Assembly: GCA_948485625.1 (NCBI GenBank)
Contig: CAOMRW010000010.1
Span: forward strand, 25 to 64,024
DNA: 64,000 nucleotides
Source: an uncultured Clostridia bacterium
GTDB lineage: Bacteria > Bacillota > Clostridia > TANB77 > CAG-508
Direction of reading: 5' to 3'
How positions within the stretch are numbered: the first letter of the stretch is position 1; the number at the start of each line of letters is the position of its first letter. Below are positions 1 through 64,000 of this stretch, piece after piece. Under the pieces are notes generated by a model. The model made no database searches, was not told where the DNA came from, and saw only the letters and a program-made list of their open reading frames with translations. Both the position numbers and the translations under genes were made by a program.

Positions 1-9799: not shown

Positions 9800-10267
9800 T
9801 TACCAGAAAATTAAAAATGTTAAAAGTGTTCCTAATATTACTTGTTCTTTAGTTAAATCTTTTAGCATTTCTGGAAGTTCTCCTTGTTCTTTTTCATCTG
9901 TAAATTTTATTTCATAATAATCTACATCTTGTACTTTAAAATATATTTCAAAGTCTTTTGTTTCATTTTCTTTTATGTCTATTAAATCTATATATTTGCT
10001 TCCTAAAAATATGTCTCTTTCAGAATACAAGTCTATTTTTAAGTATTTTTTTGTTATTTTGTTTTCTGTACTATTTTGTATTGTTCCTTTTATTCTTCCA
10101 TTTATTTTTGTTGCTTGTGCTTGATATACTGTTACTTGACTTTCATTGTCTTTTCTTCCTATATCACGATATGTTGTTTCTAGATTTAGGTTTATCATTA
10201 ATTCTGAGAATATAAAAAATAATATTACCCAAATTGCATATTTAAATAGTGTTTTCATTCTATCCAT
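9800..10267 (-). CDS. Hypothetical bitopic membrane protein (N- and C-terminal TM helices)
   Basis: ORF with hydrophobic ends (YAIWVILFFIFSELMINL; VILGTLLTFLIFW). No recognisable domain. Confidence 0.5.
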   Translation of the reverse strand: MDRMKTLFKYAIWVILFFIFSELMINLNLETTYRDIGRKDNESQVTVYQAQATKINGRIKGTIQNSTENKITKKYLKIDLYSERDIFLGSKYIDLIDIKENETKDFEIYFKVQDVDYYEIKFTDEKEQGELPEMLKDLTKEQVILGTLLTFLIFW

Positions 10268-10341
10268 ATTTTTTTCTCCATTTCTTACTAGATTTCTTAT
10301 ATTATATCAAAAATATGTTTATTTTTCAATGTTTTTGCAAT

Positions 10342-10959
10342 TTATTCTTTTTCTTTTTTACATATATACAATACATGACTACTAAATCCCATTAAATCTT
10401 CTCTTTCACATGTAGCTAAATGATATTTAATTAATATTTCATATTCTTCTTCATCTAATTTGTTTACATATTCTGCGAATTCCTCTAATATTCCTTCAGT
10501 AGCTACATTATGTAAGCATTTCACATTATATTCATTCATTCTTTTATTAAATTCTTGTACATATTCTGTTGAGAATATTTCTTCTGGTATGTTTTTAAAT
10601 CTAAATTGTTCGTCACTTAGTTCTGCAACTCTTTTTATATTTCCTTTTCTTAAAACATCTGCCAACATTACAGCATCATTAGTTATAAATGAAAAGTAAA
10701 TTATTCCATTTGTTTTTGTTACTCTTATTGCTTCAGATATTGCTTTCCTTTTATCTTCTTCTGTAAATAAATGATATAGTGGTCCTAAACATAGTGTAAC
10801 ATCAAATGTATTATCTTCATACATACTTAAATTGGTTGCATTTCCTTGTTTTACATTAATATTCATATTTGAAGTTATTTTACTTTTTAGAATATCAATA
10901 TTAGATTTTATTAGTTCAATTGAATCTACTTCATATCCTTTTTCGGCATAAATTAATTT
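10342..10959 (-). pseudogene. 5'-truncated class I SAM-dependent methyltransferase remnant
   Basis: The listed ORF starts at MNINVKQGNA, but the frame stays open upstream (KLIYAEKGYEVDSIELIKSNIDILKSKITSN) right up to the TAG stop of the preceding GNAT gene (10960-10962). About 45 N-terminal residues, including the GxGxG SAM-binding motif I, are absent. The post-I/II region (FDVTLCLGPLYHL) is present. Confidence 0.65.
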
Positions 10960-11529
10960 CTAAATATTTTTATTTTTTATATAATTTTCTTTAAATTCAC
11001 TTGATAAAATATCCATAAAAATAGTATCATAGTATTTTCCATTTATAAATCTATTTTCTCTTATTCTTCCCATTTCTTTGAATCCACATTTTTTATAGCA
11101 TTTTAATGCTCTTTCATTAAAGCTCATTAAATTTAATTTTATATTGTGTAAATTCATATAATTAAATCCATAATCTAATATTAATCTAATTGCTTCTGTT
11201 CCATATGAATTGTTCCAATATTCTTTATTGCCTATAAATATTCCTAATGTTGCTGTTCTGTGTATATTGTTTATATTTTCTAATGATACTGTTCCTATCA
11301 TTTCATCTTTATCTAATGTTACTATAACAAATGTTGCTTCTAAATTATTGTTTTCTTCTAAATATTGCTTTTCACTTTCTAATGTTTTTAGTTGTCCACT
11401 TCTTCCTAAATAGTCTGTTATTTCAAAATTATTTAACCATTCTGTGAATTTTTCTACATCTTCACTATTTCTTGGAGATAAGTATATTCTTTCTCCTACT
11501 AATTTTTTAAAATATTTCATTTTTACCAC
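10960..11529 (-). CDS. GNAT family N-acetyltransferase (RimJ/RimL-like)
   Basis: Typical GNAT core: IGTVSLENINNIHRTATLGIFIGNKEYWNNSYGTEAIRLILDYGFNYMNLHNIKLNLMSFNERALKCYKKCGFKE. Confidence 0.8.
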   Translation of the reverse strand: MVKMKYFKKLVGERIYLSPRNSEDVEKFTEWLNNFEITDYLGRSGQLKTLESEKQYLEENNNLEATFVIVTLDKDEMIGTVSLENINNIHRTATLGIFIGNKEYWNNSYGTEAIRLILDYGFNYMNLHNIKLNLMSFNERALKCYKKCGFKEMGRIRENRFINGKYYDTIFMDILSSEFKENYIKNKNI

Positions 11530-11531
11530 TC

Positions 11532-12104
11532 CTATAAATTAAATTTTTCTTTTATTATTTTTGCTACTTCTTTAGCTGATAGATTATCATTATTAATTTT
11601 AATATAATTTTTAAATATTTTTTCTCCTTCTCTTGGTTCAGAATTAAGTCTGTGTTTTTTCATTGATTTAATTAAGTCTTGTTCACTCCATTCTAAATCT
11701 CTTTTGGATGCTTTATGTTCTAGTCTATTTTCTGTTTTATTTCTTTTTAATCTTTCTTCTAAAGATGCTTCTAGCTCTATTACATAGCTTTCTTCAAATA
11801 ATTTCATCCATTTATCTGTTTCTTGTTTTTCTTTTTTAAAATCATTTCCAAAGTCAAAACATCCTGTAAATATTATTCCTTTTTCATTGCTTTTTGCAAA
11901 TTCTTTGAATACTTCATATCTTATAAGTTTATTCATTTTTTGATATGCTTGTTTGTCATAATCAAATATTAATCTTACCATTTCTATTGTCATATGATTA
12001 TGAAATAGTTTGTATTCTGTTATTTTTGCTAACTCTTGACCTACTGTCATTTTTCCAACTGCTTGTGGTCCTATTATTAATATAAATTTTGGCATTTTAT
12101 TCAT
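11532..12104 (-). CDS. P-loop NTPase / small-molecule kinase-like protein
   Basis: Walker A at the N-terminus (ILIIGPQAVGKMTVG). Its size of about 190 aa is typical of AAA_33/shikimate-kinase-like proteins. Confidence 0.6.
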   Translation of the reverse strand: MNKMPKFILIIGPQAVGKMTVGQELAKITEYKLFHNHMTIEMVRLIFDYDKQAYQKMNKLIRYEVFKEFAKSNEKGIIFTGCFDFGNDFKKEKQETDKWMKLFEESYVIELEASLEERLKRNKTENRLEHKASKRDLEWSEQDLIKSMKKHRLNSEPREGEKIFKNYIKINNDNLSAKEVAKIIKEKFNL

Positions 12105-12147
12105 CTCCTTTAAATTAGTTCTGAATATTATTGTGTAATATTCAAAA

Positions 12148-12187
12148 AGTCTTGCAAAGAAATTCTTTAAGACTCCTTTGCAAGACT
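12148..12187 (-). terminator. Stem-loop with T-run: terminator of the upstream ATPase gene or attenuator in the leader of the kinase-like gene
   Basis: Perfect 12-bp stem agtcttgcaaag/ctttgcaagact followed on the minus strand by TTTTTG. It lies about 45 nt upstream of the 12104 start and about 165 nt downstream of the 12351 stop. Confidence 0.6.
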
Positions 12188-12350
12188 TGATATCTTACTT
12201 TATAAGTGTAAGTAGTTTTCTATTTTTACTACCCTTTACCGCTCGAGTGTTATTACTCTAGGTAAACTCTTAATATGTTTTATTTTAGCATGTATTTTTT
12301 CTCTTGTTAATTTGTATTATGTAAATTTCATTATATTAATACATTTTATT

Positions 12351-13562
12351 TTAAAATTCTTCTCCTATTAAAAAGTCTATTATGTTTATATGCTTAATAC
12401 CATCTCTAGAGAAATCTACTTTGTCCATACTAATTACATATTTTTCATAATTATCATCTATTGATTTATAAGCTCCAAACTCTCTTTCTATTGTTTCTTC
12501 ACTTGCTAAAAAATATGTAACCTGAATATATTTTTTTTGTTTTTGTTTAGATACAACAAAATCTACTTCTCCCTTTCTAGTCTTCCCAATATATACTTCA
12601 TATCCTCTTGCTATAAGTTCATTGTACACAATATTTTCAAGTGAATTACTATAATTTACATCTTTTTGATTTGTTTTTATTTTTTTTATCCCTAAATCTG
12701 AGACATAGTATTTATTTAATGATTTTAAAACAGATTTTCCATGAATATCATATCTATTTACTTTATTTATAATAAATGTTGAACATAGTGCTTCTAAGTA
12801 TGTATATAAAGTTTGTGTAGATATTTCAGAATTTTCTTTTTTTAAATAGTTTAATACATGTGTTGCTGAAAATTCTCTTCCTTCTATTTCTAATAAATAT
12901 TGTAATATTTTATTAAAAGATACTATATCTTTTATTTTTAATCTTTCTACAATATCTCTTAGTATTATTGAATCATAAACATCTGATATATAAGTAAATT
13001 TTGCATTATCATCTTTAAAAGAAAATCTCTGTGGTAAACCTCCCCATTCAAATATATCAAACAGTAACTTTTCATAGTCTTCTTTTTTTGTATTTGTAAT
13101 TTCTACAATTTCTTTAAATGTTAATGCATTTACTCTAAAACTTACATATCTTCCTGATAAGTCTGTTGAGAGTTCTGAAAATGTCATTCTACTATTTGAA
13201 CCAGTAATAAAAATACTAAATTTATTTGTAATTCTTAATGAATTTATTGCTTTTTCAAATTGTTCTACTTTTTGAATCTCATCTAAAAATATATAATATA
13301 TTTTATCATCTTTCACTTTATTTTTTATAAATACATCTAAATCTTTTGCTGTATTTATTTCACTATAATCTAATGACTCAAAATTAATATATATTATATG
13401 GTCTTCTGTAACTCCTTTTTCTTTTATTTCATTAATAATTTGTGTCAATATTACAGATTTCCCACTTCTTCTTAGTCCATATATTATTTTTATTAAACTA
13501 GTTTCATTATAAAAATCTCTTATTCTCTCTAAATAAATTTCTCTTTTAATCATAATTATCAC
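12351..13562 (-). CDS. AAA+ ATPase (AAA_14 + DUF4143 architecture, COG1373-like)
   Basis: N-terminal P-loop: IIYGLRRSGKSVIL. The overall layout and the C-terminal GEVDFVV segment are typical of this family. Confidence 0.7.
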   Translation of the reverse strand: MIIMIKREIYLERIRDFYNETSLIKIIYGLRRSGKSVILTQIINEIKEKGVTEDHIIYINFESLDYSEINTAKDLDVFIKNKVKDDKIYYIFLDEIQKVEQFEKAINSLRITNKFSIFITGSNSRMTFSELSTDLSGRYVSFRVNALTFKEIVEITNTKKEDYEKLLFDIFEWGGLPQRFSFKDDNAKFTYISDVYDSIILRDIVERLKIKDIVSFNKILQYLLEIEGREFSATHVLNYLKKENSEISTQTLYTYLEALCSTFIINKVNRYDIHGKSVLKSLNKYYVSDLGIKKIKTNQKDVNYSNSLENIVYNELIARGYEVYIGKTRKGEVDFVVSKQKQKKYIQVTYFLASEETIEREFGAYKSIDDNYEKYVISMDKVDFSRDGIKHINIIDFLIGEEF

Positions 13563-13683
13563 CTAATATAATTTTATCATAATTTGTTTAAAATGTAAAG
13601 TTTTTTTGATGTATCAAAAAAACTTTACATTTTTTTGTTTTTTTTTGATATCATTTTAATATTGTAAAAATTACTGTTTATTA

Positions 13684-16600
13684 TTACATTTCAATTTCTT
13701 TCCCTAAATAAACTGAATAAATATAAACTTTATCTACTTGTTTTTCTAGTGCTTGTTCTAATGCTTGTTTATATAAGTCTAATTGTTTTTTATATTTTTG
13801 TATTAATTCATATTCTTTTCCTTTTTCCACATAATCAGTTTTATAGTCTAATAATACTAATTTGTCATTTTTATCAATGTAGTATAAATCAATAATACCT
13901 TGTACTAAAATATTCTCATCTATATTTTGTTCATATATTTGTTTAGCTGGTGTATTTATATAAAATGGTTTCTCTTGATAAATTTCTTTTGCTGTTTTTA
14001 ATTGTTTCCATATTTCTGATTTTACAAATTCTAATATTTTATATGGATTAATATTATCTGCTTCTTTTTCAGTGATAATTTGCTTTAATTGTAAGTTTTG
14101 TATTAGTTCTTTTATTTTTTGTAAATCATAATCTTCTTTTGGATTTAATTTCTGCATACATAAATGTATTAAAGTTCCTTTTTGTGATGATGTTATTTTT
14201 TCTTCTTTTTCTTCTCTCATAAATTTGGGTTTTTCAAAAGTTATTTGATTTTCTTTTGTTTCATATTCGTTTTTTTCTAAACTTTCTATGTCAATTCCTA
14301 ATTGTTTTTCTTTCATTTGTTTTATCTTAGTAACTGAACTTTTTGTTGGTATCTCTATTGATAACTTATATTTATATTCATATTCTATTTTGTCTTTTAT
14401 TTCTTCTAATATATCTTTTTTATATTCTTTTTTATCTAATAATTCTATTATTTTTTTTGAATCACTTTCTTGTATTTCTTCTCCTTTTTCATTATTTATT
14501 ATTTCATTCGGTTCTATTCGATTTAATTGAATTAAATCATTTTTATCTGCCTTTTCATAAAGATATACTAATAAAATCCAATCTAAATATGTTTTATATT
14601 TTTTTACTAATATCGGATTTATTTTTCCATTCTTTCTAGCATAGATTTCTTCTTGCTTTTCTATGTCTTCAATTTCTTTTGTTAAATCATTTGAAATTCC
14701 TGTTATTATTAATTTTTCTTTTGCTCTTGTTAGTGCAACATATAGTATTCTCATTTCTTCTGAAATACTTTCATTTCTAATAATATTTTTTACTGCCTCT
14801 CTTGTTAATGTATCATATTGAACTTGTGCATTATAATCTATATATTTTGCTCCTATTCCCATATCTTGATGTAATAATACTGGATTTTTTCTTATGTCTT
14901 GCTCATTAAATTGTTTGTTTGTGTTCACTAAAAATACAATTGGAAATTCTAGTCCTTTACTTTTATGAATACTCATTATTCTAATTACATTATCATTTTC
15001 TCCTATAATTTTTGCCGAACTCATATCTCCTGAATTTATTTTTAATTTGTCTATAAAGTTTATAAAGTTATATAACCCTTTAAAACTAGCTGTTTCGTAT
15101 TTTTTGGCTCTTTCAAATAGTATTTTTAAATTTGCTTGTCTTAAATTTCCATTTGGCATTAGTCCTACATAATTATAATATCCTGTATCTGAATATATTT
15201 TCCAAATCAATTCATCTAATGCTAAATATTCTTGCTCTTTTCTCCATGTTTTTATGTTCTTTAAAAATTTTTCTATTTTTTGTTTTAGTTCTGGCTTTAC
15301 ATCTACTTTTGCTTTTAACATACAATTATAAAAATTATCATATTTATCTGATAGTCTAATTTCTACTAATTCATCGTCTGTAAATCCCCCTATATTTGAC
15401 CTTAAGACTGTTACAAGTGGTATATCTTGCATTGGATTATCAATTATTTTTAATAGACTCATTATTGTTTGTATTTCTATTGAATCTAAATATTCTTGAT
15501 TACTATCTGAAAATACTGGCATTTGTAAATTCATTATTTCCTGTTCATATATATTTGCTTTATCTTTTGTAGACCTTAATAAAATTGCTATATCTTTATA
15601 TGTTATATCTCTAAATAATTCATTTTTTCTATCATATACTTGATATTTATTATCTATTAATTCTTTTATTTTTTTTGCTACATATTTTGCTTCTAATTCT
15701 ATGTTTTCTATATGTTCTAATTCTTCTATATTTTCTATTTCTTCTTCATTATTATTTGTATATGTATAATTTTCTTGAACTTCTTCGTTTTCATCTTTTT
15801 TTGTATTTATTATATTTATTTCAATTTTTGCATTTTGATTAGATTTTTTATAATCTTCTGCTCCAAAATTTAAATATTCTTTTTCATCATATTCAACTTC
15901 TCCTAAGTTGTAACTCATTATATTTTTGAATATTAAGTTTGTAAATTCTAGTATATTATCCCTACTTCTAAAGTTTTTAAATAGCTGAATTTTTCTTCCA
16001 GTGAAACAGTTGGGACAGTCCAAAAATGTTTCACTTTTCTTGTTGTTTCTTGTCACATTTTGTATATCTGTTTTATCCTTGACATTTTCTGACAAATTTA
16101 TGAAACATTTTTGGACTGTCCCAATTGTTTCATTTCTGTCAGGTTTCGACAAAATTTCGAAACATTTTTGACCTGTCCCAACTGTTTCAAAATTTTGATA
16201 TTTGTCTAGGAATAGTTTTGGCATGGCTTGTCTGAATCTGTAAATACTTTGCTTTACATCTCCTACCATAAACATGTTATTTCCTCTTGATATTGATGAA
16301 AGTATGTATTCTTGTACTAGGTTACTGTCTTGATATTCGTCTATTGCTATTTCTTCAAATTTTTCTGTGTATTTTTTTGCAATTTCTGTTTTTATTATGT
16401 GTTGTTCTTTTTCTCCTTTTTCATTTATTACTGTTTCTACGTCTTTTACTAATATATTTAGTGCAAAGTGTTCTATGTCTGTAAAGTCTACTATGTTTTT
16501 TTCTCTTTTTCTTTTTGAAAATATGTTGTCAAATTCTATAATTAGATTTTCTAGGTTTTTTAAAACTTCATACATATTATATATGTCTTGATTTGATTGT

Positions 16601-17560
16601 TTTGAGTCTGATACAAATATTTTGTCTATTTTTTTATTGAATTTCTTTTTTACGTTGTCTCTTATGTTTTTTGCTTCTTCTTTTATTTCTGATTCTACTT
16701 TTTTTCTAGGCCATGTGATGAATTTTATATTTTGTGCTATTTCGTATGATTTGTCCCAGTTGTTTAAGTTTTGTTTTAGTGTGTCTAATTGTTTTATGTC
16801 TGTTTCTATTGCTTGTTTAAAAGTTTCTAATTCGTTGTCATTTTCTAAGCTTTTTAAAACATCTGTAAGTATTGCTATATCATCTATTAATTCTTCTTCT
16901 ACTTCTTCTAGTAATGTTTTTCCCCATTGTGTTTGGCTAAAGTCTTCATCTAGTTTGTTTTTTATATTAAACATTTCTATTTTTTCATTTAGCCATTTTT
17001 TAGGATATGGACTTGAGCTTATGTAATTATATATGTTTGTTATTAGTTCTTTTAATGGTGTATCGTCTTTATAACTTGTATATGTGTTTATTAGCTTTGT
17101 AAAGTCTTTGTCTTCTGAAAGATATTTTTCTTCAAATAGTTCATCTAGTATTTCTTGTTTTAGTAATTCTATTTCTGGTGTGTCTGCTATTCTAAAATTT
17201 GGTGATACATTTTCTAGTTGATAAAAGTTATTTTTTACAACTTCAAGACAGAATGAGTCTATTGTACATATGCTTGCCATATTTAATAATGTTATTTGTC
17301 TTTGTAGGTTTGCGTTTTCTGGGTCTTCTTCTAATTTTTTATATATTGCATTTAGTACTCTTTCTTTCATTTCTGATGCTGCTGCATTTGTGAATGTAAC
17401 TACTAGTAATTTGTCTATGTCTATATTTTCTTTTATTGCTTTGTTTATTATTCTTTCTACTAATACTGCTGTTTTTCCGGCTTCCTGCTGCTGCTGCAAT
17501 TAGTAAATTTGTGTCTTTTTCGTATATTGCTTGTTTTTGTTCTTCAGTCCAGTTTGGCAT
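13684..17560 (-). pseudogene. addA: ATP-dependent helicase/nuclease subunit A (AddA/RexA-type). It is split by a +1 frameshift inside the Walker A motif and carries an in-frame repeat insertion.
   Basis: The N-terminal ORF 17339..17560 (MPNWTEEQKQAIYEKDTNLLIAAAAGSRKN...) and the main ORF 13684..17499 (...EAGKTAVLVERI...) join as AAAGS-GKT if one C at about 17478-17480 is skipped. UvrD motifs are present: DEYQDSN, VGDVKQSIYRFR, NFRSR, VALTRAKEKL. C-terminal PD-(D/E)xK nuclease: GIIDLYYIDKNDKLVLLDYKTD. Confidence 0.85.
16002..16189. repeat. Three copies of a 32-nt palindromic repeat unit (family 1) plus spacers, located inside the addA reading frame
   Basis: Units at 16002-16033 (tgaaacagttgggacagtccaaaaatgtttca, inverted orientation), 16101-16132 (tgaaacatttttggactgtcccaattgtttca) and 16158-16189 (cgaaacatttttgacctgtcccaactgtttca). 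Further copies lie at 32083-32114 and 59524-59555. Confidence 0.9.
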
Positions 17561-17581
17561 TTTTCTTTTTCACTCCATTCA

Positions 17582-17630
17582 TGTCCAAGAGGGACGTTTC
17601 TTTTGGGACATTTTTGTCCATTTGGGACAG
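17582..17630. repeat. GC-rich palindromic repeat (family 2) in the addA 5' leader
   Basis: tgtccaagagggacgtttcttttgggacatttttgtccatttgggaca aligns with 63105-63154 and, inverted, with 63501-63535. It lies 22-70 nt upstream of the addA ATG. Confidence 0.85.
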
Positions 17631-17742
17631 ATATTGTTTTTTGTATTTTATCAAATTTGGTTGTAAAAAACAATATGATTACAAAAAAAGGAAGAGTATT
17701 AAGCTCCTCCTTTTTCAACTCATTATTCCTTAATCCCGACTT

Positions 17743-18159
17743 TTACAACTTTACAGTTCCAGCAATTGCAAAAAATGAAATCTTGTTAAGGTCATCTTCT
17801 GCCTTGTTCTGCTGCACCTTTGCATCAAATACATTGTCTGCTGCAACGTCAACTTCGTAAGTTGCATCCGGCACCTGCCTTGCTGCTTTCGCATAGGTAT
17901 GCAGTGGCTGTGAAATCGCTTCAACTTCATTTGCACTCGGATTAATTGCTTTGCCCAGCTGTCTCAAATGCTTTCCTTCTTCTGCGAACTGGCTCTTTGC
18001 ACGATTTGCTGTGTTGGTCAGGTTTTCAAGTTTCTGTACAGCTGCTTCGTGTTCCTTTACCCGCTGCTCAACATTTGCTGTTGCCTCAGCTACATTTGCC
18101 TCTGCGTCTTTGACCATATTAGCGATAACTTCTGCATACTTTTCTCTCAAATTTGTCAT
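17743..18159 (-). CDS. Hypothetical Ala-rich helical protein encoded by a compositionally foreign (about 45-48% GC) segment
   Basis: 138-aa ORF. The sampled line 17821-17880 is 29/60 G+C, against about 25% around it. Several stop-free overlapping frames confirm the GC anomaly. No recognisable domain. Confidence 0.55.
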   Translation of the reverse strand: MTNLREKYAEVIANMVKDAEANVAEATANVEQRVKEHEAAVQKLENLTNTANRAKSQFAEEGKHLRQLGKAINPSANEVEAISQPLHTYAKAARQVPDATYEVDVAADNVFDAKVQQNKAEDDLNKISFFAIAGTVKL

Positions 18160-18287
18160 AATTTTTCCTCCTGTTTGAGTTGTTATGATTGTTAAGTTCT
18201 ATTTTATTATATACTTAATTAACATAATTGTCAATATTTTCATCTAAATTATGTTAATTATATTGTATTTATTACTAAAATTTACAA

Positions 18288-18322
18288 AAGATGAGAATAA
18301 ACTATTTAGTTCATTCTCATCT
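18288..18322 (-). terminator. Intrinsic terminator downstream of 18360..18593
   Basis: Stem agatgagaat/attctcatct followed by a T-run (ttttg) on the minus strand. Confidence 0.6.
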
Positions 18323-18359
18323 TCATTTTACTTTATAAGCTTTCTTCTATTTTGCTTAA

Positions 18360-18593
18360 TTACTTAAGTACCTCACCATAATTAAGAATATCTTCTTTAT
18401 TAAACGGGTACACTTCTTCTTGCAATATTGCTGCAATGTCTAACCAGATTTTTGTTTCTTCAGATGCCATCTTTTCTTTGATGTAATCTACATCATTTTC
18501 TGTGTAGACTATTACTCCTTCTTTTAAATGGACATATGATTTTGCAAATTTCTTGTTACCAATTTCATGCTTAGTATTGTCAACTTGTTGCAT
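18360..18593 (-). CDS. Hypothetical small protein (77 aa)
   Basis: ORF with an upstream GGAGG-like RBS (aaaggaggtaacattATG on the minus strand). No recognisable domain. Confidence 0.5.
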   Translation of the reverse strand: MQQVDNTKHEIGNKKFAKSYVHLKEGVIVYTENDVDYIKEKMASEETKIWLDIAAILQEEVYPFNKEDILNYGEVLK

Positions 18594-18732
18594 AATGTTA
18601 CCTCCTTTAAATGTTGTTTACTTTTTATTCTGTCTTGCCTCTATTTGAGGTTATAAATACGATATGCTATTTAGCATTAATTGGTATTATACTATAAAAT
18701 CTAAATTTCTTCAACTGTTTATGTAAAGTTTT

Positions 18733-21426
18733 TTAAATATTATCATTTCTTATTGTTTCTATAATATTTTGTTTGTTAATTTTAGACATTGAATATTTCA
18801 TGATAATTCCTATGATAATAGCTACAAATAATATTGAAATCAATATAGGTTTTATAGGTAATACATATCCCATTCCTAAATCTGTTTTAAACATTTTGTA
18901 AATAAAATATGATAATATTGTTCCTATAGGTATTCCAATTATTAGTGATTTTAATCCATATAGTATACTTTCTAATCTAACCATTCTATTAAATTCTTTT
19001 TTTGTCATTCCTATTGATTTTAGCATTGCAAATTCTTTTTTTCTTAAATTCATATTTGTGGTTATTGTATTAAAAATGTTTGTTATTCCTATTAATGTTA
19101 TTACTGAGATAAATCCATATAAGAATATTGAAATTACTAAAGATATTGCATTTTGTTCTTTTACTAGTTCATCAATATTTGATATTATTATATCACTTTC
19201 GCTGATATTTTTACTTTTATAAAATTGTTTTATTTCGTCATCAACTTTAAAAGAATCTTTGGCATTAATTTCTATTTCATTTATAGAAGTATAACCTATT
19301 TTTTCAATATATTCATCACTTACAATTAGATATCCAATATTAGAATATTTTTCTTCCAATCCCATTGGTCTTTTATCTGTTTTTGCTAATATTTTTATAT
19401 TTATGTCTTTTTCTGATATATTATTATCTTGTTCTATTTCTTCATTTTCTGGTTTTACTGCACTTCCTATTGTTCCTGCTATTGTATCATTTTTCTTCCA
19501 AGTGTATATATTTCCTTCTACTTTTTTTCCTTCACTATTATATGTTAATCCATTATCAATTAAAATTGCACCGTCTTTATAATCATTATGTTTTCCACCA
19601 ATTTTGTTTACAAATCTTTCATATTCTTCATTTCCTAAAGACATTATTATTATTCTATCTTTAATTATTTCTCCATTTTCATCTTTTGTGCTAATTACAG
19701 TTTTTCCAAAATCACTTAAGTAGTCTCTGCTATCAACTGACATTGTTATTGTTCTTTTTATTGAATATTCATCTACTCCATCTAATTTGGCAATTTCTAA
19801 AAATCTTTCATATTTATTTTTTAAGGTATCTTCTGTTATTTTATCTCTTGACATTTCATATACCAACAAATTGTATTCTCTTTCTGTATAATAATTATTT
19901 GACATTTTAAATGCGTATTGTATAAAGCTTGATATTGTTATGAATATTACTATACTTACAATTATTGATATTACTGTTGTTCTATATTTTTTCTTGCTTC
20001 TTTTTAAATTTTTGTATGCAATTTCTCCTCCTGTTTTAAATATTTTTGTAATGATTTTTGGTGATTTTACTTTTTTAGCTTTTAATTTAATATCATCTGT
20101 ATTTCTTATTGCTTCTATTGGTGTTATTTTTGAAGCTTTTTTTGCTGAATTTCTACATGATAGCCATATTGTAATTGTTGATATTACTATACTTATTATT
20201 ATAGCAAACCATGAAATACTGTATGTTAAAATTATATTGTCTATATAGTCTTTTAATATATAATTTACTACCTTTAGCAAAATATCTATTGCGAATATTC
20301 CACTTATAATTCCTAAAGGAATTCCTATACATCCTAAAATAATTCCCTCAAAATATACACTTTTCTTAATTTGTTTTTTAGTTGTTCCTATGCTTGCTAA
20401 CATTCCATATTGTTTTAGTCTTTCTGTTATTGAAATTGCAAATCCATTTCTAATTACAAATACACTAGACACTAGAACTATTGCCATTATAACTCCACCT
20501 ACGCCATATAATGTATTCATCATATCATCACTTAAATTTGCACCTTCAAATGCTAATAATTCAAAATTTAATACTACTTCATATTTATAACTTTTATATA
20601 ATGCATTTCTTAATCCTCTAAATTCTTTTGCATTTTCTTTTTCATCACTAGTTTCCGCTTTTACCATTTGATTTATCTGTTCTGTATATTCTTGATATTT
20701 AGATACTTTTTTATATAAAACTGCTATATTTGCTTTTTCCTCTACCTTTTCCATTTTTGTTATAACTGTGTATCCTGGTGCACTATATTCTTCTATGCTC
20801 ATTGATGGTCTTTCTATTATACCAACAATTTTATATTCTCTTTTAGTTGTATTTATAATTTCTTCTTGAAGAATTCTTCCTTCTTCATCTTTTTCTCCAG
20901 TTAATAATGGATTATTTTGATTTAGTTTTTCTCCACTTGTAAGTTGTCTTTGTCCTATATCTAGTGTAATTGTATCTCCTATTTTATATTGTACTTTTCC
21001 ATTTGTTATAATATGTTTTGAAATAACTATTTCATTTTCATTTTCTGGTAATCTTCCTTCATCTAAATGTATTGCCATATTTCTTAAATATCCATCACTC
21101 ATTGATATTACATTTACATATGGTTTACTTTCATTTTTGCTATTTTCTAAATTTGCATATCCTAACTCTTCTGATAAATAATATTTTTCTACATTTCTAT
21201 TTTCTTCTACATATTTTAATTCACTTTTTGGTACTTCATAAAATATAGCATGAAAATTTCCACTATTTTCTTTATAATAATTTACAATTGAATGTTGAAA
21301 ACTTGTTACAATTCCTGCAACTCCACATATTAAAGCTGTTGAAAGAATAATACCTATAATTATAACTAATGAACGCTTTTTATTTAATTTTAAATCTTTA
21401 ATGCTTAAATCATTTAATATTTTCAT
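18733..21426 (-). CDS. ABC transporter permease, FtsX/MacB-like, with duplicated FtsX domains and large extracytoplasmic domains
   Basis: 897 aa. Two blocks of 3-4 TM helices with FtsX-type sequence (…QYGMLASIGTTKKQIKKSV…; …EFAMLKSIGMTKKEFNRMV…). Translationally adjacent to an ABC ATPase. Confidence 0.8.
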   Translation of the reverse strand: MKILNDLSIKDLKLNKKRSLVIIIGIILSTALICGVAGIVTSFQHSIVNYYKENSGNFHAIFYEVPKSELKYVEENRNVEKYYLSEELGYANLENSKNESKPYVNVISMSDGYLRNMAIHLDEGRLPENENEIVISKHIITNGKVQYKIGDTITLDIGQRQLTSGEKLNQNNPLLTGEKDEEGRILQEEIINTTKREYKIVGIIERPSMSIEEYSAPGYTVITKMEKVEEKANIAVLYKKVSKYQEYTEQINQMVKAETSDEKENAKEFRGLRNALYKSYKYEVVLNFELLAFEGANLSDDMMNTLYGVGGVIMAIVLVSSVFVIRNGFAISITERLKQYGMLASIGTTKKQIKKSVYFEGIILGCIGIPLGIISGIFAIDILLKVVNYILKDYIDNIILTYSISWFAIIISIVISTITIWLSCRNSAKKASKITPIEAIRNTDDIKLKAKKVKSPKIITKIFKTGGEIAYKNLKRSKKKYRTTVISIIVSIVIFITISSFIQYAFKMSNNYYTEREYNLLVYEMSRDKITEDTLKNKYERFLEIAKLDGVDEYSIKRTITMSVDSRDYLSDFGKTVISTKDENGEIIKDRIIIMSLGNEEYERFVNKIGGKHNDYKDGAILIDNGLTYNSEGKKVEGNIYTWKKNDTIAGTIGSAVKPENEEIEQDNNISEKDINIKILAKTDKRPMGLEEKYSNIGYLIVSDEYIEKIGYTSINEIEINAKDSFKVDDEIKQFYKSKNISESDIIISNIDELVKEQNAISLVISIFLYGFISVITLIGITNIFNTITTNMNLRKKEFAMLKSIGMTKKEFNRMVRLESILYGLKSLIIGIPIGTILSYFIYKMFKTDLGMGYVLPIKPILISILFVAIIIGIIMKYSMSKINKQNIIETIRNDNI

Positions 21427-21471
21427 CTTTTCCTCCTTGTTGGGATTGAGGGATGTTCCTTAAATCCCTAC

Positions 21472-22152
21472 TTATTTATTTTTTTCATCTTTTATGATTT
21501 TTCCATCATCAATTGTGATAATTCTATCTGCTTCTAATGCGATTTTTTCATCATGTGTAATTATTATAACTGTTTGATTGTATTTTTTATTTGAAAGTTT
21601 TAATAATGATACTATTTCTTCACTTGCTTTAGAGTCTAAGTTTCCTGTTGGTTCGTCTGCAAGCATTATTGCTGGTTCATTCATCATTGCTCTACCTATT
21701 GAGACTCTTTGTTGTTGTCCTCCTGATAGTTGGTTTGGTAAGTTGTTTTTTCTATTTTCTAGTCCTAATGTGTGTAATAGGTCTGATAGTCTTTTGTCAT
21801 TTATTTGTTTTCCATCTAAATTACATGGTAATGTTATATTTTCTACTACATTTAAAACTGGTATTAAATTGTAGAATTGATATATTAGTCCTACTTGTCT
21901 TCTTCTGAATATTGCTAAATTGTCATCACTTAGTGAGTATATATCTTTTCCTTCTATGTATACTTTTCCTGATGTTGGTCTATCAACTCCTCCTAATAAA
22001 TGTAACAGTGTTGATTTTCCACTACCACTTGCTCCTATTATTGCTACAAATTCTCCTTTTTCTATTGAAAATGATATATTGTCTACTGCTTTTACTTGGT
22101 TCTCTCCTTTTCCATATGTTTTACATAGATTCTCTACTTTTAATATTTCCAT
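21472..22152 (-). CDS. ABC transporter ATP-binding protein (MacB/LolD-type)
   Basis: Walker A GASGSGKSTLL, Q-loop, signature LSGGQQQRV, Walker B MLADEPTGNLD, H-loop ITHD. Confidence 0.9.
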   Translation of the reverse strand: MEILKVENLCKTYGKGENQVKAVDNISFSIEKGEFVAIIGASGSGKSTLLHLLGGVDRPTSGKVYIEGKDIYSLSDDNLAIFRRRQVGLIYQFYNLIPVLNVVENITLPCNLDGKQINDKRLSDLLHTLGLENRKNNLPNQLSGGQQQRVSIGRAMMNEPAIMLADEPTGNLDSKASEEIVSLLKLSNKKYNQTVIIITHDEKIALEADRIITIDDGKIIKDEKNK

Positions 22153-22176
22153 TATATTTTTTCTCCTTCCTTTTGT

Positions 22177-22241
22177 GTCCAGTTACAACATAAGATATCT
22201 GTAATTTGCTATTACTCAAACAGCTATTCTAATTTGGGACA
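22177..22241. repeat. 65-nt repeat (family 3) bounded by GTCCA...TGGGACA, in the 5' leader of the ABC ATPase gene
   Basis: 58/65 nt identical to 63551-63615, in the same orientation relative to the downstream minus-strand gene. Confidence 0.85.
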
Positions 22242-22403
22242 CATCTTGTTTTTATATTCTTATTATAATTTTATAAAGTGACTTTTGAGTGACTTTTTCT
22301 ATTTAAATTTTGTCATTTTAATTTTAAAAATTTATGAAAACTATTGCTTAAATATTTTTATTAATATAAAATAAATGCATAATAATTTTAGGAGGATTTT
22401 AAT

Positions 22404-23525
22404 ATGACTCAAAATAGATTTAATCAATTGCCAAGGTATGAAAAAGTTTTTAGTAGATTAGATCAAATTTTAAATCAATATATAAAATTATCTACTGATA
22501 GAAGTATACTTAAATTTAATTCTTCTCAAAAAAGTCAAAATGAAGATGGATTTAGTAATAGTTTAGTTGAAGATGATTTTAATGCTTTTGAATTAGTAAA
22601 TGAAATAAGGTCTTCTTATCTTGGTAGAGATTATTTGGAGGGTGAAATTGGTTTGGTTGATGGCCAAGACCAATATGATGGTATATTTAATACTACTTTA
22701 TATATGCTTATGTCAAATAGATTAGGTAAATTATATAAAGGTGCTCTTAATAAAACTTCTAATCATGATAAAGATATAAAGAATAGTTATAAAACTTTGA
22801 TGAATTCCAAAAATGATGCAATTGTTAAATTAATTTATAGCTTATTTATTTATAAAGAAACTGAAACTGATAATGATTTTTATTATGGTCATTCTATAGA
22901 TAATAATGGAAAAGATAGACTTATTATTGATTTACCTGTATATGGTCAAATTAGTGTACACTTTGGTTCTAAAGAAAATTTGGAAAATATAAAGTATATA
23001 GCTAAACAAAATATAGACTTAATTTTAAAAAGAAAATTAGAGTTAGGTCAAATAACTGAAGAACAATTTAATGAAATTAAAAGCAAAGCAGATAGTGAAG
23101 GTATATTCCCTAAATATACTGGTAAATTGTATGAATATAGTTCAGCAATTCCTCTCGATTATTGTGGTGAAAAATTTAAAATGGCTCAAAAAGATTTAAA
23201 ATTGTCTGGAAAAATGGTAAGTGATATAAGTGATGATGATATTGAAAGAATAAGTGCAAATAATAAATATAATAGTAGAGAATTATATTATTTTGCTATA
23301 AAAAGTGACTTTTCAAAACAACAGTTAGAAAAATTATCTAGTCTATTACAAAAAAGAGATAAGAAAATTTTGCAAACGTCTAAAAAGAAAAATCATTCTC
23401 AACTCGACCCAAAAAGAATTGGAAGAAAAGCTGTTAGCTTAACATCTGCAGAAGAAAGGCAAATTGTTGACAATCATGAGGTAATGTCTGACTCTATTAC
23501 CCCAAATCATTCTAAGGAGAAATAA
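22404..23525 (+). CDS. Hypothetical protein (373 aa), no recognisable domain
   Basis: ORF with a strong RBS (taggaggattttaatATG). First gene of a plus-strand trio. Confidence 0.6.
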   Translation: MTQNRFNQLPRYEKVFSRLDQILNQYIKLSTDRSILKFNSSQKSQNEDGFSNSLVEDDFNAFELVNEIRSSYLGRDYLEGEIGLVDGQDQYDGIFNTTLYMLMSNRLGKLYKGALNKTSNHDKDIKNSYKTLMNSKNDAIVKLIYSLFIYKETETDNDFYYGHSIDNNGKDRLIIDLPVYGQISVHFGSKENLENIKYIAKQNIDLILKRKLELGQITEEQFNEIKSKADSEGIFPKYTGKLYEYSSAIPLDYCGEKFKMAQKDLKLSGKMVSDISDDDIERISANNKYNSRELYYFAIKSDFSKQQLEKLSSLLQKRDKKILQTSKKKNHSQLDPKRIGRKAVSLTSAEERQIVDNHEVMSDSITPNHSKEK

Positions 23526-23527
23526 TT

Positions 23528-23995
23528 ATGGTAAATATATACACAAATGAGGAATATTCTAAATCATATACAGAATTAATTGAAATATTAAAATACTTCT
23601 CAAAATCTGATTTAATGAAGATACCAAAAAATGTATTAACAAGATATATTAGAGATAAAGATAATAGTTATAATTTTTCTTATAATCCTGATTTAGATAT
23701 AGATGAACAAAGTGTTTCAAAATTAACTCAAATATTACTTGCAAATTTATATATTAAATATTTTGCAGATGAAAATGAACAAGAATATATAAAAAACAAG
23801 GATAAAGAAGAATTATCTTTAATAGAAAAACAGAAGCAAGAAGAATATAATATTGAAACTATATTTAATAAGAGAAAAGAAAAATTTACAAATACAAACA
23901 ACTCTGGAATAACAAGCCTAACAGTTGTTCCAGATAAAGAAAATTTATTAAAAAGAGTTTTTTACAAAATTAAACAGTTATTTCATTTGACATAA
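23528..23995 (+). CDS. Hypothetical protein (155 aa)
   Basis: ORF whose ATG lies 2 nt after the upstream stop (aggagaaataattATG). Translationally coupled arrangement. Confidence 0.55.
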   Translation: MVNIYTNEEYSKSYTELIEILKYFSKSDLMKIPKNVLTRYIRDKDNSYNFSYNPDLDIDEQSVSKLTQILLANLYIKYFADENEQEYIKNKDKEELSLIEKQKQEEYNIETIFNKRKEKFTNTNNSGITSLTVVPDKENLLKRVFYKIKQLFHLT

Positions 23996-24063
23996 AGTTG
24001 TTTTTATGTTATACTATTGTTTGCAATGTAAAAAATTACACTTAGAAGAAAGGAGATCAATCT

Positions 24064-24273
24064 ATGAACTACTTTTTAGAAATTACAAAAAAGATTGAGG
24101 AATTTTGTAATACTTCTCCAGTTCCTGATTCAGTAAGTGAATATCTTGAAAGTGCTATAAGAGTGCATGATTTGCGCTTAGAAGCAATTTGTCTTGCTGA
24201 TGAAGGTATTGAAAATAATGACGAAAGGATAATTAACATCTATGAAGAAATTTCAAAAATCTTGGAAGGATAA
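24064..24273 (+). CDS. Hypothetical small acidic protein (69 aa)
   Basis: ORF with RBS aaaggagatcaatctATG, followed by a bidirectional terminator. Confidence 0.5.
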   Translation: MNYFLEITKKIEEFCNTSPVPDSVSEYLESAIRVHDLRLEAICLADEGIENNDERIINIYEEISKILEG

Positions 24274-24289
24274 TCGGTCTCAAAATCAA

Positions 24290-24333
24290 AAAGCATATAT
24301 TTCCTATGTAATTATATGGGATATATATGCTTT
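24290..24333. terminator. Bidirectional terminator between the convergent genes 24064..24273 (+) and 24340..25578 (-)
   Basis: Stem aaagcatatat/atatatgcttt with T-runs on both sides. Confidence 0.6.
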
Positions 24334-24339
24334 AATTTT

Positions 24340-25578
24340 TTAATTTTTCATATATTTAATAACAAATTCTGTACCATTTCCTATTTCAGACTTACAAGTT
24401 ATCATGCCATTGTCTTTTTCAATTATACTTTTTGCAAGTGCAAGTCCTATTCCAACACTATTTTCAGATGAATTTTTTCCTTTATAAAATCTTTCAAAAA
24501 TATGTCTTAAATCTTCTTTTGAAATTCCTTCTCCCTCATCTCTTATAGATATTTTTGTATATAAATTATTTTCTTCATGATTTATAAAAATATTTCCATT
24601 ATCTTTATTATGTTCAATACAATTCTTTATTATATTTGTAATTGCTTCTTGTTGCCATTTATAATCTCCAATAAAAAAGTTTTCTCTAGTTCCATTAATA
24701 ATTATGTTTTGATTTCTTATTTCTATAGGGATTTCCAAATTTTTTATTATGTCTGACATAAGTTGATTTATATTAATTTTATCAGAATTAAATTCTACTA
24801 CATTTGCATCTAATTTTGATAATTTAAGCATTGATATAACAAGCCAATTTATCCATTCAATTTGTTTGCTAATTTCAAATATAAATTTTTGTTTTATTTT
24901 TTCATCCATATTTGGATTTTCTTTTATATTATCTAACATTATGGATATTGATGTTAGTGGTGTTTTTAATTGGTGTGATATGTCTTGTACTGATATTTTT
25001 AAATTCTCTTTATCTTTTTTTGAATTTTCACTTTCTTCTTTTAGCATAATTGTTATTTTATATAATTCATTTTTCAAATTACTTAGTTCATCTTCACTAT
25101 TGTCATCTATATCTAATTGATAATTTTTATTACTTATTTCATACATATATTTTGTTATTTCTTTTAATTTTTTATCTCTTCTATTTAAATATATAAATAT
25201 ACCAATAAGCCACAAAATACCAAATATTGTAAATATAATTATATTTGTAATTATATTTATTTCCATTTGATTTTGAACTGATATAATACTATTTATTTCA
25301 TTTATATTAATACCATATTTTAAAAGTTCTTGTTTTCCATATTCAAATTCTGAACTAATTTCATCTGAATTTAAAATTTGTACTATTTCTCTTGTATCAA
25401 TATTAGGATATCTTTCATTAATTTTTCCAATAATATTTGCAATTACATTATTTGTAATATTAGAGAATCTCTTATATTGTTTACTTGTTTCAAAACATAA
25501 AATCAAGCTCATAAAAATTGTTATAATTATCATTGGTATTATTAAAAACTTTAATTCTGCATTTCTAAATTTATTCAT
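24340..25578 (-). CDS. Sensor histidine kinase (2 TM, HisKA + HATPase_c)
   Basis: H-box ISHQLKTPLTSISIML. N-box NIIKNCIEHN. G-boxes RDEGEGI and GIGLALAKSI. Confidence 0.85.
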   Translation of the reverse strand: MNKFRNAELKFLIIPMIIITIFMSLILCFETSKQYKRFSNITNNVIANIIGKINERYPNIDTREIVQILNSDEISSEFEYGKQELLKYGININEINSIISVQNQMEINIITNIIIFTIFGILWLIGIFIYLNRRDKKLKEITKYMYEISNKNYQLDIDDNSEDELSNLKNELYKITIMLKEESENSKKDKENLKISVQDISHQLKTPLTSISIMLDNIKENPNMDEKIKQKFIFEISKQIEWINWLVISMLKLSKLDANVVEFNSDKININQLMSDIIKNLEIPIEIRNQNIIINGTRENFFIGDYKWQQEAITNIIKNCIEHNKDNGNIFINHEENNLYTKISIRDEGEGISKEDLRHIFERFYKGKNSSENSVGIGLALAKSIIEKDNGMITCKSEIGNGTEFVIKYMKN

Positions 25579-25602
25579 TTATTAGTATTCCTTTCTTCGC
25601 TC

Positions 25603-26271
25603 TTAACTTTCTATTCTATATCCAAGTCCTCTAACAGTTTTTATAATACTTTCATCACCTAATTTTTCTCTTATTCTTTTTATATAAACAGTGAGTGTAT
25701 TATCATTTACAAAATTTCCTGCAATATCCCATATTTTATCTAATAATTGGTCTCTTGTTATTAATTTATTTTGATTTGAAAATAGCATTAATAATATTTT
25801 ATATTCTAAACTTGTAAATATTATTTCTTTATTGTCTTTATATACTTTAGCCATATTTATATCTATTTTTATATTTTTGTATTGAATTATATTAGATTTT
25901 TCTATACTTTTTCCATATCTTCTTAAGACTGAATTTATTCTTGATATTAATTCTCTTGTCCTAAATGGTTTTACTATGTAATCATCTGCTCCTAAATCTA
26001 ATCCAATAACTATACTTGTTTCTTCTTCTTGTGCTGTTAAAAATATTACTGGTATATCTAATTTTTCTTTAATAAATTTACATATATCAAACCCATTTCC
26101 ATCTGGTAATGTAACATCTAATAATACTAAATCAAGTTTTTCTTTTGATATTATTTCTTCTGTTTCTTTTTTAGTTTTGCTTGATATTATTTGAAAGTTT
26201 TCTTGTTCTAATGAGTATTTTAATCCCATTATTATTGTTTCATTATCTTCTACTAATAATATTTTTTTCAT
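25603..26271 (-). CDS. OmpR-family response regulator
   Basis: Receiver domain (ILLVEDN…LDLVLLDVTLPDGNG…). Winged-helix C-terminus (…LTVYIKRIREKLG…IKTVRGLGYRI). Confidence 0.9.
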   Translation of the reverse strand: MKKILLVEDNETIIMGLKYSLEQENFQIISSKTKKETEEIISKEKLDLVLLDVTLPDGNGFDICKFIKEKLDIPVIFLTAQEEETSIVIGLDLGADDYIVKPFRTRELISRINSVLRRYGKSIEKSNIIQYKNIKIDINMAKVYKDNKEIIFTSLEYKILLMLFSNQNKLITRDQLLDKIWDIAGNFVNDNTLTVYIKRIREKLGDESIIKTVRGLGYRIES

Positions 26272-26544
26272 AATTTATCACCCTACTTTATTGTTAAATA
26301 ATTTATATAATCATTTATTGAACTACTTATTTTATAAATTTTATTTTTATATTTTATTTTCTTAACACTTTTTGTAAAAAATCCTTGTTTTAATATTTCT
26401 ACTGATTCTATTCTTTTTAGAATCACATCTATTCCTGATGTATAATATTTTCTCCCTACTATATTTTACTATAACATATAGTAGAAAAAAATAAAAGTAT
26501 CTTTTTATTTCAAGAATACTTTTATTAATTGTAAAAATCTGTGT

Positions 26545-28578
26545 CTAATTGGACATTATTGTTTTTATTTTTTTAATTAAATAATGACTTCCGCCATCTC
26601 TATTATCTTGTATATTTTCTACCATACTTATAATTAATAAATCATTTCCATTACTATTGTTTATAGTAAAGCAATCAAACCATCCTAGTGTTCCACTTTC
26701 TTTGTCATCCATTGAGTTTTTTAATTCTGCTGTTCCTGTTTTTCCTGCTATAGTAATTCCAGTTATTTTCATGTCATTTGCTGTTCCTGATGGGCTTTCT
26801 ACTACTTGTATCATTGCATTTTTTACTGCATTTGCCGCTTCTGATGTAAATACATTTTGTTTTAGATATTCTACATTTTTATTTTCTTTATATTCTATAT
26901 ATGGCTTTATCATATTTCCATTATTTGCAAATGCTGAATATATTGATGCCATATGTATTGGATTTACTAATATGTCTCCTTGTCCATATCCTGAATCTGC
27001 TAGTTTCTTTTCTGTCGTGATTCCTTTTTCTGAGCTTGTATATTGTGATTTTCTAAGTGTTAATGGAAATTCTAGTTGTTCATTAAATCCTATTTTGTCT
27101 AAGTTTTCACAAAATGTTTCTTTTCCAATTTGCATTGCTGCTTGTGCAAAATATATATTGTCAGAATGTATTATAGCATTTTGAACATTTTTAGGTCCAT
27201 TATATGCTGTTAATGTTGTAATATAATCACTTTTCCAGCTTTTATCTTTTTGCCAGCTTAATCCTGAATATGAAAATGTTGTATTTTCTGTTATTTTACC
27301 AGTTGTTAATCCAATTGCTGCTGTTATAGTTTTAAATGTTGAGCCTGGACAATAGCTTTGTGTAAATCTATTGTATAATGGTTTGTTATTATCATTATTA
27401 AGTGTTTCCCATTGTGAATTTGTAAGTCCTAATACAAAGTCATTTGAGTTATATGATGGTGTACTTACTGTTGCTAATAATTCTCCTGTTTTTGGTTCCA
27501 TTACAACAAATAGTCCTTTATCTTCTTTCATTTGCTCATATAATTGTTTTTGTATTTTACTATCTATTGTTAATTTTATATCTGTCCCATCTTTTTTATC
27601 TTGTTTTACTAATTGTTTTAATCTATTTCCATTTTCATCTTCTATATAAATTTCTGTTCCATTAATTCCTCTTAATGTATCCTCATATGCTAACTCTAAT
27701 CCTGATTTTCCTATTATACTATTTGAACCATATCCTTTTCCTGATTTTTCTTTTAGTTCTTCTGCATTTATTGGTTGAACATATCCTATCAGATGTGCTG
27801 CTTCTTCTCCTAGTGGATATACTCTTGCTTTTGTGCTATTTATCATTATTCCTGGAATTTGTAGTAATTTTTCTTTTAATTCTGTATTAGTTGCTGATAT
27901 TTTTTTTATTGGTACAAATGTATCTTCTTTTGCCCATGAAGCTGAAAGTTGTGAATTAATGTAATCTGTTGATATACCTGTTAATTCTGATATTTTTGAT
28001 ATATTTTCTTCTTTGTTTTCTCCTAATTTTCCAGGTACTATTCCTACATTTGATATAATTCCATTTGTTGCAAGTTGTTCTCCATTTCTGTCTAATATTT
28101 CTCCTCTTTTAGCTTCTATTGTTGATATTCTAACTTTATCTGTATTTCTTAATTCTGGAAATATCATACTTGATGACCAATTTATTTTGTATTCTTTGTT
28201 TTCTTTTTGTAATTTTGCAGTATTTGAAAAGCTTATATCTCCTGCTGATGTTGACATTTTTTCATTGTATGTTATTTTGATTATTCCTTTTTCTTTTTCT
28301 ATATTTGTAATTTCTATATTTATATTTACCGCATCTATTCCTTCGTAAATATTTTTGTTTCTTTTTATAAAGTCTTCTTGTTTAATTTCTTCTTTACTTT
28401 TTTCTGATATTAGATTGTACATTTCTTCATATTTTTGCTCATTTATTAGTGATATATATGTTTGGAATATATCTTCTGGTTTTTCGCTTTTTTTATTTAT
28501 TATAATAATTGTCGCAATTATTCCTATTAATATTACGATTGCTAATAATATTCCTATTACTATTTTCTTATCTTTCAT
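26545..28578 (-). CDS. Class B penicillin-binding protein with MecA_N-like (NTF2-like) N-terminal domain (PBP2a-like transpeptidase)
   Basis: N-terminal TM. MecA_N-like segment: FQTYISLINEQKYEEMYNLISEKSKEEIKQEDFIKRNKNIYEGI. Transpeptidase motifs STFK (PGSTFKTITAAIGL), SDN (HSDNIYFAQ) and KTGT (AGKTGTAE). Confidence 0.85.
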   Translation of the reverse strand: MKDKKIVIGILLAIVILIGIIATIIIINKKSEKPEDIFQTYISLINEQKYEEMYNLISEKSKEEIKQEDFIKRNKNIYEGIDAVNINIEITNIEKEKGIIKITYNEKMSTSAGDISFSNTAKLQKENKEYKINWSSSMIFPELRNTDKVRISTIEAKRGEILDRNGEQLATNGIISNVGIVPGKLGENKEENISKISELTGISTDYINSQLSASWAKEDTFVPIKKISATNTELKEKLLQIPGIMINSTKARVYPLGEEAAHLIGYVQPINAEELKEKSGKGYGSNSIIGKSGLELAYEDTLRGINGTEIYIEDENGNRLKQLVKQDKKDGTDIKLTIDSKIQKQLYEQMKEDKGLFVVMEPKTGELLATVSTPSYNSNDFVLGLTNSQWETLNNDNNKPLYNRFTQSYCPGSTFKTITAAIGLTTGKITENTTFSYSGLSWQKDKSWKSDYITTLTAYNGPKNVQNAIIHSDNIYFAQAAMQIGKETFCENLDKIGFNEQLEFPLTLRKSQYTSSEKGITTEKKLADSGYGQGDILVNPIHMASIYSAFANNGNMIKPYIEYKENKNVEYLKQNVFTSEAANAVKNAMIQVVESPSGTANDMKITGITIAGKTGTAELKNSMDDKESGTLGWFDCFTINNSNGNDLLIISMVENIQDNRDGGSHYLIKKIKTIMSN

Positions 28579-28633
28579 TTAAAACATCTCCATTCTTTAT
28601 CTAATGAAAGTTTATCATTTACTTTAGTGATTG

Positions 28634-28837
28634 TCAATTTTTATATTCTAGTATATCTCCTGGTGTACATTCTAAAATCTCGCAGATCTTATCTAATGTC
28701 GAAAATCTAATTGCTTTACCTTTATTGGTTTTTAAAATAGAAAGATTTGCTGTTGTTATTCCTATCTTTTGTGCTAATTCGTTTGATGATATTTTTCTTT
28801 TAGCCATCATTACATCTAAGTTTACTATTATAGACAT
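28634..28837 (-). CDS. XRE/Cro-type HTH transcriptional regulator (YozG-like)
   Basis: 67 aa. SSNELAQKIGITTANLSILKTNKGKAIRFSTLDKICEILECTPGDIL is a typical YozG-family sequence. Confidence 0.85.
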   Translation of the reverse strand: MSIIVNLDVMMAKRKISSNELAQKIGITTANLSILKTNKGKAIRFSTLDKICEILECTPGDILEYKN

Positions 28838-28851
28838 TTTTTCATATCCTC

Positions 28852-29361
28852 CTATATTGTTAAATCATTTTCTTCTTTATTATCAATAGCTACTTTATAT
28901 ATATTTTTCAATACCATCATTCCTATAGATAGAATTAAAAATATCATTGACATTAATATTATTATAATTAGATACATCATTTTAAAAGGTGTTTCAAATA
29001 TATTTCCTGATATCAAAAAGTTGCAGACTAATGCATTTAATGAAAATATAATTCCTATTAATAAGCAATACATAGATGTTCTTTTTAATCTTTTTTCAAT
29101 TTTTCTACTAAATATTATTTCTTTTTCAAAGCTACTAAATATTTTTTCAAATTCTAATATCATTATTAGTGCTGGTATTGCTGCAGTATATAAAAATGTT
29201 ATTTGTGTTATAATTTCAATTGATTTCTCATTTTCTAAATTGTTTTGAATATTTTTTATAAGTATTGGTGCACTAATCATTGATATTATACATGATATAA
29301 ATAATATAATTAAAAATATTTTTATTATAGAAGATATACTTCTTTTTCCTGTTACTTTCAT
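28852..29361 (-). CDS. DUF2975-like multi-TM membrane protein (usual partner of YozG-type HTH)
   Basis: Four predicted TM helices. Operon pairing with the small HTH gene. The family assignment is from memory. Confidence 0.55.
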   Translation of the reverse strand: MKVTGKRSISSIIKIFLIILFISCIISMISAPILIKNIQNNLENEKSIEIITQITFLYTAAIPALIMILEFEKIFSSFEKEIIFSRKIEKRLKRTSMYCLLIGIIFSLNALVCNFLISGNIFETPFKMMYLIIIILMSMIFLILSIGMMVLKNIYKVAIDNKEENDLTI

Positions 29362-29374
29362 TTTTATTTCTCCT

Positions 29375-30844
29375 TTAATATTTTTTTAATAATTTGTGTG
29401 TTCTATATTTTGATAAATTCCATTCTTGCCATTTGAATTTTCTGTTTTCATACTCATCTTTATATTGTTTTATATTATATCTTATACGTTCTTTTATTGT
29501 ATTCATGTAATCTTTTCTATTATTTGATAGTCCTTCTCCATTTTGATTTAATAGTTTTATTTTTTCGTTTATTGCATCTGTTCCTGTATTGTTTGTTATA
29601 TATCTTATATCTATATTATTATTTTCTGGGTCTAATAAGTATCTATCTATATTATTTCTTGCAATTATGTAATCTATATTTATAAAATTTAGTATTACAT
29701 ACATTGTAATTATGATTTCTATTGATGTTTTAAAAGTATCTATCTCCATACCACATAGCTTAGCTAATATTGGTAATAATATTAAAATTTCTGTTACTAA
29801 TATAAAATATACAAATAGTCTTAAATATGTATATCCATATTCTTGTTCATATAAATGCATTCTAAATATTGCTGATATTACAATTATTATTGTAAATATT
29901 ATTAATAAAATCTTTAAAGCTTTGTTTAGTTTTTCACTTTGTATATTTGGTGATTTTTTTAATAATATAAAGTTAATAAATGATACAAACATTAATTGGA
30001 AAAATCCTGTTCTTGCATATGTTGCATAGTCAAAATTAGCTGTTTTTCCTGCATTTATAAATAGATATTTAAATTGTATTATTGTAAATACACAGTAGAT
30101 TATGTTTAAAGATATTAATAATGTATTTATTGTGAATTTACTTATTTTTTTAATTTTTGCATTTTCTTCTGTATTTTCTTTTTTCATAAATGCTATTAAA
30201 AGTCCACTTATATATGCAAATATTACTATTATCCATACTATTCTAGCTGATATATCATTTATCGTTTCACTTGAAAATACTTTTGAAATGTTTTTTGATA
30301 TGTTTGTAAATAAACTTCCAAAAATACTGTCTGCTGATGATAATAGCATAATTATAATTATTATAATTGGTATTACTATTAGCATTGATTTACTTAATTT
30401 TTTTATAAATTCTATTTTTTTGTTTTGTGTTTCTTTCTTTTTTTCTATAAATTCATTTATTTGAAAATCTCCAATAAATTCAAATATTACATATACTGGT
30501 GTAAATGCTTTTTTTATAATATTTCTTATAAACCTATTTTCTGCTATTTTTCCTTCTGTTGTTTTTTCACACATTAATATTATTAGTGCAAAAATTACTG
30601 GTATGTTTAATATTCGAAAAAATGAATTGTTGAAAATAAAATATGTTAGCCCTAATAACATTATTGGAATTGCTATTAACATTCCTTTTTTGTTTTTTAT
30701 TTTTTCTTTTTCTTTGAAGTTATAGTATATTACTAGTATTGTAATTCCTAAAAATATTGTTACTGATATTCCTAGACTTTTGTTCCAAAAAAGTATTGAC
30801 TGTATTATACTTAATAATAAACTGCTATATAAGATTTTTTTCAT
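29375..30844 (-). CDS. Polytopic membrane protein (DUF4153/DUF4173-like)
   Basis: 489 aa with more than 10 hydrophobic segments. The family assignment is tentative. Confidence 0.5.
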   Translation of the reverse strand: MKKILYSSLLLSIIQSILFWNKSLGISVTIFLGITILVIYYNFKEKEKIKNKKGMLIAIPIMLLGLTYFIFNNSFFRILNIPVIFALIILMCEKTTEGKIAENRFIRNIIKKAFTPVYVIFEFIGDFQINEFIEKKKETQNKKIEFIKKLSKSMLIVIPIIIIIIMLLSSADSIFGSLFTNISKNISKVFSSETINDISARIVWIIVIFAYISGLLIAFMKKENTEENAKIKKISKFTINTLLISLNIIYCVFTIIQFKYLFINAGKTANFDYATYARTGFFQLMFVSFINFILLKKSPNIQSEKLNKALKILLIIFTIIIVISAIFRMHLYEQEYGYTYLRLFVYFILVTEILILLPILAKLCGMEIDTFKTSIEIIITMYVILNFINIDYIIARNNIDRYLLDPENNNIDIRYITNNTGTDAINEKIKLLNQNGEGLSNNRKDYMNTIKERIRYNIKQYKDEYENRKFKWQEWNLSKYRTHKLLKKY

Positions 30845-30963
30845 CGTTTTCTCCTTTATATATTTAAAATTTATATAAATTCTTATTTGTTGTTGCTAAC
30901 AGTTTATATTATCTTTTATTTTTTGTCAATACTTTTTTATCGTTTTTCGATATTCTATATTTA

Positions 30964-31776
30964 TTATATTTTATTACTATCTAGTTTCTTTTTCTCATTT
31001 ATTAGTAAACCTTTAATTTCTTCTATTGAAAGTTCAGTTATTTCTGAAATTTCTTCTATACTCATTTCTTTGTTTAGAAGTTTTTGGGCCGTTTTAATTT
31101 TTTCTTTTTTTATCCCTTTATTTTCTGCCCAATTCATAGAAGTGTTCCAATCTGATTCCCATTTATCTCTTAATTCAACCATTCTTCTCACTTCATCGTC
31201 TCCTGTTAAATAGTTCATTTCAACTCTAGCTTGTTTTAAAATTTTATTTTTTTCTTCAGCCATTTTTACTTTCCCCCCCTATCTTCATCATCAATGAAAG
31301 CTAACCATTGGTTTAATTTATCATTCATATCTGGATTTGAAGCTCTAAACTTAGGCAATTCTATGTAATAAGCTTTCACTACACTATTTATTTTGTAATC
31401 TCTATGTCTATCTAATACAGTTACAGTTTCTGACAAATATTCATCAAATCCTAATAATTCATAATTCTACTTGCATTTCTATATTTACAATGATTCCATC
31501 ATTTAATATAGCTTGTATGTCTAGTCTTCCGCCTTTTTCAATTTCTCTTAATTTTTCTAAATTAACTTCTTCTTTTATTGTTATATTTGAAATTTCTATT
31601 TTTAGTATGGCATTTAGAAAATCAATTAGGAACTTTTTGTTTCCCTCTCTACTAAAAAATGCCTTAAATATTATATCATTTTTTAAATTTAATTTTCTTT
31701 TTACTATTGTATTCTTTACTTTTTTTGGCAATAATTTTTCCTCCTTTATTATAACAATTTCTATTGTAAATATCAA
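30964..31776 (-). pseudogene. Degraded Rpn-family (YhgA-like, PD-(D/E)xK) recombination-promoting nuclease / putative transposase
   Basis: Three fragments lie in three frames. The N-terminus is (…DIIFKAFFSREGNKKFLIDFLNAIL…RLDIQAILNDGIIVNIEMQ). The middle piece is unlisted (ELLGFDEYL…YYIELPKFRASNPDMNDKLNQWLAFIDDEDRGGK). The C-terminus is (MAEEKNKILKQARVEMNYLTGDDEV…SIEEISEITELSIEEIKGL). About 50 aa of the core are missing. A C7/G7 homopolymer at 31273-31279 marks one frame junction. Confidence 0.75.
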
Positions 31777-32082
31777 GTAATTGTTATAACTTTTTGATAA
31801 ATATTTTCTATTTAGTTAATATTTGTATATTTTTCTTTTGTACACTAAATAGATTAATACCTCCTTCTTTTTATTTTTTATTTTTGGGTTTTTTGATTTA
31901 AATTTTGATTTTTAAATTTTTTTGAATTAAAATAAATATAATAATTAATTGAATTTTAAAAGCTACTAAATTAGCTAAATAGAATAAACTATTTATAACA
32001 TATTTAATAGCTCTTTGTAAACATTTTTTTATTTTTTACTTATCTTTTCATCGCAAGTTTCGACAAAAAAACTTGTAAATTA

Positions 32083-32114
32083 TGAAACATTTTTGGACTG
32101 TCCCCAATGTTTCA
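32083..32114. repeat. Family-1 palindromic repeat unit abutting or overlapping the trxA stop codon
   Basis: tgaaacatttttggactgtccccaatgtttca. The terminal tca (32112-32114) is the reverse complement of the trxA TGA stop. It is preceded by the companion motif gtttcgacaaaa (32058-32069), which is also seen at 16144 and 59499. Confidence 0.9.
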
Positions 32115-32417
32115 AAATTGTTCTAATAATTCATTTTTATCTCTAACTCCAACAAATCTTTTAAATTCTTTTCCATCTTTAAATATGATTAAAGTTGGTA
32201 TACTCATTACATCATATTTTAATGCTAAATTTTGGTTTTCATCTACATTAATTTTTCCTACTTTTCCTTTTCCTTGTAATTCATTTGCAAGTTCTTCTAT
32301 AATTGGTAACATCATTTTACAAGGTCCACACCAGTCTGCATAAAAATCTACTAGTACTGGTTCATTTGAATTTAAAACCTCTTTTTCAAAATTTTCAGAA
32401 TTTAATTTTAATTCCAT
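32112..32417 (-). CDS. trxA: Thioredoxin
   Basis: 101 aa. WCGPCK active site with a typical thioredoxin fold sequence. Confidence 0.95.
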   Translation of the reverse strand: MELKLNSENFEKEVLNSNEPVLVDFYADWCGPCKMMLPIIEELANELQGKGKVGKINVDENQNLALKYDVMSIPTLIIFKDGKEFKRFVGVRDKNELLEQF

Positions 32418-32545
32418 AAATATTTCCTCCTTTTTATTTTTAAATTTAATTTTATTTATCTTTCAGTTACAATAAATTATTGTTAACTGTATAAATCTTA
32501 TATAATTATTTTATTCTTTTATTATTTTATTTTCTTATTACTTTA

Positions 32546-33439
32546 CTATTTTGTATTGTTTTTTAATAATTTAATTGCTTGTAGTCCTGCTTTTGTTCCT
32601 TCATATACTGCTTTGGATATTTGATATAATCCTCCTGTACAGTCTCCACAAGCATATAGTCCCTTAATTGTAGTTTCCATATTTTCATTTACAACAATTT
32701 TGTCTTTATCAATTTTTGCTCCTAGTTTTTTTGCAAATTCTGTACTTCCTGCTACTCCTTGTGCTACAAATATTCCATCTATATTAATTTTGCTATTGTC
32801 CTTAAATTTGATTTCTTCTACTTTATTATTTCCACTAACTTCTTTTATCTCTTTATTAATTATATCAATATTTTCTCCTCTATATTCTGGTATATTTTGT
32901 CCGTTTGTTAATATTGTTATTGTTTTTACTATATTTTGTAAATCTATTGCTTCTGATATGGCATAGTCCCCATTTCCTATTATTGCGACATTTCTATTTC
33001 TGTAGAAAAATCCATCACATATTGCACAATAACTGACACCTTTTCCTTCATATTCTTCTATTTTTTCAATATTGGGCTTGTTCTTTTTGTTTCCAGTTGC
33101 TAGTATTACTGATTTTGATTGAAATTCATTATTTAATGTTTGAACTTTAAATATTGTTTGTTTTTCCTTTTTATCATCTTCTATAATTTCAATTTGAATA
33201 TTTGTAACTTCTTCTTCTAAAGTCTCTACGCCTAAATTTTGAGCTTGTTCTATTCCTATTTTATATAGTTCTTTTCCATTTATACCATTCGGAAAACCAT
33301 AATAGTTTTCTATATTTGAGGCTTTTTCTAGTGCTGATTTTTCTTTATATATTACTAGTGTTTTTAAATTCGCTCTTTTTGTATATAAACTTGCTGATAT
33401 CCCAGCTGGTCCAGCTCCTACTATAATTATATCATACAT
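32546..33439 (-). CDS. trxB: Thioredoxin-disulfide reductase-like flavoprotein
   Basis: N-terminal FAD motif IIIVGAGPAGISA. Redox-active CAICDG. NAD(P)H motif VAIIGNGDYAISEA. C-terminal GLYACGDC. Confidence 0.85.
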   Translation of the reverse strand: MYDIIIVGAGPAGISASLYTKRANLKTLVIYKEKSALEKASNIENYYGFPNGINGKELYKIGIEQAQNLGVETLEEEVTNIQIEIIEDDKKEKQTIFKVQTLNNEFQSKSVILATGNKKNKPNIEKIEEYEGKGVSYCAICDGFFYRNRNVAIIGNGDYAISEAIDLQNIVKTITILTNGQNIPEYRGENIDIINKEIKEVSGNNKVEEIKFKDNSKINIDGIFVAQGVAGSTEFAKKLGAKIDKDKIVVNENMETTIKGLYACGDCTGGLYQISKAVYEGTKAGLQAIKLLKNNTK

Positions 33440-33456
33440 ATTTTTCTCCTTAAATT

Positions 33457-34071
33457 TTATTTTATTATTATTCCTAATAATTTTGATAATTCAATCGCTT
33501 GGAACTCATTTACTATCATTCCTTTTAAATCTTCTTTATCTACTGTTATTCCTTCTATATTGCATGTTCTAAAATCTATGTTTTTTAAATTTGTTTTAAA
33601 CATTTGTGATTTATATAAGTCACTGTCTATAAGTTTTATATTTTTTAGTTTAGACTCTCCTATAGCTGACATTGATAAGTTTACTTCTTGAAATGTTGTT
33701 TCTTTTATATTTGCATTTGATAGGTTTGAATATTCTAAATTGCTTTGTTCTATTTTGGTTTTATATATACTTGAATTTATGAAGTTGCATCCTACTAATT
33801 TACAGTTTATAAAATTACAGTTTACAAAATTTGATTCACTAAAGTCTGTATTTGAAAAATCACAATTTTGAAATATTGCATTTGTGATATATATATTTAT
33901 AAATTTGGATTGTATGCATTTGCAATTTTCAAATATACAATTTGTTATTTCAATTTTTTTAATATTGATATTTTCATTGCAGTTTTTGAACTTATATTCT
34001 CTTATATCATTTTCACTTGCGTTTTCTTTGTTTATTATTTCTTTTATATTTTCACTTTCTTTATATATCAT
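33457..34071 (-). CDS. Pentapeptide-repeat protein
   Basis: Long run of A(D/N)LXX-type pentapeptides (NCDFSNTDFSESNFVNCNFINCKLVGCNFINSSIY…). Confidence 0.85.
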   Translation of the reverse strand: MIYKESENIKEIINKENASENDIREYKFKNCNENINIKKIEITNCIFENCKCIQSKFINIYITNAIFQNCDFSNTDFSESNFVNCNFINCKLVGCNFINSSIYKTKIEQSNLEYSNLSNANIKETTFQEVNLSMSAIGESKLKNIKLIDSDLYKSQMFKTNLKNIDFRTCNIEGITVDKEDLKGMIVNEFQAIELSKLLGIIIK

Positions 34072-34105
34072 TATTGTCTCCTCTTTAATTACATCTTATT
34101 ACTAA

Positions 34106-34477
34106 TTATATATTAAATATATTAAATATTTTAGGTATGAAAATTATTAGTCCTATAATTATTGATGTTATTGCTGCAATTAATACGCTTCCTGCTGATA
34201 CATCTTTTGCTATTTTTGCTTTTGGATTCTTTTCTAGTGTTATTAAATCTACTGTGTTTTCTATTGCTGTGTTCATTAGTTCTAGTGATATTACAAATCC
34301 AAATAGAATTGTACATATTATCCATTCTATTTTATCTATTTTTAGTATTATTCCAAATATTATTACTAATGTCATTATTGTTATATGTATTTTCATGTTT
34401 TGTTCTGATTTTATTCCTGTTATTATTCCTTCAATTGCATATTTAAAGCTTTTTATTAGTTTTTTCATTTTTATCAC
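34106..34477 (-). CDS. dgkA: Diacylglycerol/undecaprenol kinase (DgkA family)
   Basis: 123 aa, 3 TM. SFKYAIEGI…EQNMKIH…LELMNTAIENTVDL…AKDVSAGSVL are the hallmark DgkA segments. Confidence 0.85.
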   Translation of the reverse strand: MIKMKKLIKSFKYAIEGIITGIKSEQNMKIHITIMTLVIIFGIILKIDKIEWIICTILFGFVISLELMNTAIENTVDLITLEKNPKAKIAKDVSAGSVLIAAITSIIIGLIIFIPKIFNIFNI

Positions 34478-34636
34478 CTAATTTATTTTACTAGAATATT
34501 TTTCATTTAGCAATAATAAATTTATTTTTAATTTTATTTTATTTTTAATTTTTAATAGTTACTGTTTAATAATAAACTAAAATATGTATAACAGCTAAAT
34601 GGCTATTATATAAGTTGGGAATGGATAAAAATAAAA

Positions 34637-34672
34637 AACCAAATAATCATTTTCTATAATGATTGCTTGGCT
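34637..34672 (-). terminator. Probable intrinsic terminator after the FGE-domain ORF
   Basis: Imperfect stem ccaagcaatcatt/aatgattatttgg followed by TTTTTT on the minus strand. Confidence 0.5.
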
Positions 34673-34687
34673 TTTAATAATTATTTT

Positions 34688-35951
34688 TTATTTAATATAT
34701 AATGCTATACGATAACCAAAATCATATGTTGTTGAATTTGGATAATCACTTGCTCTAAATGATGCTGGTTTTTCATTTCCATTACTTGTACAGCTTCCTC
34801 CTCTAAAGAAACGACATCCACCATCTCTATTTTCTCCTTCCATAACCCATTCCGATGCATTTCCTGCCATATCGTATATATTTTTTTCTTTGTATTCTTC
34901 ATTTGAACCGGTGTTAATTAATTCTGAATTGTTATAATTTCCTTTTTGGCTACTGTTTCTTACATATGATGTTTCTCCACAATTTCCATTTATATAATTT
35001 TTATCAAAAAATTGCATAGTTGCATCCCATTGTACTCCATAACACAATGTACTTTTTACACTTGAATATCCTTTTAAATTAGCAAATTCTTTTGAACTTT
35101 CTGCTACTCCTCCTGTACCAACAGTCATATTTTTTGAATTTCCCCATGTTACTTGATTATGGACTTTTTTATTCTTCTTTACTAATACTTGCTCATTTTC
35201 TTTTGATGTTTCATATCTTCCAATATAAAAACCTTTATTTAGTATTACACTTTGTTTCATTGCTTCATATTCTTCTGTTTCTGTACTATATCCATCAATA
35301 TATGGTTCTGAATAATTATATGATTCCTTTTCTAACATTTTGCCTGTTTCCATTTGTATACCCCTCTACAGTGTAAAAATCATTAATGTCTGTTACTGGC
35401 ACCCATACAAATTGATTTCCCTTTGATATAATATTATTCGGGTCAATTTCTGTATCTTGTGGATTATCTGAAATAACTAATCCTTCTGATACCTCTTCAC
35501 AACCTGGTACTATACAAAATCCTACTGGTATTATAGCTGTTCCATTTTCTTCATATTCCAGATTTTTCCCTGTTATAATTGTTCCAGCATTAGGATAATT
35601 TACAACTTTAATTGTTCCTGTTGTTCCAATTTTTATTTTATATTCATCTATCTCTATTGTATGTGGTAAACTTTCGATTGGTAATTTAGTTTTTAAACCA
35701 TCTACATTTTGTAAGTTGTTGTTTAATTCACTTAGATTAATTTTTCCATCTACATCATAGCTTGCCATAATTACTAATTGTATTTTTTCTTTTACCTCTG
35801 CTTCATTTGTTTTTTGTTTTGCTTCTTTTGTTCTTCCAAATAATCCACTTCCTGTTAAACTAGCTATTGAGATTCCTGCTAAAATTAAAAGAATTATTAT
35901 GGTTATTACTAGTGCTATTAGTGTTATTCCTTTGTTTTTCTTTTGGTTCAT
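34688..35951 (-). pseudogene. Pilin-like-leader protein with C-terminal FGE-sulfatase (SUMF1/C-type-lectin-fold) domain, split by a +1 frameshift (ORFs 35316..36014 and 34688..35353)
   Basis: The upstream ORF (likely start MNQKKNKGITLIALV at 35951, AGGAGG RBS) ends …NQFVWVPVTDINDFYTVEGY…*. The downstream ORF has no signal peptide and continues with the FGE domain (GFYIGRYE…DMAGNASEWV…FRGGS…FGYRIALY). The two frames overlap over about 35320-35370. A sequencing error or two separate genes cannot be excluded. Confidence 0.6.
35832..35942. repeat. 111-bp segment identical to 39364..39474, encoding the shared pilin-like leader/TM
   Basis: Read directly: tcttccaaataatccacttcctgttaaactagctattgagattcctgctaaaattaaaagaattattatggttattactagtgctattagtgttattcctttgtttttctt is present in both genes. 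A third copy at about 37915-37985 shows roughly 85% identity. Confidence 0.9.
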
Positions 35952-36060
35952 TTCTTTAATTTTTCCTCCTTTGTTTTTTTCTTTTATTATATGTCTTATT
36001 ATTTTAATACTCAATAAAGCGATTACTTTTTTGTAATCGCTTTTTTACATAAGTTTTATT

Positions 36061-37992
36061 TTATTGTCCTGTCCACTTCACTTCTACTCTTCCATTTGTT
36101 GTTGCTCCCCATGGTGCCCCTGATATACTATCTTTTGGCTTTTCTACTATTATTTCTTTTAAATTGATACATTTTGAAAAACATGTACTATCAATACTTG
36201 TTACACTACTTGGTATTGTTATTGTTTCTAAACTTTGACAATCATTAAATGCTCTTCCTATTTTAATTACAGTATTTGGAATTACTACATTTGTTATTCC
36301 TTTCCTTACAAATGAATCATTTCCTATTTCCTTTACTCCATTGGGTATTGCTAATGAATTTATTTTTCCTACTCCCCCTACTAATTTTACTTTATTTCTA
36401 TTTTCATCTATACTATATATTACATTATTTTCTTCTATTAAATATGGATTATCTTCATCTATACTAATATTGATTACTTCACTATACAAAAATGTAGTTC
36501 CTGCAAGTTCTGATACATTTTTTCCAAGATTTAATGACTTAAGTTTAGTATTAACCAAAGCTTCTGATTGTATTTTCTCTAAACTTGTTGGTAAATTTAA
36601 TATTGTTAAACTATTTCTCCTAAAAGCTTGACTAGCTATTTCAATTATTCCTTCAGGAATTCTTACCTCTATTTTATTTGTATAATAATAAATTAATTTT
36701 GTTTGATTTTTATCATATATTGCATCTGCTGTACTCATATAGTTTCTATTATTACTATCTATTACAATGCTATTTATATTTCTATTATTACTAAAAAAAT
36801 TTATGTCTATTTCTGTTACATTTTCTGGTATAATTATTTTTTCGATTTTTGGATAACTTGTTAATAATCCAGCTGTTAGTTTATTTATTTTATCTGGTAC
36901 TTTAAATGTGTTTTCTTGTATTGCACTACTTGAAATATATATCATTTCTGTTTCATCTGAATTCATTAATATTCCATTAGAAAATTTGAAATCAGTATTT
37001 CTAATATCTACATTTATATTAACTAATGATTTACAATATGCAAATGGGCTATCTCCTATACTTTCTACATTTTTAGGTATATTTATACTTACTAATTGAC
37101 CACAACTTGAAAAAGCTTCATTTGATATTTTTGTTACATTTTCAGGTATAATTATATTCTTTAATGAAGTACAATTTACAAAAATACCTGTTGGTATTAC
37201 TTTTAAATTATTTGATAAATTTATTTCTTCTAATTTTGGGCAATAATTAAATGCACTATTTCCTATATTTAATACTGAATTTGCCATCTTTACTTTATTT
37301 AGCTTTGTACAGCTATAAAATGCTGTACTTCCTATCCCTTCTACTCCATCTTCAATTATTACTTCTTCTATTGTTGAATTATGTGAAAAAGCATTATCTC
37401 CAATTTTCTTTACACTCCCTGGTATTATTACTCTTTTTATTCCTTCTACATTCGCAAATGCTCCTTTATCTATTTCTGTTACACTTCCTGGTATTACTAA
37501 TGTCCCGTCTTCTCCCAATAATAGTAAATTTGTATTTGATGACATTAATACTCCATCTACTATGTTCCATGGATTTGGTATTATTCCTATTTCTTGTAAC
37601 CATTTTACTTCATTTTTATTTTTTGCTACTACATGTATTTCTCCTTTTATTATTTCTACTTTTTTAGCATATTTACTTTTGGATAAACTTGGCATTACAT
37701 CATAGATGCTTTTATTTTCTTCTTGTTTATTGTTATATACTAAAACATTTTCACTTGCCATTACTCCCTCTTTGGAAAATGTTCCCATTATTTCTGTTTC
37801 TTTTTCTATGCAAAATAATTCAAATTCTTCTTTTAATTGGGTCATTTCATATTTTAGTTTTGATTCTTGTCCTCTTGTTATTATTCCATTTTCTCCATTT
37901 AATGTATTTATTGAAATTCCTGCTAATATTAGTAAGATTATTATTGTTATTACTAATGCTATTAATGTTATTCCTTTATTTTTATTATTCAT
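36061..37992 (-). CDS. Pilin-like-leader protein with BspA-type leucine-rich repeats (LRR_5)
   Basis: N-terminus MNNKNKGITLIALVITIIILLILAGISI. More than 10 repeats of the form IP.SVT.I...AF..C..L..I.IP. Confidence 0.8.
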   Translation of the reverse strand: MNNKNKGITLIALVITIIILLILAGISINTLNGENGIITRGQESKLKYEMTQLKEEFELFCIEKETEIMGTFSKEGVMASENVLVYNNKQEENKSIYDVMPSLSKSKYAKKVEIIKGEIHVVAKNKNEVKWLQEIGIIPNPWNIVDGVLMSSNTNLLLLGEDGTLVIPGSVTEIDKGAFANVEGIKRVIIPGSVKKIGDNAFSHNSTIEEVIIEDGVEGIGSTAFYSCTKLNKVKMANSVLNIGNSAFNYCPKLEEINLSNNLKVIPTGIFVNCTSLKNIIIPENVTKISNEAFSSCGQLVSINIPKNVESIGDSPFAYCKSLVNINVDIRNTDFKFSNGILMNSDETEMIYISSSAIQENTFKVPDKINKLTAGLLTSYPKIEKIIIPENVTEIDINFFSNNRNINSIVIDSNNRNYMSTADAIYDKNQTKLIYYYTNKIEVRIPEGIIEIASQAFRRNSLTILNLPTSLEKIQSEALVNTKLKSLNLGKNVSELAGTTFLYSEVINISIDEDNPYLIEENNVIYSIDENRNKVKLVGGVGKINSLAIPNGVKEIGNDSFVRKGITNVVIPNTVIKIGRAFNDCQSLETITIPSSVTSIDSTCFSKCINLKEIIVEKPKDSISGAPWGATTNGRVEVKWTGQ

Positions 37993-38136
37993 TTTATTTT
38001 TCCTCTTTCTTCTTTAGTTTTTATATCTATAATTGTATATATTATTATTTCGGAATACAATAAAAGTGATTACTTTTTGTAATCACTTTTTGACATAATA
38101 TTATAATTAAATTTTTACTCATTTATCTACGAAGAT

Positions 38137-47893: not shown

Positions 47894-48170
47894 ATGAATA
47901 TCTCCTCATAATTTTATTACTGGGGCTATTATAAAACAGATATGCAAAAATTTAGTTCAGCCCTCTTATATAGTTCAATTTATTCTCTTTACTTTAACAT
48001 AAAATTTTTAATTTATCAACACTTTTAACTTAAATAATAAGAAAATCACACCTAGTTAAATAGTGATTTTTTTGGGATTTTTTAAAAAATGTGCTAATTT
48101 TGTCTATGCAGTAAAATATAATATAAGGTGTATAAAATTGATATCATAATTTATACACCTTACTTTTCTA

Positions 48171-48898
48171 TTATCTTTCTGTAGAATCTTCATAAGTATT
48201 TTCTATATCTATATTCTTAGTCATTATGGATGGTTCGTCAATATCTCCTAAAATAAAAGCATTTCTATGGTTGGCAGTCTCCTGTTTAAGCATTTGTGTT
48301 AATTCTGGTGTAGAACAATAAATTCTTTTTAATTCTTGACTAAAGGCTACTTTATTAAAATTTGGAGCTCTTAAAATATTTTTTAAACTTTCATGTTTTT
48401 CCAAATCTAGTGTTGATGGACACCATGTTAAATCAATTTTATCACCAAATACTTTTTTAAATTGTCTCATTGCTCTACTTCCATGTGTACATGTTGTTAC
48501 AATTATTGCTGATTTGATTTTCATACCTGTTGTTAGTTCTTCTTCAAAAATATTTTTACAAAATTCTGCATTTTCTTGTGTGCTTGTTGACATTGCCTCT
48601 GTTAAAACGTCTTCTGGTTTTACCCCAATTTCGTTAAGAAATTCTTCTGTTAGTATTGATGTATGTTGTTGATAATTTTGCTATTATTCATATATTCTTC
48701 TGATATAGGCTTCATATAACCCTTTATGTCTCTATTGTTTGCTATTCCTCCTGTAAATATTATTTTTTTACTATTCCTAATCTATATAATTCAAAAGCTT
48801 TAATAGCTATTTCTCTAGTAGTAATTTCTATTTCTAAATAATTTTTTAATACTATATTCTTGAGATTCTTATCAAATTCAAATACAGCATATATATCA
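48171..48898 (-). pseudogene. DUF218 (YdcF/ElyC-like) family gene disrupted by a frameshift
   Basis: The listed ORF (…STSTQENAEFCK…) is only the C-terminal part. Upstream in another frame lies …LGIVKKIIFTGGIANNRDIKGYMKPISEEYMNNSKIINNIHQY*, followed after a frame change by LTEEFLNEIGVKPEDVLTEA-MSTSTQEN. No clean start codon was found. Confidence 0.65.
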
Positions 48899-49609
48899 TC
48901 AAATGAAACATTTTTCTTTATATTTAGCACATGATTTCAAAAAACCTTTAAATATCTTATTAATATTTTCATCTTTTTTATATAAATCTTCTGGATGAAA
49001 TCTTAATCCTATATAAAATTCTTTATTTTTTGACTCAATAACATCTGGATAACCATCTTCACAAAAAGCCACTTTTTCTAATTTGGGACAAGTATCTATA
49101 GAATTAGCATGTAAAGAATTTACCATTATTTCATCTTTATTAACTAATTTATAAAATTTAGAATTTTTATCTATTTTAATACTATGTACATAATCTCTTG
49201 AAATATTATGTTTCTCTGGATTAGGTATTTTAAATGATGTCCCCCCTAATGCCTTTGCAATAGCATTTTGTCCAGCACAAATTCCTAATATAGGTATATC
49301 ATTATCATAGCAATACTTTGCAATAATAAACTCGTAATTATCCATTTCTCGTCCACCTTGTAAAATAATACCATCACATAATTGAATTTGAGAAAACAAA
49401 TCATCTTTCTCTTTTTCAGTTAAATCATCTTCCCATACATTATCATTACCTTTATAATGAATTTCATATTGAGTAGGTAAAATTCCTATAGCAATAGCAC
49501 CATTATCAAATATAGCTTGTTTTGTAGCATCAGTCACATAACTTTTTCTACATCCAGTATTTGAGGGATTATGTTTTGAAATTATACCAACAATTATTTT
49601 TTCTTTCAT
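48899..49609 (-). CDS. Class I glutamine amidotransferase-like hydrolase (peptidase C26 / PuuD-like gamma-glutamyl hydrolase)
   Basis: Nucleophile elbow LGICAGQNAIAKALGG and GLRFHPE His/Glu context. The likely start is MKEKIIVGII at 49609. Confidence 0.75.
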   Translation of the reverse strand: MKEKIIVGIISKHNPSNTGCRKSYVTDATKQAIFDNGAIAIGILPTQYEIHYKGNDNVWEDDLTEKEKDDLFSQIQLCDGIILQGGREMDNYEFIIAKYCYDNDIPILGICAGQNAIAKALGGTSFKIPNPEKHNISRDYVHSIKIDKNSKFYKLVNKDEIMVNSLHANSIDTCPKLEKVAFCEDGYPDVIESKNKEFYIGLRFHPEDLYKKDENINKIFKGFLKSCAKYKEKCFI

Positions 49610-49950
49610 TAAATCAATCCTTTCTAATTGTAATAATACTACTAATATTTCTTGTTCAAGTTTTATAGCATTCAAACTACAATCCTATTCAATTATCTTT
49701 TAATCTTGTTTTTCTTCTTTACAATGCTAATCATACCACGCCATTCTTTCTTTTTCAATACTTTTGCCTGGTGTGACGATTTTACTTAATGGAGCGATAT
49801 TCTTACAAGTTACGAACTCTCTTGTTCTCTTTCTAAAGGTATTATATATAATTTATTGTTGAATTTCAATAGAAATATAGAAAATATTGTTCTTTTATAG
49901 TATAATATTTTCAAATTTAGACTTTAATTTATAGGTGGTGATTATATATA

Positions 49951-52900
49951 ATGGATGAACAACTAAAGGATAAAATATATAAAATATTAAATGAATTGCC
50001 AGATGAAAATTCATGGCTTGACTATAAGGAAATTCCTTACGAAAAAAATAAAAGAGCAGATTTTATTATAGATTTATGTGGCTTTTTAAATTCAAAAGAA
50101 AGTCATGGAAAAGATAAATTTATTATATTTGGAATTAGAAATAAAACAAAGGAAACATTTGGTATAAAATCAAAACCAATGCAAGATGATGAGTATTATC
50201 AACAATTAGCAGATATTATACAACCCAGACCATCTATTGAAACAGGTACTATCAATTTTAAAATAAAAAATAATGAAATATTGTTTGGATATATTTGGAT
50301 ACCAAAAGAAAATAATAATAGAGTATATTCAATAGCTAAAACTTATCCAGAAATAAAAAGAGGACAAAAAGAATCAATTAGTGACGAAATAAAATCTATA
50401 GTATATGCTTCTACATCATATATTAGAAAGGGAAGTTGCAATTATCCATTATCAGAATATGACCGACGTGAAATATATGAAATGGATAGAGAAAATAGTA
50501 TTAATATTACCACAATGCCACCAATATATTATAATCTTAATACTTCAGGTGAAAATGATAAGATATTAAAAGCCTCAATTATCTTTGGTGGGTGGGATGA
50601 AGAAAATGAAAATGATAAAAATGTTATAAGTAATTTTATTGGCAAACCATACGAAGAATGGATTTTACTACTAAGAACAATGCTTAAAGATGAAAATAAC
50701 ATTTTAGAATTTAAAAATAATAAATGGAAAATAAAGAATAGAGACTATAGTATAAAAAAGTATGCACCATATTTTTTTAAAGATGAATTGGACTTATTTA
50801 AAACATTTGCTATAAATATTCTTTCAGAGAGAAATCCAAAATTTGATTTAGAATCAGACAAAAGATTTATGGCAAATATTTATAAAAAGAATACAAAATA
50901 TTCGGAGTTTCTTAGAAAATCTGTTGCTGAAGTTCTGCCGATTATAACATCAAATTATAAGGAATTTAAAAATTGTAAAAATGATGCTGCTAATTTACCT
51001 TTAATTGTTGTTAGAAAGGTTTTAGAAAATAACGATTGGGAAATCTGGGCAAGCATAGATAAACTTTTACCTTTATTAGCAGAAGCTGCTCCTGAAGAAT
51101 TTCTAAATCAACTAGAAGATAAACTAATAAATAATGTTGAAACAATTAGAAAAATGTTTAGCGAAAATGAGTATTATGTTAGTACTTATAATTATTCTAC
51201 TGGGTTATATTGGGCTTTAGAATTAATTGCATGGGAATCTAGAAACTTGATTGAAGTATGTATGCTACTATGTAAAATATCGGCTTTTGATAAAAAAGCC
51301 ATAGAATATATAGCGAATATTATACTACCATGGTATCCTCAAACAAAAGCACCTATTGAAAATAGAATGTTGGTAGTTAAAAATATATTAAAAGAGAGTC
51401 CAGATACTGGGTGGGAACTTTTAAAAAACTTAATGCCTGGTAAAATAACCATAGCAATGCCATCTTACAAACCAAAATGGAACAATACTATTGAAGAAAA
51501 TGAAAATAAGGTTATTCAAAGTGATTATTGGGAACAAATCAATACATATATTGATTTAGCAATTACTAATTCCAAAACAAATACTAAAAAATTATGTGAT
51601 TTAATTGATATAATTGATAATGTTCCAAAAGATTTGTTTAATAAATTAATTAACAAATTATCTAGTACTGAAATTAAAAAAATTAATGAGAACAGAAAAT
51701 TTGTTATTTGGAATCATCTAGAGGACTTAATTATATGGCATAAAAGGACTGAAAAGTCTAAAAATTCATTACCAGAGGAAGCAATAAACAAACTTGAATT
51801 ACTATCATCTGATTTAAAGCCTAATAGCATACTGATATTTGCCAAAAGATATTTTAGAAAAGATACATGGCACTTAATAGATGACAGAACAGATTATACA
51901 ATTGGTGAGAAAAAATTACATGAACTGCAAATAAAATTAGTACAAGACATAATATCATTAGGAGATGAAAAAATTATTAATTTTTCTAAAACTGTTGAAG
52001 ATTCGTATATAGTTGGGGTTTGTGTGGCTGAACTTAAGGCTGAAAAACAATTAGAAAAACAAATACTTAATTGCTTAGAAAATAAAAATGCTAATTTAAT
52101 AGAATTTAGTAAAGGATATGTGTATAAACAGTTTTCTTTAAAGGGTTATCCTTGGATAAATGAATTAGGTATTTCAGATTGGAATAAACTTAAAAGAATG
52201 AATTTGCTATTAGTATTACCATGTACTAGAGAAACCTTTAACTTAGTTGAAGAGGTAATTGAAAAAAATGAATCTGATTATTGGAAAAAAGTAGATATAA
52301 GATTCGTAACAAATATTGAAGAATTAAATTATGCTATAGAAAAATTATTATGTGTTGGACGACCTGATAGAGCATTGTGGATATTAACATCAATGATTCA
52401 TGAAGATAAAAATTGTGATTATAATAAAGAGCTTGCCATAAAATGCTTAAAAGAAATGCTCCATTATCAAGAAAAAATTAATAATATGGAATCATATGAT
52501 ATTACTCAAGTAATTAGCAATTTACAAGAATCTAATGTTTCAAAAGACGAATTGTTTAATATTGAGTGGATATATTTACCATTATTAAATGGTGAAGAAT
52601 ATCGTCCTAAGACTATTGAACAGGCTCTTGCTAACGATCCAAGTGTATATAATGACATATTATGCCTTGCCTATAAGCCACACTCATTAGAGACAAATCC
52701 TCAAAAAGTAGATGAAAAAGTTGCAATTAATGCATATAGATTATTAGAACAATGGAATTTAGTACCAGGTCTCGAGAATGGCATAATAAATAAAAAGAAA
52801 TTAAATATCTGGTATAACCAGATGGTAGAAATCTGTACAGAATCAGATAGACTTGAAGTCGCATTATCTAACTTTGGAAAAGTTCTATTTCATTCACCAA

Positions 52901-53190
52901 AAAATAAAGATGGATTTTGGATTGATAAAAATGTGGCAGAGATTTTAAACATGGAAAATGCAGATATAATAAGAAATGGATTTCATATTGAAGCTTATAA
53001 TTCTCTTGGTGTTATAAATTATGATTCTGAAGGAAGTGTTTTTGAAAGTAAAGCATTAGAATATAATCAGAAAGCAGAAGAATCTGACAAAGAAGGATTC
53101 TATAGACTAGCAAAAGAAATGCGAAAACTAGCAAATACATATAAGTATAAAGCTGAAAATACAAGAGAGCATTACTTTGATTATGAATAA
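49951..53190 (+). CDS. Large (1079 aa) protein: N-terminal AlbA_2/Schlafen-like domain followed by about 900 aa of alpha-helical repeat-like sequence
   Basis: N-terminus ENSWLDYKEIPYEKNKRADFIIDLCGFLNSKESHGKDKFIIFGIRNKTKETFGI resembles the AlbA_2 (divergent AAA/Schlafen) signature E..L[DE][FY]K…A[FL].N…GG.I.[FI]G[IV]. No Walker motifs were seen. RBS ataggtggtg. Confidence 0.6.
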   Translation: MDEQLKDKIYKILNELPDENSWLDYKEIPYEKNKRADFIIDLCGFLNSKESHGKDKFIIFGIRNKTKETFGIKSKPMQDDEYYQQLADIIQPRPSIETGTINFKIKNNEILFGYIWIPKENNNRVYSIAKTYPEIKRGQKESISDEIKSIVYASTSYIRKGSCNYPLSEYDRREIYEMDRENSINITTMPPIYYNLNTSGENDKILKASIIFGGWDEENENDKNVISNFIGKPYEEWILLLRTMLKDENNILEFKNNKWKIKNRDYSIKKYAPYFFKDELDLFKTFAINILSERNPKFDLESDKRFMANIYKKNTKYSEFLRKSVAEVLPIITSNYKEFKNCKNDAANLPLIVVRKVLENNDWEIWASIDKLLPLLAEAAPEEFLNQLEDKLINNVETIRKMFSENEYYVSTYNYSTGLYWALELIAWESRNLIEVCMLLCKISAFDKKAIEYIANIILPWYPQTKAPIENRMLVVKNILKESPDTGWELLKNLMPGKITIAMPSYKPKWNNTIEENENKVIQSDYWEQINTYIDLAITNSKTNTKKLCDLIDIIDNVPKDLFNKLINKLSSTEIKKINENRKFVIWNHLEDLIIWHKRTEKSKNSLPEEAINKLELLSSDLKPNSILIFAKRYFRKDTWHLIDDRTDYTIGEKKLHELQIKLVQDIISLGDEKIINFSKTVEDSYIVGVCVAELKAEKQLEKQILNCLENKNANLIEFSKGYVYKQFSLKGYPWINELGISDWNKLKRMNLLLVLPCTRETFNLVEEVIEKNESDYWKKVDIRFVTNIEELNYAIEKLLCVGRPDRALWILTSMIHEDKNCDYNKELAIKCLKEMLHYQEKINNMESYDITQVISNLQESNVSKDELFNIEWIYLPLLNGEEYRPKTIEQALANDPSVYNDILCLAYKPHSLETNPQKVDEKVAINAYRLLEQWNLVPGLENGIINKKKLNIWYNQMVEICTESDRLEVALSNFGKVLFHSPKNKDGFWIDKNVAEILNMENADIIRNGFHIEAYNSLGVINYDSEGSVFESKALEYNQKAEESDKEGFYRLAKEMRKLANTYKYKAENTREHYFDYE

Positions 53191-53208
53191 AAAAGGAGAA
53201 AACTAGCA

Positions 53209-53853
53209 ATGGAAATTATTAAAACTATAGATTTATGGACAGAACAACACAATAACCATTATGAATGTTTTAATGGCGCTTTTGTAGATGGATTTGAAAA
53301 TAATAAAGCTCCATTTGATACATATAAAATTATTAAAAATTGTAATTGTATAATAACAGTTAATAATCCAGATGTTAATATTAACAACAAGCATAATGCT
53401 ATTATTTTTTATAAAAATAGTAGACCAGTTAGATTAGTTGTTATAAATAAAAATACAGATATTGATAAATGCATAAAAGTAGCACTAGAGCAATATTTTG
53501 AAAATTCTATATTGAAAGATTACTATGTCAAATATAATATAAAGTCATCTATTATAGATATGAAAGAAGAATCAATTTTTAAAATAACTGATAACACTAA
53601 AGTAGAAACAGATGTAGGATCTTGTGATAGATGGAAACTTTTATATAATATGCTAAAAGGTAGCTATACAGAAAGTAATACTTCTTATGGAAATTTTGAA
53701 AGTGATAGATATGAATTTATGCCTAATTTGTTTATAAAATATGAACTTAATACAGACACTGAAAAGTTTGAAATAGAGCATAAATGTGCGTTTATAAATA
53801 CTTTAAAGACTAGATTAATACCTATACAAGAGAATTCACCATTAACTAAATAA
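53209..53853 (+). CDS. Hypothetical protein (214 aa), orphan
   Basis: The ORF begins 18 nt after the upstream stop, with RBS aaaggag. No recognisable domain. Confidence 0.55.
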   Translation: MEIIKTIDLWTEQHNNHYECFNGAFVDGFENNKAPFDTYKIIKNCNCIITVNNPDVNINNKHNAIIFYKNSRPVRLVVINKNTDIDKCIKVALEQYFENSILKDYYVKYNIKSSIIDMKEESIFKITDNTKVETDVGSCDRWKLLYNMLKGSYTESNTSYGNFESDRYEFMPNLFIKYELNTDTEKFEIEHKCAFINTLKTRLIPIQENSPLTK

Positions 53854-53874
53854 GTTTGAAAGGAATTTGTTGAT

Positions 53875-54858
53875 ATGTTAGAAGAATTTTATGAGAGAAT
53901 AAGTCTTAAATCAGAATTATCTGATTTATCAAAAATGATATGTGAAAAATATAATTTAGGTCAATATATATCAGAAGAAATCATATTAGTAGGATATGAA
54001 GATTTTAACTTTATATTGACGACTGATATTGGCAAATTTTGTGTAAAAGTATTTAACAAAGAAAGAACTTATGAGGATGTAAAAAAGTATATTGATAGAA
54101 TAGAATTAGCAAATTCACTTAATATTAATACTCCAAAAGTATATAATTGTGATAATAGTACATTATGCGAAATAGTATTGAATGATACAAAGTTTAGATT
54201 ATGCGTATTTCAATATATAGATGGAAAGAGTTTTTATGATTTAAACGAAATACCAACTGAAACAGAAATTAAAAATATTATTGAGCAAATGGCTCATATT
54301 CATAATGCAAAATTAGAATCTGATTTCATCTATGATAAATGGACAATAACAAATTTTGTAAAGGAGTATGCAGAAAAAGGAAAATATTTAGATAATAAAT
54401 ACAATAAAATTTTTGAGTCTTTAGTCCATAAAATTGCAAGTGTAAAATTTGAAGAACTACCTACATCTTTTGTTCATGGGGATATTATTAGTTCAAATGT
54501 TATGAAAGATAGCCGTCATAAACTATGGATTATAGATTTTGCAGTATCTAACTATTTACCTAGAATTGTTGATTTAGCTGTAACTTCTTGTAATTTATGT
54601 CTAAATCCTGAAAGTATTGATAAAACAATAGAAAGTACAAAAATGATATTAGCTGAATATCAAAAGTATAATAAATTGACTGATTATGAATTAGTATGTT
54701 TTCCGCTATTTTACGATCTTGCTAATGCAATGGGAATACTACAAATTAGTTATTTAAATAGTCTTGGAGAAACATCAGAAGAAGATGCTTTTTGGCTATC
54801 TGAAAGTGAAAAAGGATTAAGTTTTAGTACGCCTGATTTTTGGAAAAATATTCTTTAA
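53875..54858 (+). CDS. Phosphotransferase-family (APH/choline-kinase fold) kinase-like protein
   Basis: Brenner-type catalytic loop FVHGDIISSNVM and the following WIIDFAVSN (DFG-equivalent). N-lobe FCVKVF lysine context. Confidence 0.75.
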   Translation: MLEEFYERISLKSELSDLSKMICEKYNLGQYISEEIILVGYEDFNFILTTDIGKFCVKVFNKERTYEDVKKYIDRIELANSLNINTPKVYNCDNSTLCEIVLNDTKFRLCVFQYIDGKSFYDLNEIPTETEIKNIIEQMAHIHNAKLESDFIYDKWTITNFVKEYAEKGKYLDNKYNKIFESLVHKIASVKFEELPTSFVHGDIISSNVMKDSRHKLWIIDFAVSNYLPRIVDLAVTSCNLCLNPESIDKTIESTKMILAEYQKYNKLTDYELVCFPLFYDLANAMGILQISYLNSLGETSEEDAFWLSESEKGLSFSTPDFWKNIL

Positions 54859-54924
54859 TATATAATTATTAAAAGAAGACAATATTACAATTATAACCAA
54901 TTGCATTATTGTCTTTTTATGTAT

Positions 54925-55818
54925 TTACAAATTTATAATTTTTTCTATAATTTCTATATCTTCAATTTTATTGATTGCAAAACATTTTTTGCCTAAATCC
55001 TTTATAGAAGCTCCTAGATGGTACATTTCTTTATTGTCTATTACAATAAATCTATCGTGAAATTTATTAGTTTTAGCAACTTTAAGAATAGGATATTCTT
55101 TATTGAATTTTTTTATATCTAAATTTTCAATATTACTTTTGTCAGATGTTAGGATAACAACTTCTACATTGCTTTTCTTTTTAGCTAACATTTTCAAAAC
55201 ACTATCATCAATATAATTATCTATAATTAAGATTTTCTTATTTGCTTTTTTAATAATATCTATTATTATGCTATATGCATCATATATTTGACCATCAAAA
55301 AATATTCTTTGTTTGATATTTTCTTCCAGTTGAAGTTGATTAAAGACTTCGTCAAATTTTTTATCATGTTCTAATAATTTATGTTCTACACTAGTCAGTC
55401 TTTCAAATACTTGTCCATTAATCATTAAAAATTTTCGCATTTCAATAAATGCTTTCATAATATTTACACTAACACTTACTGCGATATCACTTTTTAACAA
55501 AGCTGATAACATTGCTATACCTTGTTCAGTAAATACATAAGGTATATATTTTCTATGTTGTCCTCTTCCATTTTCGTTTAAGGTGACAAATTGGCACCTT
55601 AAAGATTCAAATTCATTTTCATTCAATTGAAAACAAAATTCTTCTGGAAATCGCTCTATATTTCTTTTTACCACACGATTTACATATTTAGTCTCACAAT
55701 GGTATATATTTGCCACATCACTATCTAGCATAACCTGTTTACCTCTTATTGTGTATATTAAGTTTTTTATATCTTCGATAGTCAATTCATTTTGAATTGC
55801 CAATTTATTTTCTTCCAT
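54925..55818 (-). CDS. ORF6N (KilA-N-like) domain DNA-binding protein
   Basis: IYTIRGKQVMLDSDVANIYHCETKYVNRVVKRNIERFPEEFCFQL…QHRKYIPYVFTEQGIAMLSALLKSD is the canonical ORF6N block. The C-terminus carries FHDRFIVIDNKEMYHLGASIKDLGKKCF. The likely start is MEENKLAIQ at 55818. Confidence 0.8.
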   Translation of the reverse strand: MEENKLAIQNELTIEDIKNLIYTIRGKQVMLDSDVANIYHCETKYVNRVVKRNIERFPEEFCFQLNENEFESLRCQFVTLNENGRGQHRKYIPYVFTEQGIAMLSALLKSDIAVSVSVNIMKAFIEMRKFLMINGQVFERLTSVEHKLLEHDKKFDEVFNQLQLEENIKQRIFFDGQIYDAYSIIIDIIKKANKKILIIDNYIDDSVLKMLAKKKSNVEVVILTSDKSNIENLDIKKFNKEYPILKVAKTNKFHDRFIVIDNKEMYHLGASIKDLGKKCFAINKIEDIEIIEKIINL

Positions 55819-55849
55819 GATTTCACATCCTTTTCTTACTCTATACATT

Positions 55850-56197
55850 CTAAAACATTTGTTCTTCAATGTCAAGACTTTTACAATTTTTAATATTAAA
55901 ATTTATACTATTGAAAAGATACAATGCAACTTTATTTTGCTGTGCTGAATCCATTTCCATAATTTTAGAGGAAACAAAAATTGTATAAGGATAGTTTGCA
56001 AAGTTAACAGTAGTAGTTCTGTATTCTATATTAATTCCTTTTAGCAAGTTATCAAAATATTTATACATTTCTTTTTTATCATATTCTAAATTAGTATGAC
56101 TGTAATTATCACACATACATATTGCTAATCTTAATTTATTTTCTACATCCATATCTTTTATTATATCTATTACATAATTTAATTTTTCATCATTCAT
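55850..56197 (-). CDS. Hypothetical protein (115 aa)
   Basis: ORF only. It sits upstream of, and is co-oriented with, the ORF6N gene. Confidence 0.45.
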   Translation of the reverse strand: MNDEKLNYVIDIIKDMDVENKLRLAICMCDNYSHTNLEYDKKEMYKYFDNLLKGINIEYRTTTVNFANYPYTIFVSSKIMEMDSAQQNKVALYLFNSINFNIKNCKSLDIEEQMF

Positions 56198-56281
56198 ATT
56201 TTTTAGTTCCTTTCAATTTTTACTTTTTGGGGTATGGGCTGTAAAACCCATATTGAAATTTGTGCAAGAGTACAAATTCAT

Positions 56282-56342
56282 TGCTTGCTGGGACACAAAT
56301 TTTGCATTTGGCGTATACACAAATGCAGTGCTTGCTGGGACA
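56282..56342. repeat. Direct repeats TGCTTGCTGGGACA (x2, 47 bp apart) flanking an 8-bp-stem palindrome, in a GC-enriched spacer
   Basis: 56282-56295 and 56329-56342 are identical. TGCATTTG…CAAATGCA lies at 56303-56327. Additional small palindromes lie at 56231-56280. Confidence 0.8.
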
Positions 56343-56399
56343 AGGATTTGCAAATTCCAAAATATTGCATTTTTTCTTGTGCCATTTTTGACTTCATTT

Positions 56400-58184
56400 T
56401 TATAAAAATTCTGATGGGATCCTTGGTATTAATGTTAAGTAATCTACTATATTTTCGTTTTCAATATAAGGACAATTTATAATTCCACCATCATAAAAGT
56501 TTTGTTTTAGTAGTTCATTATATATTACTAAAGTAGCATTATCGTACTCGTTATTTGCAATTTTTGTATTAGAAAACACAAAATAATCTTCTTGTAATTT
56601 TTCTAATTCTTGTTTGTTAATTGCTTCTTTATAATGAAATCCAACATTATTATTTTTCAGTATTTCATATAAATAATTGATGTAGTCTGTACTAATTTTT
56701 GATATAAATTCTTCTGTGAATTTTATATTTGTTATTTCAATATTGTAGTTTTTATCTCTTTTAATTTCGATGCAATCTATTAACCTTTTAATCAATTCTT
56801 TCTTTGATTTTCTATTTAAACTCTCAAAAATAAATGAAAAACTTAATTTGTTTGTGAAAATAAATTCATCATTTTCGGTAGAATAATCTAATTTTTTTAA
56901 TAGTTCTATTGTATATTCTTTAAAGTCATTATTAGGATCAATTTGCTTTCTTTTCTTATTTAAGTTTTCTATTTCTTTCTTGATACTATCATTTTTATTG
57001 TTAATAATTTCAACATTTAAAGTAGAATCTAAATATAAATCTACTAATTTTTTCTCTTGCATTTTTAGCTTGTCAATAGCTTTTTCTATATCTTTAATAT
57101 CCTTTGTTTTGGTTGAATTACATACTATAATTTCATTATCCATATCATACATATACCTTGTTAATTCATTTAAAACTCTCGACAATTTCTCCTCAATTTT
57201 ATCTGAACTATAATGTATTCCTTTTGATTTGCAATTAGGATTTTTGCAAGTTAAATGATAATATACTTTTTCTTTTGGTGTTCCACTATATTTAAAAGAG
57301 TTAGTAGAAGATAAAATCTTGCTACAAGTAGGACATCTCACAATACCAGTAAATAAGTGAATATGCTCTCCATAATTTGAATGCTTATTTCTTTCTAAAA
57401 CTTTCCTTGTAATATTCCATGTTTCTATATCTATAATTGGCTCGCAATAGTTTTCGACTCTTAATATATCTTGTGGTTTTCTACAATATTTACCATATTC
57501 AAATATGCCAATATAAATAGACTTAGTTAGTATTTTGTAAACTCTATCACTTGTCCATTTACCTTGTTTTAGATAAGAATTGTTATCTCTCATAGTTGTT
57601 GCAATGCTTCTTGTAGAATTTCCCTGCTTACATAGTTCAAATATTTCTTTAACTACTTGTGCTTCAATAGACTCTATTTCTAAATGACCTGTTTCACTAT
57701 TTCTAATATAGCCATAAGGTGCTTTAGCTGGGTGCACCTTTTCAAGAGCCATTTCTTCCATAGCACGTTTGGTTCTTGCTCCAATTTCTTTTCGTTCTCT
57801 TTGCCCAAATACTAAATTCATTCCAAATATCATTTCACCATTAGCAGTAGACACATCATAAGGTTCTAATATTAACTCTATTTTGACATCATGTTCCTCA
57901 CAATAGTTTAAAAGCCAAAAACCGTCATAATTATTTCTTGTTAATCTATCTACTTTGATAGCAACTATTACTTCGATTTTGTGCGATTTGATATCTTTTA
58001 GTAATCTTTGCATTTCTGGTCTCATTAAGTCTTTTCCAGAATGCCCTGCATCATTGTATACATCTACAATATCATAATTGTTTTTCTCACAATATTCTTT
58101 TATCATTCGTAGTTGTGAATCAATAGAATAGCCATTATCTCTTTGGTCATCTGTTGATACTCTTACATAAACTCCACATCTCAT
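56400..58184 (-). CDS. Large serine recombinase (resolvase catalytic domain + recombinase domain + zinc ribbon + coiled coil)
   Basis: N-terminus RCGVYVRVSTDDQRDNGYSIDSQ (catalytic Ser), …VAIKVDRLTRN, recombinase domain, Cys cluster CPTCSKIL…CKNPNCKS. 594 aa. Confidence 0.9.
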   Translation of the reverse strand: MRCGVYVRVSTDDQRDNGYSIDSQLRMIKEYCEKNNYDIVDVYNDAGHSGKDLMRPEMQRLLKDIKSHKIEVIVAIKVDRLTRNNYDGFWLLNYCEEHDVKIELILEPYDVSTANGEMIFGMNLVFGQRERKEIGARTKRAMEEMALEKVHPAKAPYGYIRNSETGHLEIESIEAQVVKEIFELCKQGNSTRSIATTMRDNNSYLKQGKWTSDRVYKILTKSIYIGIFEYGKYCRKPQDILRVENYCEPIIDIETWNITRKVLERNKHSNYGEHIHLFTGIVRCPTCSKILSSTNSFKYSGTPKEKVYYHLTCKNPNCKSKGIHYSSDKIEEKLSRVLNELTRYMYDMDNEIIVCNSTKTKDIKDIEKAIDKLKMQEKKLVDLYLDSTLNVEIINNKNDSIKKEIENLNKKRKQIDPNNDFKEYTIELLKKLDYSTENDEFIFTNKLSFSFIFESLNRKSKKELIKRLIDCIEIKRDKNYNIEITNIKFTEEFISKISTDYINYLYEILKNNNVGFHYKEAINKQELEKLQEDYFVFSNTKIANNEYDNATLVIYNELLKQNFYDGGIINCPYIENENIVDYLTLIPRIPSEFL

Positions 58185-58321
58185 AAAATTACCTCCTACT
58201 TTACCTGTGAATTTTTTAAGGTTTTGTATACCAAAATTTTAAAAAAACTTAAAAAAATTTTATCTTTCTATATGTTTGCTCAGAAAAGTACGTTTTCGCA
58301 CCCCTAATTTAGGAAAAAAAC

Positions 58322-64000: not shown

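Follow-up and report, generated by a model that had tools for sequence, protein, structure and literature searches.

Probable REP sequences of a REPIN-type family in uncultured low-GC gut Clostridia, with three units in frame in addA

Palindromic units in the addA reading frame

The addA gene in a 64-kb stretch of DNA from an uncultured Clostridia bacterium (hereafter the window) carries three copies of a palindromic unit in its reading frame, which raises the question of what these units are and how they came to lie inside a gene for DNA repair. The main frame of addA is found on the minus strand at 13684–17499 (1271 codons from the first TTG, as taken from the open reading frame list and its translation) and encodes a UvrD-type helicase together with a PD-(D/E)XK nuclease. 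A search for homologues of the protein returned 8000 sequences, the best of them 73–82% identical and named "helicase-exonuclease AddAB subunit AddA" by a source, and the structure of Bacillus subtilis AddA (PDB ID 3U44) is matched at E 6e-56. The 32-nt units occupy 16002–16033, 16101–16132, and 16158–16189 between helicase motifs III and IV, and the stretch that they encode is located between VGDVKQSIYRFR and NFRSR of AddA. The coordinates and the orientation in the initial annotation, with two units one way and one inverted, hold: the unit at 16002–16033 is opposite to those at 16101–16132 and 16158–16189, and the arms 16002–16033 and 16101–16132 are 97% complementary. On the minus-strand frame of addA the units are free of stop codons and translate, as had been proposed, to ETVGTGQKCFE, ETIGTVQKCFI, and ETFLDCPNCFT. 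The pattern TGAAACA-N18-TGTTTCA with at most one mismatch has five matches in the window (16002, 16101, 16158, 32083, and 59524) compared with 0.06 expected from shuffles of the window, with 0 of 100 shuffles reaching five, and the full 32-mer with at most three mismatches has four copies compared with 0.00 expected. All five window units are A-type (TGAAACA arms); the unit at 16158 has a variant arm, CGAAACA, and the core GACCTGTCC.

The 32-nt unit stands as first described, but not as the full extent of the repeat, which is longer and includes a conserved TTCGACA/TNGACA box region on one side of each unit. The sequence features described below indicate that the units are, quite probably, REP sequences of a REPIN-type non-autonomous family in uncultured low-GC gut Clostridia. 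The three units in addA are not equivalent insertions: two of them form a REPIN doublet and the third is an additional REP singlet. In the doublet, the unit at 16002–16033 (minus strand in the consensus orientation, encoding ETFLDCPNCF) makes up the left arm and the right arm is the unit at 16101–16132 (plus strand, encoding ETIGTVQKCF). The 67-nt spacer between them (16034–16100) contains TGTCA/TGACA "GACA boxes", encodes NLSENVKDKTDIQNVTRNNKKS, the residues that lie between the unit-encoded ...CFI and ETFLD, and is similar to intergenic REPIN spacers such as that at 3636–3700 of locus L015. The extra singlet with its own box region (16133–16189, plus strand) is made up of 25 nt of boxes (tttctgtcaggtttcgacaaaattt) and the 32-nt unit 16158–16189; its 57 nt correspond to 19 codons encoding ETVGTGQKCFEILSKPDRN and form a direct repeat of 16069–16125 with 74% identity (repeat family D10). 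The (+,+) arrangement of addA occurs in only 2 of 53 adjacent unit pairs.

Two further REP singlets with box regions, both on the plus strand and both of repeat family D7, are present in the window at 32046–32114, directly downstream of a thioredoxin gene, and at 59487–59555, between an ABC_trans_CmpB-family gene (58847–59398, minus strand) and the next gene. Both had been reported as intergenic copies, which is correct for the one at 59524, whereas 32083–32114 is not purely intergenic, its bases 32112–32114 (TCA) being the minus-strand TGA stop of the thioredoxin gene (32112–32417). A search of the window with Rfam at gathering thresholds returned one tRNA only, so that the units fall under no known RNA family.

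Apart from the repeats, addA has an apparent +1 frameshift that is conserved in the clade and falls within the Walker A motif, at CGG, an unused codon. The true 5' end of the gene (17480–17560, minus strand) starts with an ATG at 17560 and comprises 27 codons (MPNWTEEQKQAIYEKDTNLLIAAAAGS) in another frame, split from the main frame by a single extra C at 17479. Skipping this C restores GSGKTAVLVER (Walker A), and the peptide predicted to span it is AAAGSGKTAVLVER. The extra C is common to eight relatives from independent assemblies, with the intact version found in L139, and within the window only addA qualifies, no second frameshift of the CGG type being present. This frameshift may be more novel than the REPs. 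If confirmed, a clade-wide +1 shift at CGG would give bacteria a counterpart to the C-GGA frameshift sites in the mitochondria of glass sponges and could outweigh the REP finding.

The insert in AddA and its alleles

Relative to B. subtilis AddA, in which residues 467 and 468 are contiguous, the insert is 56 residues long; the initial annotation had recognized an insertion but put it at about 64 codons. The loop that contains it links the post-motif III helix to the strand entering motif IV. In distant AddA proteins (142 representatives of 50%-identity clusters) the GDVKQ..NFRSRx stretch has a mode of 46 amino acids and a range of 40–71, compared with 102 in the window AddA, and no homologous segment is found in these unrelated proteins. 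An AlphaFold2 model with a mean pLDDT of 83 gives values below 50 for insert residues 443–497, so the position in a surface loop, raised with the initial annotation, appears in the model as a low-confidence and predicted disordered excursion. The addA REPIN has a calculated hairpin energy of −44 kcal/mol as single-stranded DNA (z −7.9) and −72 kcal/mol as RNA (z −9.9).

Close relatives carry one, two, or no recognizable units in addA, and their loop-length states of 47–50, 59, 76–79, 83, and 87 amino acids are scattered across the AddA tree. The addA genes of L008 and L009 are 97% identical with loops of 79 and 51 amino acids, respectively, the difference being the doublet. The single-unit allele has normal loop length, with one unit's worth of sequence merely replacing the loop, and the "empty" alleles are of the same length as single-unit alleles and resemble decayed units, not clean empty sites. 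The junctions are identical in all addA alleles and the spacers can be aligned. Because the "empty" alleles look like decayed units, one ancient insertion cannot be separated by sequence from repeated insertion or allele exchange, and the orthology of the insert is not provable because the box structure is common to the spacers of all REPINs. The addA and intergenic units of the window alike are A-type, whereas in relatives the addA units and those of an intergenic copy are G-type. The pairwise conservation of the addA units is 0.86–0.87 versus 0.67–0.78 at neighboring synonymous sites, so that the insert cannot be taken as strictly neutral.

A repeat family around a RAYT-like transposase

The repeat recurs well beyond addA and the other window copies, as the initial annotation required of a mobile unit. 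A census that covered the window together with 134 loci of related gut-metagenome DNA (about 1 Mb) gave 211 units at 64 sites among the matches listed; the metagenome collection was searched with a degenerate R/Y pattern and both totals are to be read as at least these values. A narrow host range of two GTDB species was rejected as an artefact of the A-type-only pattern used in the first scan of the collection. The arms of the units covary, with TGAGACA/TGTCTCA in 158, TGAAACA/TGTTTCA in 17, and mixed arms in 18. All 51 of the 51 inverted doublets have one polarity, their left and right units covary between sites, and their spacers contain GACA boxes, which lie on the inner side of each unit and are phased at about one helical turn. 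The outer end of the unit is precisely the point at which conservation is lost altogether. Full REPIN elements measure 83–177 nt. A GTAG or CGTC tag is absent from the consensus TGAGACAaaTTtGgACTGTCCCaatTGTCTCA and its flanks; a GTAG-containing palindrome flanks a 52%-identical RAYT homologue in L137. The share of copies inside reading frames, a count suggested at the outset, is small: 184 of 211 units are outside long open frames, and the 27 within open frames of at least 120 amino acids are mostly addA copies, addA being the sole long gene of known function with units in the window and the 134 loci. Many copies are placed at gene 3' ends or between convergent genes, some abutting or supplying stop codons, and 36 of 124 unique outer ends directly abut a Shine-Dalgarno sequence. 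The copy number looks low, with about 3 non-addA units in approximately 160 kb of sequence not selected for the repeat (the window and L008–L014), a density that suggests tens of units per genome.

The site between pyrH and frr is filled by a 95-nt REPIN in 17 contigs and empty in L135/L136. Comparison of the filled site, GTAAAA[T..95 nt..A]AAAAGGAG, with the empty site, GTAAAATAAAAAGGAG, shows an exact insertion with no target duplication, in which the TGA of the REP takes the place of the TAA stop. L015 and L095 differ by a doublet versus a singlet, through a 97-nt indel bounded by TGAGACA arms, with flanks that are 99–100% identical. Mobility of the units is supported by polymorphism between near-identical sequences (L008 and L009 addA, L015 and L095), by the filled and empty site, and by the flanked RAYT-like gene.

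The only ORF repeatedly enclosed by inverted units encodes a Y1/HUH protein (three lineages, 52–77% identity). In L104, L035, and L135/L136, inverted units whose boxes point inward stand on both sides of this RAYT-like ORF. The gene has recD2 on one side and a comF-like gene on the other in L104, L135/L136, and L137/L138, with proteins 52–77% identical, a placement in line with vertical inheritance at a fixed locus; in L035, the comF-like gene is the only one of these two neighbors seen. Pfam Y1_Tnp matches the proteins at 28–47 bits (cutoff 23), and the best match is NCBIfam REP_Tyr_transpos (NF047646) at 58.5 and 69.9 bits, compared with a curated cutoff of 80. The best PDB match of the profile is E. 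coli TnpA-REP (PDB ID 4ER8, E 0.0011), with the HUH and Y-x3-NPV motifs aligned; 4ER8 was reached by the profile alone, as phmmer with the RAYT-like protein against the PDB gave no match. All 35 homologues retain H60, H62, and Y120. The transposase, with a length of about 250 amino acids, has an extra C-terminal HTH, which could itself bind the GACA boxes. The RAYT-flanking units in related metagenome contigs are G-type (TGAGACA), those of the window A-type. There is no RAYT gene in the 64-kb window, where the search for an autonomous element or transposase gave only a PDDEXK_2 (Rpn-like) fragment (31459–31776) and a large serine recombinase (56400–58184), neither flanked by units.

A proposed mechanism and its rivals

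A full element would consist of an inverted REP unit, a spacer with phased TGTCGAA/TTCGACA boxes, and a forward REP unit, and would be able to form one long hairpin. If REPIN-RAYT systems already described are a guide, copies would be made in trans by the presumably single-copy RAYT-like HUH tyrosine transposase, which is likely to act on single-stranded hairpin DNA and to leave no target duplication. A doublet would have landed in, or replaced, a variable surface loop of AddA and may have survived because the unit reads 1+30+1 in the addA frame, keeping codon boundaries in both orientations, because two of its three frames are stop-free in either orientation, because the added length is a multiple of three, and because the loop tolerates changes in length. 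The lineage of the window would have gained another REP singlet together with its boxes, 57 nt in all, and a spacer longer by 12 nt, resulting in the 56-residue insert. Because each unit is palindromic, its 7-nt arms act as direct repeats, and slippage between them could turn doublets into singlets, giving alleles with one, two, or three units. That the RAYT-like protein is the catalyst, that the events took this order, and that the insert is neutral are our inferences.

The doublet, with its 32-bp terminal inverted repeats and variable interior, also resembles a classical MITE, which derives by deletion from an insertion sequence of the DDE type and moves by cut-and-paste, and phased subterminal repeats are typical of some DDE transposon ends. 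The flanking of the RAYT-like gene would then be a coincidence, which is very unlikely for a double flank at about one unit per 50 kb. Neither the filled and empty pyrH-frr site nor the outer flanks show the target-site duplication, the outer flanks have no conserved sequence, and no DDE transposase was found between units, the enclosed ORF being the Y1/HUH protein in three lineages; a MITE is thus improbable. Binding of the units and boxes by a regulator or nucleoid protein of the host, with selection at promoters and 5' UTRs, would make the addA copies a functional intragenic site and not the remnant of a mobile element. The outer ends that abut Shine-Dalgarno sequences (36/124), the helical phasing of the boxes, the covariation of the arms as expected of a dimer site, and the conservation of the addA units above that of synonymous sites all agree with such binding, but it does not account for the many copies at gene 3' ends or between convergent genes, for presence and absence varying among near-identical strains, or for a transposase gene flanked by units. 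Protein binding and mobility are not exclusive, since the RAYT-like HTH could bind the boxes, and we consider host binding sites as the explanation improbable. Specific sites used for comparison were the Firmicute LexA box GAAC-N4-GTTC, cre, parS (TGTTTCAC/GTGAAACA), and the Spo0A 0A box (TGTCGAA), the last of which matches the spacer boxes. All four readings of the unit were rejected because the order and spacing of half-sites do not fit, and transcription-factor readings leave the intragenic copies, the strain polymorphism, and the flanked transposase unexplained. A CRISPR repeat, a dif/Xer site, and an integron attC site were likewise rejected, with no match in sequence or arrangement.

Intragenic invertons have been reported in gut bacteria, and two 32-bp inverted repeats, 97% complementary, around a short segment could be sites of a site-specific recombinase, the 67-bp segment acting as a switch that turns AddA on and off or recodes it. 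Each unit allows a 13-6-13 reading, similar to the core site of a recombinase, and the window has a large serine recombinase gene (56400–58184); this recombinase is however of the integrase type and lies beside a tRNA in an apparent integrated element. Inversion would change a conserved serine codon in the spacer from TCA to TGA, cutting AddA short, and only one spacer orientation is found among the two-unit alleles of 120 relatives, a sample biased toward intact ORFs. As the doublets also flank a transposase gene and the polymorphism is one of insertion and deletion, not inversion, an inverton is very improbable. The segment could finally be native, a lineage-specific cysteine-containing part of AddA grown by internal duplication, with the intergenic copies unrelated or derived from addA. 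The normal loop length of the single-unit state, a loose likeness of FETVGT to B. subtilis FTESGEG, and the four cysteines of the window insert (C..C..CxxC) would suit this origin. It is already contradicted by the unit census, with the 32-mer, boxes, and doublet architecture recurring at 64 non-addA sites, including around the transposase gene; in addition, AlphaFold2 gives the insert no fold, and the cysteine codons arise incidentally, from the TGT of the TGTTTCA arm and from the core sequence GACTGTCCC. We give a native origin hardly any credence.

Within the preferred REPIN reading, it is conceivable, although rather unlikely, that the addA REPIN is not a dead relic and is still acted on by the RAYT-like enzyme, or by gene conversion among the REPs of the genome. 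Three observations fit with this: its units carry the genome-specific arm variant, are more conserved than neighboring synonymous sites, and vary in copy number from one to three between strains. If so, a domesticated transposase would keep producing length variants of the main double-strand-break repair helicase, or an extremely stable mRNA hairpin within it. This would link REPIN activity to recombination control, and the REPIN might act jointly with the Walker A +1 frameshift.

Relation to known systems

REPIN-RAYT systems, comprised of REP doublets and a REP-associated tyrosine transposase, are described from Pseudomonas, E. coli, and other Proteobacteria (PMC3116915, PMC3337134, PMC5581495). 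The units here share with them the form of short imperfect palindromes that lie mainly outside genes and near gene ends, the predominance of inverted doublets with long-hairpin potential and singlets as doublet remnants, an apparently single HUH/Y1 transposase gene with inverted REPs around it at a fixed chromosomal position across lineages, and the absence of target duplication. The differences are the host, an uncultured Clostridia lineage with a GC content near 25%; the unit, which has a 7-bp stem, an 18-nt interior, and an offset GGAC-N-GTCC core; the lack of a GTAG/CGTC tag; phased GACA boxes beside each unit; a transposase of about 250 amino acids with the extra C-terminal HTH; an apparently low copy number; and one doublet inside a gene. 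Dependence on a HUH Y1 transposase, hairpin ends, and lack of target duplication are also features of IS200/IS605-derived elements. IS200/IS605 ends are asymmetric (LE/RE) and insertion occurs 3' of a fixed tetra- or pentanucleotide, whereas the units here have no conserved flank.

The initial annotation had likened the units to the palindromic elements of Rickettsia (RPEs). In-frame colonization by a palindrome is indeed common to both, but REP/REPIN, with its RAYT association, is the better-fitting label. RPEs are 100–150 bp long and form up to ten families, and to our knowledge they have no dedicated transposase. They occur in dozens of unrelated genes per genome, 44 in R. conorii (PMC10969869). 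Given the host and base composition of the present units, homology to RPE families 1–10 is unlikely. As in RPEs, palindromic repeats lie in frame in a functional gene, undisrupted and at a fold-compatible position. Unlike RPEs, they decorate only addA in about 1 Mb, with a RAYT-like gene associated, and in-frame insertion in many unrelated genes was not found in the window and the 134 loci.

The closest precedent is the work of Di Nocera, De Gregorio and Rocco in 2013, in which intragenic REPs cluster in replication and repair genes, with enrichment in UvrABCD, RecBCD, DnaE2, and similar genes, and in-frame singlets, dimers, and clusters encode 20–82 residues (PMC3733652). Two species of Xanthomonas have REPs at approximately matching positions in recB, the decorated gene can be the only one of its genome, and REP termini give neighboring ORFs their stop codons (PMC3733652). 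Those REPs are GTAG-/CGTC-tagged and come from Proteobacteria, Opitutus, and Rickettsia, with no mention of Firmicutes or Clostridia (PMC3733652). The addA REPs are alike in being in frame in a repair gene that is the only decorated one found, and differ in their target, AddA being the Firmicute counterpart of RecB, and in the allelic series of one to three units across strains. The phenomenon, at first thought undescribed for such an organism, is thus new for Clostridia but not in kind; in-frame REPs in addA represent a new lineage and variant, apparently undescribed in Clostridia.

Work on REPIN-RAYT systems has been almost entirely in Proteobacteria, where they are usually called strictly extragenic. 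A system that probably follows the same logic can now be placed in abundant uncultured low-GC gut Clostridia, with a repeat architecture of its own in the phased GACA boxes and the transposase with an added HTH, and with one element inserted in frame in the gene for the RecB-like subunit of the machinery that repairs double-strand breaks. The natural series between strains, with decayed units or one, two, or three of them, makes it testable whether such inserts are neutral passengers in tolerant loops and why they recur in repair helicases, a recurrence noted without explanation in 2013.

Repeat units within the AddA loop

The addA gene is encoded on the minus strand (ORF 13684-17499, from the ORF list and its translation), and the initial annotation had placed three 32-nt palindromic units in frame within it, one of them inverted. 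All three were located, at 16002-16033, 16101-16132 and 16158-16189 (the last with one arm mismatch), and the first is the one oriented opposite to the other two. The two further copies proposed outside addA were also found (32083-32114 and 59524-59555, each 32 nt), and the window has five matches to TGAAACA-N18-TGTTTCA compared with 0.06 in shuffled sequence. From VGDVKQSIYRFR to NFRSR the protein reads QAMPKLFLDKYQNF-ETVGTGQKCFE-ILSKPDRN-ETIGTVQKCFI-NLSENVKDKTDIQNVTRNNKKS-ETFLDCPNCFT-GRKIQLFK. Translation through all three units is open, in agreement with the proposal that no orientation brings a stop into the addA frame. This frame divides the unit 1+30+1, and codon boundaries are therefore kept in both orientations. 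Read directly, the unit has two frames without stops whichever way it is oriented, and only the third, the TGA frame, is closed; at 32114 the end of the unit is the TGA stop of the thioredoxin gene.

Alignment with B. subtilis AddA (PDB ID 3U44) on both sides of the segment leaves residues 467 and 468 of the latter contiguous and 56 window residues unmatched. The stretch between UvrD motifs III and IV (GDVKQ..NFRSRx) is 102 aa long in the window, compared with a mode of 46 aa and a range of 40–71 aa among 142 AddA representatives of 50%-identity clusters, and the segment is thus an insertion, as had been supposed. An AlphaFold2 model of ORF residues 1–800 (mean pLDDT 83) gives pLDDT values below 50 for residues 443–497, between a confident helix (427–436) and motif IV, which points to a low-confidence, probably disordered excursion from a naturally variable loop.

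No addB adjoins addA in the window (13684-21426) or in seven relatives (L008–L014), and a second PD-(D/E)XK helicase-nuclease subunit was not found among the long window ORFs searched. The genes upstream of addA encode a MacB/FtsX-type ABC permease, or Abi_2 and M29 peptidase proteins. In the window an ORF of 138 aa that matches no Pfam family (17743-18159) lies between addA and the permease gene. Its G+C is clearly above that of its surroundings (0.30 for the 16001-18000 bin, against approximately 0.22–0.25), and it is probably foreign.

A REP family with a RAYT-like transposase

A strict search with the TGAAACA (A-type) arms returned seven loci from two GTDB species, and with R/Y permitted in the arms the matches listed were mostly human gut metagenomes. 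A census of the window and 134 related loci (~1 Mb) yielded 211 units forming 158 elements at 64 distinct sites. All 51 inverted neighboring pairs share one polarity, the GGGACAG unit preceding the CTGTCCC unit; pairs in the same orientation number only two, one being the second and third units of the window addA. The units of a doublet are mutual reverse complements with interiors varying from site to site, and the arms covary strongly (TGAGACA/TGTCTCA, 158; TGAAACA/TGTTTCA, 17; mixed, 18). Nearly all units carry, on their inner side, two or more TTCGACA/TNGACA boxes ~10–11 nt apart. The outer end is the exact limit of conservation, is often against or overlapping a stop codon, and adjoins a Shine-Dalgarno sequence at 36 of 124 unique ends. 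The addA spacer is similar to intergenic spacers such as that of L015, and among the long genes of known function in the window and the 134 loci, addA alone contains units. All five window units are A-type, whereas the addA units are G-type (TGAGACA arms) in the nearest relative, L010, and in others, and an intergenic copy in L014 has a G-type unit as well. The addA copy therefore tracks the REP population of its own genome and may thus have been subject to turnover or gene conversion since the lineages diverged.

At three loci (L104, L035 and L135/L136) inverted long pairs of units, with boxes pointing inward, enclose a single ORF of 248–254 aa. This ORF matches Pfam Y1_Tnp above threshold, and its best NCBIfam model is the REP-associated tyrosine transposase (RAYT), with a score under the cutoff. 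The best PDB match of a 35-homologue profile is E. coli TnpA-REP (PDB ID 4ER8), with the HUH and Y-x3-NPV motifs aligned and His-60, His-62, and Tyr-120 invariant in all 35. The ORF carries an extra C-terminal HTH. The gene has recD2 on one side and a comF-like gene on the other in lineages 52–77% identical, and 1049 homologues were found at E 1e-5 or better. In having a fixed position with REPs on both sides it behaves as described RAYTs do (bioRxiv 10.1101/2021.07.10.451892; PMC5581495), and Group 1 RAYTs have been noted in Clostridia (PMC5581495). In L137 (9792-9809) and L138 (6031-6048) a different palindrome, AAGTAGTGGGGACACTACTT, with the classical GTAG tag, precedes a RAYT homologue that shares 52% identity with the L104 protein and is again in the recD2-comF position, which suggests that the transposases and their repeats diverge together in these lineages.

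REPIN-RAYT, in which REP units form inverted doublets around a spacer, is the closest known system. In contrast to described REPs, the host is a member of the Clostridia, the units have neither a GTAG nor a CGTC tag, GACA-box arrays are present, and the transposase bears an HTH. The closest precedent for the intragenic finding is that of Di Nocera et al. 2013 (PMC3733652), where the decorated genes include UvrD/Rep helicase and recBCD, Xanthomonas recB has REPs at one common site in two species, the inserts encode 20–82 residues, and REP termini supply stop codons. The initial comparison with Rickettsia palindromic elements is fair for behavior, but membership in that family is unsupported because colonization of many genes was not seen.

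Other repeats are present. A dispersed ~60-nt repeat, (GTCCCAAA)TGGACAAAAATGTCC(C)AAAAGAAACGTCCC...TGGACA, occurs at window positions 17567-17626, 63091-63150 and 63502-63561, and in L011 (~3781), L135 (~11553) and L013 (1440-1523). It lies directly upstream of the Shine-Dalgarno sequences of addA (in relatives too), ileS, a DUF1653 gene and others; its GGGAC(N)GTCC core is also that of the REP unit, and a related sequence has been inserted into the L013/P0023 addA loop with the frame kept. Two intergenic regions, at 22172-22251 and 63546-63625, each contain a copy of a direct repeat of 80 nt (86% identity; start TGTCCAGTTAC, end TTTGGGACA). A large near-perfect hairpin with G-rich motifs (GGGGATAAGGGGCCAGGTC) at 8431-8585 (74-nt arms, 88% complementary; 7-nt loop), flanked by an unannotated 204-aa ORF (7800-8414) and a cohesin/LPXTG gene (8604-9626), could represent a further family of palindromic elements. 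The REP singlet at 32046-32114 is at one edge of a ~3.5-kb segment (28579-32111) separating PBP and thioredoxin genes that are adjacent in L008/L009; it holds DUF2975 and DUF4153 genes and a PDDEXK_2 (Rpn-like "transposase") gene fragment (31459-31776). The region 49951-58800 is a probable integrated element: a tRNA (58728-58800) stands next to its large serine recombinase (56400-58184), it also encodes a Schlafen/AlbA_2 protein (1079 aa) and an APH-type kinase, and GC skew is reversed at 50–54 kb.

Loop alleles and element movement

The 120 closest AddA proteins, all from MAGs of uncultured Clostridia or from gut metagenomes, are 73–82% identical to the window protein and have discrete loop lengths. 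Loops of 47–50 aa contain one recognizable unit, e.g. FETVGTGQICLEG, or a decayed one, e.g. YKPVENDTNCIG; those of 76–79 aa contain two (ETVGT..KCL, spacer, ETNLDCPxCL), and states of 59, 83, and 87 aa also occur. These states are scattered over the branches of the AddA tree, and the L008 and L009 genes are 97% identical with loops of 79 versus 51 aa. The loop of L013 contains a different, TGTCCC/GGACA-rich repeat. In the aligned two-unit alleles of the window, L008, L011, L014 and L126 the junctions are identical, and mean pairwise identity is 0.86–0.87 for the units, 0.73 for the spacer, and 0.67–0.78 for flanking third codon positions.

At the pyrH-frr junction a 95-nt doublet is present in 17 contigs, whereas the site is empty in L135/L136. 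Comparison of the empty site, GTAAAATAAAAAGGAG, with the filled site, GTAAAA[TGAGACA...TGTCTCA]AAAAGGAG, showed no target duplication, and the TAA stop is replaced by the TGA of the REP. L015 and L095 differ by a 97-nt indel within flanks 99–100% identical; it consists of one unit plus spacer bounded by the 7-nt arms and is the product expected from slippage between arms, which also accounts for singlets, including single-unit addA alleles. Most likely, the loop between motifs III and IV of addA, a tolerant site, received a REPIN doublet, presumably carried by a RAYT-like HUH enzyme acting on single-stranded hairpin DNA, and the doublet would have been retained because it is in frame and stop-free; a box-bearing singlet of 57 nt and a further 12 nt of spacer would later have been gained in the window lineage. 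The predicted hairpin of the addA repeat region is very stable, with free energies of -44 kcal/mol for ssDNA (z -7.9) and -72 kcal/mol for RNA (z -9.9).

A +1 frameshift at the Walker A motif

The addA start is the ATG at 17560, followed by 27 codons (MPNWTEEQKQAIYEKDTNLLIAAAAGS), after which a single extra C at 17479 (17476-17482, minus strand), inside the Walker A motif, shifts the remainder of the gene to the +1 frame, a feature conserved in the clade. With the C skipped, AGC-C-GGA-AAA-ACA gives the canonical GSGKTAVLVER. L010, L014 and L126 share this C, and five relatives (L008, L009, L011, L012, L013) have two extra Cs (GCA-C-GGA AGC-C-GGA); at every extra C the zero frame reads CGG and the +1 frame GGA. 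Because of the frameshift, Walker A is missing from the called proteins of 112 of 120 close relatives, whereas 127 of 150 distant AddA representatives possess it; L139 is intact, with no extra C (GGAAGTGGAAAAACA). The CGG codon is absent from all 15,574 codons of 30 long window ORFs, and no second CGG-type frameshift site was found in the window. The other 1,200 codons of the frameshifted addA are conserved, and it is therefore no decaying pseudogene. In glass-sponge mitochondria, +1 frameshifting has been reported at a C inserted 5' of GGA, making a very rare CGG (review PMC5009743), and the motif in addA is exactly the same. The obvious hypothesis for this bacterial repair gene is a +1 shift, either programmed or compensatory, at a CGG codon that may be hungry or unassigned.

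Follow-up and report, generated by a model that had tools for sequence, protein, structure and literature searches.

The window analysed here, 64,000 nucleotides of one contig from an uncultured Clostridia bacterium, contains three adjacent genes on the plus strand. Gene 1 (49951-53190) encodes a protein of 1079 aa, gene 2 (53209-53853) encodes a Cys/His-rich protein of 214 aa without a family or fold match, and gene 3 (53875-54858) encodes a putative APH-fold small-molecule kinase of 327 aa. The intergenic gaps are 18 nt between genes 1 and 2 and 21 nt between genes 2 and 3, and a ribosome-binding site of the AAGGAG or AAGGAA type precedes each gene. The ORF positions and ribosome-binding sites agree with the first-pass annotation, which had described a tight, co-directional block. 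It had also called this block the only long one on the plus strand; the block is the longest, but others lie at 22404-23995 and 41904-43118. No terminator-like site was found on the plus strand between genes 1, 2, and 3, so co-transcription is plausible. Genes 2 and 3 would probably be transcribed together with gene 1 merely by their downstream position.

The three genes form the cargo side of an integrative element of approximately 8.9 kb (49790-58730) that encodes a serine recombinase. The left end (49790-49849) consists of the junction repeat TGGAGC (49790-49795) and a conserved arm of approximately 60 bp. This arm contains the TTACGAAC motif, which recurs inverted at the right end of the element, and is 95% identical to positions 7186-7245 of the sibling locus L011. 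The left junction was found in 11 loci, and at least five unrelated left flanks abut TGGAGC. A consensus scan placed a promoter-like site (TAGAAA-17-TATAAT, 49878-49906, plus strand) 5' of gene 1, which may drive its transcription; consensus matches were at least as frequent in shuffled sequence. The site belongs to the portion of the left arm common to sibling elements, which is conserved to approximately 49906.

The right arm is encoded on the minus strand. An ORF6N-domain protein (54925-55875; Pfam ORF6N, E = 3e-33) is conserved in sibling elements and matches the PADLOC candidate family PDC-S05 (E = 2.7e-120) and PHROG anti-repressor families. It is followed by a 115-aa protein (55850-56197) with 77-92% identity in sibling elements and no family match in Pfam, PADLOC, or PHROG. 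The large serine recombinase (56400-58184, 594 aa) matches Pfam Resolvase and Recombinase and is presumed to be the integrase/excisionase. Its match to Zn_ribbon_recom was below the cut-off (20.1 bits vs 25.3), and its best NCBIfam models were CcrB, CcrC, and XisF, all below their cut-offs. A 94-aa protein (58322-58606, minus strand) lies at the right end and showed 61-86% identity in siblings by tblastn. The right end itself (58682-58730) carries an inverted repeat (58682-58694 and 58706-58718) and the second TGGAGC (58725-58730), and DNA homology with L011 stops at 58730. ARAGORN located a tRNA-Thr (CGT) gene at 58725-58800 on the minus strand, the 3' GCTCCA end of which is the integration target. 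TGGAGC was present at both junctions in 5/5 elements examined, with right ends abutting tRNA 3' ends; L012 and L014 likewise abut tRNA-Gly 3' ends. L014 and L015 carry the same 9108-bp sibling element, at 99.9% identity, in contexts unrelated to each other. The recombinase-bearing mobile island proposed earlier, with the ORF6N protein and the recombinase as neighbours, was confirmed and could be delimited.

Compared with close siblings, the window matched at the DNA level from 49790 to approximately 49850-49926 and again from approximately 53180-53193 to 58730, with no match across gene 1. The element family has a conserved left end and right arm, with an exchange slot just inside the left end. 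The order in the right arm is gene 2, a variable gene, an ORF6N or Mob protein, a small ORF, the recombinase, and a second small ORF. Gene 1 occupies the slot in the window copy. In siblings, the slot holds GajA and GajB (Gabija), a CAP12/Pycsar-type TIR protein (PF10137, E = 1e-37), or a 195-aa membrane protein. The sibling L022 shares its tRNA-Thr insertion site with the window element and carries the TIR gene, gene 2, and a PNPOx-like gene.

The N-terminal part of gene 1 (49951-50505, plus strand; aa 1-185) is a predicted Schlafen/AlbA_2 nuclease head with the motif E19-x4-D24-x-K26. Residues 19-166 matched Pfam SLFN_AlbA_2 (PF04326) at 32.1 bits against a cut-off of 25.3, as the first reading of the sequence had suggested, and the Pfam search gave no other match in this protein. 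A Walker A motif was looked for and not found, in line with the reported lack of an NTPase motif. PADLOC 2.0 had no model matching gene 1. The Ex4(E/D)xK motif occurred at the same position in each of the 21 homologues examined, including those at only 32% identity; E19 and K26 were invariant, and D24 was conserved in at least 90%. The only PDB matches of the head profile were the nuclease domains of SLFN13, SLFN11, and SLFN14, and the alignments were in register on the catalytic motif, with marginal sequence similarity (E = 0.04-0.5). Mammalian SLFN11, SLFN13, and SLFN14 restrict viruses by tRNA cleavage. Mammalian Schlafen proteins have a two-lobed nuclease domain followed by a linker and helicase domains, and a third Asp in the sequence GVDD. 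In contrast, gene 1 has a single head of approximately 180 aa, and the third acidic residue of SLFN13 and SLFN11 aligns with R63-N64, a position that is variable among the gene 1 homologues.

The remainder of gene 1 (50545-53190, plus strand; aa ~199-1076) is an all-helical HEAT/ARM-like solenoid of approximately 880 aa, which we propose as a sensor or regulatory module. The AlphaFold2 model of this region (mean pLDDT 85.4) and Foldseek bear out the roughly 900 aa of helical-repeat-like sequence recognised at first. Foldseek returned CAND1, transportins, importins, and FANCI at E ~1e-4 with TM-scores of only 0.15-0.28; these fold matches are generic, and it is the architecture that suggests a sensor. 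The solenoid region also matched phrog_18693 (E = 1e-87), and the module occurs in proteins with at least three other N-terminal heads. Genes near full-length gene 1 relatives, aggregated over cluster representatives, included type I and type III R-M systems and SoFic, and also matched the candidate families PDC-S04 and PDC-S13 and mad2. At least 4 type I specificity subunits were found near cluster representatives of other solenoid proteins; these neighbourhood counts are pooled, and their sole control, the neighbours of gene 2, is a rough one. On a Shewanella plasmid, a solenoid protein adjoins Abi, SieB, and a recombinase.

Gene 2 had no match in Pfam, NCBIfam, PADLOC, PHROG, or PDB, and its AlphaFold2 model (pLDDT 82.5) matched nothing in PDB or BFVD with Foldseek. 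The word orphan, applied to it earlier, holds for annotation but not for relatives, of which 882 were found, collapsing to 127 representative clusters at 50% identity. Their neighbourhoods were highly variable, and gene 2 is an independently mobile cargo gene. Gene 3 matched Pfam APH (E = 5e-16); its HGDIISSN (residue 201) and IDF (residue 220) show that the HGDxxxxN/IDF signature of the aminoglycoside/choline-kinase fold was read correctly. Its best PDB relative was the homoserine kinase 2ppq (E = 7e-6), and its closest NCBIfam model was homoserine kinase type II (ThrB_alt; 72 bits vs a curated cut-off of 271). Gene 3 shares the fold signature with APH and ThrB_alt kinases, whereas it scores far below the curated cut-offs and lies on mobile DNA beside unrelated small enzymes. 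Gene 3 is facultative cargo. Both genes probably belong to a shared pool of small enzyme genes shuffling among such elements in low-GC gut Firmicutes, which also holds SDR, GNAT, NUDIX, serine hydrolase, MBL-fold hydrolase, and methyltransferase genes.

The earlier proposal was that the three genes work together as a single, undescribed anti-phage system: the giant protein would detect infection, gene 2 would supply a partner or adaptor, and gene 3, the APH-fold kinase, would be the effector. The tight co-directional arrangement, the separate ribosome-binding sites with no internal terminator-like site, the location on a mobile island, and a faint resemblance of gene 3 to TCAD9, a kinase domain of conflict systems (22 bits vs a cut-off of 40), favour such a system. 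However, the expected conservation of the trio as a unit was not seen. Gene 2 and gene 3 were each present at 0/80 metagenome loci of gene 1 relatives (53 of the 80 had at least 1.5 kb downstream) and in none of seven contexts examined singly, and the genes downstream of gene 1 relatives at 44-77% identity are unrelated. Conversely, gene 1 was found at 0/80 genome loci of gene 2 relatives. The trio recurred only in copies of the same element that are at least 98% identical (L177 and L178; gene 1 98% identical, gene 2 93%, gene 3 88%). This recurrence speaks for the single system, but gene 3 is frameshifted in both copies beside an intact gene 2. In addition, siblings hold unrelated defence genes in the place of gene 1 while keeping gene 2, and in L021, L022, and L024 gene 3 is replaced by the PNPOx-like gene. 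The role of the kinase as effector with gene 1 as its sensor also fails, because gene 1 carries its own Schlafen effector head with a catalytic motif and no kinase effector is needed. The data indicate that genes 1-3 are independently shuffled cargo, and we regard a single three-gene system as very improbable.

A two-gene module has a somewhat better claim. Genes 2 and 3 could travel as a true functional pair beside gene 1, gene 3 acting as a small-molecule kinase and gene 2 binding or modifying the same substrate, for example in the modification of xenobiotics or antibiotics. APH kinases were among the two commonest neighbours of gene 2 (17/80 loci), usually 20-28 nt downstream, and upstream in L042 and L044. 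The pair is kept between element types with recombinases only 30% identical, and fusions to small-molecule enzymes occur among the relatives of both proteins: GNAT in the case of gene 2, and a methyltransferase or a serine hydrolase in that of APH. However, no APH hit at E < 1e-5 lay within 10 kb of gene 2 in 63/80 loci, and kinase relatives at 79% and 61% identity occurred without gene 2. An extra 150-aa gene separates the pair in L014-type elements, the frameshift in L177 and L178 left gene 2 intact, and no known resistance model matched gene 3 (APH(3') 15.6 bits vs a cut-off of 205). We therefore consider such a module unlikely, although clearly less so than the three-gene system.

The explanation that we consider probable is that the genes are exchangeable cargo of the element, with gene 1 encoding an immune protein of the prokaryotic Schlafen (pSlfn) type that needs no partner gene, and genes 2 and 3 being separate cargo. 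Of the three, only gene 1 looks like an anti-phage protein. The pSlfn nucleases, fused to varied and often unannotated sensor domains, are described as countering phage by tRNA cleavage, with RorSlfn5 and EcoSlfn7 as named examples (Perez Taboada et al., Nat Microbiol 2026, PMC13056530). Gene 1 falls in this class, so it is not wholly undescribed. As in a pSlfn, one polypeptide joins a PF04326 head bearing Ex4(E/D)xK to a large non-catalytic domain, and the gene lies amid defence genes on mobile DNA. Gene 1 differs in that its head is N-terminal and its fusion is a HEAT-like alpha-solenoid of approximately 880 aa, whereas the main text of that paper gives HisKinase, HTH, DUF5929, Ig-like, DUF262, and TBP-like fusions. 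Abortive infection is conferred by an Enterococcus lactis Schlafen protein whose C-terminus is unannotated (PMC13552941); gene 1 likewise has a C-terminal region without a Pfam domain, a likeness in domain annotation. The likeliest role of gene 1 is that of a tRNA nuclease of the bacterial Schlafen class which, as a single-gene system, acts by abortive infection. By analogy with RorSlfn5 and human SLFN, the solenoid would hold the nuclease off until a phage-derived protein or other ligand binds. The freed nuclease would then cut tRNAs, leading to translation shutdown and an aborted infection.

Gene 1 might instead be a nucleic-acid-binding regulator or scaffold, with the AlbA_2 head binding DNA or RNA and the solenoid recruiting partners; such a protein could, for example, regulate host genes or the mobile element. 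The database names of its relatives ('putative DNA binding domain-containing protein' and 'ATP-binding protein') point this way, as do HTH-headed solenoid relatives, which carry annotations as transcriptional regulators or HigA-like antitoxins, and so does the non-conservation of the third acidic residue of mammalian Schlafen in the gene 1 family. Against this stand the features by which the defence-like character claimed for the trio is supported for gene 1 alone, namely the Schlafen motif kept in all 21 homologues, the slot filled elsewhere by Gabija or TIR genes, and the abundance of R-M, Fic, and Abi genes in the neighbourhoods. In addition, the pSlfn proteins presented in PMC13056530 with the same motif are phage-activated tRNases. 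A purely regulatory gene 1 is thus improbable, and we favour the immune nuclease.

By its features, though not as an assigned member of a named transposon family, the element resembles mobilisable or integrative elements of Firmicutes that carry defence cargo (Tn4451/Tn4453-like elements, streptococcal IMEs, and SCC-type cassettes), with a terminal large serine recombinase, a size of approximately 9 kb, and exchangeable cargo. Sibling copies carry a Mob_Pre relaxase, whereas the window copy has the ORF6N protein instead. Integration at the CCA end of tRNA genes, with the 6-bp TGGAGC repeat, is to our knowledge not typical of Tn4451/Tn4453-like, IME, or SCC-type elements. The trio's survival in the 98% copies, together with its close spacing, leaves room for some functional coupling within that one lineage.

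The three plus-strand ORFs were located at 49951-53190 (gene 1, 1079 aa), 53209-53853 (gene 2, 214 aa), and 53875-54858 (gene 3, 327 aa), at the place and on the strand given in the first-pass annotation. The reported gaps of 18 and 21 nt were also reproduced, and they hold the ribosome-binding sites AAGGAG and AAGGAA. The GC and AT skew flipped sign across 50-55 kb of the window, as is expected for a plus-strand block within a mostly minus-strand window. The trio had been described as the only long plus-strand block in a window that is otherwise almost entirely minus-strand. The block is present, and shorter plus-strand blocks were also found at 22.4-24.0 kb and 41.9-43.1 kb, so that the trio is the longest such block and not the only one. 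The ORF6N protein and the large serine recombinase (594 aa) adjoin the trio as reported. One flank holds ORF6N, a 115-aa ORF, the recombinase, a 94-aa ORF, tRNA-Thr, and IleRS, and the other holds a class-I glutamine amidotransferase and FtsY. A scan bearing on co-transcription of the trio found no plus-strand terminator-like site, and shuffled sequence gave matches to the promoter consensus at least as often (chance level). Judging from the sequence, genes 2 and 3 may plausibly be co-transcribed from the promoter region of gene 1.

The trio had been read as one undescribed anti-phage system. In PADLOC-DB 2.0, no system model was matched by the trio, and genes 1 and 2 had no matches. A match of gene 3 to ZorA (18 bits) was rejected as spurious. 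Searches of PDB sequences with the single sequences of genes 1, 2, and 3 returned no match. Co-occurrence was then counted from both sides. In a one-genome-per-species collection, gene 1 was found in none of the 80 loci that hold gene 2 relatives at 55-97% identity, and an APH kinase adjoined gene 2 in 17 of them. Among 80 metagenome loci with gene 1 relatives, 53 of them with at least 1.5 kb downstream, neither gene 2 (0/80) nor gene 3 (0/80) was found. The whole trio recurred only in loci L177 and L178, which come from two samples of one study. There, gene 1 was 98% identical to that of the window, gene 2 only 93%, and gene 3 only 88%. Gene 3 is frameshifted after codon 24 in both (L177 4660-5639 and L178 4254-5233); the broken kinase frame may mark a true pseudogene or an error of assembly. 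The first-pass annotation had named a lack of co-occurrence outside this genome as a refuting result; by that criterion, with the trio confined to these 98%-identical copies, the three-gene system is refuted, and gene 1 is independent of genes 2 and 3. A false lead is thereby removed, since the claimed new defence system of three genes is not present. Operon-like tight spacing on a mobile element can come from cassette shuffling.

DNA comparison with eight close siblings, which are related elements in other loci, showed the same pattern in every case. Homology starts at window position 49790, runs to about 49850-49926, breaks off, and picks up again at about 53180-53193, immediately ahead of the gene 2 ribosome-binding site. 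From this restart to the right end of the element, identity was 88-92%. Gene 1 is thus a swapped-in cassette, placed in a slot just inside the left end of the element. The siblings carry other cargo in this slot: GajA and GajB (L014-L016, L033), a CAP12/Pycsar-type TIR protein (L017-L019, L022; PF10137, E = 1e-37), a 195-aa membrane protein (L011-L013, L021, L023, L056), or a 199-aa protein with no identified family (L020). L022 shares the tRNA-Thr insertion of the window, and its cargo is the TIR gene, gene 2, and a PNPOx-like gene. In qualitative terms, gene 1 therefore resides among defence genes, since siblings hold Gabija or a CAP12-type TIR protein in the same slot. Relatives of gene 1 at 72-77% protein identity retained only their own flanks. 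L097 has the left end found in the window (49790), and a serine hydrolase and a methyltransferase follow the gene 1 relative. A 73-aa ORF and then a NUDIX gene follow it in L009, and a 530-bp gap follows it in L181.

The mobile island proposed in the first-pass annotation was confirmed. It was delimited to about 49790-58730 (8.9 kb) because the sibling junctions and a conserved left arm place its ends. The sibling elements were reached via gene 2 relatives. A 9108-bp segment was 99.9% identical between L014 and L015, in unrelated flanks. TGGAGC was present at both junctions in all five elements whose ends were read, namely that of the window (49790-49795 and 58725-58730) and those of L011, L012, L014, and L015. 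On the right, the junction coincides with a tRNA 3' end (GCTCCA), that of tRNA-Thr in the window and of tRNA-Gly in L012 and L014; in L015 it is a non-tRNA TGGAGC site. The left junction with the conserved arm (TGGAGC…TTCTTACAAGTTACGAACTC) recurred in 11 loci, where at least five unrelated sequences directly adjoin it on the left, and short inverted TTACGAAC-type motifs lie close to both ends of the window element. The empty tRNA-Thr site expected for the window element is ...ACTTAA-TGGAGC-CAATAAGC....

The recombinase matched the Pfam Resolvase (E = 3e-33) and Recombinase (E = 6e-17) domains, and its zinc ribbon matched weakly (Zn_ribbon_recom, 20.1 bits vs 25.3). These data indicate a serine-recombinase element that sits at the CCA end of tRNA-Thr and has a cargo slot. 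Members of the element family insert at the 3' end (GCTCCA) of genes for tRNA-Thr and tRNA-Gly, and a 6-bp repeat is left at both junctions. It is more typically tyrosine integrases that target tRNA 3' ends. As a carrier, the element is of an ordinary type, and its target site is unusual. The window element showed no relaxase domain, and L014-type siblings have a Mob_Pre relaxase at the position of the ORF6N protein of the window. The ORF6N protein (54925-55875, minus strand) is a full-length match to the PADLOC candidate defence family PDC-S05 (E = 2.7e-120) and additionally matches PHROG anti-repressor families. About 36 bp directly left of the element (49754-49789, …TGGTGYGACGATTTTACTTAA) recur in several loci: similar sequence lies left of the junction in L017, L022, L056, L177, and L178 and is diverged in L014. 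L014 has a second recombinase/TnpV/NikA element just upstream, and L056 has a second copy of the 115-aa gene 2 kb upstream. The repeat could be a conserved tRNA trailer, or elements may have accreted in tandem.

The N-terminal module of gene 1 was correctly recognized in the first-pass annotation. Pfam SLFN_AlbA_2 (PF04326) covers aa 19-166 with 32.1 bits (cut-off 25.3), and it is the only Pfam domain found in the protein. The domain is full-length (>100 aa) and above the gathering score, and it is also present in the homologues P0090 and P0091. The reported absence of an NTPase motif also held, as Walker A is absent from gene 1 and from genes 2 and 3 too. The head contains E19-NSWL-D24-Y-K26, the conserved Ex4(E/D)xK motif, which was present in 21/21 homologues, the most distant at 32% identity. 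E19 and K26 do not vary, and conservation of D24 is at least 90% among homologues. Whole-protein Foldseek searches were dominated by generic solenoids, and the head was compared by sequence profile instead. In the PDB, the head profile matched only SLFN13, SLFN11, and SLFN14; the matches were weak (E = 0.04-0.5) with the motif in register. The aligned motif in SLFN13 and SLFN11 reads E..EFK. At the third acidic site of these mammalian proteins the window protein has GIRN, and homologues have D, E, or N. The Schlafen head was also found with another tail, on Staphylococcus plasmids.

Human Schlafen proteins restrict viruses by cutting tRNA. As described in the main text of a survey of prokaryotic Schlafen nucleases (pSlfn), the family is defined by Ex4(E/D)xK only, its heads are fused to many different sensor domains, of which 17% are unannotated, 70% of its members have known defence genes within 10 kb, and the tested cases defend through phage-triggered tRNA cleavage (PMC13056530). 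An Enterococcus Schlafen protein with an unannotated C-terminus is described as giving broad abortive infection (PMC13552941). Gene 1 shares the pSlfn layout of an Ex4(E/D)xK head fused to a separate domain: its Schlafen head, with the motif intact, is joined to a solenoid. Gene 1 is accordingly predicted to be a pSlfn nuclease with a giant solenoid domain beyond those described in the published main text.

The AlphaFold2 model of gene 1 (mean pLDDT 85.4, pTM 0.53) has an alpha/beta head to about residue 185 and an all-helical body of about 880 aa (about 199-1076). Foldseek with whole gene 1 returned CAND1, transportins, importins, and FANCI at E ~1e-4, with TM-scores of only 0.15-0.28. On the model, the body appears to be a generic HEAT/ARM-like solenoid. 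The solenoid matched PHROG 18693 (unknown function) with E = 1e-87. It was also found behind at least three other N-terminal heads: one of about 300 aa and one of about 390 aa, both without a family match, and an HTH. The ~300- and ~390-aa heads are present in many bacteria, both environmental and cultured, among them Niallia and Carboxydothermus, and one of these two unannotated heads belongs to the PHROG 18693 proteins. A relaxed Pfam search of the alternative heads gave nothing credible. The HTH-headed proteins lie on Rhizobium and Shewanella plasmids and are annotated as regulator or HigA. Proteins with other heads (P0092-P0120; plasmid matches H21-H40, e.g., NC_017580.1 12500-16063 and NC_009999.1 152-4264) range from Firmicutes to Proteobacteria.

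Within 5 kb of full-length gene 1 relatives, type I and III R-M, SoFic, integrases, and recombinases were found, and some neighbours matched PDC-S04 and PDC-S13, which are candidate families. One relative is flanked by Fic, DUF5677, and Endonuclease_NS_2 genes. At least four type I specificity subunits were found near the solenoid proteins that lack the Schlafen head, and on a Shewanella plasmid the solenoid protein adjoins Abi, SieB, and a small recombinase. As aggregated, qualitative counts, the two gene 1 neighbour sets gave 439 and 302 PADLOC family matches versus 164 for a random sample of gene 2 neighbours, which still include some defence genes, such as AbiLi and GajA/AriA-like ATPases. 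Gene 1 was absent from phage records.

If gene 1 works as RorSlfn5 and human SLFN proteins do, the solenoid may keep the Schlafen nuclease inactive until a phage component binds. The released nuclease would then cleave tRNA, leading to translation arrest and aborted infection. If the solenoid is confirmed as a phage sensor, it would be a new sensor class for Schlafen immunity. The helical module joined here to a Schlafen-type nuclease is very large and recurs behind other heads in many phyla. With somewhat more doubt than belief, we also consider a broader reading, in which the solenoid defines a widespread, unrecognized family of head-swapping single-protein immune sensors and the gut tRNA-CCA elements are a dedicated shuttle with a slot for defence cargo. 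The heads in this reading are the Schlafen nuclease, the HTH, and the two unannotated ones, and its members come from gut Firmicutes and also from Shewanella, Rhizobium, Niallia, and Carboxydothermus. Small recombinase elements whose swappable slot holds Gabija, TIR, or Schlafen genes offer a practical marker for defence genes, useful in poorly studied, low-GC gut bacteria.

Gene 2 was as featureless as first described, with no match in Pfam, NCBIfam, PADLOC, PHROGs, or PDB sequences. Nine of its Cys/His residues are invariant, and it belongs to a small family (127 representative clusters at 50% identity). Its predicted fold is confident (pLDDT 82.5), and Foldseek of the model against PDB and BFVD gave no fold match (best E = 0.06, TM-scores about 0.1-0.2); rows for STING and RNase H were dismissed as noise. 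Gene 2 was absent from the phage and plasmid collections. Gene 2 encodes a compact protein, highly conserved and highly mobile, whose confident predicted fold has no PDB or BFVD match. A role as element backbone was rejected, as a recombinase lies within 10 kb in only about one quarter of gene 2 loci.

The assignment of gene 3 to the APH-fold kinases was upheld (Pfam APH, E = 5e-16; HGDIISSN at residue 201 and IDF at 220), and its sequence predicts a small-molecule kinase. The nearest characterized relative is the type II homoserine kinase (ThrB_alt), and the sole PDB match of the gene 3 profile was 2ppq (E = 7e-6). Against the NCBIfam homoserine kinase models, the scores were 72.1 bits vs 271 and 63.1 vs 255.9, below the equivalog cut-offs. 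What gene 3 shares with resistance enzymes is limited to the HGDxxxxN/IDF motifs and the general APH fold of Pfam; it scored 15.6 bits against APH_3p (cut-off 205) and reached no curated resistance model. Given scores below cut-offs and the location on mobile DNA, a housekeeping homoserine kinase and a known resistance gene were both rejected. The match to Pfam TCAD9, a ternary conflict-system kinase, was 22.1 bits vs 40 over 45 residues around the catalytic loop. In the phage and plasmid collections, gene 3 matched only distant actinomycete phosphotransferases.

The neighbours of gene 2 are highly varied. SDR (18 loci) is found beside it about as often as APH, and the others are ABC-F, serine hydrolase, PNPOx-like, NUDIX, MBL-fold, GNAT, and histidine phosphatase genes. 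Gene 2 is missing beside the APH relatives with 79% and 61% identity, whose neighbours are Q_salvage, or GNAT, Sel1, and serine hydrolase. The gene 2 relative P0246 is fused to a GNAT acetyltransferase, the only gene 2 fusion that could be annotated, and kinase relatives are fused to a SAM-methyltransferase or a serine hydrolase (P0419, P0421, P0427, P0429, P0430, P0480). These fusions and neighbours hint at a shared small-molecule chemistry. Genes 2 and 3 may form a looser two-gene partnership, which the data do not require. The most economical reading is that both genes come from a pool of small, enzyme-like cargo that shuffles in mobile regions of low-GC gut Firmicutes. The fusion partners are of the same enzyme types as the usual neighbours.

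Two further genes of the window were noted. The isoleucyl-tRNA synthetase (59912-63112, minus strand) scored best with MupA/MupB-type models (mupirocin-resistant, eukaryote-like), at about 1000 bits and under their 1900-bit cut-offs, and passed the general ileS model. A 140-aa ORF (48171-48593, minus strand), located in the stretch from FtsY to the element, aligns with the DUF218 profile in its C-terminal half alone (profile positions 66-119 of 133) and is possibly a gene fragment.
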